Source: Octopus vulgaris
Lineage: Eukaryota
Direction of reading: 5' to 3'
Length of the DNA: 64,000 nt
Assembly (NCBI GenBank): GCA_951406725.2
Contig: OX597830.1
Coordinates: 48,298,001 to 48,362,000, forward strand
Every line of letters starts with the position of its first letter. Position 1 is the first letter of the stretch. The translations under genes were made by a program, and so were the position numbers. The notes beneath the pieces are model-generated. The model worked only from the letters and a program-made list of their open reading frames with translations. It made no database searches and had not been told where the DNA came from. Shown here piece by piece: positions 1-64,000 of this stretch.

Positions 1-845
1 GTGATGCTATCGCCCACGTATCGACTGCTTGGATTTTATTCTATCCAATCAATTTTGAGCGCAACACCAACCTCAGTCGTCTGAAATACTAGGGCCCCTA
101 GTCTGTCTATGAAGATAGCTTCCTCATAGACAGACTAGGACCCCAAATTAACAACATGCTGGTTATTTTCAGCCAGTATATTATTCAGCTACATCTGGGT
201 GCGTGTATAGCGGTATGGCTACCAAGTTTCTCTTATGTTATATTTTATAGCATATATTTTCTAGTTAGTTTGTTTACAGTTAATGCAACGCTACTTATTA
301 TGTTTCCTATTTGGAAATAGATAAAATTATTTAGCTTTTAAAGTAGGGATATATAATGATAAGACCGTCACTTATAACTTAAGTGTTATCATTATACGCA
401 GTCCTAACTACAGCTATATAAATGCCGTAGAGAAATATACTTTCTGGAACGCTAACGAACATTAGCGGGCATGTATATTAAATATATTTTCGTGTTCTTT
501 TGACCGCTATAAAAAGTACAGTTTAATAATTACAGAAATACATTTCATATATAGTTTAAGAACTTCCTGCATGGATGGTAGTCCAGGGATCATTCTCAAA
601 TTATCTTCAGTTCATTTTTTTATCGTCCCAAGTGCTTCTACAATCACTGGTATTGTAACCGTCTCGTGATGCCATCTTTGCTCCTACTACTGTGTAGAAT
701 TATTAAATATTGTTTAGTTTCGACTTTTGTCTTGTACTTGAGATTATCAAAAATATGTGAGGGCTGGAGGTGATAGTAGGAGAAAGAGGAGTAGCTTAGG
801 GGTGGGGCGGATTTTTTTGAATTTTCCTTTCCTTTCTTTTAGGTT
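1..845. repeat. Third paralogous block (1-177 matches 28783-28959; about 565-845 matches 29560-29823)
   Basis: direct sequence match to intron 4 of copy A. Confidence 0.85.
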
Positions 846-1752
846 TCGCGAGTCGGACATCTTTACAGAAGTTTCCTCATTTAAACTTGCAGTTTTGATA
901 CAACCATTTGGTTTATTTTTGTCTTGTTTTTTCTTAATCTTAAATCTATTATTCAAGAAGGATATTGTCATTTTAAGAACACAAGTGTTTGGAACTGAAT
1001 TGGAACTGGTTATATGATAAAGAGCGTGGTTGGATAGCTTAGAAATTCCTCTCAAAATCGCGTGACCCTAAAACACAGTATTTTCGGCTAGTACATTTTA
1101 CCATCATCTCAAGTCGACCAAAGCTTTGTAAGTGAAATTACGGAGAAACTGTGTAGAATCCTGTCCAGTTGGTAACAGTTGTAATTTAAAGGTGAAACCG
1201 TGTCGCATTGTCTCAATCTGATTCTATCTGAGAATTACGTTAAGTGTACACCTATCTATAGAATGTTCTGTGACTTGTACACTAATTCAATGAGTAAGTT
1301 GTCCTGAGGATCGAATTCATCGTCGAAATCAACGGAGATCCACGTAATCATCATATCAAATGTATTTTCATAATTCTTCTCCAAACTTTATCCACGTCCA
1401 AATAAGTTGTATATTACTTGAATCATCGCGTAAAGTGAACATTTTGTAGTTTTAATTTCAAATTCTTATCGTCAGTTCTATGTTAGTAAGATTTCTACTT
1501 TGTAATTAACCTTGTTAATTTCTGAGAGTGTGCAAGAGATCGTGAAATTGTTTAAATTGCTGATATCATCATTTACCGTTGATTACCAATGTGTTAGAAT
1601 GCTGAACATCCTTTGCTACACTGCTTATAGTGTCTCTTCGTTCGGATCTCCTATTGATTTCTGTATACGTTCTAAAATCTCGTCAGCTTAATAGGAATTT
1701 ATCCGACTGATACAGCAACAGAAAAAAGAATAATATTCCTCACGGTCATTAG

Positions 1753-1787
<35 letters not shown>

Positions 1788-2014
1788 CACATCCATTTTA
1801 TTTAGAATTCTCTTTTGAATTTTGTTTGTTTGGAATTATATTTCTCCCAAATTTCGCGACAAAAGTTTGCAGTAATACTCATACCAAAGCACCTCAAATT
1901 CCAGCCCTTAAAAACCGTTCTCTGCCCCTCACTCTATTTTATATACTTCCCCTTTCGCTAATTGACCCCCACTTCATTTATCGTTACATACATACACGTT
2001 GCACACATACACGC

Positions 2015-2045
<31 letters not shown>

Positions 2046-2730
2046 GCACACACAAATTCACACAGGCATACACGTGAATACGTGGACGATAATCTTCTCA
2101 ACAGAAGTGTTACAACCATTTCCGGTTGTTTATATGCGTCAACCCTGTGTATGTCTATTGCTGGTATATTATTGTCACGTAATACAGCCTGGAATGAAAT
2201 GGAGAATAGCGAGGAGACTCCGGAAAGGAGATACAGAAAAGGAGATTAAGGAGAGAAAGACAAAGAGAACAGAGATCAGATTTCGGTGAGGAACAACTGG
2301 AAGCTACACAGAAAGCAGATTGTGGCTATTGGTTAAACCGAAGAGGAAGAACATGCACGCTAAGAAGTAAGGCCTCTGACGATCGTAAATATTGCTTGTA
2401 ACAGAGACTGCAGTGCCGGCAGGAGAAGACATAGATTACCAGCTGTCAATGAAATTTCTATATTTTCGAGACATTCCCATGGACAGGCTCCATTCAATAA
2501 AGATTTTCGAGTTTATCCACAAAAATAATGATGTGTCACTGATTAATCTAAACGTTTTCAAGTCGAAATTGAGCCCGAAGACATACTTTGTTTTTCTCCT
2601 TTCCGTGAACCAGGATGGCAACAAAAAATGGTAGAACTATTCCATATTTTAGTGATGAAGAATTCTGTACATTGGTTATATTATTAGGAAGGATATGTGT
2701 CCTCGGGCATATATATATATATATATATAT

Positions 2731-2805
2731 AGCCACGGGAATATAGCGTAATGGTTAAGGGCGCGGGCTACTATCCTCAAGATTCCAAGTTCAATTCCAG
2801 GCTGT
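2731..2805 (+). mobile_element. tRNA-derived SINE head fragment
   Basis: A-box-like tagcgtaatggtt and B-box-like gttcaattcc between (TA)n and (AAT)n. Confidence 0.55.
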
Positions 2806-2808
2806 ATA

Positions 2809-2884
<76 letters not shown>

Positions 2885-2887
<3 letters not shown>

Positions 2888-3235
2888 GATATGGCATGCC
2901 CTGTTGACAAACTATGCAATAAAGAATAAAGAAATGTCGATAGATATGACAGGTTAACTAGGGAGCTTAAGTAGTTGTTTTCGATGAAAATGGTGGTAGT
3001 AGTACCAGTAATTGTCGGGGTCCTGGGAACAGTGAGTAAAAATTTTGAGAAGTCCATGGAACAAATAGAGGCGGCAATAAAGGAGGAGAACTTGCATAAA
3101 ACAGCACTACTTGGAATTGTTAGAATACTCTGGATGGTGAGTGAAAAATAAGAGGTGTTACCTTAGTTCACTGGTAATGAACAGCTAACACCGTAATAGA
3201 TTTCCAGCGTGAGAAGCTGTGCAAAGACAATAATT
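2885..3235 (+). mobile_element. Decayed 3' end of RLE-type (R4/Dong-like) LINE
   Basis: VVVVPVIVGVLGT / KTALLG...RIL-like remnants, flanked by (TAA)n. Confidence 0.6.
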
Positions 3236-3300
<65 letters not shown>

Positions 3301-3439
3301 TATAATAATAATAATAATAACTATAATAATAATAATAACAACAACATCAGCAAAAATACCTGAGGAAGGCTGGAGAGTAAATCAACCGAAGCGTTATGGT
3401 AATAATAAACAAGATGTGGCCTCATATCCGTCCAATGTA

Positions 3440-4035
3440 AATAATGAATAAATGGTAGGAAATATTCTCAATCGATGGAACATCACATTGTTGCCGCAGA
3501 GTAGTCAAACATGAGTAGATCAATCCCATTATTCAAGGGGGGGGATCTTCCAGCATTGCGCGGTAGACTTCTGCTTACAAGTGGAAGCAAATAACCTGGA
3601 TTTTATCATGAAACAACAACAAATATTGAACGTGGAACTTTACAAAAGCTCAGATGATCATCTAAATAAGGTTGCGCATAATACTGGTTTTCGGGCTGGA
3701 CACACACATACACTTATTCATCCGTCTTCATTCCAAGAATTTCCAAGAAACATGCAAGAATGGTATTACGAGGCAATGGCTTTAGTAAGGCAACATGGCT
3801 CGCCTGATATTTTCATTTTATAACATTTAATCCAAATTGACAAGAAATTAAGGATAACTTATTTCATGAACAAAATCCCTCAAACAGAACAGATTTTGGA
3901 ACATAGTGTTTCAAACTGAAAGAAATATAACTTTTGAATGACGTTAAAATAAAACACATTTTCTATAGAGTTGTTTGCTCGTTTGCTCACCATTGAGTAT
4001 CGGAAGAAACGATTGCCATGTGGCCATACCTTAGT
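3440..4035 (+). mobile_element. Helitron Rep/helicase pseudogene fragment (5' part)
   Basis: PRNMQ..YYEAMALVRQHGSPDIFI and IEY.K.RLP.GH-like motifs of helitron_like_N, with frameshifts. Confidence 0.7.
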
Positions 4036-4039
4036 AATA

Positions 4040-6457
4040 TGATGTGGAAGGATTCCGACCATCCTACCAAGTGACTAAAGGTGGGTTGACTCATTGTTAT
4101 AAAACAAAAGAACTGTGAGCGATTGGCAGTTTGGGTTGGCAAGCAGTTCACTGTGAGCCGTGATTGAGTGCATTGAATCTCGTGTAACAGTAATAGTAGT
4201 GCATCGTGTAAATACTTTATTTGCCCCAGGATATAAAAGTAGCGATGAGTTGTTCGAAGCTTGCGTTGGACGTTTGAATTTTTTTTTTTTTAAGGAAACC
4301 AAAGAAATAATCGTTTTAGCATGGACGACTTATTGTCCTCCGTGATGCAGTTGCAACAGCAGCAGCAGCGAAAACAACAGAAACTAAAGCAGAAACTACA
4401 GCAGCAACTGCAGCAGCAGAAGCAAGTACAACAGCAACAACAGTGGAGGCGCAATGGCCCAGTGGTTAGGGCAGCAGACTCGCTGTCGGAGGATCGCGGT
4501 TTCGATTCCCAGACCGGGCGTTGTGTGTGTTTATTGAGCGAAAATACCTAAAGCTTGTACTCTTTCTCTCCAACTTTCTCTCACTCTTTCTTCCTGTTTC
4601 TTATTCCCGACTTCCTACGCAACCGCTGAGCCTGGATGTACAATCATCCATCTGTCGATGATTTCTGTGTCAGGGGTTGACCTGCTTTCTCTTCTGCGGG
4701 TCTTACGAATAGCAAAGGACCACGTTTCGGACTTCTCCCACTCTGGGACAAAGACCGCTTCGCTCAACAAACAAACAAACAAACAGCAACAACAACAAAA
4801 CTAACAGTTACTGAAACTAATATTGAAGAATTCCGAAAATACTTCAGGTTCGTTCTCGCCAGACAGCGTAACAAGCTCAATTGAACAATTCAATTACAAT
4901 CCAGAAGGGATTATCTTCTCTGCATATTTTCGAAGATACGAGGAAATCTTCAAAGAAGAAAACAAAAGTTGGTGCGACGATAAAAAAAAGTACAAATGCG
5001 TTTAAGAATGCTATCTCTAGCCGAATACGAGAAATATGGTAATTGTTTTCTGCCGAAGAAACCTGGTGATATTTGTTTCGACGAAGCAATATTTTATCGA
5101 AAATTTTCAATGAAAGAAGTTTCCTCTTCAATACTCGCTGGCAATGTTTAAATTGGGTCAGAAACGCTGCTGAAGATTTCGTCACCTATGTCGGAGTGTT
5201 TAACAGAGAGTGTGAGAAATTAAAATTGAATGGGTTGACCCCGGATGTGTTCAAGTGTTTAGTTTTTTGTTCAAAGGTTTTCTACAAACAACGATGCAGA
5301 TATACGCTCCCAGATATTGAAAAGTTAGAAAGCAGAAGTATATCAGAGGATTATAAATCTACGACACAACGCAGATAAACTTGAAGAAAAAGATTAATCT
5401 CATGTTTAAGTGCATCTACCGGTAACAGATAAGAAAAAAGAGAAAAATATATAAAGAGCGAAAACATGTTGTGGGTGGTGTGGTCTACGTTTTAAAAGTA
5501 ACTGTCCGTTTAAAAATATAAAATGTTTCAAGTGTGGCCGAATAGGTTATAAAAAATCACACTGTAAAACAAAACGTCGTAAATGGTTCAACAGAAAAAA
5601 AAACGTCAACCGGTTATCGGTGACAAGGCATACGAAAGTGCTCCAAAGGAAATTTTTGTACGTAAAAAGTAATAACACAAACGTAAAGTTACGCTTGGAC
5701 GCGGACAGCGATATCTCGATAATTAACACAGATACATGATTAAATGAAACTTCAAACATTGCCCGTGGTGTTTCATGCAAAAAATTATATTTTAACGGCG
5801 AATTTATAAGAGACACTACGTTTCGTTAAAAAACCTTAAAAGCCAAAGTTTTTGTGTTAAATAATACGACAAATTTAATCGGAACTGACCGGATGGAATT
5901 AATTAACTTATGGGACCTTCTCACAGATCTTTTCTCCAAGACTGTGAGTGTTTTTTTCCTATAGCACAATAAGTCGTTAGTAGAACTGAAAATAATTTTT
6001 TTTTAAAATTAAACAGTAGCAAGATTTTTTCTAAATTGGATCTCTCTGACGCGTACCTACAAATTAGAGTAGACGATGAATGCTCTAAATACATAACAAT
6101 TAACACACAGGAAAGACTGTATAAATACAACAGGTTACAATTTGGCTTAAAAGTCACACCAGCGATTTTTCAACAGATTTTGGATGCAATATTAGCGGAC
6201 TGTGAATTTTTAACTCCATACCTGGATAATATACTCATTAAAAAAACGAATCCAGGGATGAACACGTAGAGCACGTAAAATATGTACTCGAAAAAATTAG
6301 ATTATTACGTCCTTAATTGAGTGTACCGATTGGCAGTTCAAGTTGGCAAGCAGTTCACTGTGAGCCGTGATTGAGAGCGTTGAGACTCAGGTAATAGTAA
6401 TAGTAGTGAGAAGTTGTTAAATTATATATCGAACACAAGGATATAAAATAATATTAC
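4040..6457 (+). mobile_element. Decayed Ty3/gypsy LTR retrotransposon (LTR about 4040-4235, gag-pol remnants, partial 3' LTR about 6325-6457)
   Basis: RT motif LDLSDAYLQI...YNRLQFG...PAIFQ...YLDNIL; repeated LTR segment gattggcagtt...gcagttcactgtgagccgtgattgag. Confidence 0.8.
4445..4785 (+). mobile_element. tRNA-derived SINE inserted in the gypsy element
   Basis: tggcccagtggttagg A box, ggtttcgattcc B box, (AAAC)n tail. Confidence 0.7.
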
Positions 6458-7330
6458 ATGCAGATGACTCGTTGCAAACAGATCAGATTGTTTGCAGCAG
6501 CGAAGTTTCTGTCGTAGAAACTGAGCATTTGTTTCATGATATTCTAAAACAACACGCATGAAACATGGGCCTGAGAGTGAAAGACACCTGAGAGGATGTT
6601 GCATGGTGAACGGACACTGTCAAAGAAGATTCCTAGCGAATATCTTGAAGAAACATGAGCAAACGACAATGGTTATCCATGCTACAGGTGACGCCAAGGA
6701 GGGACGATACAAGTTACTAAAGTTAATAATAGCTGTGTAGTCCTCAATAAAAAAGGACCAATGTCGTACTTTCAAAGCGCATGTAAATATGCAAATATGT
6801 CCGACTACCAAGTCAATGAAATACATATTCGAGTAACTCTATAAAGGCTACAAGAACATTAAATTTAATATAAGTAAATGAAAGATGGACGTTGAAGTTG
6901 TACATGATGAAAATATATAACAGACCCCATGCTATTATACTCGCTGTCAGTGCAACAGCAAGAATCTTTCTTTTACAGAGAAAGTAATGAGAAAGAAGCG
7001 TTAGAGAGAGAGAAGAGCTGCCCGTCGTAACACGCCTCTACCATCATGGTTTGTCCTTAGTAAATGATACAGAAATACAAGACGCCGGTTGCATATTGAT
7101 ATTCCTTATCATTATGTGTGTGACAAAGGGATGACTGTTTGGAAAGTACACGAGAGATGAGAAGAGAGAATTATTTCAAGACTTTAGTTTCCAAGTCCAA
7201 AGCAAAAAGAAATATTTTATCTGAGATTGTTATTGTTACCTGTTGAAGGAGCTCGCATTTTTTGACGATCTTAAAATAGCTGATGGTGTATGATATAAGT
7301 TGGCATGAAATAGCTGTCATTATTTTAATA
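6458..7330 (+). mobile_element. Helitron pseudogene fragment (3' continuation); paralog 41350-42200
   Basis: HGP...CMVNGHCQRRF and HVNMQIC-like Helitron Rep motifs, degenerate. Confidence 0.6.
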
Positions 7331-7639
7331 ACGCAAGTGGAAATATATACTTTATAAATGAGTGCGACCCTTTAGTTTCAACTCACAGCGGGAAATGTCA
7401 CATTTAAGAATTATTGGAATTTTTAAAAGAATGAAAAACGGCAAAGTCTTTAGATACGAAATTTATCAATGGTTACTTTCATTGTTTTTGATAAAGTTGT
7501 TGGTATTTTTGTATAGTAGTATAAACATGCATACGCATACACATGCAAAAGCACACACACATACACACACGTACATGCACATGCATTCACACAGACCGGC
7601 ACGCACACACACATACACACATATATATATATTTATATG

Positions 7640-7872
7640 TATCATCTGGTGATCTTATGCCCTCTCAATCGTTCAGTCAATACCTTTTCACCCGGAGTAT
7701 CTTTATAAAGTGTATTGAATAGATACAAACACTTCAGTTGTGGAATACAATGCCAGCTAATAGTGATAAATCGATACGAAGTTCATATAATGATTATCTT
7801 TCATTAAGAGGATAAATTCAAGCAAGTTACATCTCGTTTTCGACAGCCATTTCTACCTAGAAAACAGACAGG
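7640..7872 (+). promoter_or_regulatory. Putative core promoter / 5' UTR of copy A (TATAAA at 7704; paralog 42898-43129)
   Basis: non-repetitive block immediately upstream of the ATG, conserved in both copies; TSS not determinable. Confidence 0.35.
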
Positions 7873-7903
7873 ATGTTGAGGAGGAATTATCTTCGAATTA
7901 TTT
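7873..7903 (+). CDS. PAN-domain gene copy A, coding exon 1 (MLRRNYLRII, start of signal peptide)
   Basis: ATG at 7873, 10 codons + 1 nt, then GTAAGT donor at 7904; conserved in copy B (43130); joins in frame to the next exon to give a basic N-region plus hydrophobic core. Confidence 0.8.
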
Positions 7904-7997
7904 GTAAGTAAATGTTTTATTGTATAATTAATATGCTTTTAATTTTTTAAGAATTTAGCCATCACGACTGAGACCCCACAAGAACACATTTTGTATG

Positions 7998-8087
<90 letters not shown>

Positions 8088-8261
8088 ATATATATGAGTT
8101 CAGCAAAAACATGGTACTTAAGTTGAGGGACCAGAATTTAGTACGGTATTATCCATACAATTTCAAATTAATGTGATTAAAATCAAAATAAGCAACAAGG
8201 ATATTCAAAAATAATGCAATTTTCTCCTCTCTCTCTATTGTGGTAAAACTTTGGTATATAA

Positions 8262-8779
8262 CGTAAATCCTCGAGTATAATCCGCATTTTTTCCTAAAAT
8301 CTAAAGATCAACATACCTACTGCGTACTATATACGAGGTTAAAAATGAAAATTATTTTCTAAGCTATGTACGAGTCTCTATTTGCTCTCTGGCTATGTTT
8401 ATTCAGACGCATTTTGTGATGTCGGGCGTGAAAGTACCTTAAGCTAAACCTGAAAGCAATGAAGTCATAAAAGAATCATCCATAACTTGCAGTAAGCAAC
8501 ATTTCTTAAACGTTATTACTGTTATCTCTTTATTTTCTGCAAACAAAATGCACAAAAATACTACACGTTCCCACTATGTTATATATACAATAATAATAAA
8601 GGACGTTACCATATACATTTTTACAAACCAAGGACGTTATATAGACCTCCTTGACTCAAGTTAGAGAAGGAGTGCATATTATACACAAGGTTTAGGTTTT
8701 TCAGAGGTACACCCCCCCCAAAAAAAAAAAATCCCCTGCGTGTTATACTCAAGGGCGGACTATACTCGAGGATTTACGG
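8262..8779. mobile_element. MITE, pogo/Tigger-like TIRs; paralog about 43427-43941
   Basis: cgtaaatcctcgagtata...gc and gcggactatactcgaggatttacg terminal inverted repeats; no ORF. Confidence 0.75.
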
Positions 8780-9850
8780 TACTCCAAATATTCAAAGAAT
8801 TTTTATTCTTATGTTAAAATTTCATTCTTAATAATCTTCTTGATTACCCTAAATTTTAACTTTACACAATAAGACAATATCGTTTGAAAAGATCTTTAGA
8901 AATTACTTGATTTATCTCTTTCTTAAATGGCTCTACCCTCCGGATCTTAGTATTGACAAGGGCCTTTATATAAATAACCCTTCTAAACAAGTACAACTAA
9001 GAAACTATAAATATCATGTAAGGAGTAACAATATTAACTTCTTAAATCTATGATATAACCCTTAATCAAAAAAAAAGATTAGTGTAAAATACGATTGTTC
9101 CATAACTTAAATATTCCATTAGCTGACATCAAACATCAGTCTTCAATTCATATTAGCTAAATAAGTAAATATATAATTTTTAGTCTAATATATTTTGAAT
9201 TATTATATTTTTTCTAAAAATCATTTCTATTGGTGTTAATAAGCTACATATGCTTTACCATAGTATTGGTAATTAAGCTATTTTATTTCCTTTTCTATGG
9301 TGTTCTGCCCTACCTGATCATTTTATTGTATTTCTTTATTATTTTATAATTAGCCTTTATTTATAAAATTAATTCTAATTTTTGTATCTCTATAAATTCA
9401 TACTATACTGGTATATTCACTACTTATAAAAAAACCCGCTTAGATTATAATTTTGTTTATATATAATTAACATGTTCCTTTGCTTCAATACTCCTTTATT
9501 AATACCAGTTTATACCAATTAATCAATATTTTATTCACCACTGAGTATCACAAGGAACGATTGTCATGTGACTATATCTTAATAATGTTACATGCAGACG
9601 ACCCGTTGACACAACAATATTTCTCAATGAAGAGAAACGTTTGCGTAACCAAATTCCTGCCAAAATGAAAGACTACGGTGCGTGGAAACAATTTTAGGGT
9701 TTACAAATAAATGTTCCTTCGTATTACTCCAACTTATGCAATTATACATGTATGTATGTATATATGTATATGTGTTTTAATATGTATGCACATATATATA
9801 CACATGTGTATACATACATTCATACATACATATGTACATACATGCATACA

Positions 9851-9887
<37 letters not shown>

Positions 9888-9915
9888 GCATATATATATA
9901 TATATATACATACAT

Positions 9916-9989
<74 letters not shown>

Positions 9990-10209
9990 ATATATTTTAT
10001 ACATATATATATATATATATATAAAATAAATATTAGGGAATAAATCCAAATTTACAAGGAAAATCAGATTTAGGATTGAATCCAATTTTATAGTAAAATA
10101 TTATATAATATTAATTAGAGACAAAACCACTATTTTCCAAATCAAACAAAGAAAGACTTAATCCAATACATAAAAAAATTTTAATATAAATTAAATAAAA
10201 TTATATTCG

Positions 10210-10255
10210 CCACTACAATTGTTTCATGTCTCTTCTCAGGACATTCATCAGGTGG
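10210..10255 (-). ncRNA. Minimal type I hammerhead ribozyme within a Penelope-like repeat (about 10035-10280)
   Basis: minus strand ccac-CTGATGA-atgtc(9 nt)gacat-GAAA-caattg-TA-gtgg: intact core, stems I and II, palindromic short stem III, GUA cleavage triplet. Confidence 0.75.
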
Positions 10256-11461
10256 ATTTCAGATCTTCTATTCTATTTTAAGTTAGTGGGTGAATATTAA
10301 CAGGACCTAATTCTTCTGAACAATGCCTTTTCCTTGTCCAGTTAGGTGAAAATTAATCAGGGATCGTTGGTTGTCACTAGACTCCACAACACTCACCCTC
10401 AGTGTTCGTTGATTGTCACTCATTTCCACGACACTCACTCTCTTGAGATATTGACTATTTTTATGCCATCTCTATTACTTAAATCCAACAAGACTATTTT
10501 GAATCGTTGTGTAAAAGTCTGGTAGTTTAATATGGAAGAATTAGTTAATATAAATTTTATGTCGTAACTCTCTACGACAATTTTCTTTGAATTCTAAATG
10601 TACTGTAAATATTAAATGTATTTAAATAAACTAATTTAGTAAATAATTTCTCTTTCTTCCTTTTCTACAACCTGTTAATGAGATTTATTTCTGCATCCAT
10701 GAAACTGTTATTATGGCGGTGACGTTTCAACATGTACGTTTCAGCGTCTTGGTGTATAATTCATCACGGTGTTTACGCAGCCTGAGTTAAGATTTATGCA
10801 TTGTGGTAACACTTATAGTTATGTTATAAGTGAATGGTTTATCCCCATAGAATTCTACTCAGTAAACATCTATATTTATTATCTTTTCCAAGTCAAAAAC
10901 ATTCTACACCAGCTAATCCAACACAACCCTATATATTGGTGACAAGCCGACGTGGACTTAGAAAAGTCTACTCAGGAGAATAATCACTCTATAAATAAGA
11001 TAGAATCAACCCGTTATAAAAGTGGTGACTCGCCTTTATAAAAACTGGTTAATTCTACGAACAAGTTATACGTAATACTTTCACTAAAGTCTCTGAAGTG
11101 TCTAGAATGTTCTCTTCCAAAAATACTGATGCTTCTGATCTCGTTTGAAACAAATAACATTTCTTTTTCTTTCTTCCTCTTTTTCTATTTTTGCTACTCT
11201 CTCTTTTTATCTCACCCTCACTCCTCCTACCCCTCTCTCTTCTGTTCCCTCTCTTTCTATCCATCACCAATTTATCGCACTCCCTCATTATTTCAATGTA
11301 TAATTTCATGGTGATGTAGTGGTGGTCATCGCCGTATTTGTTACTGAATTATGCTTGTAGCACTTCTCTTTCTTATTCCTTTCATCTTCATTCTTTGTCA
11401 ATTAATGTTAAACGTGAATATGAAATATGAAATTTTTCTTCAAAATAAATTTTCATTGCAG

Positions 11462-11497
11462 TTCTCTTCTACATCTCACTGACATTTGGAAATGGAC
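11462..11497 (+). CDS. PAN-domain gene copy A, exon 2 (FLFYISLTFGNG, rest of signal peptide)
   Basis: tttcattgcAG acceptor, 36 nt, GTAAGT donor; phase 1-1; identical in copy B (47085-47120). Confidence 0.85.
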
Positions 11498-12055
11498 GTA
11501 AGTAAATTTATATCAATATATAGATATATATCTATGAAAATTATGAATATTACTACTCAAAACTTTAATTTATAAGTTCAGTGGAGGAAAATATTTTCCT
11601 TTTCTAAGTAAATTAGATGAAAAGAAAACTCAAGATAAATCTCGTATTATGACGAATTCGCTTCTTAACATAATTTCCATTGGTGATAATTCAGTTTTAC
11701 GTCAGTTTGTAAGCATTTTGTTAAATAAAACAAAGGGCTGGTATTAGGGGACATTCTTTACAACCGACAACCGTTAAACATTATAGTATATAACTTGTGA
11801 ATCATTTAAATAATAGAATTAATTAAACAGCATTTAAAACTCATTCGCAGTCATTTTCATTAAACAGATTATATATCCCAAGATGCTTTGTACCTTACAA
11901 TATGTTAGTAACAACTCTATCACTTATTCCTGGTAAAAATATCAATGCTGATCCTCAAACATTTAATATTCTCTATCTTTATTATTATCTATTTTCACAA
12001 TGTTTAATTTTCGTCTTCGTATTTTGGTTGTTAAATTTGCCTGGCTTTGTTACAG

Positions 12056-12313
12056 TTGAATATCTGAAGTATTTTATGAAAGTACCAAACTGTGCTCTGA
12101 AAGACGGTAAAACATTGATGACACTTGACCTGGACGCCTTCAACTGTTCGAAGAGTTGTTTTGAAACTTCTGCATGTAAATCCTTCGTGAGCAGAACGAT
12201 AAGTCCAAGCTGTATTTTATACGAAGAAGACTCAACAGAGAGGATGCTAATAAGTGAATATAATACCCATTTTTATCAGTTGAGAAGATCTGTGCCGACC
12301 AAGTATAGAGACG
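12056..12313 (+). CDS. PAN-domain gene copy A, exon 3 (PAN/apple-like domain 1)
   Basis: ttacAG acceptor, 258 nt, GTAAAC donor; encodes C-x3-C-x5-C-x-SF...C-x-L pattern (CSKSCFETSACKSF...SCILY) typical of PAN/apple domains. Confidence 0.9.
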
Positions 12314-13090
12314 GTAAACAAATTTGAATCTTTTTGTGTTTATTTCATTCCTTGACTTGTATTCTATGTTTTAGTCCAAAGAGAGACAATACGGTTAGCA
12401 TTTGAAAATTGACTGCGATTTCTCTGGTCGATGTAGATAAGCGTGAGTTGATAAATAATTGTTTGCAGAGTTTTCATTCCGGAGAGTTAAAGTTCTAATA
12501 AAGTTTTGAGTGATGTGTTTAGCAGAAAATTTAGAAACGGATTGAGACACAAGATTACCGAGGAAGGAAGAGAAAATGTAAAGTTTTTTAAGACCTTTTT
12601 GTCATGTGACTAACAGAGAAGTTTCTCAATATATTTGATGATGAAAATATTGCATGTCTGGTGTGTAATATTTGTGTATGGATGACATCAGTTTGTGAGG
12701 GAGACGAAAAGGGATCTTAAAATAAAACAGAATATGATAAGAGTTTTTAAAATTACGCACAATAATTACACAAGATGCTTAACTGAATGTGTAACTCAGA
12801 TTTTATGTTTTAAAATATAAATCAAAGAAAATGGGAAAAAAGTAGGGTAACTTACTCACAAATGAGTGAAAACTCTCAAACTGGATCACATCAGAATTAC
12901 CCACAATCTTGAGTAACACTCTATATTTCTCTCTCTCTCTCTCTCACTTTTTCTATATATCGTCTTCTCTTTCTCTCTCTCTCTTTCTTTCTCTTTCTCT
13001 CTCCCTCATTCATTCTCTCTCCCCTCTCCATTCTCTCTCCCCTCTCCATTCTCTCTCTTCTCTTTCTTTTCTATATCTGTTATTCATGTC

Positions 13091-14130
13091 CAGAGTGCCC
13101 CAGAACGATTTACCCGTGTGTAAAACTCTTCCTAAAGAATATCGGTTCAGGTAATATCTACATTTAACGTAAAGATTTGGTTATGTCTTTTGTTCGTGTG
13201 TCTATTGTTTCGTTCGTCTAAAATTGGTTTGCAAACAAACATGGCGTCGAAAGCAAAACATGACGAGATTGTTGCTTTGAGAGCAGCTAGAGTGAGAAGC
13301 GATGACATAACAAAACGGTTGAATGTGTGTTGTAAAACTGTTCAATACCTGGAAACAATATATGGAGTCCGCTACAACTTCTAGCAAGCCAATTCCTGGT
13401 AGGAAGCGAACAATTGGAATATTGAAGCTGTGAAGAAACGAATGGACGGAAATCCCCGCAGTATGCAAGAAAAGCTGCAACAGCTCTTGATATTTCGAAA
13501 TCGTCAATGAACAGGATTTTTAAAGAGGATTTAAAACTTGCTGCAAAAAAGAAATAATCCAAGCGGTCAATTTCAGCAACATCCAAGAAGAAACGGCTCG
13601 ACAGGGGTAAAACTATGTTAGCTGAGATGAAGCGTGCCACTAACAAAGTGCTGATATGGTCCGATGAGAAACTATTCACCGTGGAGGCAGTTCCCAATAG
13701 AATGACAGGCTTTATGCATATAATGCAGGGGACTTGCCCGACGGTAACAGGATTCGTATACGCCATCAGAAGACAGCTTCTCTCATAGTGTGGGTTACAG
13801 ATGCATCAAATGGGTCCAAGCCTCCATTGATCTTCATCGATTCTGGGCGTCAAGGATAACAGTGAGGCTTATTTGGAAATGTTGGATGAGATAGTGTTCA
13901 CAGAAACCTTTGGTGACCGTTACACCTTCACTCTAGACAGGGCTCCGGCCCACACATCCAATTTGGGACAGAGGTGGTTTAAAGAGCATTTCAACGGTTT
14001 TGGAGACAAGAAAATACGGCCTCTCCTAAGTCTAGATGTCAATCCCATGGACTTTGCAATTTTAGGTATCTGAAAGAGTAATGTTTCTGCACGTTCCTAC
14101 TCAAATGTGTCAGAACTCAAGAGAGATCTT
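13091..14130 (+). mobile_element. Degenerate Tc1/maT-like DNA transposon
   Basis: WSDEKLFTV, FTLDRAPAHTS and DVNPMDFAI catalytic-motif remnants across frameshifts. Confidence 0.75.
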
Positions 14131-14929
14131 CTGTCTTTATGGGTCAATTTTTTAATTGCTTTTTTTTCATTTCTGTACATATCATTATGTCTTCTTGGGC
14201 TTCTATATTTATTAACGTATCTTGGATTTCATGCAGCCACTCCGCTTCATCATTGAATATTTACCTGATTATTCTGGCCTTGCCAAAGACACAAACCTTT
14301 TGTTACAGTTCTACTAAGCCCTTTTTCCAATGTCTTTTATACCTCTCATGGTGCCTTCTGAAAATGTCCCCAAGGACCCAACAATAATTGGAACTATCTT
14401 CACCTTCTGCATTTCCCATAACCGAGCTTTTTCGTACTTAACAAGTGTTGTATTTATTTATTTTATCGCCTTCTTTCTTGACTATTCGTGAGTCAAAGGA
14501 GTATGCAGCATCAACGATATAGCATATGCGGTCCACCACCACTATGTCCGGTCTGTTAGCTCTAGCACTTGATCTGTTTGGATTAAGAAATCCCACGTGA
14601 TTTTGCTAGTCTCCGATTCCACCACTCGAGCAGGAGTTCCAATCTCACACAGAAATGGGTAGAGACGATATTGTCCCCGAAAGGTTGGGTGGAAGTGGCG
14701 AATGCGTACATAGTTTCCCTCATCTATTACCACCTGACAACCGTCCATTGCCCTGCTTTGTAGCTGACCAAGCTAGAACGCTTAATATCCCGCCTTCTCT
14801 GGAAAAGACGTGTTCCCCTCGTCATACGGTTCTTTTGCTAACAACAGCCACAGAGTGGAGGACCGAGCGTGCCCTGGCTAATGATGTACAGATATACGCT
14901 GAGGCTACAACATCTCCAGCATTTTCTTA

Positions 14930-15978
14930 ACGGTGAACAGATGTGGTCACTGTTTGTCAAGTAGGATTTTCTGCAGCTCATGTCATTATCGGAGTTATAG
15001 TACTCAATGAAGCGTAGACCCAGAAAGGACGCGTGGCACTTGGAGTGTTAGCAAAAGCTCAGAGCCTCCTGTCAGTCGGGCAACGCAGTCAGAGGAAGTT
15101 CCACTGCGGAGTTTTATAGGGGATTAGTAGCGGGTAAGAATCACGTCATCCTTGTAGAAACTCTGGGCGTCAGAAGAGATCAACTAACTGATCATTTCCG
15201 GGGGACTAACAGGCCGAATCGTATGAATAAATTCCAAAATTCTATGGCCTGGATGTGCTATCGGGGAGCTCTGCCAGCTCCAAACAATCTCTGCAGACAC
15301 AAAAGTGCTGTCAGACTGGTTGGTTAGAGGTGTGCGCAGAACGACGAAACCGTCCTGTACGCACTCATCCAGTGTCCTTGCATTACTGACTTATGGAGCT
15401 TTGTCAAACGGTTGTTATCGCGTGTAGGACAGGTCCGGTTATCATCTGAGTCCATCGTGAAGATCGCCCGGATGCCGCATTCCTTTGACCAGGAAGAAAA
15501 GACAGTTTTCCTCTATCTGGTGGCTATGGCGAAAGCGGTTGACGAATCTGAGCAGACTGAAGACATATGCTTTCCTCTTGGGCCAAACCCTCATTGACTT
15601 TTTCAAGTTCCACTTAAAATGGTAAGTGAGGGTAGAAAAGGAAGTTCTGCTCCCCAGTAAATTTGACGAAAGGTGGGTGTATGTGATTAGGATGGTCCTA
15701 GTAAAGGGGCCTGCTCTGAACTTTCGTTTGTAAACCGGAGGAGTTGAGAAGGAGAGAGGCGCCTACTGAGTTGCACTGGCGGTCAGAATAACCAGGTAGT
15801 GTGGGGGTCTGTGGTTGTCCCTGTGAGGAGCTAACCCCTTTTGGGGAATTTTTATTGTTCAATTTTTTTGTTATCTATTTTCTGTTACTTATTGTATATA
15901 CGGCATTGTTCAACACCCCACTTGTCCCTTTGTGTTGTATTGTCCCTATTTTTATAAGAACGGTCCAATATAAGAAAG
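14930..15978 (+). mobile_element. L1/Tx1-like LINE 3' fragment
   Basis: homologous to 23810-24830; C..C...ET..HA...C zinc-finger remnant; ends at (TTA)n. Confidence 0.65.
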
Positions 15979-16016
15979 TATTACTATTATTATCATTATT
16001 ATTATTATTATTATTA

Positions 16017-16098
<82 letters not shown>

Positions 16099-16396
16099 CT
16101 TTATTATAATTATAAGAAAACTTACAGCTTATTTTGCTGGGTATGATGGAAAGTGTCAGCTGTCCACAAGCAGCGGACTAAGGTGACACATATTTACTGG
16201 TCATGCTTCAAGGACCCTGCGAAGAATTCTTGTAGTTCCAAGCAATGCTGATTTTTGTAGGCGTTCTACCTTCACACTTGCACCGATCTTTTTCAGCCAT
16301 GCTGGTAAGTTAGTGCTGATACTTCCAAGTGCATCAATTATCCTGGGTATCACGACTACTCTCCTCATTAACCACAACATTATTATTATTATTATA

Positions 16397-19300
16397 CAGT
16401 AGTTTTATTTTAATAGCGTGCTTTCACTTCACTACCGAGCGCAGCTCTGTGTGCCTTGGGTATGTGCTGTGATTTGTTGTGATGCTCTGATGGTTATTGT
16501 ATGGAAAGTGTTCTGCGTAGGATGTGTGCAGTGCCTAGTAGTGCAATTTTCTGTATGTTATATGTGTTTGTAAGTCCTGGTGTTTTTGTTATGTATTTGT
16601 CTGAATATTTTTTTATCATGCCTAATGCACCTACTATGATAGGAATTGTTTCCGTTTTCAGATTCCACATTCTAGTTACCTCTATTTCCAGGTCTTTGTA
16701 TTTTGAGAGTTTCTCCATTTCTTTTAGAGACACGTTGTCATCTGCCGGTATTGATACATCAATTAGAAAGCTTTTTTTTTTCTTCATGATCTCTGACAAC
16801 TATATCTGGTCTGTTGGCCTTAATTATTCTATCTGTGTGTATCGGCATATCCCAGAGTATGCTTGCTTTCTCGTTTTCTGTGACCTTTTCTGGTGTGTGC
16901 CTATACCATCTTTTTACTGTTGTTATTCCATAATGTTGGCATAGCTTCCAGTGTATGTAGGTTCCAACTCTGTCATGTCTGTGAATATATTCCTTCTTAG
17001 CCAGGACTGGGCAGCTAGAGATAATATGATTTATTGTTTCTTGTCCATCTCCACATATTCTGCAGTTACTTGTAATATTTCTTTTCATTGCATGTTTTTG
17101 GTAATTTCTGGTGGGGAGGCTTTGGTCTTGTGCTGCAAGTAAGAATCCCTCTGTTTCTGCTTTGAGTCCTGAGCTTCTCAACCATTGCTGGGATTTTTCT
17201 TTGTCTATTTCTTTTGCGTTTAGTTTAGTGCAGTATTTACCATGAAGGGGCTATTCTTGCCATCGTTTTATCATGGTTCGTTGCTGTTCTATTTTTAGTT
17301 TGGATTTCATTTGTTTTATAGCTTTTGTTGTTTCTTCATCATCTCCTTCTTCTTCTTCGTGTTTATTAGGTGGTATGATTTCTTGTTTGTATTTGTCAGC
17401 TTCCTTAAATACTGAGAACAGTTTTTTGTTTTGCTCGTGTTTTGCTTCTATCTGGATCAGTTTTCCTTCCTTCTGAAGTAGGTATTTTTGCAGTCCTATG
17501 GTGGTTATTTTATAGTAGTTCTCCAGCTGTATAAGGCCTCTACCACCTTCTATACGTTGTATATATAGTCTTTCTATGTCAGATTTTGGGTGATGCATCC
17601 TAGATCCTGTCAGTATTTTTCTTGTTTTCCAATCTATTTTGGACAGTTCATTTCGTGTCCAGTTAAGGATATTGTAGCTGTAACTTATAACTGGGACAGC
17701 TAAAGTGTTGATACCTATTATCTTTTTTTTAGCATTGAGCTCTGTTTTTAGTATTGATCTAACTCGTCTATAATATTCTTTTTTTATTTTCTCTTTCATT
17801 TATGTGTGTTGTGTCTTATCTAGTTCATGGATTCCTAAGTATTTGTAAGTTTGGCTTTGGTCTAATTCTTTTATTTCATCGGTTTTATCTAGTGTGATGT
17901 TGCTACTCTTAACTAGTTTTCCTCTTTTCATGGTTACTTTGGCGCATTTTTCTAATCCAAATTTCATATCTATTTCTTTGGTAAATCCATGAACTGTCTT
18001 TAATAGTGTTTCCAGCTGTTTGTCATTATATAAAAGGTGGCTGATCGTTTTGCCGTAACATTTATATCCGCATCCAGTTCTATTTAGCATATCAGATAGA
18101 GGTGACAGTGCCAAGCAGAAAAGGAGTGGAGAGAGTGTGTCTCCTTGGAATATTCCTCTTCTGATGGGGATGTCTTTGGTTTTCATGAGTCCCTCTTTTG
18201 TTTGGAGGTGTAGGACTGTTTGCCATTTATTCATAGGGTGCTCTATGAATTTTATGATTGTTGGTGCTACTTTGTTAATGGCTAGTGTTTCAAGGATCCA
18301 CGTGTGGGGGATGCTATCAAACGCCTTTTTGTAGTCAATCCAGGCCATACTGAGGCCTTTCTTCTTTCTGTGGCTGTCTTCAGTTACGGCTTTATTAATC
18401 ATTAGTTGATCTTTACAGCCATATGAGCCTTTGCGGCATCCTTTCTGCTCTTCTGGGAACAGTTTGTTTTCGTCCAGTTGCTTGTTCAGCCTTTGCGATA
18501 TCACTGCAGTAAATGCCTTGAACATAGTAGGGAGGCAGGTTATTGGTCTGTAGTTTTCTGCTTTTGCTGTTTCATTTGATTTGGGAATTAAGATGGTTTT
18601 CCCCTTCGTGAGCCATTCAGGCATTGTCTCTGGCTCTGCTAGTATGCTGTTAAAGTTTTCAGCCAGCTTTTTGTGCATTCCTGTTAGATATTTCAACCAG
18701 AAGTTGGGGATCTTGTCATGCCCAGGTGCCTTCCAGTTGCTTAGTCTTTGCAGTGCCTGGGTGACCTCTTCAGTTGTTATGGGGGTCCAAAGTTGTTCAG
18801 ATGCCGAGTTTGTTATTTTGATACTCCTTTTTTTGGCTGTTCGTTCGCCGACCATATTTCTCTCCAGAATTCTTCCAATTCTTCTGCCGTTGGTGCTGCA
18901 GTGACTTCTATTTTATTTTTTCCCAGATCTTGGTAGAACTTTTTGGGGTTGGTGTTGAACTTTTTGTTCTGTTCAAAGAAGCGTTGGCGTTTCTCGTACC
19001 GGCGGATCCTTTGAGCTTTGGCAAGGATATCTTGCTTCAGCTTTTCTTTTATCTCCGGCAAATCATTTTCTGTGATGTTATATTTGCGGAGCATTTTTGT
19101 TCTCTTTTTGTTGCTCAGTAGCGTTGATTGTTTGCTGATTTCGTTAAGAATCGACAGGTCTTTTCTAATTTTTTTTATTTTGTTTTGGATGTTATTTATC
19201 CACAGGGTTTGTTTGGGTGGTGGTACTCCTGTTTGGGCGGGTTTGGGTGAGTATTCAGCTTCTTTTGTGGCTGCAGTGGCTGCTGCGTATATCAAGTCAT

Positions 19301-19441
19301 TCAGTTCAGTGATATCACTTTTTTTTGTTTCAGTGGCTAGTTCAGTGACGGCTAGGTTTATGCTGTTTATAATTGGTGTTGTTATTTCGTTTATTTTTAT
19401 TCTTGGGAGGTATGGTCGGTGGTCCATTTTGGGCTTTGTGG

Positions 19442-19443
<2 letters not shown>
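16397..19443 (-). mobile_element. R4/Dong-like RLE non-LTR retrotransposon, 5'-truncated, inactive
   Basis: RT (NYRPITCL, IDYKKAFDS, RGIFQGDTLSPLLF), CCHC finger CRICGDGQETINHIISSC, RPDIV/IDV endonuclease; flanked by (TAA)n; YxDD motif deleted, stops and frameshifts. Confidence 0.9.
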
Positions 19444-19517
<74 letters not shown>

Positions 19518-19520
<3 letters not shown>

Positions 19521-20303
19521 TAGTTTTATTTTTATAGCGTGCTTTCACTTCACTACCGAGCGCAGCTCTGTGTGCCTTGGGTATGTGCTGTGATTTGTTG
19601 TGATGCTCTGATGGTTATTGTATGGAAAGTGTTCTGCGTAGGATGTGTGCAGTGCCTAGTAGTGCAATTTTCTGTATGTTATATGTGTTTGTAAGTCCTG
19701 GTGTTTTTGTTATGTATTTGTCTGAATATTTTTTTATCATGCCTAATGCACCTACTATGATAGGAATTGTTTCCGTTTTCAGATTCCACATTCTAGTTAC
19801 CTCTATTTCCAGGTCTTTGTATTTTGAGATTTTCTCCATTTCTTTTAGAGACACGTTGTCATCTGCCGGTATTGATACATCAATTAGAAAGCATTTTTTT
19901 TCTTCATGATCTCTGACAACTATATCTGGTCTGTTGGCCTTAATTTCTCTATCTGTGTGTATCGGCATATCCCAGAGTATGGTTGCTTTCTCGTTTTCTG
20001 TGACCTTTTCTGGTGTGTGCCTATACCATCTTTTTCTCTGTTGTTATTCCATAATGTTGGCATAGCTTCCAGTGTATGTAGGTTCCAACTCTGTCATGTC
20101 TGTGAATATATTCCTTCTTAGCCAGGACTGGGCAGCTAGAGATAATATGATTTATTGTTTCTTGTCCATCTCCACATATTCTGCAGTTACTTGTAATATT
20201 TCTTTTCATTACATGTTTTTGGTAATTTCTGGTGGGGAGGCTTTGGTCTTGTGCTGCAATTAAAAATCCCTCTGTTTCTGCTTTGAGTCCTGAGCTTCTC
20301 AGC

Positions 20304-20305
<2 letters not shown>
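19518..20305 (-). mobile_element. Same LINE family, short 3' copy
   Basis: near-identical 3' end and RLE domain; flanked by (TAA)n. Confidence 0.9.
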
Positions 20306-20388
<83 letters not shown>

Positions 20389-20567
20389 GTCGTTGTTGTT
20401 GTTCTTCTTCTTCTTCTTGTCGTCGTCGTCGAGGTAAAACGTGTTTTGAACGCTCAGTATGTTTGAATTGTTTTCTTGTGTATTTTTGAAGGTTGTTGGC
20501 TGTTATGTAAGTGTTTTTGTTTTCTAAACCCCTATTGGTGTACAGAAGGGATTCTTTTCCGTTAAGA

Positions 20568-21875
20568 GTTCTGTCGGTCAGTACCTATTTCTTTAATACC
20601 CACAAGCGGCTAAACATAGAGAGGACATACAAACGGATTAAGTCGATTATATCGACCCCAGTGCGTAACTGGTATTTAATTTATCTACCCCGAAAGGATG
20701 AAAGGCAAAGTCGACCTCGGCGGAATTTGAACTCAGAACGTAACGTTAGACAAAATACCTATTTCTTCACTACCCACAAGGGGCTAAACATAGAGGGGAC
20801 AAACAAGGTCAGACCTATGTATTAAGTCAATTACGTCGACCTCAGTGCGTAACTGGTACTTATTTAATTGACCCCGAAAGGATGAAAGGCAAAGTCGACC
20901 ACGGCAGAATTCGAACTCAGAACGTAACCGCAGCCGAAATACCTATTTCTTTACTACCCACAAGGGGCTAAACATAGAGGGGACAAAGAAGGACAGACAA
21001 ACGGATTAAGTCGATTACATCGACCTCAGTGCGTAACTGCTACTTATTTAATTGACTCCGAAAGGATGAAAGGCAAAGTCGACCACGGCAGAATTCGAAC
21101 TCAGAACGTAACCGCAGACGAAATACCTATTTCTTTACTACCCACAAGGGGCTAAACACAGAGGGGACAAAGAAGGACAGACAAACGGATTAAGTCGATT
21201 ATATCGACCCCAGTGCATAACTGGTACTTAGTTAATCGACCCCGAAAGGATGAAAGGCAAAGTCGACCTCGGCAGAATTTGAACTCAGAACGTAGTGGCA
21301 GACGAAATACCGCAAAGCATTTCGCCCGGCGTGCTAACGTTTCTGCCAACTCCCAGCTTTTCTGACGGTTAGTACCTATTTCTTTATTAACCACAAGGGG
21401 CTGAACATAGAGGGGACAAACATGGACAGACATAGGTATTAAGTCGATTATATCGACCCCAGTGCTTAACTGGTACTTAATTTATCGACCCCGAAAGGAT
21501 GAAAGGCAAAGTCGACCTCGGCGGAATTTGAACTCACAACGTAACGGCAGACGAAATACCGCGAAGCATTTCGCCCGACGTGCTAACGTTTCTGCCAACT
21601 CCCAGCTTTTCTGACGGTTAGTACCTATTTCTTTATTACCCACAAGGGGCTAAACACAGAGGGGACAAACAAGGACAGACATAGGTATTAAGTCGATTAC
21701 ATCGACCCCAGTGCGTAACTGGTACTTAATTTATCGACCCCGAAAGGATGAAAGGCAAAGTCGACCTCGGCGGAATTTGAACTCACAACGTAACGGCAGA
21801 CGAAATACCGCGAAGCATTTCGCCCGACGTGCTAACGTTTCTGCCAACTCCCAGCTTTTCTGACGGTTAGTACCT
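20568..21875 (-). repeat. Head-to-tail tandem array of six tRNA-derived SINE units
   Basis: units start about 20582, 20756, 20940, 21124, 21372, 21622; minus-strand B box gagttcaaattcc plus core gtcgactttgcctttcatcctttcggggtcg. Confidence 0.9.
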
Positions 21876-21889
21876 CGACGATTTATCCT

Positions 21890-24835
21890 CTGAACAGCAC
21901 AAAGAACAGTACCAACACCACTAACTGCACCTACACAACCATTAACACTGGAAAAGAAAAAAAGTCAAGAAAACGCCGCCAAAGCCACCGCTATGAACAA
22001 GAGAAACAACAAAGAAAATACAATCACAAACGCAAATGACAAATCCAATAGACACGGTTTCGCTTCTGCAGCGAAACAAACAAGAGAAACGATAAACGTC
22101 CCATTAGAGGATTTAAAAAATTTCAAGGGGCTTTTAGTGAGACAAGGTAATAATGTCTCTCTAAATACCCCGAAAGAAATTGTTCTAGACACAAACAGAA
22201 GAAGCATTACGTACAAATGTATAAACAAACAAAAAAGTCATTGGAACGAGCAACACAAGAATAACTGGAACTAATTCTGAAACCAATTGGAAGAAGAAAG
22301 CATAAGTGAACGTGGAAAATGGTTCGGTACTGTGGAAGTGCACTACGCAACGGAAGAAGCAAGAAAACATTCCACAGTGCCACTATTTTCAGAAGACATT
22401 ATCGTCGTGCCGACATGTCTTGGTCGGCACGTCACCAAAATTAATATTGGCCGGGGGGGGGGGGAGTACCCCTGAAATAAACATATGTTGGCTGATGGCC
22501 TCTGTCTTCTATGATATAGAGGATACGGCCGCGATCCATTCTAAATTTATTTTAACTTGGTGATGCTCAGAATAGCTTTATAGAGGCCAGGGGCCTCGGA
22601 TCACCTTGGAAACAACGTCACCTTTTAAATTACCTGAGGTCACTTACTGTAAATGTTGCAGTCATTAGTGAATCCAGATATCCGACCCAAGGAGATTTTT
22701 CTATCTCCGTGTCGGCCTGGGTGGTGTAATAGTAAAACTGTGGTGCTTTTCTGGAAGGGTCCGTATTTGAATATAAGGGCAGTCTTCCTGGATTCAGAAG
22801 GTAAGTTGGTGGTCCTAGATATCAACAGCAGTGACGGCGGGGCTTTCAGACTGGTGGCTCTACAGGGGCAGGGTGGTCTGATTACTTCAAGCGTCTGGAG
22901 TACGTCTCGAACATTCGTACTAGTAGGGGATTAGAACGCTGTCTTAGATGGATGTTTCGATTGCGTAGGAGATTCTTATAAGAGAGGTGGGGTGCAAAAA
23001 CCTCAAAAATCTACTCAGACATTATCCACTGTCTGCCGGGTACCGATTAGATTATCCGAATGTCCCAATGTGGACTTGAACAAACCGCATCTGGTTATCT
23101 AGATCGTATCTAGATAGAGTATTGTGTAAGCCAGCGGACAAGGATATCATCGGGTGTTCATAATTTCACATGGTCAACTACACAGACCACAAATTTGTGA
23201 TCTGTACAGTCGACTTGGATAGGCTTCATAGACACGGTCCCGGTTACTGGAAGCCGAACACGGCGTGAGGTTGACCCTCGACCAATTTTTCGACGCCAAA
23301 CACGAAAGCTGCGGAAAGGGAATGATAGCGTAACGATAGGCCCGCGTGACGGAGGTGAAAAGTGACAATAAAGGCACCATTCGGTCTTTGGTGGACCAGG
23401 AAGGATACAAGGTGTTCGAACCGAAAGAGACGGGCCCATTAAATTGCATTGCTCGGAATCTAGTTTGGTCCAGACCTTCAGGTGCAGAAAAACTGGGACG
23501 AGGTGACGAGGAAGGTAGCCAACCTAACCCAGACATGGGCCTATAGGGAGCTGCTTCAGAGCGGTCGAGGGGAGGAGGCGAATGTGTACATCGCATTTGT
23601 CATATTTTACCACTTGACCGTCGTCCCTTGCCCCGTTTGCTGGTTGACCAACCTGGTGCGTTTACTCTTCCCTCTTCTGTGGAAGGCGCGCGTTCCACCG
23701 GTCAGGAGCTCCATCTACTGTCAACAGTCACTGAATGGAGGGCTTGGCATGCCGTGGTTACTAATTCGCAGACATTCATTGAGTTTGCGGCATCACCAGC
23801 GTTTCCTTGACGGTGAGCAGGTCTGGTCACTGCTTGTCAGGTACATTTTTTCACAGACCGTCCCTTTGACTGAGCTGCAAACCTGGATTATGCGTAGACC
23901 GAAGAGGGGGTGCTTGTCTACGCCCTCCGCCAGGTGAACAATGAGGTCAGTGTAGTTTCACTCTAGCGTTCTATAGAGGGCTAGTGGAAGGATATCGCGA
24001 CGACGTTCTCGGGGAAACTCTAGGCATCGATGAAGATCAACGAAATAGTCTGTTTCGGAGAACTTTCTGGCCTAGGCCTATGAATAAGTTCGAGAAGTCC
24101 CTTGCCTGGCAGTGCCACCGAGGGGCGTTGACTGTTTGAGATAAACTTTACAGGTACGGAAGTGCCGTCAGCCAGGCCTGCTCGAAGTGTGCCCAGAATG
24201 ATGAAACCTTTCTACACGCCCTCGTCCAGTGACCGAATATTGCTGACCTCTGTGGGTTTATGTCGAACACCTGCTGTCCCGTGTTGGACGGATCCGCTAT
24301 CAGCTGAATCCATAGTGAGGATTACACCACCACCCTCCTTTGGCTGGGAGGAGCAGGCAATTTTTATTTTAGTGGCTGTAGCGAAATCGGTAGTATGGTG
24401 GACTCGTCTGAAAGGGCTAAAGTCAGAGACTTTCCTCTTTGGCCAAGCCCTAACCAACTTTTTCAAGTTTCATTTGAAATGGAATTTGGGGGTGGAGAGG
24501 GAAGTGTTGCCTTGTAGTAATTGTGTTGAAAGGAGGGTGAATGTTGGAAGAATGTCCAGTGCAAAAAGACCAATTCTGAGCGCGCACCTGTAAACAATAA
24601 AAGGGAATTAAAGAAGGGCTCTTGCCCTATTGATCAGGCACCCGTGGCTTTTGTGGGGTTTTCCACGAGGATCTTAAAGCGCCTCCCCTATTGGAAGTTT
24701 TTTTATTTGTTTGATTTACTTGTTATTTATTGTTTACACGCCGTAAAACCCATTGTGTCGTCCCGTTTTTGTCTGTTATGTTGTTGCATGTCATTCAATG
24801 TTATTTTATGTGAGCGATCATGGCTAATAAAATAA
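21890..24835 (+). mobile_element. Decayed L1/Tx1-like LINE (ORF1 remnant, APE endonuclease, internally deleted RT, C-terminal zinc finger)
   Basis: LVGD*NA, SYLDR and TDHK endonuclease motifs; NGGLGMP RT thumb motif; AATAAA at 24826. Confidence 0.7.
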
Positions 24836-24868
24836 TTTATTACTATTATCATTATCATTATTATTATT

Positions 24869-26496
24869 CAGTAGTTTTATTTTTATAGCGTGCTTTCACT
24901 TCACTACCGAGCGCAGCTCTGTGTGCCTTGGGTATGTGCTGTGATTTGTTGTGATGCTCTGATGGTTATTGTATGGAAAGTGTTCTGCGTAGGATGTGTG
25001 CAGTGCCTAGTAGTGCAATTTTCTGTATGTTATATGTGTTTGTAAGTCCTGGTGTTTTTGTTATGTATTTGTCTGAATATTTTTTTATCATGCCTAATGC
25101 ACCTACTATGATAGGAATTGTTTCCGTTTTCAGATTCCACATTCTAGTTACCTCTATTTCCAGGTCTTTGTATTTTGAGAGTTTCTCCATTTCTTTTAGA
25201 GACACGTTGTCATCTGCCGGTATTGATACATCAATTAGAAAGCTTTTTTTTTTCTTCATGATCTCTGACAACTATATCTGGTCTGTTGGCCTTAATTTTC
25301 TATCTGTGTGTATCGGCATATCCCAGAGTATGGTTGCTTTCTCGTTTTCTGTGACCTTTTCTGGTGTGTGCCTATACCATCTTTTTACTGTTGTTATTCC
25401 ATAATGTTGGCATAGCTTCCAGTGTATGTAGGTTCCAACTCTGTCATGTCTGTGAATATATTCCTTCTTAGCCAGGACTGGGCAGCTAGAGATAATATGA
25501 TTTATTGTTTCTTGTCCATCTCCACATATTCTGCAGTTACTTGTAATATTTCTTTTCATTACATGTTTTTGTTAATTTCTGGTGGGGAGGCTTTGGTCTT
25601 GTGCTGCAATTAAGAATCCCTCTGTTTCTGCTTTGAGTCCTGAGCTTCTCAACCATTGCTGGGATTTTTCTTTGTCTATTTCTTTTGCGTTTAGTTTAGT
25701 GCAGTATTTACCATGAAGGGGCTATTCTTGCCATCGTTTTATCATGGTTCGTTGCTGTTCTATTTTTAGTTTGGATTTCATTTGTTTTATAGCTTTTGTT
25801 GTTTCTTCATCATCTCCTTCTTCTTCTTCGTGTTTATTAGGTGGTATGATTTCTTGTTTGTATTTGTCAGCTTCCTTAAATACTGAGAACAGTTTTTTGT
25901 TTTGCTCGTGTTTTGCTTCTATCTGGATCAGTTTTCCTTCCTTCTGAAGTAGGTATTTTTGCAGTCCTATGGTGGTTATTTTATAGTAGTTCTCCAGCTG
26001 TATAAGGCCTCTACCACATTCTATACGTTGTATATATAGTCTTTCTATGTCAGATTTTGGGTGATGCATCCTAGATCCTGTCAGTATTTTTCTTGTTTTC
26101 CAATCTATTTTGGACAGTTCATTTCGTGTCCAGTTAAGGATATTGTAGCTGTAACTTATAACTGGGACAGCTAAAGTGTTGATACCTATTATCTTGTTTT
26201 TAGCATTGAGCTCTGTTTTTAGTATTGATCTAACTCGTCTATAATATTCTTTTTTTATTTTCTCTTTCATTTGTGTGTTGTGTCTTATCTAGTTCATGGA
26301 TTCCTAAGTATTTGTAAGTTTGGCTTTGGTCTAATTCTTTTATTTCATCGGTTTTATCTAGTGTGATGTTGCTACTCTTAACTAGTTTTCCTCTTTTCAT
26401 GGTTACTTTGGCGCATTTTTCTAATCCAAATTTCATATCTATTTCTTTGGTAAATCCATGAACTGTCTTTAATAGTGTTTCCAGCTGTTTGTCATT
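24869..26496 (-). mobile_element. R4/Dong-like LINE, 1.6 kb 3' copy
   Basis: near-identical to 16397-18027; flanked by (TAA)n, directly upstream of exon 4. Confidence 0.9.
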
Positions 26497-26509
26497 ATTA
26501 TTATTGTTA

Positions 26510-26614
<105 letters not shown>

Positions 26615-26699
26615 TTATCCTCACTTTTATCATCACAATATTAGCACAATATTGATATTTATTAAAGAGTAGAAAATATATCTATTATTTCTCATTATT

Positions 26700-28503
26700 C
26701 AAAAATAATAAAACTATACAACGTGAAACAGTTCCACCACCATTACGAAAAACTACAAACACAACAGTGATTTATTTATTTTCTTCTTCTTACAGGAAGA
26801 TGTCCTTTTGATTTTATTGACCTTGCTGGTATACCTTCAGAGAATGATTTGGGTAGATTTAATGACTGCAGTTACACGCAATGTCTGCTTCATTGCGAAG
26901 CAAAACCAAATTGCCAATCGTTTGACTATAGCTATAATTACAAAAGATGCTACTTGTCAACTATAGATCATAGAACTGCTGAATTGCATTTTTACAAAAA
27001 TTACATTTACACCGAAATAAACAGAGGTAAGGGCGTCATTTTCTTGTTTTTATTTATTTATTTTGTTGGAATTATACACAGGCAGTTAGACAAGACTAAA
27101 TCACCACCTTCCAAAATGTGTTAGACTGTTATATTTGAGGCCAATGTCATATAAAGGTACGGACTCAATACCAAATTAGATAGACAGATAGATAGAAAGA
27201 TAGATAGATAGATAGATAGATACATACATACATACATACATACATACATACATACATACATACATAAATGCATACATACTCGCATACATATATAGATGCA
27301 CGCATACATGCATACATACATGCACGCACACACTCATACGTACAGATAACTACTAAATAATCGATGAATAAAAGGGACAAAGATAGCACCAAACCTCCGT
27401 GCTGCGATGGAAAATGTTGGCTCTGCTATACCAGTGTGGAAGATGTCACCCACATCATCAGTAGTTGCGACAAAATGCCTACGAGATTCTACCTGCCCCT
27501 GAGGCATGATATAGTTGCAAAGACTATTTACGATGCTACCCATAGGAAGGACTGCTCGGACGTATACATCGAAGCCATGTTAGAACCAGCAAGTAATCAG
27601 ACCTTTTGAAAGCAAGGAATACTGGTGGAACTCCCCGCAAAAACAAACATCAATTCGGTACAAATATAGCAGACCTGATATTGCTCTGTGGTACAGGGGA
27701 AAAAGTCATGCATTGTTGTAGGGGTCAGCTGCCCAGAGGATGTGAATGTGCAATCAAAAGTCTTAGGAAAATAGAACATTTATGGCAAACTTACAGTTCT
27801 TGTACCCTGACCATAAAGTCTCGTTTGCACCTTTCATCAGAAGTGCATTAGATTATGTACCAACAATTTTGCACATTTGCAGAAAAACCTATAAATACTC
27901 GGTTTCACAGAGAAAGAGCTAAAGAAAAACTGACGCGGATTGTCAAATTCCAATGTTTTAGTGGCACAGTGAAGATTTGTAAAACATTCCCAAACTATTC
28001 CATCTGTGATTCTTAGGTGAATAGATGCACACGATTGAGTGTATGCATCGACAGTCCCACGAACTCAACCACACATTTGCAATCACCGGGAACTCACTCA
28101 TCTCAAAAACTCTTGTCGCTTTCTTACCGACTGTATGTTTATTGCATTCAGATGGCAGGAATTTTCTCCATTCGCTTCTTGCGTTGAAAGACAATTTGAA
28201 ACAGCGAAGTGTGTACAGACACAAAAGTATGCTTCAAACTGCGGACAGGCCAATTCTTTTAATAGAACCTGTCTTGAAGTCCAAGAACCAAGTCAGATTA
28301 TATGCCTGGGGAGACGCTATTACCTTTACGACCCTGTCTCTTTAAATTATCATCAAAACCCAGCAGCAACCGGGATTCTTTATTGAGGAGTTGTGGAGTG
28401 AAACGATTTGGTACCAGACTTTCCTAGAGAAAGGGAATTCATCACCTTTAAGGGACTGCATCAATCCCTCAACAGTGATGATGTTGACTGCAAAGGAAGT
28501 CAT
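26700..28503. repeat. Segmental duplication block, paralogous to about 60455-62440
   Basis: shared exon 4, tetranucleotide repeats and LINE fragments. Confidence 0.95.
26796..27026 (+). CDS. PAN-domain gene copy A, exon 4 (PAN/apple-like domain 2)
   Basis: ttcttcttcttacAG acceptor, 231 nt, GTAAGG donor; CLLHCEAKPNCQSFDY...RCYLS motif; phase 1-1, in frame with exon 3. Confidence 0.9.
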
Positions 28504-28870
28504 TTGGAAAGCAATTTTATATTTACTGATGTAACAATTTTCAGTGTCGATGATCCCTGCCTTTGTGTGTTTCATTTTGTTTTTGTATATTCCACTCTGG
28601 GCTGTTTTTCTCTGCTTCGCTACAGTACTGGCAACTGGAAATTGATGAAGCCACTCCCACACTTTCTTCGGGACAAGTGTCACTCTTAGGAGGGAAAGCT
28701 CTGTGCACTGTCAAAATGTTTCTGGTCTTGGTATTCTTCATTTCTCTCCTTTGCCATTTTATAATTCCCACTCCATACCGAAGTGATGCTATCGCTCACT
28801 TATCGACTGCTTGGATTTTATTCTATCCAGTCAATTTTGAGCGCAACACCAACCTCAGTCGTCTGACATA
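27360..28870. mobile_element. Old RLE-LINE fragments in both orientations (paralog 61290-62440)
   Basis: EDVTHIISSC...RHD zinc-finger remnant on +, RT thumb remnants on -. Confidence 0.6.
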
Positions 28871-30371
28871 CTAGGGCTCTAGTCTGTCTATGAAGATATC
28901 TTCCTCATAGACAGACTAGAACCCCAAATTAACAACATGCTGCATATTTTCAGCCAGTAACGTCGGGATGTGTGTAAGTTCATTTCTGGTAACATGCTCA
29001 GGTATTATAAAAAAAACTACACGTACAATACATAACTTAGAAGCAGCGCTGCAGATATGCCGATACACCCGAGCTCGAGGCAGGGCCGCCCTCACGCACT
29101 TCTCATGAGGAATTCCAGCAGGGGCTTCGTAAGGCCACTGCAGAGACGATTCCGAAAAATTAATCCAGTAACCGTTGGGAAAAACCGATTACAGCAGTAA
29201 CTCGATCAATTCCTAGCAATATCTGCAGAAGGAATTTTTATATTCCGATATATTATTATATCAGACTATGAGTAATTAATTTATAACAGTTATGATAGTC
29301 CACTCTGCACTGTTCTGCCATTGAAGACACGTTATATTTCGCACTGTATATATTTGTAGGCCTGTAAAATAGTCACACCAGATTGTTCGGTTATAAAATC
29401 ATGTGACGGAAAAAAGGAGAAGAAAAACAGAGAAAAAGGAAAAGATGTAAAATATAAAAGTAAACAAAGAAAATAAGGGGCAAAAACAGGAAAGAAAATT
29501 CACATCGACTCTGCTCTTCTCAATACGTGTGACATGTCGGTTAATACAATCTGTTGATTTCCAACATGAATGGTAATCTAGGGATCATTCTTAAAAAATC
29601 TTCAGTTCAAGTGCTCCTACAATCACTGGTATTGTAACCGTCTTGAGATGCCATCTTTGCTCCTACTACTGTGTGGAATTATCAAATGTTGTTTAGTTTC
29701 GACTTTTGTCTTGTACATGATATCATCATAAATATGTGAGGGCTGGAGGCGATAGTAGGAGAAAGAGGAGTAGCTTGCAGGTGGGGTGGATATTTTTGAA
29801 TTTTCCTTTGCTTTCTGTAGGTTTTTCTGTGTTTTATAGTTTTCGTAATTGTGCAGTTTGTATATATTGGCAGGTGCTTATCTCCTTAATTTTTTTCATT
29901 CGTTTAATTTGTTGCTATAAAAGGTACGTTTACATAATTGAGTAGTCAGGGTGAAAAGAAGGGTAAAATTTTCATAGAAAATTGTAGATATTAAAGTTTT
30001 AAATTTTCTCAAGATGACCGTTTGTATGTCCGGCAAGAGAGAACTGTAGCGTTCTTGCAATAAAAAGGGTGTTTATATTTTTGAATATTCAGGGAGAAAG
30101 GAGAGAGATAGTATTCACAGAGGTTCTAAATATTTTTAAAGATTTTTTTAAGATTTTAAAGATGATCGTTTGTGTGTTCGCCCAGAGAAAATTAAAGATA
30201 TGTAAGTTTCTAGCCTTATAGGGTGGTGGTGAGATTTTAAAATACTCACAGGAGATGGTAGATGTTCCAATTACCAAAAGTTATATTTCAGTTGTTCTGC
30301 CGGGTTGTGTTAGTGTTTGTGTGTCTTCGGCTACTGACTGGTCAGTGCAGCCGCTGTCAAGGCTTGCGCTC

Positions 30372-30442
<71 letters not shown>

Positions 30443-32337
30443 CACCATTATTATTATTGTTATCATTATTATTGATTTTGATATTTTAGAAGGACTAACG
30501 AACCTCTTCACAAAGATAAATAGACAATACGAAAAGCATTTCGTCCGGCGTGCTAACGATTCGGCTAGTCCGCCGCTTTAGCATTGCAGACAACATATTA
30601 AAATTAATTCCGATCGATTCTACACGCTTCTCTGAGCTGTTCCAGAAAAAAAATCATTTTTTCCAACTCCAATGCGGACTAATTATATTTGTAAGACATA
30701 TACACCGGACTCCTTACCAAGAATCGAAACCTCGGTCTTCACGCTTGTTTATATTGTTCTCGTCATTTGTGTTTATAATTCATTCGTTTTACCTATTTAC
30801 TTCGCCACCATTTTAGATGAGACAGGGTTTAATCTTGTTAACCCATTTCGTTCTATTGTCAATGGTCTGACTTCACTTTAGCACTGCAATAAATTCGAGA
30901 TACCAAGAGAAAAATATTATCTTTCCTCTGCAACTTCCAAACAGTTAACTATGGCACATTCCCGCGAGCTTTGCCCAATTTATCCCCTTCAAGTTAGGGT
31001 TCACTATTAACAACTACCATGGTAATAGATTATCCATCAAAACTAACTAAATTTTGTGTTTACTTCCCACTCGTCGCAGTTGCAGAACCGCGTAAGTAAA
31101 ATCTACAGTAAGTGTGAAATACCTTTCAGCAGTTCTTTGCAGTGCATCCAGAAATGTTATCTAAGCAATGCACAGTCTTTCGCCAACTTGTCACATCTCT
31201 ATGTGTTAAAAACAACTTGCTACATCGTGCCTGTAACGCCTTTCCCGTTACAATTATACTGTTATACATATAAAGACATGTTTGAAGTACATTTCGAAAG
31301 TATCTAGGATCTTTATAAACGTCTGTCCCTTCATATCTGAGGCCTTGTGTTATTACTAGAAATAACTGATAGTAAATAAAACTCAACATATATTAAAGAA
31401 GTAATGATTTCTTGTATAAAATCGTCTTATATAAATAGGGAAGTCGATTGTATTAAGGAGATTAGGATTTCTTGATTAATATTAAAGAAATCACGAAAGA
31501 TATTAAGACGATCAGAAGAATAAGAAACAATTTTTATTCCATTTCAGAACTTTGGAACGATTTCAAACAGTCAAATACACTGGACAAGATTAACTCTGTG
31601 GGATGTGGTATAATATTTTTCGACTCTTATTATTTCCTTGACAGTAAGACCCTCTTTTTGTTCATTTTTTTGTGTTTTTCGTTTCTGTTTCTGGTTTCTA
31701 ATCTTTATTAACTTGATCTCTAGTTCTTGCCACATTCATTGATCTCTAGTTCTTGCCACAAAAATTTAAAAAATAAATAAATATCTCATTCTCCTACATC
31801 AAATGAGTATTTCTACTTAGAAACTTAATTCTTAATTAAATATATTAACAGTAAATTGATGATTAATATTCATTCAAAAGGATGTTGTAAAACAACCCAC
31901 AAATACATTTAAAATCTGGCAGATGGATTAATATTAATCTCCGTTGTCATTAAAATTCTCAACACGCTTCCTTACTAATCTGCAAAGAAATACCTCAATA
32001 CATCTCGCCGGTAATACGAGAACCATTCTCCCTCCGAGATACCCATCAACATACCCCTTCTCATTATCCCGTCATACATGCTATTACAGCAACCAGATCA
32101 CATCCCGCATCAATTATTAATCCCAGTCCTTCCTTTCTAGATTATACAACATTCAGGTACTCACTCCCTACTCACACTAACCTAAAGATGTCTAAACGGA
32201 ACATGAATACAATCGATCTATCGAATCAATAGGCCCTATCTATTCGTTTCCTTTGTACTTTGTCAGATTAGAGCAATAATTTAAGTTATGCTCTTATATT
32301 TATTGTTTCCTCTTTCCATTTTTTTTTTCTATTGCAG

Positions 32338-32528
32338 AAAAAGAAACTAATGATTTGACAGCTTATTCAACATTTTCCTTCAAACAAAATCCAAATCTCT
32401 ACCTTATAACAGAGGCCCAAATGGATGCTCACTCGGTTCTGGATTGTTCCCGTTTATGTATGATATCTTCTACATGTACTGCCTTTTCATATACTAACAC
32501 TAAGTGCCTACTAAAGAAACTGAGCTGA
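32338..32528 (+). CDS. PAN-domain gene copy A, terminal exon 5a (PAN-like domain 3, ends KKLS*)
   Basis: polypyrimidine + attgcAG acceptor; phase 1; EKETNDL...SVLDCSRLCMISSTCTAFSYTNTKCLLKKLS-TGA; absent from ORF track. Confidence 0.8.
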
Positions 32529-32968
32529 ACTTTAATTGAATTCACCCCAAACTTACTTACTTGTCCATGAATTGTGAGCAAGACTTCAACGGATCACGTT
32601 TGCTAACCTATTTTGCTTATTTTTTTGTGTCCTTTTTCCTTTTTCTTGTTTCTCATCTTTAATTCATTGATCTTCTGTCTCCATTTCTTGTCGAAAAAAT
32701 AAGAGAAATTAATGTCGCTCTCTTCTTCATCGCATTATTTCTTCTACTTAGAGTCCTAATTCTTAGTTAAATATATTTACAGTAAATTTATAATTCCTCT
32801 CCCCGAGATACTCAGCCACATGCCCCTTCTCCCGTCATACATGCTATTACACCAATCTGATCACATCCCGCATCAATTATTATCCCCAATCCTTCCTTTC
32901 TAGATTTTACAACACTCAGGATCTAACTCCATACTCGCACTACTCTAAAGATGTCCAAACGGAACATT

Positions 32969-32974
32969 AATAAA
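32969..32974 (+). terminator. Candidate polyadenylation signal for terminal exon 5a
   Basis: AATAAA between the 5a stop and the 5b acceptor; the equivalent position in the upstream repeat unit is not AATAAA. Confidence 0.35.
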
Positions 32975-33097
32975 ATCGATCTATCGAATCAATAGTCCAT
33001 ATCCATTCGTTTCCCTTGTACCTTTCAATGAAGAGCAATAATTTCATTTATGTTGTTATATTTCTTGTGCTTTCTCTTGCTTTTTTTTCTATTGCAG

Positions 33098-33288
33098 AAA
33101 AAGTAATTAATGATTTGACAGCTTATTCAAATTATTCCTTCAAACAAAATCCATATCACAATCTTATTACCGAGACCCAAATGCATGCTCACTCGGTTCT
33201 GGATTGTTCCCGTTTATGTTTGATATCTTCTACATGTACCGCCTTTTCATATACTAACACTAAGTGCCTACTAAAGAAACTGATCTGA
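33098..33288 (+). CDS. PAN-domain gene copy A, duplicated terminal exon 5b (PAN-like domain 3, ends KKLI*)
   Basis: same acceptor context; EKVINDL...SVLDCSRLCLISSTCTAFSYTNTKCLLKKLI-TGA; AATAAA at 33400. Confidence 0.8.
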
Positions 33289-33399
33289 ACTTTAATGGAA
33301 TTCACCCAAACATTACTTCTCCATAAATTGTGAGCAAATCTTCAACGGATCACGTTTGCTAATAATAATTATATAAGATAAAATGTGTGTTTCTTTGTG

Positions 33400-33405
33400 A
33401 ATAAA
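33400..33405 (+). terminator. Candidate polyadenylation signal for terminal exon 5b
   Basis: AATAAA about 110 nt after the stop, followed by T/GT-rich tract (33421-33440). Confidence 0.55.
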
Positions 33406-34039
33406 ATCAATTTAATTCAGTTATTTTTTTTGTTGATTTATTTCAATTGCTAACGTTTTTCGTTCTAAATTAGTCTTCTCTTAGAACATGATTGCTAATT
33501 TGAGTTTTAGCTCTGGTCTCTCGGTAACTATTTAAGCCGGCTGATCTAAACTGCTTTTATTAAGGATTATAAAGCGAAATTAAAATAAGAATCTTTTCTT
33601 TTTCTCTTTGGACGAAATTTTGTGTTTCAGCAACTTATAAGTACAGGTTAAACGAAGAATAGGTTAAACCAAAATACGAAATCAATTATACGGAAAACGA
33701 AATCTAATAGAAATTTGATCGTAAACTCAGAAGCCCCACGATTTCTTTCAGGTTATCGAAAAGTTAAAATAGCTTTTTGCTGTGAAAAACATAAATTGCA
33801 ATGCTGACCATACATGTCGTAAAATGTTCCTTTTGTTTTCATTTGTTTAGTTTTGGATTAATATTGGATTCTTTGTTTATAGTTTCTTGAAGAGGAGAGG
33901 TGGTGGTGGACATTGTCTTTGCAAGTCTTTATGGATTGGTGAGATCGATACGGTTAATGCTTAGTTTGAAGATTTGTGTGTCGACATCTGTTGGGAAAAT
34001 TGGATCAGGGATTGCATTTCAGGCGATTAATGTTCTGGA

Positions 34040-35510
34040 GCAGTGGATACCCAATCGCTGTGTTGTAGCCCAGTCAGCATAAGTTTTAAAAAAGCACGGG
34101 CAAAAATTTTAAATAAATAATAATTTGACTTTTGATTTAATAAATGAAATTTGAAGTCAACTTCTCAACGTGATTGAAAATCACAAATAAATAAAACGTT
34201 GGCACCGTCTAATATAAGTCATGAAAATACGAACTCCTCGAAAGGGATTCTCTTTTCGTTGTTGTGTCGCAAAACGAAGGAAGATGTCTTTAAAATTCAG
34301 GTTTTCATCACGCCATTTATTCATTATACTTGGGCATAAATTGTCCGGTTTATTGTCTACCACGGATCTCGCCTGATAAGACTTTATCCTCTACAGATTG
34401 AGAAAGTATTCATTCATAGACTGCCGTGTGCTTACAGGCAGTGTTACGTCTTCTTGCAGCAGTTCGATCAGTTCAATCGAGGAATCCGTAGAGAGATTCA
34501 AAATCTCAAGTAAATAGGTGAAATTGATCAAGATGTGTCACTTCCACCCGATGCGTCGCTTTGCAGAGTGGCATTCAGACCACACCAGGGCCTCTAAATT
34601 TAGTTGAAATGTATCTGCTATGAATTTGAGACAAACAATGTTCAGAAACTGGAGCATTTACGGATTGAGATAAGAGAGGTTTATCATGATATCACCATTT
34701 TATGCCGAAAATTGGTGTCGGAACTCTAAGCAACTCTGGTTCAATATAGGGATGACGGTCTCAAGGTGTAAATTGATGAAAGGTGCTCTATTAATTTTCA
34801 GCCGACTTTAAACATTCTCACTGACCGATGAGACCCGCCTGCTGTGGAGATTTTCCCCGTAGATTAGGTATCTACCGAGTCAGTGGGTTGATCTTAATAA
34901 CTTCACTGATGTGTTACTTAATCGGAGACTACAAAACTTTCTTTTCGTTTGACATGAAGATGTTTAACTGGATATCATTCCAGTTACTGTAGTCACAGCA
35001 GTGAAGATTTGTAATATTTTTGCTAAAGACTTGATTCGTATTAAAACTTGTTTAGAGGAGACGAAAGCGCAAACTTTCATAGACAATCGTAATAGAAGCA
35101 CTTGTCTTTAATTTGCCTCTCCCATGACTTGATAACCTCACTGAAATGAGGTAGGATATCCATAATGAAGTAAAGCTCATAATGAACAACATAGCACGGT
35201 CCCTGCTGACAGACCCATCGTGTATAGGAGAAGATTTTCTTCTCTGCTGGTTGTCCTCGTTTTTCTTCCTGTAAGCACTTGTTGTACTGAGGCAGTCTGA
35301 ATCGATCCATAAACAGTTAAAGTTGCTTTTGTATGACTAAAAATTCCCCGATAGCCTTTACATTTTTGTTAAGAAGTTATCTACATCTAGGTTCAGTTGG
35401 TGGAAGCTGACACAAGTTGCAGATGGGGCTGCGACAAGCAATTTCGCTTGAACACCAGCGATTCCTCCGCTCATGACAGTGGCACCATCATAACTATTTG
35501 TGAACATCAA
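34040..35510 (-). mobile_element. Degenerate hAT transposase fragment
   Basis: YDGATVMSGGIAGVQAKL...HQLNL motif. Confidence 0.65.
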
Positions 35511-36735
35511 TACGAAGGGTACCCAAAAGTAAAAGGAACGTTCTCTGTGGGACATACCCGCTATAGGTTAGGCTTCTACGGCTAGAAACCACTTGATGCG
35601 CCCCTCGGGCATCCTCCTGCCGACTGGCGCCGTTGTCAAGAGTCGTACTGTCACGTGGTGCGTCTTTGTCTTGCAGTACTTCTCCCTTGTTCGTCGATTA
35701 TTGCGATGGATGAAACGAGGGGACAGCGTGCTTCCTAGACATTCTGTTTTTTGCTGGGGGAAACCAGCGGCCGGAACAGTTGCCATGCTTCGAACAGCTT
35801 ACAAGGATGCTGCAATGAGCAAAACACAATTTTACGAGTAGGTTTTCACGCTTTTGGAACGGTCACTTGTCGCATGAAGACCAACCTCTTGGCCACCGTC
35901 GACCTCCTGAACGAATGAAAACATCACGAAAATTCGTGAACTGGTCTTGGAAGACCGTTGCCGAACAATTGATGAACGTGTTGATACAACTGATGTGTTC
36001 TGGAGTTTCTGCCAATGAGTTTTTAGCGAGGAATTGTGAATGAAAGAGTTGCAGCAAAATCTGTGACTCACTTGCTCACGGAAGATCAAAATCAGTCGTG
36101 ACTAAGTGCGTGTCGTAAAGTGAAAGAACAGTTGGAAGTTGATCCAAAAATTTTTTTAAGAAGGCCATCACTAGCGACGAAGGCTGGTGCTATATCTACA
36201 ACCCGGAAACGATAGGGCACTCAAGTCAATGGAAGCATTAAATATCACCACGCCCTACAAGTCAAGTGCGTCAAGTGAAGGCCAACTTCAAGACGATGCT
36301 GATTTGTTTCATTTATGCGAAATGAATTGTCCGTACAGTATTTGTTCCACCTAGTCAAACTGTTGACCAGACATTTTGCTTGGCAGTTCCGAGGTATTTG
36401 CGAGACACGGCGAGACGAAAACGTCCCGACCAGTGGCAGAGTGGAGTGTGGTGGTTTCATCACGACAAAGAAATTTCGTACACCTCCTTCAGTGTGAGAC
36501 AGTTTTTGACCAAAAATGACATGACCTCGTTTACCTACCCTCCATATTCACCCGGTCTTGCTCCCTGTAATAATTTTTTGTTGCCCCGAAAGAAAAAAGT
36601 CCTAAAAGAAAAATGTTTTGCAAACGTGAAGGATTTGAAGAAAAAAAGACGACGGAGGCGATAAAAGACATCACGAATTGCAGGACTGCTTCGAATAGTG
36701 GAAAACGCGTCTGGACCGGTGCATTAAATTCAGAA
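35511..36735 (+). mobile_element. Degenerate mariner element interrupting the hAT
   Basis: TIR-like tacgaagggtacccaaaagt; ITSDEGW, WWFHHD and PPYSPGLAP motifs with stops. Confidence 0.75.
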
Positions 36736-37257
36736 GTTACTCAATATCCAAAGAGTTCTTCACAGATAATATTCTTAAATACTCGGTGTAGAAGGCCTTA
36801 GAGCAGTTTAATTTTCGAAATGACTATTATTTCATGCAAAATTAATGTAAATTTTAAGAATTAGACAAGTCTGAAGCTAGTAATTCTTAGATTACTGATG
36901 CCATAATATAGAGAAACCTTTTGTACAAAATATAATGTCGCGTGACACTAACGCACGGACGTAGCAGGAAATGTAGAAACTTAATCACGTGTTCATTCTC
37001 TTCAAACACTTGACAGAAAACATTCAAAGCATTGATCATTTGGACATATTCAATCAACCGCATCAGCCTTAACTTACGGTGCCAAACATGTCACTTGATC
37101 CCAACGCACACACGCAGCGGGGAACCTAAAAAACATTCTAAGATATACATATATCCGTTTCTCAGACCAGTCATGTGACTATCCTCTATCAATCAAATCC
37201 GATTCAAAACGTATACTATTTTCAGTCATGAACTCGCCTATAAAACTAGGGCAAGCC

Positions 37258-38200
37258 TCAAACACTAGTCAGTAGCGAAACAGCTGTAGCATATGCCACA
37301 TCTTTCTGTTTCGACTTTCTCATGACTGACGCTAGGGCAACGTGTTTTATATATTCTGGTACCGCAATAATTAGAGATATAAATCTGAACTTGTAATTGG
37401 GGTAGAGTAACAGTATATTTCTCAATAATTCATCGTTGGTATTCTCTTTTTCGCTGATCTTTATGTTAACATCCGCTGAACAGCTAATTTCCACAACTTT
37501 ATACAGATTCTCTTTTCCATCCCAAATGACTATGTCAGTCCGATTATGCTTAAATTTTATTGAGGTTTTCACCGGGACATTTCATCAGAACTCCTTCTTA
37601 TTATGAGTGGCTATGGCCTCTACCAAACTGTGGATTATTATTTCTTTGGTGTCAGGGTTATATTTCCGACGGATCTTGTTATACAGTGTCTTAATCACAT
37701 CATATCACATCGGTTGGTAATACCGCGATGACATTTTCGAACAACTGCTTATGATGTGGGTGACAGCATGGTGTTAACTTCAGAAAGTCTGCATCGGTTA
37801 TCATAGTTTGGTATTTTATCCGCGTCTTTGAGCCTTTTTTGCATCAAGCATTTGTTTGATACTTCCTATTCTTGGATTGCAAAAGCATAGCGGTCAGTGT
37901 GAGTTTGTAGTCCGGTCGTTGGTCCATGGCTGATTGCTTTTATGATCAATGTTACTATCATCCCGAAGCTTTCTGCTAACATATCCATGCATGATCTTCT
38001 GCTGATATACGCTCATCCTTTCATTTGATGACATGTTGCTGTAGAGTCGTGCGACATTTTGGACATATATTCTAGATTATCAGACAAAGAGTGTTATCTG
38101 CCTCGTGTATGCAAATGTGGCCAAGTGATGCACTTCAATATTTGGTGGTTAAAAGATCTTGCTGAAGGGATTTTAATACGACATTCAAAGTCGGTCTGGA
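37258..38200 (-). mobile_element. Old RLE-LINE 3' fragment
   Basis: HNRTDIVIWD...VEISC endonuclease remnant. Confidence 0.6.
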
Positions 38201-38650
38201 TCGATGTTAAGTCTCTGCCGCCTTGTTTTCATTGTAGGTAGAGGAGGTCTCCGTTAGGTAGAGGTCAGCCGTCCTGTTGATGTGAATATCTCTTTGAAAA
38301 TTAAAGAGAAAGAAGATAACTATGGACAACTGCTCCGAAACCCCCAACTTGTATATCCGGATTACAAATGTACATTTATCCCAATAATAACGGGAGCACT
38401 TGATTTTCGAAAATAAATACTTATCTGTCAGTCTGGATAAGCTTAGATTTTCAGAAAAAGAAACCAACAGATTGATTGACACTTTACAAATACAATCTAT
38501 AAACGGAACAGCAAAACTATACAAGATTTTCTCAGGTTTAAAATGTGGCATTGCTTTCGTTATCTACATTCCAACATGGAGCTTTGTCTATTTGTTAGAA
38601 ACAAGTTCCTTTTTCAGGGGATGAATTTAAATGATTAAATACAGAAAGGA

Positions 38651-38982
38651 CATACATACACACATACGTACCTACATACATATATACATACATACATTCA
38701 TTCATACATGCATACATACATGCATACATACATACATACAAGCATACATACATACATACATACATACATACATACATACATACATACATGCATACATACA
38801 TACATACATACAAGCATACATACATACATGCATACATACATACATACATACATACATACACACATACATACATACATGCATTCATACATACATACATACA
38901 TACATACATACATACATACATACATACATACATACATACATGCATGCATACATGCATGCATGCATGCATGCATGCATGCATG
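38651..38982. repeat. (TACA)n/(TGCA)n microsatellite, representative of many (TA)n, (CA)n, (TAA)n, (TAGA)n tracts in the window
   Basis: direct inspection. Confidence 0.95.
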
Positions 38983-39149
38983 AACTGGCAACAGCCGTTT
39001 GAACTGTATGACTGATTCTTATTTTATCGACTCTGCTGGGATAAATGATAAAATCGAGTTCGACCAAATTTGAAATGCAGACGTAGAGGAATGTGATAAC
39101 GGGCATTAACTCATCGTTTTCTATCCATTCGCTGCCATTGTCACTAAGG

Positions 39150-39372
39150 TATATTGGTTTCGAATTGTGGCACAATCCCAGAAATTTCGGAGGAGGAGGA
39201 GGTAAATCGACTACATGAACCCCCGTGTTCAAATGGAACTTAATTTATCGATTCACAAAAACGATAAATGCCGAAGTCGACCTTGGTGGAATTTGAACTC
39301 AGAACGTAGAGACGAACGAAATGCCGCGAAGTATTTTGTCCATCACACTACCGACTCTGCCAGATCGTCACC
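39150..39372 (-). mobile_element. Single diverged SINE copy (same family as the 20.6-21.9 kb array)
   Basis: gtcgaccttggtggaatttgaactcagaacg core. Confidence 0.7.
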
Positions 39373-40440
39373 TTATTACTACAATATGTTAAAGAGTGTT
39401 CACCTGTTTCGAAGTATCCTGTTCTGGTGTTACCTTGTTTACAACTCCGAGATACACTTAGGCGATATCAATAATGTTAAACATCCTTTGTTCAATATAT
39501 TCTTTTACAATGGTATGGTATAAACCCAGGATTGACTCTGTCTTTGTATTTGCAATTAACAGATATTGACTCTGTTTTTTTTTTCTTGCAATTAACAGAT
39601 ATTCATTGATTAATTGATGATATTAATCAATTAGGAAGGTTATTTATTATTCACTTCATAGAGATTTTATGATCAACAGTGTTGTTAGTTACAAGGCTTT
39701 CAATTAACTAACTTTGACCTACATAATACCTAATAATCAATATTCCTAAACTAAACTCTCATTCGTGAATATATGGTCGTTGGATATCGGATATTTTATG
39801 TAGTATGTAATGAATGTTGATGAGTCGTCTATTAATCTTTTGTTTCGGATCATTATTCTACTTCTTATAAGAAGCTAAGAACTTGGTCTAGATTGTTCGA
39901 AACTGTTGAATGCCGGCCTGATTTCTCTGTGCATTACGTCAAATGAAAACACCAAATATTTTGAAAGTTGTCAATGCCAACACTTTCGATTTTCCTATCT
40001 TTTTATCAAAATCTCAATTTGAAAATTCAAATGCTTAGAGGTGGTCGGTTGACCTTTCGGGTTAGTTTCTATTGTTGCCTGCAAGTGTCAAACCAAATAT
40101 TATCTTTATTCTGTTTGCATTCTTTTTCAAAACAAGCTTCTAAAATCTTTCTTCTTTTTTAGAACATAATATATATTTCAAATAATGTTATCCAATGTGT
40201 TTTATTTTAGAAGATGGTAAAGAGTGTTATGTAGAAAATATGTTTGCCAAATCTCGCGAGTCGGACATCTTTACAGAAGTTTCCTCATTCAAACGTGCAG
40301 TTTTGATACAACCATTTGGTTTATTTTTGTCATGTTTTTACTTAATCTTAAACCTATTATTCAAGAACGATATTTTCATTTTAAGAGCACGAGTGTTTGG
40401 GACTGAATTTGCTGGTTATATGGCGTGGTTGGATAGCTTA

Positions 40441-41349
40441 TGGGACCTTCTTACAGATCTTATCTCCAAGATTGTGAGTGGTATTTTCCCCTAGCACAAT
40501 AAGTCGTCAGACGAACTAAAATTCTTTTTTTTTTAAATTAAACGGTGTCAAGATGTTTTCTAAATTGGATCTCTCTGACGCGTACCTACAAATTAGAGTA
40601 GACGATGAATGCTCTAAATACATAACAATTAACACACAGGAAAGACTGTATAAATACAACAGGTTACAATTTGGCTTAAAAGTCACGACAGCAATTTTTC
40701 GACAGATTTTGGATGCAATATTAGCGGACTGTGAATTTTTACCTCCATACCTGGATAATATAATCCTATAAAAAACGATTCCAGGGATCAACACGTAGAA
40801 CACGTAAGATATGTACTCGAAAAAATTAGATTATTACGGCCTTATTTGAATGAACCGATTAATAGTTGATCCAAATATACCACCGGAAATGTCACCCGCA
40901 GAACCGATGTTTGCTAGAAAGGTCACATCCGTCTTTGATAAGTTGATACCGAGTGAAAATTAAAAACAAAGGCGAACAACAAAATTACTTCAAAATTCTT
41001 CTACTTTGGTGACAAAGTTTTACTTAAAACCTATAGATATGGTAAAGAAAACTGGGAAGATGGTGTAATGATTAAACAAATTGGAAAAATGTTATTACTG
41101 GTCGGAGAGAGGTGAGGGAGACTAATTCTTAAAAGAGAAGATGTTATGGAAAGATTCTGACCACCTACCATGTAACTGAAGGTGGTCTGACTCATTGTTA
41201 TAAAATAAAGAACTGTGAGCGATTGGCAGTTCAAGTTGGTAAGCAGTTCACTGTGAGCTGTGATTAAGAGCGTTGAATCTCAGGTAATAGTAATTGTAGC
41301 GAGAAGTTGTTAAATTATATATCGAACACAAGGATATAAAATAATATTA
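40441..41349 (+). mobile_element. Ty3/gypsy remnant with PPT and 3' LTR (paralog of 5911-6457)
   Basis: RT motif; purine tract aaaagagaaga followed by TG at 41141 and LTR ending ...attaCA. Confidence 0.75.
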
Positions 41350-42473
41350 CATGCAGATGACTCGTTGCAAATAGATCAGATTGTTTGCAGCAGCGACGTT
41401 TCTGTCGTAGAAACTGAGCATTTGTTTCATGATATTCTAAAACAACACGCATGAAGCATGGACCTGAGAGTGAAAGACACCTGAGAGGATGTTGCATGGT
41501 GAACAGACAATGTCAAAGAAGATTCCTAGCGAATTTCTTGAAGAAACATGAGCCAATGGCAATGGTTATCCATGCTACAGGTGACGCCAAGATGGGACAA
41601 TGCAAGTTATTAAAGTTCATAATAGGTGTCTAGTCCTCAATAGAAAGGACCAATGTCGTACTTTCAAAGCGCATGTAAATATGCAAATATGTCCGACTAC
41701 CAAGTCAATGAAATACATATTCAAGTAACTCTATAAATGCTACAAAAACATTAATTTTAATATAAGTAAAAGGAAGATGGACGTTGAAGTTGTACATGAT
41801 GAAAATATATAACAGATCCCATACTGTTATACTCGCTGCCAGTGCAACAGCAAGAATCTGTCTTTTACAGAGAAAGTAATGAGAAAGAAGCGTTAGAGAG
41901 AGAGAAGAGCTGCCCGTTGTAACACGCCTCTACCATCATGGTTTGTCCTTAGTAAATACAAGACGCCGGTTGCATATTGATATTCCTTATCATTATGTGT
42001 GTGACAAAGGGATGACTGTTTGGAAAGTACACGAGAGATGAGAAGAGAGAATTATTTCAAGACTTTAGTTTCCAAATCCAAAGCAAAAAGAAATATTTTA
42101 TCTGAGATTGTTATTGTTACATGTTGAAGGAGCTCGTATTTTTTGACGATCTTAAAACAGCTGATATTGTGCGATATGAGTTGGCATGAAATAGATGTCA
42201 TCGTTTTAATAACACAAGTGGAAATATACTTTATAAATGAGTGCGACCCTTTAGTTTCAACTCACAGCGGGAAATGTCACATTTAAGAATTATTGGAATT
42301 TAAAAAAAATGAAAAACGCCGAAGTCTTTAGATACGAAATTTATCAATGGTTGCTTTCATAGTTTTTGATAAAGTTGCTGGTATTTTTGTGTAGTAGTAT
42401 AAACATGCATACGCATACACATGCAAAAGCACACACACATACACAGACACAGACAACCACACATATGTATATA

Positions 42474-42564
<91 letters not shown>

Positions 42565-42707
42565 GTTGAATGAATTATCCTAGTATGGATAATTCGGTTA
42601 ACCGATACCCGGGTAGCAAATTCACGTCAGAGAACATATGTCGAGAATAAAGGAATTTTGTTAAATCGTCGTTTGACTCCATTCTTTCATTTATATATAT
42701 ATATATT

Positions 42708-42778
<71 letters not shown>

Positions 42779-42779
42779 G

Positions 42780-42818
<39 letters not shown>

Positions 42819-42823
42819 GTATG

Positions 42824-42877
<54 letters not shown>

Positions 42878-43129
42878 ATGCATGTATGTATGTATGTATC
42901 ATCTGGTGATCTTATGCCATCTCAATCGTTAAGTCAATACCTTTTCACCCGGAGTATCTTTATAAAGTGTATTGAATAGATACAAACACTTCAGTTGTGG
43001 AATACAATGCCACCTAATAGTGATAAATCGATACGAAGTTCATATAACGATTATCCTTCATTAAGAGGATAAATTCAAACAAGTAACATCTCGCTCTTGA
43101 CAGCCATTTCTACCTTGAAAACAGAAAGA

Positions 43130-43160
43130 ATGTTGAGGAGGAATTATCTTCAAATTATTT
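43130..43160 (+). CDS. PAN-domain gene copy B, coding exon 1 (MLRRNYLQII)
   Basis: paralog of 7873-7903 with GTAAGT donor at 43161. Confidence 0.8.
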
Positions 43161-45104
43161 GTAAGTAAATGTTTTATTGTATTATTAATATACGCTTTTA
43201 TTTTTTAAGAGTTTAGCCATCGCGCCTGAGACCCTACAAGAACACACTTTATATATATATGAGTTCAGATGAATATGGTACTTATGTTGAGGGACCAGAA
43301 TTTATTACGGTATTATCTATACAATTTCAAAGTAAGGTGATTAAAATCAAATTATGCAACAAGGATAATCAAAAGTAATGCAATTTTCTTTTACTCTCTC
43401 TATTTTGGTAAACCTTTGGTATATAACGTAAATCCTCGAGTATATCCGCATTTTTTTTCCTAAAATTTAAAGGTCAAAATACCTAGTGCGTACTGTATAC
43501 GAGGTTAAAAATGAAAACTATTTTCTAAGCTATGTCCGAGTCTCTATTTGCTGTCTGGCTATGTTTATTCAGACGCATTTTGTGATGTCGGGCGTGAAAA
43601 TACCTTAAGCTAAACCTGAAAGCAATGAAGTCATAAAAGAATCATCCATAACTTGCAGTAAGCAACATTTATTAAACGTTATTACTGTTATTTCTTTATT
43701 TTCTGCAAACAAAATGCACAAAAAAAGCTACACGTTCGCACAATGTTAGATATACAATAATAATAAAAGACATTACCGTATACATGTTTACAAACCAAGG
43801 ATGTTATATAGACCTCCTTGACTCAAGTTAGAGAAGGAGTGCATATTATACACAAGGTTTAGGTTTTTCAGAGGTACAGCACCCCCTCCCAAATCCCCTG
43901 CGTTTTATACTCAAAGACGGACTATACTCGAGGAGTTAAGGTACTCCAAATATTCAAAGAAGTTTTATCCTTATATTAAAATTTCATTCTTAATAATCTT
44001 CTTGATTACCCTAAATTTTAACTTTATACAATAAGACAATATTGTTTGAAAAGATCTTTAGAAATTACTTGATTTATCTCTTTCTTAAATGGCTCTATCC
44101 TCCTGATCTTAGTATTTACAAGGGCCTTTATATAAATAACCCTTCTAAACAAGTACAACTAAGAAACTATAAATATCATGAAGGAAGTAACAATATTAAC
44201 TTCATAAATCTATGATATAACCCTTTATTTAGAAAAAAAGATTAGTGAAAAATATGATTGTTCCATAACTTAAATATTCTTTTAGGTGACATCAAACATC
44301 AGACTTTTATTGATATTACCTAAATAAGTAAATATATAAATTTTAGTCTAATATATTTTGAATTATTATACTTTTTTCTAAAAATCTTCTCTATTGGTGT
44401 TAATAAGCTACATATACATTACCATAAGTTTTAGTAATTAAGCTATTTTATTTCCTTTTCTATGGTGTTTTGCCCTACTTGATCATTTTATTGTATTTCT
44501 TAATTATATTATAATTAGCCTTTATTTATAAAATTAATTTATTTTTTGTATCTCTATAAATTCATACTATACTGGTATATTCATTACGTATAAAAAAACC
44601 TGCTTAGATTATAATTTTCTTTATATATAATTAACATGTTCCTTTGCCTCAATACTCCTTTATTAATACCTGTTTATACCAATTAATCAATTTTTTATTC
44701 ACCACTGAGTACCACAAGGAACAATCGTCATGTGGCAATATCTTAATAATGCTACATGCAGGTGACCCGTTGACACAACAATAATTCTCAATGAAGAGAG
44801 ACGTTTGCATAACCAAATTCCTGCCAAAATGAAAGACTGCGGTGCGTGGAATCAATTTTAGGGTTTACAAATAAATGATCCTTCGTATTCCTTCTTGTTA
44901 CTCCAACTTATGCAATTATACATGTATGTATGTATATGTGTATGTGTTTTTTTATATGTATGCACATATATATACACATGAGTATACATATATATTAAAA
45001 TGAATATCCATATATGTATGTATACATACATTCATACATACACACATACACACATACATACATATGCATACATACATGCTTATATATATATACATATATA
45101 TATA

Positions 45105-45435
45105 GGGAAGCTTTATGAAAATAGACAAAAGACGAAGGCAGGTTTACGGAAATAAACAAAAGACGAAGGCAGGTGGAATACAAACAAACAATTGTATTAG
45201 TATGGCGCTCAGGAATATAAATAAAACTAGTCTTTAACGTTTCGAGCCTACGCTCTTCAACAGAAAGATACACAGAGAAAAAACACAGAAAGAAGGAGAG
45301 AAAAAAAATATGCGTGCAGAGGCTAGCGAATCAACATGGCGATCTGATTTCGGCCAGAAGTCAAAGATCAAACGTGAGACGCAAGAGCGAAATTAGGGGA
45401 GATAATAGGGTTAAATGACCTCGCTCCAACATAAG
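45105..45435 (-). mobile_element. Penelope-like terminal repeat; inverted homolog at about 55800-56035
   Basis: same sequence in opposite orientation; contains hammerhead-like ctgttga-agagcgtaggctc-gaaacgtta with non-canonical core. Confidence 0.5.
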
Positions 45436-45554
45436 AGTGTGTGTGTATGAGAAGAGTGTGTGTGTGTGTATGAGAGAGTATTAGTGTGTATGAGAGGTCA
45501 GGACGTGTGTATGTATATATGATGTGATGTGTAAAGTCGTATGGTGTAGTGTAG

Positions 45555-45895
45555 AGAGAGGAGATGAGGGAAGAGGGAGGGGAGGGGCGGGGCGGGGGGG
45601 AGAAATAAAGGGGAGAAGATGGGAGGGGAGAAGGAAAGGGGAGAAGAGGAGGTGGAAGGGGAGAAGGAAGGAGAGGAGAAGAGGGGAGGGGAGATGAGGA
45701 GGGAGGATAGAGGGAGAGGGGGAGAGAGAGAGAAGGGGAGTGAGGGAGCAGAGAGAAAGAGGGAAGGGGAAGAGGGAAGAAGGGAAGAAGAGTAGGGGTG
45801 AAAGGATGAAGGCCTGAAGAGAAGGAGGGGTCGGGGGAGGTTAGATGAGGAGGGGGGAGAGGGGGGTTAGATGAGGAGGGGGGAGAGTTGAGACC
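45555..45895 (+). repeat. Purine-rich (GA/GGA) low-complexity tract
   Basis: almost exclusively G and A for about 340 bp. Confidence 0.85.
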
Positions 45896-47084
45896 AAATG
45901 GCGTATATATATAAAATGGGTGAATATTAACATGACCTAAATCTTCTGAACTATGCCTATCCCTTGTCCAGTGAGATCAAAATTAATCAGGGATGGTTGG
46001 TTGTTACTAGACTCCACGACACTCACCCTCAGTGTTCGTTGGTTGTCACTCATTTCCACGACACTCACTCTCTTGAGTTATTGCCTATTTTATGCCATCT
46101 CTATTACTTAAATCCAACAAGACTATTTTGAATCGTTGTGTAAAAGTCTGTTTGTTTAGTATGGAAGAATTAGTTAATATAAATTTTATGTCGTAACTCT
46201 CTACGACAATTTTCTTTGAATTCTAAATGTACTGTAAATATTAAATGTACATAAATAAACTAATTTAGTAAATAATTTCTCTTTCTTCCTTTTCTTCAAC
46301 CTGTTAATGAGATTTATTTCTGCATCCATGAAACTGTTATTATAGCGGTGACCTTTCAACATGTACGTTTCAGCGTCTTGGTGTATAATTCATCACGGTG
46401 TTTACGCAGCCTGAGTTAAGATTTATGTATAGTGGTAACACTTATAGTTATGTTATAAGTGAATGGTTTATCACCATAGAATTCTACTCAGTAAACATCT
46501 ATATTTATTATCTTTTCCAAGTCAAAAATACTCTACACCAGATAATCTAACACAACCTTATATATTGGTGACAAGCCGACGTGGACTTAGAAAAGTCTAC
46601 TCAGGACAATAATCACTCTGTAAATAAGATAGAATCAACCCGTTATAAAAGTGGTAACTCGCCTTTATAAAAAGTATTACGAGCAAGTTATACGTAATAC
46701 TTTCACTAAAGTCTCTGAAGTGTCTAGAATGTTCTCTTCCAAGAAATACTGATGCTTCTGATCTCGTTTGAAACAAATAACATTTCTTTTTCTTTCTTCC
46801 TCTTTTTCTATTTTTGCTCCTCTCTCTTTTTATCTCACCCTCACTCCTCCTATCCCTCTCTCTTCTGTTCCCTCTCTTTCTACCCCTCTCCAATTTGTCG
46901 CACTCCCTCATTATTTCAATGGATAATTTTATGGTGATGTAGTGGTGGTCATCGCCGTATTTGTTACTGAATTATGCTTGTAGCACTTCTCTTTCATATT
47001 CCTTTCATCTTCATTCTTTGTAAATTAATGCTAAACGTGAATATGAAATATTCAATTTTTTTCCAAAATAAATTTTCGTTGCAG

Positions 47085-47120
47085 TTCTCTTCTACATCTC
47101 ACTGACATTTGGAAATGGAC
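47085..47120 (+). CDS. PAN-domain gene copy B, exon 2
   Basis: ttgcAG acceptor, 36 nt identical to copy A exon 2, GTAAGT donor. Confidence 0.85.
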
Positions 47121-47676
47121 GTAAGTAAATTTATATCAAAATATAGACATATATCTATGAAAATTATGAAAATCACTACTCAAAACTTTAATTTATAAGT
47201 TCAGTGGAAGAAAATATTTTCCTTTCCTAAGTAAATTAGATGAAAAGAAAACTCAAGATAAATCTCGTATTATGACGAATTCAATTCTTAACATAATTTC
47301 CATTGGTAATAATTCAGTTTTCCGTCAGCTTGTAAGCATTTTGTTAAATAAAACAAAGTGCTGGTATTAGGGGACATTCTTTACAACAGACAACCGTTAA
47401 ACATTATAGTATATAACTTGTGAATCATTTAAATAATAGAATTAATTAAACAACATTTAAAACTCATTCGCAGTCATTTTCATTAAACAGATTATATATC
47501 CCAAGATCTTTGTACCTACACTATGGTAGTAACAACTCTATCACTTCTTCCTGGTAAAAATATCAATGCTGATCCTCAAACATTTAATATTCTCTATCTT
47601 TATTATTATCTATTTTCACAATGTTTTATTTTCGTCTTCGTATTTTGGTTGTTTAATTTGCCTGGCTTTGTTACAG

Positions 47677-47934
47677 TTGAATATCTGAAGTATTTTATGA
47701 AAGTACCAGACGCCGGTCTGAAAGATGCCAAAACATTGATGACACTTGACGTGGATGCCTTCATCTGTTCGAAGAGTTGTTTTGAAACTTCTGCATGTAA
47801 ATCCTTCGTGAGCAGAACGATAAGTCCAAGCTGTATTTTATACGAAGAAGACTCAACAGAGAGGATGCTAATAAGAGAATATAATACCCATTTTTATCAG
47901 TTGAGAAGATCTGTGCCGACCAAGTATAGAGACG
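47677..47934 (+). CDS. PAN-domain gene copy B, exon 3 (PAN domain 1)
   Basis: ttacAG / GTAAAC splice sites, 258 nt open frame, 7 aa differences from copy A. Confidence 0.9.
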
Positions 47935-48119
47935 GTAAACAAATTTGAATCGTTTTGTGTTTATTTCATTCCTTGACTTGTATTCTATGTTTTAGTCCAA
48001 AGAGAGACAATACTATCGGCATTTGAAAATTGTCTGCGATTTCTCTGGTCGATGTAGATTAACGTGTGTTGGAAAATAATTGTTTGTAGAGTTAAAGTTA
48101 TAATAAAGTTTTGAGTGAT

Positions 48120-48460
48120 TTATTTCTACGCTGTACCTTGAAAAACAGCCGCAAGAGAGGTAAGCTCTGTTCATTGTGCAACAACATGAATCAAGTCAAT
48201 TCCATCAGGAATCATCACAGAAATGTTATGATTTATACAGAAGGTGGAACATGTAGAGATTCCCATTTGGTGTATGCGGCAGAATGCACGAAACACAATT
48301 CAACTTATGTTCGTTGCACAACAGAACAATTAAACAAAATATTTAATGGACACAAATAGGATTTCAGACACAATAACAGTAGTTCGACAGAAGTTGCTGA
48401 ACATTTTTCTTCAAACGGCTGCAATTTTGAAGAAGATTTGAAAGTGCATATTCTCAGTGA
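48120..48460 (+). mobile_element. Penelope-like GIY-YIG endonuclease fragment
   Basis: CSLC...VYAAECTKHNSTYV..T...L...FNGH pattern. Confidence 0.6.
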
Positions 48461-48499
48461 ATATTCTCAATCTTCTTCACTTTCACTTCTCAAAGTGCA

Positions 48500-49320
48500 T
48501 GAGCTTACACATAGATTGGCAAACAAAATATTGAGTCCTTCTGGCATAGTACCGTTCTTCCTATTGTCATCCAGGCCATTATTTGGATGTCACTATTCGG
48601 TACTTCGTCCATCTGTCTCGTAGTTTTCCTGTACAGTGTTGTCAAGTTTTTAAGCCAAAAGCCCTGAACCCCATCTGGGCCAGGTGCTTCCGGATAGGAA
48701 TTTTCCTGCACTGATCTCTAATCAGCTCGGTTATTCTCAAATTCTTCTGCTGATACTCTCCATTCTCCTCTTTGAGTCTCTTTAACCACTCTGCTTCAGT
48801 TTCGTGTCGTTTCTCCTGAGACTATATGTTTGAATCGAAACTTTTGCTTTCTTCAGCATCCGGAACGGCTTTTTCACCCTTTTCTTTCCCAGTTCCTGAT
48901 AGAGTATTTTCTGATTTTGTTCGAAAAGTCTGTTTAATCTGTACTGCTCAATTCTTTGTTCATATCACTTTAGTTTATGTGCTTTAGCTTCCAACCTCTG
49001 TTTTAATTCCTCAATCATATCATTGATTCCCTTTCTCTTCACCCTATACCTCCTCTTTAGCACAACATATTTCACTCACTGAACTTCATTTCTCTTTTTC
49101 CGTTCCAAAATATTAACATGGTTTCTGGTCTCGTTTATAGACTGCGTTATTATCCTTCTCCACCTTCAGGTTACGTTGACATTTACCTTTGGCTTTCAAA
49201 TCTATCTTCCGGGCTATAAATTTCGAGATTGCATTTATCAGATTGTTGGTGTCCTGACATCACCGATGATATCATTTATCTTCCTGACCCATTCATTGAG
49301 TTTCATTCTGTCTACTTTTT
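48500..49320 (-). mobile_element. Old RLE-LINE RT fragment
   Basis: APGPDGVQGFWLK motif. Confidence 0.65.
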
Positions 49321-49899
49321 AAAACATTATTAATATATATTATTAATGTCATTATTATTATAATTGTTGTTATTGTTAGTATTATTATTCATATACACTC
49401 AATAGATAAGACTGCTGGAAAAGAAAATAATTCTAACATCGGGCTCGCACAAGTAGCTTTAGATAGCAAGAACCTTCCTAAGTATGCTAGCTTTCTTCAA
49501 TGACACTTTTCTGCAGCTGCACTATACTGGGTTTTATGCCTATTTCATCTCTCCATCTGTTCAGAAGAGAAAAACCTAAGCCACACAAACACACAATATG
49601 AAAACTAATACAACAGGATCAAACAAAACCCCATAACAAAACATTATCCCGCCCCCACAAAAACATGCAGCACGCACCACCCCACCAGCACAATGTTGCA
49701 ATAGAAAGTTGCTTGAAAGTTTCAGATGTCGAACATTAATAGTGGTGATGACGATGGTGACGAACGTCACCTTACCTCAGTTTATGAGAGACAGGAGTTT
49801 CGGAAGAAACTCAGATTGTAACAGCGAAAATGAAGCTGGTCCTTTAAGGGACGGCCTCTCGCTTGGCGGTGGATCAGTAAAGATGCAGACTGACCACAG

Positions 49900-51300
49900 C
49901 TGTCATCGTAACACAGCATCAGCAGATAATAGAGCAAAGGGGAGGAAGTGGACCAGCGAAGAAAACAGGATAGTGATACAATGCTACTTAGAAAGTGAAC
50001 TTAAAAGAAGGGGCTCTAGAAAACGGATGTTAACACTTTGGGTAGAGAAGGGTATGTTTAAAGTGATTGGATAGAGATTAGTTGATCCAGCTAATGCTAT
50101 TAGGAGGAGAAAGTGGATGACAGAATTGGAAGTAGAAAAGAACACAAGAGAATTAAGAGAACTGGAAAAGAAAGACGTGGCAGTGGGGAAGACAAACATC
50201 AGCATAAGAGATACAGCTCTAACCAAAGAAGAAGAGGAAGATCAGAAGATTTTAGATGCGTTGCCGGATGTAATAAGTAAAGAAGTAAGAAAAAGAACGC
50301 CAGCATTAAGAGACACTAACAGAAGGAAGCTGCTAGAAGTGACCAGGAAAATAGATTCTATTATCAGGAGGATAGATACTAAAAATATAGAAGACACTAA
50401 CTAATTGGTTTATACAGGAGAGGTTGTAGTCACCAGAAGATTAGATATCTCACAGGGAAAGATTAGAAAAAAAAAAAACAAATGTGAAAAAAGAGACTAT
50501 AAAATAAAATGAAGACTTTAAGAGAAGATCTGAGGAGAATAGAAGCCTAGAAAACAAACAGGTTAGGAGAGGCAAGATGTAAATCTTGCCCCGAGGAAAG
50601 ATACTTAGTCAAAGAGAAAGGATATGGGACAACAATAGAAGCGTTGAAACAGCGTATCGTAGCGGTAGCAGGCAAGTTCTCCAGATATCAGAAAAGAATA
50701 GATCAGTATCAACAGATTAGAGAATTTGAGACAGACCCGAGGAGATTTTATAACCAAATGAATAATAGAGAATGAAGTACTGAAGACGAGAAAGCTAAGT
50801 TCTGGTGTGATATTTAGGATATGCCAGTCAATCATAATGGAGATGCCGTATGGTTAAAGAAAGTGAGTGAGAAGTAGTCAGACCTAAGATTTGTTTTATG
50901 TTTGATCCCCCTCAGTTTAGTATTAAGGAAGGCAAAGGCAGGGTATCAATTCAGAAATAGTATTGGAAAAATTACCTATTTGCTTCACGTGGATGATCTG
51001 AAGCTTTTTAGCTTTTCAGTAAGAATGAAAATGAAATAGATTCCATAACAGGGTAAAGATATAGGCATGGAATTTGGCACAGATAAGCGTGCAATATTAG
51101 TTATGAGAAGGGGACAGGTGGTCAACAACGAAGGCATCCAATTATCAGATGGCCAGACATTAAAATTATTTGAAAGGAAGAGAGAGTTATAAGTATCAAG
51201 AAGAATTAGAATCTGGCAGAGTACTAACTACAGAAATGAAAACGAAACTTGAAAAGGAGTAAATCAGAAGTGTGCGGAATTTAATGAAGTCAAAGCTAAA
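49900..51300 (+). mobile_element. Old RLE-LINE, internally deleted
   Basis: RKWTSEEN N-terminal motif; LLHVDDLKLF and GMEFG RT remnants. Confidence 0.65.
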
Positions 51301-52199
51301 AGGTCCGACTCTACCAGTCGAATTCGGTGGATAGGTGGATGTTCCGATTTAGAAATTTATAGAGGACTAGCTAAGATATCTGGCGTTGCTCGGGATTCAA
51401 ATGGCAGAGTTCGTATATATATTACAGTTATGTTGAAACAGGTGATACGGGAAAGGGCATCATTGACAACAAAATATTTGTGGAGTAAATAATGATGGTC
51501 TAATTCAACTAAGTGTCATGTAATACGTTCATTTGGAGGATTCCATGCCAAAGACTATCATGGACAATTGGGAGAGGAAGGAGGTATGTATTTTTTGAAC
51601 CCACCGAAAAGTTGTCAGTGGATATACTCGCCTTTGAGACGGTCAGTACTGCGTCTCAGACGACCCCCTCGTATGGTTGACAGTCAAATGAATGGAGGTA
51701 ATGGAGATATTGTATTCCGGAAATGGGTACATTACGGAAATGGGCTACAATGGGAGACGGCAACGGGGAAGTGAACTGTTGAAATGTTGCAGAAGGCGAA
51801 GGGTTGATATTGGATTTCTGGTGTAGCTGTAGGATTAGAAACATAAAGTGAGCATATGCAGTTATATGAGAATATGTAGTAATGAATCACTTGCATAAAT
51901 AAGGCATAATTGCTTAGCGCGTGGTTTGTATATAGTATGTCTGTATTTTTGTATGCAGTGTAAACTCACGAAATATCAGCAAATGGACGAGATAGGCTCA
52001 CTTGTGTGGAACCAATAATTTGATGGTAAATGCCACAATAATTATTACAGACAGATAAGGAATTATATATATATATATATATATTACTTATATAGGATAA
52101 ATGTCTTAATGAAAGGGTAAATATGTAATTGTAAATACCTTGCAACCTTACAACGGCTGCGATAATTATTAACTGGAAATGGAACAGTAAACGTGTATC

Positions 52200-53580
52200 T
52201 TTATATTTACGTTGTACCTTGCCACCTCATTGTCTTTTTTTCAAGAGTTTCCCGTCTAGAACTCACGAACATACATTCATGCATGCCAGTCGTTACATAT
52301 GTATATGTATGTGTAGATGTATGTGTATGTTTCATAACGTACGTAAGGCGGAAACATGCACACTCACAGACACATACACACTCATACACTCACAGACAGA
52401 TACACTTATACAAAATGTATCCTCGTCGTCATTGTGGCACAAAATATTCTTGACATACACTCACATACATATACTGAAATAGCCACACAGACATACATTC
52501 ACGCATGTCAGGCGTTACGTATATATATATCTTTGTAGATGTATGTATGTTTAATAACGTACTCAACACGGAAAGACACATACTATGAGATATATACACA
52601 CTCATACACTTACACACATACACTCAGAGACAGATACACAGTCATCTACAAAATGTGATGTCGTTGTCGTCGTGGTATAAAATGTCCTGTTGACCTGTTG
52701 ACAATAGAAAGATTATCTCTATAAAATGTTATATTGTTTTAATCAAAATGAAAATAAAATTTCGTTTTGATACTGGCCAGCGCTCACATACATATAATAA
52801 GATAGACATACACCGTCACACGATCACGCATGTCTGTCGTTATATATGTATAGATGTGTGTGTATGTTTAATAACGTATCGTTACGTATGTTATATACAA
52901 AATGTGATGTCGTTGTCGTTGTAAAATAAACTGTCCTGTTGACAATAGAAAGATTGCAGCGTGGAAGAGCACACAGAAAGCGTTAGTTTCACTTCAACAG
53001 TTAAATTTCATTTGTATCAAATTATTTTCGTCGCTTTGAAACTGCGACCTGTTCACTGACAAGGCTTCGTGCTGCATCTGAGAAAGTAACAGTTAGTTCA
53101 CGATATATATATGCTCATGCACGTATGTGTGTAGGTATGCATGCATGTATGTATGTACATGTGTAAATGCGCATGCATGCATATACGTATGTGTGAATGA
53201 GCATATACATGTAAATGTATATTTATTTACTGATATGTGTATCTGTTCAAGTATATATAACTGTTACTCCGTCGACAGTTGTGTATATATATATAATGTT
53301 CTGAGCAGATGATCACAGATCAAATCATTTGCTATGCAAGTACATCTCTGTAAACAGAAAGATTATCTCTATGAAATATTATTATTCAATCGAAATGAAA
53401 AGAAAATTCGTATTAACACTGACCAACCCTCACATACATATAGTATGTTTAATAACGTACCTAACGCGGAAAAATACATACACATACACTGTGTGACATA
53501 TACGCACTCATACACTCAAACACATACATTCACAGACAGATACACAGTCACGTAGAAAATGTAACGCCGTCGTGGCTAGA
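52200..53580. repeat. Diverged low-complexity tandem repeat
   Basis: recurring gtatgtttaataacgtac and tacaaaatgtgatgtcgttgtcgt motifs. Confidence 0.5.
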
Positions 53581-53698
53581 ATTAAAACTAAAAGTATAAA
53601 AGTGAAACAATATATCATATAACAATATAGATGTTAGGTTCATAGGTATATATCTACATATATACATATACATGGATACGTATACACACATATACATA

Positions 53699-54968
53699 CG
53701 AGGGGCGTTCAATAAGTAATGCCCCTGACCCACTTCCCATAGCAGTAGAGCAACGAAACTTGGCACAGTTATTAGTCTTTTTCTACATAGGAACCACCCA
53801 GAGTTACGCATTTCTCACATCGTTTGATGCAGCTCTGGAGACCATTTTTGTAGAAGATCCCGGCTTGGTCCTCCAACCGCGACGTGACTTCAGAAATCAA
53901 GGCTGCATCATCTGGGAAACGCTTTCCTTTCAAAAACAACTTCATCGCTGGGAAGAGGTGAAAATTAGAGGGTGCAGGGGGATGAGTTCATAGCCGTACG
54001 CCTGTGCTTCTGATCTGGCGACACGCGAGTTGTGGACCGGAGCGTTGTCCTAAAGGAAGAGGATGCCTTTGCTGATCTTGCCCCGCCTCTTGATTTTGAT
54101 AGCTTCTCTTAACTTCCTCAAAAGTGAAGCATAATAGGCTCCTGTAATTTTGGCACCCTTTGGCAGGAAATCTGTCATCAGTACTCCGTCCTGGTCCCAG
54201 AAGACTGTGAGCATTACCTTACCAGCAGAGGGCTGCACCCTTGCCTTCTTTGGAGGAGGTGAGTCATGGTGTGTCCACTGCATTGACTGGGCTTTGGTCT
54301 CTGGATCATAGTAATGGACCCAGGTTTCATCCTGTGTAATCAGTCTTTTGAAAAATTTTGACTCATCTTCTTGGCACATCTCCAAATTCATCCTCGAGCA
54401 ATCGACACGATTTTGCTTCTGGAAAGATGTGAGCAACCTGGGAATCCATCTGGCAGACACCTTTTGCATATGCAAATGGTCATGAATGATAGTTTCCACA
54501 GACCCGGTACTAATTTTGACCTCATGGGCTATTTGGCGAATAGTTATGCGTCGATCTTCCAAAATGGCAGCCTCAACATGACGGACAGATGCCTCATCAA
54601 TGGCAGAAGGGGGCGACCAGATCTGGGAGCTGTTTCCACAGAGTTCCGACCATGTTTGAATTCACGATGCCAGCGTTTTACAAGGTCATATGTTAGGGCA
54701 TCATCACCATAAGTTACTTTCATTTCATCAAAAGTTTCCCGTGGTGTGCGTTCTTTCAAATACAAAAACCGGATCACTGCTCGACACTCAACAGGCTCCA
54801 TTTCACACTTGACTCAGTTCAAACACCTGTAAATCAGAAACCACAATTAGTTCAGAGCTGTAATTTGCCACTTAATTAATAAAGATATAAATAATTGTAC
54901 ATGCAAAATTTCAGCTAAATCAAATAACTGCAAGTGGGTCAGGAGCATTACTTATTGAACGCCCCTCG
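53699..54968 (-). mobile_element. Near full-length mariner transposon, inactive
   Basis: TIRs cgaggggcgttcaataagtaatgc / gcattacttattgaacgcccctcg with TA duplications; WIPRLL, ITQDETW, DNA motifs; frameshift, stop at 54050, YSPDL deleted. Confidence 0.9.
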
Positions 54969-55007
54969 TACATATGTATATACGTACATATACATATGTA
55001 TACATAC

Positions 55008-55042
<35 letters not shown>

Positions 55043-55114
55043 CATATAATCACACACACATGTATATATATATATACACATACATATAATCACACACACA
55101 TGTATATATATATA

Positions 55115-55650
55115 CAGGGTGTCCCCAAAAAATGTATACACTTGCTGCAACAGTCTGTCATGCCAAGCATTAGAGAGAACTTTGAACAGGAAGAGTTTTA
55201 TTTCCAGCAAGATGGGGCACCTCCACACTACCATCGCGATGTTAGATCCTTTCTTGATGGGATCTTGCCAAATAGGTTGATTGGACGGAGAGGTTTTGTC
55301 GAATACCCTCCACGTTCACCAGACATCACACCACTAGACTTCTTTTTATGGGGATACCCAAAGGACAAAGTCTACGCACAGAAACATGCAACAGTCGTTC
55401 AATTGAGGGCAACCATTGAACATGAATGTACGAATATCCCAAGGGAATTGTTCCATGATGTATGCCATTCCATCGCTTCGCGTTGTCAGCAGTGTCTGGA
55501 GCAGAACGGACATCAGTTTGAGAACATGCGATAACAAGACAATAGAATGATATTTGTAAATTCTTTTACATGTTGAAAATTATTCGAATTATAATAAACC
55601 CCAAATTTACAATTATTTAAGGTGTGTATACATTTTTTTGGGACACCCTG
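55115..55650 (+). mobile_element. Internally deleted Tc1-family element
   Basis: TIRs cagggtgtccc..aaaaaatgtatacac / gtgtatacattttttgggacaccctg in (TA)n; FQQDGAPPH...[16 protein letters not shown]. Confidence 0.85.
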
Positions 55651-55652
55651 TA

Positions 55653-55709
<57 letters not shown>

Positions 55710-56359
55710 CCCTATACATACACACGTCCAGACCCCTCCTACGCACTATTAGCTGGTCCTTCAACCCTATTATCAACCCTATTATCTCCCCTTATTTCGC
55801 TCTCGCGTCTCATGTTTGATCTTTGACCTCTGGCCGAAATCAGATCGCCATGTTGATTCGTTAGCTACTGCACGCATTTTTTTCTCTCCTTCTTTCTGTG
55901 TTTTTTTTCTCTGTGTATCTTTCTGTTGAAGAGCGTAGGCTCGAAACGTTAAAGACTTGTTTTATTTATATTTCCTGAGCGCCATACTAATACAATTGTT
56001 CTATTGTTTTCCACCTGCCTTCGTCTTTTGTCTATTTATACACAGTGTATTACAAGTAAAACTGTATAACTTACTCTGTCGAATGCTGCACTTTAATTTT
56101 TCCTATTAAAAGTGAAATTGTTTATAACTTACTCCGTCGAAGGTTTCACTCTTATTTTACGAGTTTTTGGACGTAATACGGAACCAGCGCCAGTGCTGCA
56201 TTGTTTGAATTCAAAGAAATTACATCTTGACACTCCTGGGGTCTGATAGTATTGCCATGTATAGTTTGATTTGATTCGGTTGAGCTGTTTGAGAATGCAT
56301 TGGGGACCAGACAGATATACAAAGCATTTTATATATTTATAGATAAATTAGTGGCGGGG

Positions 56360-56800
56360 AAGAGTGACGATGTTCTTCGGGACGCTCTGAGCGCCGACGA
56401 GAACGAACTGGTGTGTCTGTTCCGTAGGAGTTTCCGTTCGGGAACTATCGTGGATATTTTCCAGATGTCTTTGGCCTGAAAGTGCTACCAAGCGGCGCTA
56501 CTAGTTCGCGATAAACTCTACAGACGAGCTTGTCCGCGGGGCGCGCAGAGTGACGAGACTGTTTGCACGCCCTCGTTCACTGTCTGAGTATTGCTGATTT
56601 CTGGGGTTATGTCGAACAGATGGGATGGATCCGTCAGTCGGTCGAGTCTGTAGTGATTATCCCACCGCCGCTCTACTTCAATCGCATAGGCAAAGCAGTT
56701 TCTCTCTGCCCGGTGACTGTGGTGAAAGACGTTGTTTGATGAACAAGGCTGAAAGACATGAGAGAAAGTGAGAGTGGGCAGGGAAGTGCTGTCCTTAAGC
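56360..56800 (+). mobile_element. L1/Tx1-like 3' fragment
   Basis: similar to 24000-24540. Confidence 0.5.
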
Positions 56801-57219
56801 GAGTTCCTTTCATTGGCCAATTTCACTATTTTTCCAGCAACTTCAGTAATTCTTCTTCATGTCCTTTTTGTCCTCTTGTTTTCCTTTTTCTCTGCTTTTA
56901 GTGCTCCCTCGTTTCCAACTGACACTAGCTAGGTATCTCATTCAGCTTTCGGCTTCAATATGCACGCAGTCTTCCACACTTATCAGTCCCCTTCTTCCAT
57001 TTGTTCTCTTCATGTATAGGTGATCAGTGTCTGCCCGCGGATGATGGGCTCCATGCATGGTTAGGCGCTTTCTTGACTTAGTTCTTCCTCTGATCACTTG
57101 AGGATTCCAGCGCCATACCAAACTGCTGCCACTGCACGCGACTTTATTGCCGAAATTCTGTTTCTGGCATTCAGTTTTGAAGCCAACATCTTTCTCGCCC
57201 GCCTCAGGTACTCTCTTTT

Positions 57220-57540
57220 TGTCTTTTTCCTTTATATCGTGGTGTTTGCTTCCATCTACCTCTAGTATTCACAGGTATTTGTAGCTGGATTGAACTTGAA
57301 TAGCCTTCATCATTTCCCTTCTGTCCTGTTTTTCCTTTATATCGTGGTGTTTGATTCCATCTACCTCTAGTATTCACAGGTATTTGTAGCTGGATTGAAC
57401 TTGAATAGCCTTCATCATTTCCCTTCTGTCCTGTTTTTCCTTTATATCGTGGTGTTTGCTTCCATCTACCTCTAGTATTCACAGGTATTTGTAGCTGGAT
57501 TGAACTTGAATAGCCTTCATCATTTCCCTTCTGTCCTGAC
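57220..57540. repeat. 3 x 108 bp tandem repeat inside a minus-strand LINE remnant
   Basis: three near-identical units ttttcctttatatcgtggtgtttg...tcatttcccttctgtcctg. Confidence 0.9.
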
Positions 57541-58079
57541 AAGCTTTCCTCGTCTCATCATCCTCGTAGTACATTTTGAGACTCCAAATTCCATCTTAAT
57601 ATCATTGGAGAAAATCCGCTCAAACTGGACTAGGCAGTCCAGTCCTGCCTCAGTTTTTGAATAGCTTCCATGAATAGCATCCATGAATAGCAAGTGGTTC
57701 AGTTTTCCCTTACCCCTTCCTCATTATGTCTTGTTAGTCATCATCGTGTTCTACATTTACACATCGCTCTACTTCTTCACTGCCGTCTTTCATTTTTCTC
57801 TTCTCACTGGGCACGTTATCTGTTGATGAAGTATTATTTCTATATTCTACTTTTCGTTTTATCACTTCTCTTTCCATGTCTGTTAACCACCCTTTTACGC
57901 TTATTGCTCTTGCCTGGCCGGCTAACCATTGCTCACTTGTTTCGAAGTGTCCTATCTCATTACATTTTGCTTTCATTCGTCGTCGGAATCCCCTTCTACT
58001 GGGTTCATTCCTGATCCAGCATACAATTACCATTCTGTTTGCCTCATAATCCCACTTTCTCTGCCTCGGGGTTTATGTA

Positions 58080-60240
58080 CAAGCAGTCTCTGGATGACCA
58101 CTGGTTTTAGCATGGGTTTTCGTACACTTAGTTTTTATGTGCTTGTTTCCAGTTCGTCTAATTCTGGGATTTGTTGTATTTGGAATTCACTTAGATATAC
58201 CTTTGCCTGTTTTGTTACTGAGTATGACGCTTTCTTGTTTCCGTGCTTTAAGACAAGTTTTAACATCTAGTCATCAGAGTTTTTCTAACTCTTTTATGAC
58301 ATTCTGCTGGTCAAGGTTAACGTTAGATGTTTCTGTCATTTTTCCTTTGATAAATGTAGCTTTTGCACATTTATCGAGGCCAAATTGCATTCTGATGTTA
58401 TCACTGAATTGTTTAACAATCGTTAGTAAGCCCTTCAGTTGTTGGTCATTTTTTGCAAAGAGCTTTAAATCATCCATGTAAATGAGATGATTTATATCTT
58501 TATAAAATATTTTATATCCGTACTGTGGGTCATTGAGCAATTTTGAGAGAGGTATTATGGCTAAACAAAAGAGGAGTGGTGATAGCGAGTCACCCTGGAA
58601 AATGCCCTATGAAATTTTTACATCACCAGCAATTAGATATTCATCGTCACTGTTCAAAGTTAGTGTGCTTCTCCATGACCTCATACTTACAGACAAAAAG
58701 TTTCGCAGAGTAGGCAATATTTTATACATTTCCAGGCATTTCTTCATCCAGCTATGTGGTAGGCTATCAAAAACCTTTTTATAGTCTATCCAGGTTATTG
58801 ACAATCTTCTAACATCATCTTATTGATGAGTAGTTGATCTTTACAACCATAGGATCCACGTTTACATCCTTTCTGTCCATTAGGGAATATGCTGCTGTCT
58901 GTAAAAAACTATAGGTATATTCAGTCAGGACAGATGTTAGCGTTTTATACATAGTTGTTAAGCAGGTTATGGGTCTATAGTTTTTCGGTTCATTTCTTTC
59001 TTCACTTTTTGGAAGCAGGAATGTTAAACCATTAACTAGCCTAGAAGGCATCCTACTAGGGTGTTGCAAAACATCGTTGTAAAGTTCTATTAGCAGTTCA
59101 TGGCTCTCTGGGAAGGCATTCAACCAGAAGTTAAGAATTTTATCCCTTCCTGGAGACTTCTATTTGCTTGACCTGCTGAAAGTAGATCTTATATCTTCTA
59201 CCTTGACACCCTCTCACTTTTGCTCCTCTAAGGAGTCCAAGTCTGTACATATTCTATCAATCCAGGGGGCCTTTTCGTTGTGTGTTTTTTCTTCTGCCCA
59301 AATTTTATTCCAAAATCACTGCACTTCTTCTTTTGATGGTACAGATTTTACAGTAACTGATGTTTTCCCTATCTTCCTGTAAAAATTCTTGGGGTTATTT
59401 TTGAACATGTTGTTGTCCTTGAAGAATCTAACGAGCTTTTCATTCATCGCTATGCGGGCAGCTTTAGCACATACCTTTTGCTTGATGGTTTCTATGGTGG
59501 CATCAATATCAAGTATAGTTTGCATATTATATTCTTATCTTTAATTTTGGGTTTTTTTTAGGTTTGGTAGTCTTGTCAACCTTGAGGTTTTTCAAACTTT
59601 CAATGTCAGACCTAAGTAGTTTAATTTGTTGTTGGATACGCTCTTGCCAAGAAGGCTTTTTGTGGGAATGTTACCGTTTTCTAATATTTTCACCACATAG
59701 AATCGTTGAGATTTTCGCGGTGGTTGAGATCTGTGATATCAACATCATTAGCTGAAATTATATCCTTAAGTGCAAGCCGGATTTTACCAATTATTTTCAG
59801 GTTTTTGTTAGAGTTGCGGATTTTAGGGAGTGTATCGCGTTCATCTATACTGGTTTCTTTAATTTTCAGCCATTCAATAGTGATTTGATTTTTTAGCTCA
59901 TGTAGTTTTGTTGGGTCAATATTTGTGTGACTTTCTTCATCTATTTGATGTTCATCTGTCTTAGTGTTTATGGTTGGTTCAGGGAGTATTTCACATTGCC
60001 TATCAATTATACTAACTCTTTCAATCCTTACTACGTTTTTATCAGCCCTGGGCTGGTCTATAATTATTTCCTCTGTATTATCTTCTTTAACTACGGCTTC
60101 GTTGTTTTTATCCGTTACTGCTTGTCTAATTTGGTCAATCTCTACTTCAGTCAGTAATATTTTTTTTTATATTTTATAATTTGTAAACTTTCCGGTGTTG
60201 ATATCGCGTGTGTTTCGCACATGTTTCATTGAGACACCCT
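58080..60240 (-). mobile_element. Decayed R4/Dong-like LINE
   Basis: NYRPITCL, WIDYKKVFDS, FQGDSLSPLLF, HLIYMDDLKLF; adjacent to (TAA)n. Confidence 0.85.
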
Positions 60241-60250
60241 TATTATTATA

Positions 60251-60307
<57 letters not shown>

Positions 60308-60319
60308 GTTATTATTATT

Positions 60320-60357
<38 letters not shown>

Positions 60358-60548
60358 CGTCGTCGTCGTTGTCGTTGTTGCTGTTGCTATTATTACTATC
60401 ATCATCATCTCTTTACACAATATTGATATCTATTAATTATTACGCGTTAATCTAAATTAATAAAACCATTCACCGTGAAATAGTCCCACCACCATTACGA
60501 AAAACTCCAAAAAACAGCATTGGTTTATCTATTTTCTTCTTCTTACAG

Positions 60549-60779
60549 GAAGATGTCCTTTGGATTTGATTTACAAAACTGTTCTAAGTTCAAACAATCA
60601 GTTGGGTATCTTTTATGTTTCTAATTACAAACAATGTCTGCATGAATGCAAAGTAAAACCAAATTGCCGGTCGTTTGACTATAACGTTAATAAGAAACAA
60701 TGCCAGTTGTCAACTAAAGATCATACAATATTTCAGTTGCGTTTTCAAAAGAATTACATTTACACCGAAATAAACAGAG
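60549..60779 (+). CDS. PAN-domain gene copy B, exon 4 (PAN domain 2); terminal exon expected beyond window
   Basis: tcttacAG / GTAAGG splice sites, 231 nt open frame, CLHECKVKPNCRSFDY...QCQLS. Confidence 0.9.
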
Positions 60780-60976
60780 GTAAGGGCATCATTTTCTTGT
60801 TTTTATTTATTTATTTTGTTGGAATTATACACAGTCAGTTGGACATGATTAGGCACCACCTTCAAAAATGAGTTAGTCTGTTATATTGAGGCCAGGACTT
60901 TGATTTACTTGGCTCTATCGATTGGTTAAGTCCAACTTCATATAAAGGTACGGACTCAATACCAAATTAGATTCAC

Positions 60977-61015
<39 letters not shown>

Positions 61016-61018
61016 CAA

Positions 61019-61060
<42 letters not shown>

Positions 61061-62902
61061 GGATAGATTGATAGAGGGACATACATACATACATAAATAC
61101 ATACATGCATACATGCATGCATACATTCATGCATGCATACATGAATGCATACATGTATGTACGCATACTTACATACATGGATGCATGCATGCATACATAC
61201 ATACACACATACATAAATGCATGCATACACACATTCATATATAGATACATACATGCACACGCACACACTCATACATACAGAACAATACTAATACTCGATG
61301 AACAAGAGGGACAAAGATAGCACCAAACCTCCATGCTGTGATGGAAATGTCGGCTCTGCTATACTAGTGTGAAAGATGTCACCCACATCATCAGTAGTTG
61401 CGACAAAATGCCTACGAGATTCTACGTGCCCCTGAGGCATGATATAGTTGCAAAGACTATTTACGATGCTACCCATAGGAAGGACTGCTCGGACGTATAG
61501 ATCAAAGCCATGTTAGAACCAGCAAGTAATCAGACCTTTTGAAAGCAAGGAATACTGGTGGAACTCCCCACCCCCCTAAACACATCAGTTCGGTGAAAAT
61601 ATAGCAGACCTGATATTGTTCTGTGGTACAGGGGAAAAAAGTCATGCACTATTGCAGGGGTCAGCTGACCAGCGGATGTGTATGTACAATCAAAAGTCTT
61701 AGGAAGATAGAACATTTAAGGCAAACTTACAGCTCTTGTACCCTGACCATAAAGTCTCGTTTGCACCTTTCATCAGAAGTGCATTAGATTATGTAGCAGC
61801 AATTTTGCACATTTGCAGAAAAACCTATAAATACTCGGTTTCACAGAGAAAGAGCAAAAGAAAAACTGACGCGGATTGTCCAAATCCAATGTTTTAGTGG
61901 CACAGTGAAGATTTGTAAAACATTCCCAAACTACTCCATCTGTGATTCTTATGTGAATAGATGCACACGATTGAGTGTATGCATCGACAGTCCCACGAAC
62001 TCAACCACATAATTGCAATCACCGGGAACTCACTCATCTCAAAAACTCTTGTCGCTTTCTTACCGACTGTATGTTTATTGCATTCAGATGGCGGGAATTT
62101 TCTCCATTCGCTTCTTGCGTTGAAAGACAATTTGAAACAGCGAAGTGTGTACAGACATAAATGTATGCTTCAAACTGCTGACAGGCCAATTCTTTTAATA
62201 GAACCTGTCTTGAAGTTCGAGAACCAAGTCAGATGTTGTGCCTGGGGATATGGTATTTCTTTTACGACCCTGTCTCTTTGAATCATCATCAAAACCCAGC
62301 AGCAACCGGGGTTCTTTATTGAAGAGTGGTGGTGTGAAACGATCTTGTGCCAGACTTACCTAGAGAAAGGGAATTCATCATCTTTAAAGTACTGCCTGAA
62401 TCCCTCAACAATGATGATGTTGGCTGCCAAGGAACATCAATGTTACATTTACTGATGCTCTGCAAGACAGTACATGGATTCCTTGGTAATGATACTAAGA
62501 AGCCGTTTTAGGGACTCTGATGGATCGGCAAGAACGACGGGGGAATTAACTTTTTTACAGGAACCGAAAGTTGTAAATGTCTTGCTTCTATTTATTCCAA
62601 TTGACACAAATTTTGGACATGGTGCCAATTGAAAATATTTTTTCAGAAACATAGACATGTCCAATATCATAGTTGAAGACACCTCTTTTCCACAGCTCAT
62701 GTGTGTATGGCGGAGATCTAGCCTCTGTTCGTCTTCCTCTGTGAACATTCTGTCTATTCTGTGCAGGCTATCTGCCGGAATTCCCTTGGAGTTGAGTTCT
62801 TCACCAGACAACTCCAGTTATCTGTGAACAACCTGTTTGGAAGTGCTCTGTTTATGGTGATAATCGTTCCATGACATGGCTAAGCTCTCTTTATTATTAT
62901 TA

Positions 62903-62955
<53 letters not shown>

Positions 62956-62964
62956 ATTTTTCTC

Positions 62965-64000
62965 TTTCTTCAAATTTTCTTCCGTTTCTCGCCGAGTGTT
63001 TTCCGTACACCTTGGGCAGAGAAGCTCATTGTATGCATTCCCAGATTACACACGCAAATTCACAGGTAAAATATATATTTAAAAAATTAATAAATAAATT
63101 AATTCATGAATAGATGTTGTTTTCACAGCGATAATGCCCTTCTCGGTACATGAGCCGTTCCAGTTAACACGATTTTTTGCACTTCCTGTAGGAATGGTAA
63201 GCCTGGTATCATTTTCAAATAGGTTTCAGTACCTTTTTTTATCATTCTTAGAGATTCTACAATCACTGGTACTGTAGTAGCCTTGAGATACCACATTTTT
63301 TCAATTTCTATTGGCAAGTCTTTATATTTACTGATCTTGTCAGATCCTTTCACCGCTATATTGTGATCGCAAGGAATACTCATATCAATTAATAAACACG
63401 CCTTTTTCGTCTAATCTTTTATAATAATATCTGGTTTATTAGCTTATATATATTATATATATTAGCTTAGCTTATATATTCTGCACCCTGAGATTAGGTG
63501 GTCTATTGTTTCAATCTTATCGTTACAGAATCGGCATTTTGGGTCAGCTCCATTTTTCATCACATTGGCTTGGTAGTTCCGGGGTAATAAGCTTTGGTCT
63601 TGAGCAGCTAATACGAAACCTTCACTCTCTGCTTTTAGCCCTGAGCTTCGTAACCATTGATGCGTATGTTTCTGGTCGACATCAGCTTGTTTGTTACAGG
63701 TCACATACTTGCCATGCAGAGGTTTCTGTTCCCATCTGCTAGCTAATTTTTCATGTGCTTTTGTCTTTGCAAGTAATTTTATTTTCTTTGCAGCAGCAGT
63801 TGGCGCATTTCCTTCAGCCTGATCAATCTTGTAGGTATCTAAGAGATCAGTAGCGAATTTTTTGCTCTCTTTGAAAATAGAGTGATGTTTTTTCGGTCTT
63901 TCATGTTTTCCAACAAGTTTTAGCATCCAATCGTTGGTTGCTTCATGGTATTTGACCAGTCCGACTGAGGTGGTTTTGTACGTAAGTTCAAGCTGTTTCA
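62965..64000 (-). mobile_element. R4/Dong-like LINE 3' part, runs off window
   Basis: WLRSSGLKAESEGFVLAAQDQSL, CRFC..IETIDHLISGC, QKIVLTGTAHV; 3' end abuts (TAA)n. Confidence 0.85.

Follow-up and report, generated by a model that had tools for sequence, protein, structure and literature searches.

Secreted recognition repertoires in which a conserved frame carries a variable binding region and gene conversion is at work are represented by the gastropod FREPs, the amphioxus VCBPs and the sea urchin SpTransformer proteins, all of them built from domains other than PAN; an immune lectin of the FREP type, for example, combines Ig with fibrinogen domains. Among proteins that do use the PAN/apple fold, plasminogen, HGF, factor XI and prekallikrein are single conserved genes. 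Their PAN/apple domains show the highest structural similarity to the second PAN domain (PAN2) of the octopus proteins considered here (Z 9.4-12.4 at 13-15% identity), but the octopus proteins have neither the kringle nor the protease domain of plasminogen, HGF and factor XI, their 843-nt frame stopping after a third PAN domain. Two leech proteins, LAPP (Z 8.3) and saratin (Z 4.8), which block collagen-platelet adhesion, are small secreted PAN-fold proteins like PAN2, although they are single-domain salivary proteins with 11-14% identity to it (14% for LAPP). The best sequence-profile matches of the octopus family in the PDB are TgMIC4 (E 7.7e-7) and Sarcocystis SML-2 (E 1.4e-5), secreted proteins with tandem apple domains that share their fold with PAN2; these are parasite adhesins, whereas the octopus family consists of animal host genes. 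To our knowledge, few diversified recognition families have been found in cephalopods outside the nervous system.

The window analysed here is a stretch of 64,000 nt of Octopus vulgaris DNA (G000:C17:48298001-48362000) from the 2.8-Gb genome that was searched. It contains gene A, complete, and the first four exons of gene B; gene A exon 4, the starting point of this study, is part of an octopus family, still uncharacterised, with about 25 secreted proteins of three domains each. The features of the window are as follows.

7873..7903, plus strand: gene A exon 1, with the ATG and the first 10 signal-peptide codons and a GT donor; it resembles the N-termini of the homologs P0001 and P0019.
11462..11497, plus strand: gene A exon 2, the remainder of the 22-aa signal peptide, nearly invariant in the family.
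12056..12313, plus strand: gene A exon 3, PAN domain 1 (Pfam PAN_1, 23.6 bits); the exon 3-4 junction is found in run X2.
26796..27026, plus strand: gene A exon 4, PAN domain 2, the hypervariable, positively selected domain.
31548..31643, plus strand: gene A exon 5, a conserved linker of 96 nt; the exon 4-5 junction is found in run X1.
32338..32528, plus strand: gene A exon 6, a short conserved PAN domain 3 (Pfam PAN_1, 24.9 bits) and the stop codon.
33098..33288, plus strand: second, tandem copy of exon 6 whose frame is open, possibly an alternative last exon.
43130..43160, plus strand: gene B exon 1.
47085..47120, plus strand: gene B exon 2.
47677..47934, plus strand: gene B exon 3, PAN domain 1.
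60549..60779, plus strand: gene B exon 4, PAN domain 2, from Pfam PAN_1 and alignment to gene A exon 4.

The six exons of gene A join into an 843-nt frame that encodes 280 aa and has no stop inside it. Its product starts with a signal peptide of 22 aa, as judged from the sequence, followed by PAN1, PAN2, a linker and the short PAN3. No membrane anchor is seen in it, and together with the signal peptide this suggests that the protein would be secreted. Exon 4 has AG/GT ends and phase 1 in both genes and scores 34.8 and 42.6 bits on the PAN_1 profile; the Pfam cut-off of 21.4 for the PAN/apple domain (PF00024) is likewise exceeded by exons 3 and 6. Matches on these three exons are to the PAN clan alone, the Ig plus fibrinogen combination of the FREP type being absent from them. 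Exons 5 and 6 were located as the sole downstream stretch common to 16 of the 20 loci, and those of gene B lie outside the window, at L071:3144-3239 and from L071:3746. In a contig from run X1, exon 4 continues into the start of exon 5, and in one from run X2 the end of exon 3 directly precedes exon 4; the gene is therefore spliced as modelled across exons 3, 4 and 5, runs X1 and X2 being only guessed to be RNA and having a depth under 5. At that depth, comparison of gene A with the X2 contig shows 5 differences in 223 nt, which change 4 residues and include no synonymous one. Position 24 of PAN2 is Cys in gene A and Tyr in runs X2 and X3. An alternative exon 5, at 28039-28386 or from 28155 onward, was rejected, as it lacks conservation in distant paralogs and X1 joins exon 4 to 31548.

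Several repeated stretches accompany the two genes. Exon 6 and its upstream intron are tandemly duplicated (32028-32606 and 32797-33362, 86%), the second copy being open, and the gene of L003 has the same exon 6 duplicate (L098). Intron 3 of gene A holds near-identical (98-99%) LINE-like copies bearing reverse transcriptase at 16397-18024, 19518-20304 and 24869-26493, an identity that indicates recent insertion or local duplication; one of them ends near exon 4. A tandem array of a 180-250-nt repeat with units 80-94% identical occupies 20569-21875, with an extra copy at 39203-39362, and a 105-nt unit is repeated three times, nearly perfectly, at 57224-57538 within a LINE-like stretch of gene B intron 3.

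In this assembly, exon 4 gives 32 matches, of which 26 are close and lie on C17; exon 3 gives 28, with 25 such matches, and exon 6 gives 30. The copies on C17 form four clusters, at 44.8, 47.9-48.4, 57.0-57.2 and 68.7 Mb, and exons 3 and 6 accompany 25 of the 26 copies of exon 4. As proteins, the 26 PAN2 sequences all differ from one another and none has a stop, and frames, splice sites and core Cys are preserved in nearly all copies; mean amino acid identity over 25 genes amounts to 50% for exon 4, compared with 83% for exon 6 and 78% for exon 3. A few copies look damaged or odd, as fits birth-and-death evolution: exon 4 at L109:3995-4160 has an internal deletion, L122 (the gene of L007) a non-canonical exon-1 donor and L008 an in-frame 15-nt deletion, L017 is missing the helix Cys, and L020 is an orphan exon 4. 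Exon 1 was not found for two copies within the stretches searched, and no exon 4 accompanies the exon 6 matches at C17:68.67 Mb and 79.24 Mb. Uncollapsed haplotypes are an unlikely origin for most sister pairs, L007/L009 aside, because exon-4 sisters have different nearest neighbours in exon 3.

Only 4 proteins among 1.84 billion representatives fall below 1e-10, all of them from Octopus, and the wider matches, 8 of 18 of which were looked up, are from Octopus and Argonauta in all but one record; the family appears to be octopod-specific. Proteins of the same family and architecture are found in O. sinensis (XP_036366248.1, P0019, of 280 aa; XP_036366256.1, P0022; XP_036354797.1, P0023), O. 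bimaculoides (XP_014769852.1, P0001), O. vulgaris (CAI9735246.1, P0002) and Argonauta (GAB1605676.1, P0010), full-length homologs measuring 276-282 aa. Several are near-identical to copies in C17; all are automatic annotations only, and every named one is called uncharacterised. The O. vulgaris protein models seen are few and partial or chimeric (P0002, P0042), so that expression studies may have missed the family. A homolog search with exon 4 gave no match among longer proteins. The same animals have a distant three-PAN family (P0039, P0020; O. sinensis, O. bimaculoides), whose PAN2 is 21% identical to that of gene A; weak exon-3 matches at C17:26.4-26.7 Mb (L056-L058) may belong to it, and further PAN-domain exons, 31-33% identical, lie on other chromosomes (L027-L030 on C10 and C13). 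While both the domain and the evolutionary pattern are already known, the literature searched offers no account of the family or of what it does: among papers outside subscription, none came up for six of its accessions or for PAN or apple domains in connection with octopuses or cephalopods, nor did that search yield any description of function, copy number or selection for the octopod relatives. In PMC7656900, the Pfam heat maps of Fig. 1 include a 'PAN domain' row.

From a comparison of genes A and B by eye, the first-pass annotation had described exon 4 as hypervariable with almost no synonymous change, as more diverged than its introns and as a product of diversifying selection. Its counts are reproduced here: the two exons (26796-27026 and 60549-60779) align without gaps and differ at 53 of 231 nt and in the residue encoded by 33 of 76 whole codons, with a single synonymous difference in the 43 conserved-residue codons (codon 67, AAA/AAG), whereas the signal exons are 1 aa apart and exon 3 differs at 7 of 85 aa and 12 of 258 nt. 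The downstream intron does have an identity of about 88-92% (13 differences in 112 nt within its first 120 nt; 92.3% over 27323-28531), and the exon is more diverged than that intron, but the upstream 100 nt differ at 19 of 99 positions, nearly the level of the exon itself, and relative to both flanks combined the excess is modest (23% vs 15% divergence, Fisher p=0.04). Moreover, counting synonymous changes in conserved codons only understates dS; NG86 yields a dS of 0.20 and a dN of 0.30, and maximum likelihood a dS of 0.23 and a dN of 0.32, a dN/dS of 1.38 that does not differ significantly from 1 (LRT 0.45). The A/B pair by itself does not prove selection, and diversifying selection on PAN2 is a conclusion that holds across the whole family rather than one that can be drawn from these two genes. 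The near absence of synonymous change, for its part, is confined to the A/B pair: over the 66 pairs that 12 neighbouring cluster genes form, the conserved codons of exon 4 show a synonymous divergence of 0.107, a level matched in nearby introns, and in the light of that family value the single change in 27 sites seen between A and B is a low draw.

The family-wide evidence comes from our own GY-type site models (F3x4, with M0 branch lengths and a scale factor, and naive empirical Bayes; not codeml). For exon 4 of the 14 cluster genes, mean dN/dS is 1.165, M2a places 23% of sites at 4.0 (2dlnL 34.0) and M8 vs M8a gives 33.2; with all paralogs, 26 copies, 22% of codons fall at a dN/dS of 3.6 (2dlnL 101). 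Between roughly a fifth and a third of PAN2 codons have a dN/dS in excess of 1, and this class is robust to recombination and multi-nucleotide change, 2dlnL being 26.8 (14 genes) and 73.7 (26 copies) when double-nucleotide changes are allowed and 30.7 and 25.0 when two or three segments are given separate trees. The signal is weaker in domain 1 and absent from domain 3. In exon 3, 16-17% of sites fall at 4.3-6.3 (2dlnL 28 and 56), and 2dlnL goes down to 11.4 with separate trees per segment, so that part of the exon 3 signal is conversion; this exon is homogenised between neighbour genes and has a few selected sites. Exon 6 of the cluster genes has a dN/dS of 0.40-0.47 and no selected class (2dlnL 0.06).

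These results must be weighed against an account without adaptation, whereby exon 4 is simply relaxed and older, nearby repeats block its conversion and recombination inflates the site tests. Exon-4 flanks do exceed the 5' half of the gene in divergence (0.107 vs 0.03), the homology of A and B upstream of exon 4 stops about 120 nt from the exon, the exon trees are incompatible, and about half of the PAN2 codons fit a dN/dS near 1, from which it follows that relaxed constraint accounts for much of the divergence. Neutral simulations, 33 in number (9 without, 8 with light and 16 with heavy conversion), reached a maximum 2dlnL of 28.1 under heavy conversion, in one simulation, and of 10.2 without conversion; nominal p-values are therefore too small, as this high tail makes clear. 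None of the 33, however, attained 34, nor did mean dN/dS go beyond 0.77 in any of them, staying below 1 throughout, compared with 1.165 observed. Selection is further upheld by the split trees and by seven independent sister pairs chosen from the tree (14 of the 26 copies), in which at most 6 of 55 changes are synonymous, compared with a neutral share of 0.219 taken from the model (p=0.029). For the 12 core genes, that is, with the two that carry an old exon-4 lineage left out, tree dN and dS are 1.22 and 0.63 in exon 4 (flanks 0.41-0.45), 0.28 and 0.65 in exon 6, and 0.35 and 0.18 in exon 3. It follows that the dS of exon 4 is ordinary, that its dN is about twice dS, and that it is the 5' half of the gene that is unusually homogenised; exon-4 dN is also about 2.7 times the flank tree length. 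Since frames, splice sites and core Cys are, in addition, intact in nearly all copies, we regard the purely neutral account as improbable and the evolutionary part of our model, selection on PAN2 included, as well supported.

The genealogies of the exons are mosaic. In AU tests, the tree of each of exons 3, 4 and 6 is rejected for the other two exons, and the tree of the exon-4 flanks tracks that of exon 4 with shorter branches. Gene B, for instance, is nearest to L007/L009 in exon 3 (2.0%) but to L010 in exon 4 (2.2%), and L024 combines an exon 6 that lies within 3.3% of that of gene A with an exon 4 from a distant lineage. The idea that exon 4 is a conversion tract from a distant paralog, which had been named as a potential refutation of selection, is borne out to the extent that exon 4 and its flanks are older than exon 3 by tree dS (0.63 vs 0.18) and by the AU tests, but it leaves a dN that is still about twice dS. 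A protein of O. bimaculoides retains a PAN2 of the L023 type (19 of 75 differences), and PAN2 lineages are therefore old; the PAN2 of 4 of 8 O. sinensis proteins lies at 0-1 aa from the closest C17 copy and that of the others at 3, 3, 5 and 7, which means that change is episodic and no constant arms race. Gene conversion evens out the frame, whereas exon 4 retains older lineages, and diversification is episodic and linked to duplication.

The AlphaFold model of PAN2 (pLDDT 90.2) adopts the canonical PAN fold, a helix packed on an antiparallel sheet, and superimposes on the plasminogen PAN domain with a Z of 12.4 (rmsd 1.9, 75 aligned), followed by HGF (11.9), MIC4-A5 (9.6), kallikrein (9.6) and SML-2 (9.2). 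Core Cys C33, C39 and C51 occur in 26 of 26 copies and C29 in 25. Cys2 of exon 4 is invariant and the Cys of exon 5 is present in all 20 copies extracted, and the two probably close the outer apple disulfide; the full-length model, which is poor (pLDDT 38.7), gives a hint that a strand from exon 5 might complete PAN3. The PAN2 sites with a posterior above 0.95 (14, 15, 20, 32, 45, 48, 50, 52, 61, 62, 64, 66 and 69) alternate with the conserved F42, Y44, C51, L53 and L63, a periodicity suggesting that they lie on the sheet face directed away from the helix and in the adjoining loops, where they would form one surface. The variable sites are not confined to loops, as first interpreted, many of them alternating along beta-strands. 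Among the cluster genes, PAN2 has a net charge anywhere between -4 and +10: L010 and L011 are strongly basic (+10 and +7) and may bind polyanions, and the other 12 lie between -4 and +2. PAN1, in turn, has an extra Cys at exon 3 codon 12 in 20 of 25 genes, without an obvious partner, which may form covalent dimers.

K469 of MIC4 is reported to be required for sugar binding (PMC6608980). The lysine column in the SML-2/MIC4 alignments is PAN2 column 54, adjoining the selected sites 52 and 45, and the most variable PAN2 sites flank the position of the MIC4-type sugar pocket. Column 54 we take to be MIC4 K469, with an offset in numbering, and columns 45 and 52 presumably correspond to N460 and Y467 and to their roles. 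Whereas MIC4 and SML-2 have a Lys three residues past the last core Cys, PAN2 has Ser in 24 of 26 copies and Val in 2; given the Ser at column 54, PAN2 is not a MIC4-type lectin. PAN3 does have Lys at the lectin-lysine position in 25 of 25 genes; such a Lys is common in apple domains and hence not diagnostic.

We consider it likely, with a probability of roughly 0.65, that this octopod tandem family of secreted, soluble three-PAN proteins is a repertoire of binding proteins, in which the PAN2 surface would bind a ligand, be it glycan or protein. The signal peptide, PAN3 and most of PAN1 would make up a common frame, kept alike by gene conversion between neighbours, and PAN2, encoded nearly wholly by one phase-1/phase-1 exon, would act as the specificity module. 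After duplication, selection would favour new residues within a single exposed region of PAN2; exon 4, together with some 100 nt of flanking sequence to either side, would escape homogenisation or else be swapped as a cassette. Each gene would then provide a soluble protein with the shared frame and a PAN2 face of its own, the genes together covering a range of ligands. The stricter version, a soluble PAN-fold recognition repertoire whose specificity exon is exchanged as a cassette among otherwise homogenised genes, is put forward tentatively.

As to the setting in which such a repertoire might operate, recognition of microbes or foreign surfaces in a secretion is our first guess, though one held at less than even odds. 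A reproductive recognition or coating protein, as in egg jelly, oviducal gland or spermatophore fluid, driven by sexual selection or by defence of brooded eggs, would leave the same evolutionary signature; recognition proteins with PAN domains do exist, the plant receptor complex 5gyy (Z 7.5) being one, and the family was not found in the ink and skin-mucus proteome supplements searched. Gamete-recognition genes, however, usually diverge fast between species, whereas O. sinensis proteins match several of the PAN2 copies exactly or almost exactly; we hold this setting somewhat less probable than the first. The negatives for skin mucus (PMC10138644) and for the searched part of the ink supplement (PMC10142993) are weak, and neither the readable part of PMC9712504 nor PMC9068888 contained a family match. 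By analogy with LAPP and saratin, the proteins might instead be salivary or venom components whose PAN2 face adapts to prey targets: they are small, secreted, Cys-rich tandem duplicates with a conserved signal and a variable mature region, and they share the fold of the leech proteins. Identity to LAPP is only 14%, however, and neither motifs nor identifiers of the family occur in the O. vulgaris posterior salivary gland proteome supplement (PMC7693380), a weak and database-dependent negative; we deem such a function unlikely, marginally more so than a reproductive one. A setting other than the microbial, reproductive and salivary or venom ones is, as a guess, about as unlikely as venom.

The combination of selection and conversion in secreted tandem families is well known. 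The octopus family, on our favoured reading as a repertoire of binding proteins, offers some 25 natural variants of a protein whose frame is nearly constant and whose candidate for specificity is contained in one 76-codon exon, so that the question of the ligand becomes directly testable. The family could offer a lead on recognition in octopuses, be it of microbes, the surfaces of prey, mates or self. If the repertoire reading is true, it would constitute a cephalopod counterpart of the diversified immune receptors of invertebrates or, alternatively, an individual-specific chemical identity signal, in which copy number and the set of PAN2 domains would vary between individuals.

Follow-up and report, generated by a model that had tools for sequence, protein, structure and literature searches.

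Two intact last exons from two paralog lineages in a three-PAN-domain gene of Octopus vulgaris

On contig OX597830.1 of Octopus vulgaris, a gene for a protein with three PAN/Apple domains ends in two consecutive and intact terminal exons, which raises the questions of how such a pair arose and whether both members are used. The window analysed here is a stretch of 64,000 nucleotides (positions 48,298,001 to 48,362,000 of the forward strand); coordinates below refer to it unless preceded by C17, which marks contig positions. A preliminary description of this DNA had taken the pair for an in-place tandem duplication that offers an alternative choice of last exon and thereby a further layer of diversity.

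The focal gene, with all its features on the + strand, consists of six exons, all intact, and with either last exon the joins are open and the product has 280 residues and 16 Cys. The coding part of exon 1 (7873..7903) begins with the ATG, likely the start of a signal peptide, ends in a GT donor and joins openly to exons 2-6, the same N-terminus being present in annotated Octopus relatives. Exon 2 (11462..11497; 36 nt, AG/GT ends) encodes a hydrophobic stretch and is present in 14 genes of the cluster; judged by eye, this hydrophobic N-terminus suggests that the protein would be secreted. Domain 1 is encoded by exon 3 (12056..12313, AG/GT ends), domain 2 by exon 4 (26796..27026), which is hypervariable among paralogs, and domain 3 by either of the last exons, 6a (32338..32528) and 6b (33098..33288). 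When these four exons were submitted to Pfam PAN_1 (PF00024), whose curated cut-off is 21.4 bits, all four passed, with scores of 23.8, 34.8, 24.9 and 25.0 bits for exons 3, 4, 6a and 6b, respectively. No convincing open reading frame of another gene was found on either strand.

The gene belongs to a family of at least 28 Octopus loci, each with three PAN/Apple domains and all on one contig (C17: 44.8, 47.9-48.4, 57.0-57.2, 68.7 and 79.2 Mb). The genome search gave at least 30 copies of the last exon (30 of 30 candidates returned), 17 of them in a 0.5-Mb cluster round the window, where they make up 15 loci in both orientations, and 13 elsewhere on the contig. A doubled last exon is observed at two of the 28 loci, the focal gene and a paralog, P, at C17:48.00-48.02 Mb. 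Copy B (window 41077-61000), which the preliminary description proposed to check for the same doubling, is a paralog whose six exons are intact and whose last exon, of the beta type defined below, is single; its exons 5 and 6 lie just past the window end, at C17:48365144-48365936.

Between domain 2 and the last exons lies one more exon, which was exposed by aligning the contigs of sequencing run X1 to 31500-34300. Exon 5 (31548..31643; 96 nt, phase 1-1, one Cys) is defined by a contig joint 31643>32338 over a GT..AG intron and by its homologues. Because it precedes both last exons, the pair is 6a and 6b with a shared donor at 31643, and the earlier numbering (5b for the second exon), which overlooked this exon, needs replacing; likewise, the junctions proposed at first, 27026>32338 and 27026>33098, would skip these 96 nt, the relevant ones being 31643>32338 and 31643>33098. 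All 28 loci have a homologue of exon 5 ahead of the last exon (96 nt at 25, 87 nt at two and broken at one), and it is found in all five further cluster members checked. In ten annotated Octopus relatives, the exon lies between domain 2 and the last exon in four and within other models in two; one (P0001) is modelled without it, and three end or diverge earlier. The exon 4>5 junction of the focal gene is predicted from these relatives, and skipping of exon 5, which would be in-frame and is how P0001 is modelled, may also occur.

As to the pair itself, the first account was accurate. The two exons (32338-32528 and 33098-33288) are each 191 nt long and lie 760 bp apart; each follows a TTGCAG acceptor in phase 1, stays open for 62 codons, encodes four Cys and ends in TGA at the matching position. 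The 16 nucleotides at which they differ change 14 codons, 11 of them non-synonymously and 3 silently; 9 of the 11 lie within codons 2-29, and 6b carries an NYS sequon. In their first 40 nt, 6a and 6b are distinct at several positions both from one another and from paralogs. The AATAAA hexamers at 32969 and 33400 were also correctly placed, the former lying ahead of the 6b acceptor. Both acceptors are of family quality, with 19/22 pyrimidines, that of 6b being pyrimidine-rich as in single-exon copies. The resulting layout is that of alternative last exons, with one shared donor and two neighbouring homologous terminal exons, equal in length and frame, both of which have a stop of their own and an acceptor that looks functional. 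Since the 6a and 6b units are ~86% identical across 581 nt and both exons pass the PAN_1 cut-off, their resemblance is beyond chance.

However, the two exons do not share their nearest relatives. Intron 5 occurs in the family in two types, alpha and beta, the latter with a ~180-nt deletion. Exon 6a follows an alpha intron (31644..32337), nearest to alpha paralogs and carrying the ~180-nt segment absent from beta (31861-32040, found only in five alpha copies), whereas 6b follows a beta intron. A tree built from 20 of the family's 30 units, of which 16 come from the cluster (its broken copy excluded) and four are distant, separates alpha from beta with support of 99/99, placing the 6a unit with alpha single-exon genes and the 6b unit with beta ones. 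Moreover, the nearest neighbours of successive segments are alpha genes from exon 5 to the 6a UTR and beta genes from 32607 onward, at 92-98%; the copy nearest to 6b is the beta paralog C17:47962717, at 97%. The gene thus changes from one paralog lineage to the other at a defined breakpoint. An alignment of 30 copies shows that the 6a 3' UTR is truncated (32529..32606), ending ~35-45 nt short of the position that the poly(A) signal has in the family. At 78 nt past the 6a stop, it meets beta intron 5 right behind its GTAAGA donor, in a non-homologous join (32606..32607) with a one-base overlap. The sequence that follows (32607..33097) is a beta-lineage intron 5 devoid of its donor, 92-96% identical to single-exon beta paralogs; in its first part, the 6b unit resembles beta genes at 95-96% and reads as beta intron directly behind the donor.

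Only two of 40 scored matches span this join, the focal gene itself and C17:48022038-48022178 in P, which is 90% identical there. P lies ~308 kb away and differs from the focal gene by 2-8% in every segment, the identity being 96.3% for 6b, 92.0% for its intron and 96.1% for the flank. Because the same breakpoint is present only in these two loci, 2-8% apart, a single join event that was later duplicated accounts for both. The two 6b copies are nevertheless rejected as sisters (AU test, p-AU 0.012), which suggests, on phylogenetic grounds, a later exchange of 6b with beta single-exon genes. The converse possibility, that the beta single genes popped out of a doubled gene, was rejected: among beta genes whose anchor is readable, the sequence right behind the donor mostly corresponds to the 6b start and not to that of 6a. 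C17:48090812 may be a recombinant of this pop-out type. Also, two DNA joints, 31670>32643 and 31651>32611, were discarded as alleles of the focal gene, their layout being that of beta single-exon paralogs.

The join has a direct consequence for the end of the transcript. Of the 26 single-exon copies, 25 have an AATAAA downstream of the stop, 102-123 nt from it in 24 and 19 nt in the broken one; both 6b copies have one there as well, and neither 6a copy does. In the focal gene, this family-conserved hexamer is at 33400..33405, 112 nt past the 6b stop, and 6a is without it because the join cut it off. A putative substitute for 6a is the AATAAA at 32969..32974, which had been listed as a candidate signal. 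It is not peculiar to this gene but is inherited intron 5 sequence: 14 of the 30 copies carry the hexamer at this position, among them 11 of the 26 single-exon copies, which would lose their last exon if it were used. Its downstream T content is 34%, as compared with 60% at 33400. Although inherited and not purpose-made, it could come into use in transcripts in which 6a has been spliced. The donor-less intron (32607-33097) is 3' UTR if the transcript is of the 6a type and intron if it is of the 6b type, and on a rough matrix of our own making every GT within it falls below the five true donors of the gene. A four-domain protein, in which 6a would be an internal exon spliced from a cryptic donor, was rejected by the same scoring, no GT in 32338-33060 scoring like the true donors.

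Run types were guessed, none being recorded as RNA among the 24 runs listed, and five of the seven runs used are RNA by this guess. In run X1, a 232-nt contig of depth 3 joins 31643>32338 over the GT..AG intron and matches 6a with 0 mismatches in 175 nt, the nearest paralog differing at 6; in this one depth-3 contig, 6a is spliced to exon 5 in RNA. The five RNA-guess runs consist of contigs only, at depth ~3, and none lies on 6b or on 31643>33098, which is evidence neither for nor against the use of 6b. A contig from X4, a second run of the study that produced X1, covers 32822-32976 with 1 mismatch (7 for the nearest paralog) and fits a long 6a UTR, but also an intron or DNA; its end at 32976 adjoins the hexamer, and as a single contig from one study it is not counted. 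Run X2 covers introns and may contain DNA. Contigs of runs X3 and X5 that fall on 6a were rejected as RNA of the focal gene, the five listed differences all corresponding to C17:48044171 and none to the focal gene; by their match to its last exon, C17:48044171 is likely expressed.

Our preferred reading, held with modest confidence, is that one recombination accident placed the intact last exons of two paralog lineages in a row, and that 6a is the exon spliced, with 6b being mostly UTR. The 3' UTR of an alpha gene would have been joined non-homologously to a beta intron 5 just behind its donor, either through a deletion between same-strand neighbours or through one-sided copying into a broken beta gene, two routes that intron 4 does not separate, and the chimera would then have been duplicated to give the focal gene and P. 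In most transcripts, the nearer acceptor, that of 6a, would win, and transcription would read on to 33400, at times ending at 32969, with 6b acting as 3' UTR that supplies the poly(A) signal. Some splicing to 6b may leak through, and the intactness of 6b would be due to its youth and to a likely continuing exchange of sequence with working paralogs. Against its role as a passenger, 6b keeps both its native acceptor and its native poly(A) signal, the pair that defines a single-exon terminal exon, and it could compete with 6a.

This last point leads to the strongest competing explanation, a tentative one that we nonetheless take seriously, in which the capture origin is kept and the pair operates as genuine alternative last exons: the transcript would take 6a and end at the co-opted 32969, or take 6b and end at 33400, giving two 280-residue proteins that are 11 residues apart in domain 3. 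The acceptors of equal family quality, the open joins with 16 Cys either way, the splicing of 6a, the native acceptor and signal of 6b with an AATAAA ahead of that acceptor, and the persistence of the arrangement at two loci 4-8% apart all agree with it. On the other hand, the 32969 hexamer is intronic in 11/26 single-exon copies and has the poorer T-rich tract, the amino-acid change between the exons is not in excess, the arrangement occurs in only 2 of 28 loci, and the 6b of P is without one codon. As for the choice of last exon put forward in the preliminary description, the layout permits it and one contig derived from RNA shows 6a in spliced form, but the inferences that were to support it (tandem origin, the 11:3 ratio and the 32969 signal) have failed or been weakened. 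A bolder version, in which a new alternative-last-exon switch is seen at its birth, with a dormant intronic AATAAA recruited for 6a and domain 3 produced in two variants, of which one has an N-glycan site of its own, within a fast-diversifying family of likely secreted recognition proteins, seems to us rather doubtful. The extra diversity supplied by 6b, presented earlier as a layer of its own, would be small next to the supply from paralogs, with at least 28 loci and a domain 2 that averages 60% identity.

The preliminary description had counted 11 residue changes to 3 silent codons between the exons. Of the 16 nucleotide changes, 12 are non-synonymous, as compared with an expected 78% (pN 0.079, pS 0.109, p=0.77), which is a neutral-like ratio. 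Over 60 codons, 6a and 6b differ by 10 residues; among 12 single-exon copies of the cluster, the median difference is 8 residues (1-13), and 23% of their pairs reach 10. The divergence is therefore within the range of ordinary paralogs, with no excess over neutral. At 9 of the 11 residue positions, both states are found in other copies of the family; the remaining two are private to 6b and create the NYS, which no other copy has there. The intactness of 6b is weak evidence in itself, since 81-53% of simulated exons remain open after 5-16 random changes, with all four Cys kept in 63-22%. In P, 6b has lost one codon between the last two Cys and exon 1 was not found; P, with this damaged 6b, may be dead as a whole. 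The changes private to 6b (2 non-synonymous and 1 silent, as compared with 25 and 6 over 24 single-exon copies) are like those of single-exon copies, a count with no power as a test of decay. Between the focal gene and P, 6b is more alike than its intron, which could reflect constraint, but not than the flank, and nothing indicates selection for 6b splicing.

We give little credence to a third explanation, in which 6b would be the main last exon and 6a a minor one, or the locus would be drifting towards loss: only 6b has the full native layout of a terminal exon and the cluster does contain broken copies, but the sole spliced contig uses 6a and the exons of the focal gene are all intact. Even less probable is that the last exon was duplicated in place, in tandem, and that the two copies then diverged adaptively. 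The direct-repeat layout, the ~86% identity and the 11 non-synonymous among 14 changed codons would all be expected from it; nevertheless, 6b comes from the other paralog lineage, and the AU test rejects both 6a and 6b as sisters (p-AU 0.00017) and a single clade of the four doubled copies (p-AU 1e-24). In addition, 9 of the 11 residue pairs are found elsewhere in the family and the ratio of changes is neutral. Heavy gene conversion after an old duplication could blur such a tree, which leaves this explanation a small probability. Finally, an assembly artefact, which the preliminary description named as a possible refutation and which a dense paralog cluster could favour, no read contig among those listed spanning the join with 31 nt to either side, is extremely unlikely because the same breakpoint recurs 308 kb away in the diverged P, with 10% differences across it and 2-8% per segment, and both units are unlike every other copy.

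The focal gene can be compared with three known kinds of system. Terminal exons can be included through alternative cleavage and polyadenylation, according to a passage of PMC5740500, and such alternative last exons have in common with the focal pair one donor, two downstream acceptors and separate stops; the pair differs in that 6a has lost its native poly(A) signal and use of 6b is a candidate only. Passages of PMC5740500 and PMC2257972 describe homologous neighbouring exons that come from tandem exon duplication and form mutually exclusive clusters. The focal exons are likewise homologous neighbours of equal length and frame, but they are terminal instead of internal, derive from two paralog lineages and show no long inverted repeat, a search for pairing elements that link the donor and the acceptors having found five short AT-rich ones. 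Tandem exon duplication was reportedly treated by Kondrashov and Koonin in 2001. Ectopic recombination in tandem families under birth-and-death evolution gives rise to chimeric genes. With such chimeras, the locus shares a mosaic ancestry, inverted and direct paralogs, broken copies and signs of conversion, and the focal gene likely arose as a chimera by recombination within a cluster whose genes turn over fast; the difference is that it keeps both last exons in a row and not as a swap. No paper on the Octopus three-PAN family, and none joining an alternative last exon with partial gene duplication, was found in a literature search that had subscription papers and supplements outside its scope.

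What the pair means depends on the use of 6b. If 6b is a passenger, the locus represents ordinary turnover of a tandem cluster and matters for annotation only, where one exon was missed and the second of the last exons misleads. With both exons in use, it would be a clean and datable case of an alternative last exon captured from a paralog, for which the 26 single-exon relatives serve as acceptor and poly(A) controls. The family itself offers the better prospect, with its at least 28 Octopus loci and hypervariable middle PAN domain. Among cluster copies, the mean amino-acid identity is 88, 60, 91 and 87% for exons 3, 4, 5 and 6, and the pooled dN/dS is 1.02, 0.94, 0.51 and 0.36, respectively (n = 14, 12, 14 and 15, copies of other length being dropped). 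In exon 4 (26796-27026 and its paralogs at C17 47.93-48.43 Mb), hypervariability goes along with a dS of 0.28 and conserved Cys, and to judge by these values PAN domain 2 looks like a diversifying binding surface. A protein search with exon 3 gave 10 of 10 matches in Octopus, the same search with exon 4 gave no match, and that with 6b gave six relatives, none identical.

The annotated Octopus apple-domain proteins XP_014769852.1 (O. bimaculoides), XP_036366256.1 and XP_036354797.1 (O. sinensis) have the same exon content, three PAN domains, a hydrophobic N-terminus and ~280 residues, and they are uncharacterized, with no function recorded. The structure model of a relative, which is weak (mean pLDDT 55.7), has as fold neighbours the Sarcocystis lectin SML-2, Toxoplasma microneme apple domains and prekallikrein/factor XI, at a weak TM of 0.2 that speaks to fold only and to no ligand. 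PAN domains are also reported from leech saliva in a passage of PMC7191736.

Several cluster members depart from the intact six-exon arrangement. The paralogs C17:48000557 (+) and 48100046 (-) have exons 2-6, exon 1 not being found; in both, the likeness of intron 1 stops at a common point ~400 nt upstream of exon 2, and each lies head to head with a complete gene. Just upstream of the window, C17:48296206 has an exon 4 broken by a 65-nt deletion, and the partial locus at C17:48385956-48391351 has the exon 4 seen at 48296206, together with a disrupted exon 5 and a shortened end of exon 6. At C17:48187292, the donor of exon 1 is AT and not GT, and C17:47967983 has an in-frame deletion of 15 nt within exon 4.

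Other repeats are also present in the window. A head-to-tail array of about six units of 184-249 nt occupies 20569-21875; the units belong to a common dispersed repeat, which from its look we take to be SINE-like. Intron 3 contains three pieces, retroelement-like by their look, that are 98-99% identical (16378-18029, 19486-20307 and 24837-26498), and three near-perfect tandem copies of 105 nt (99-100%) are found at 57224-57538.
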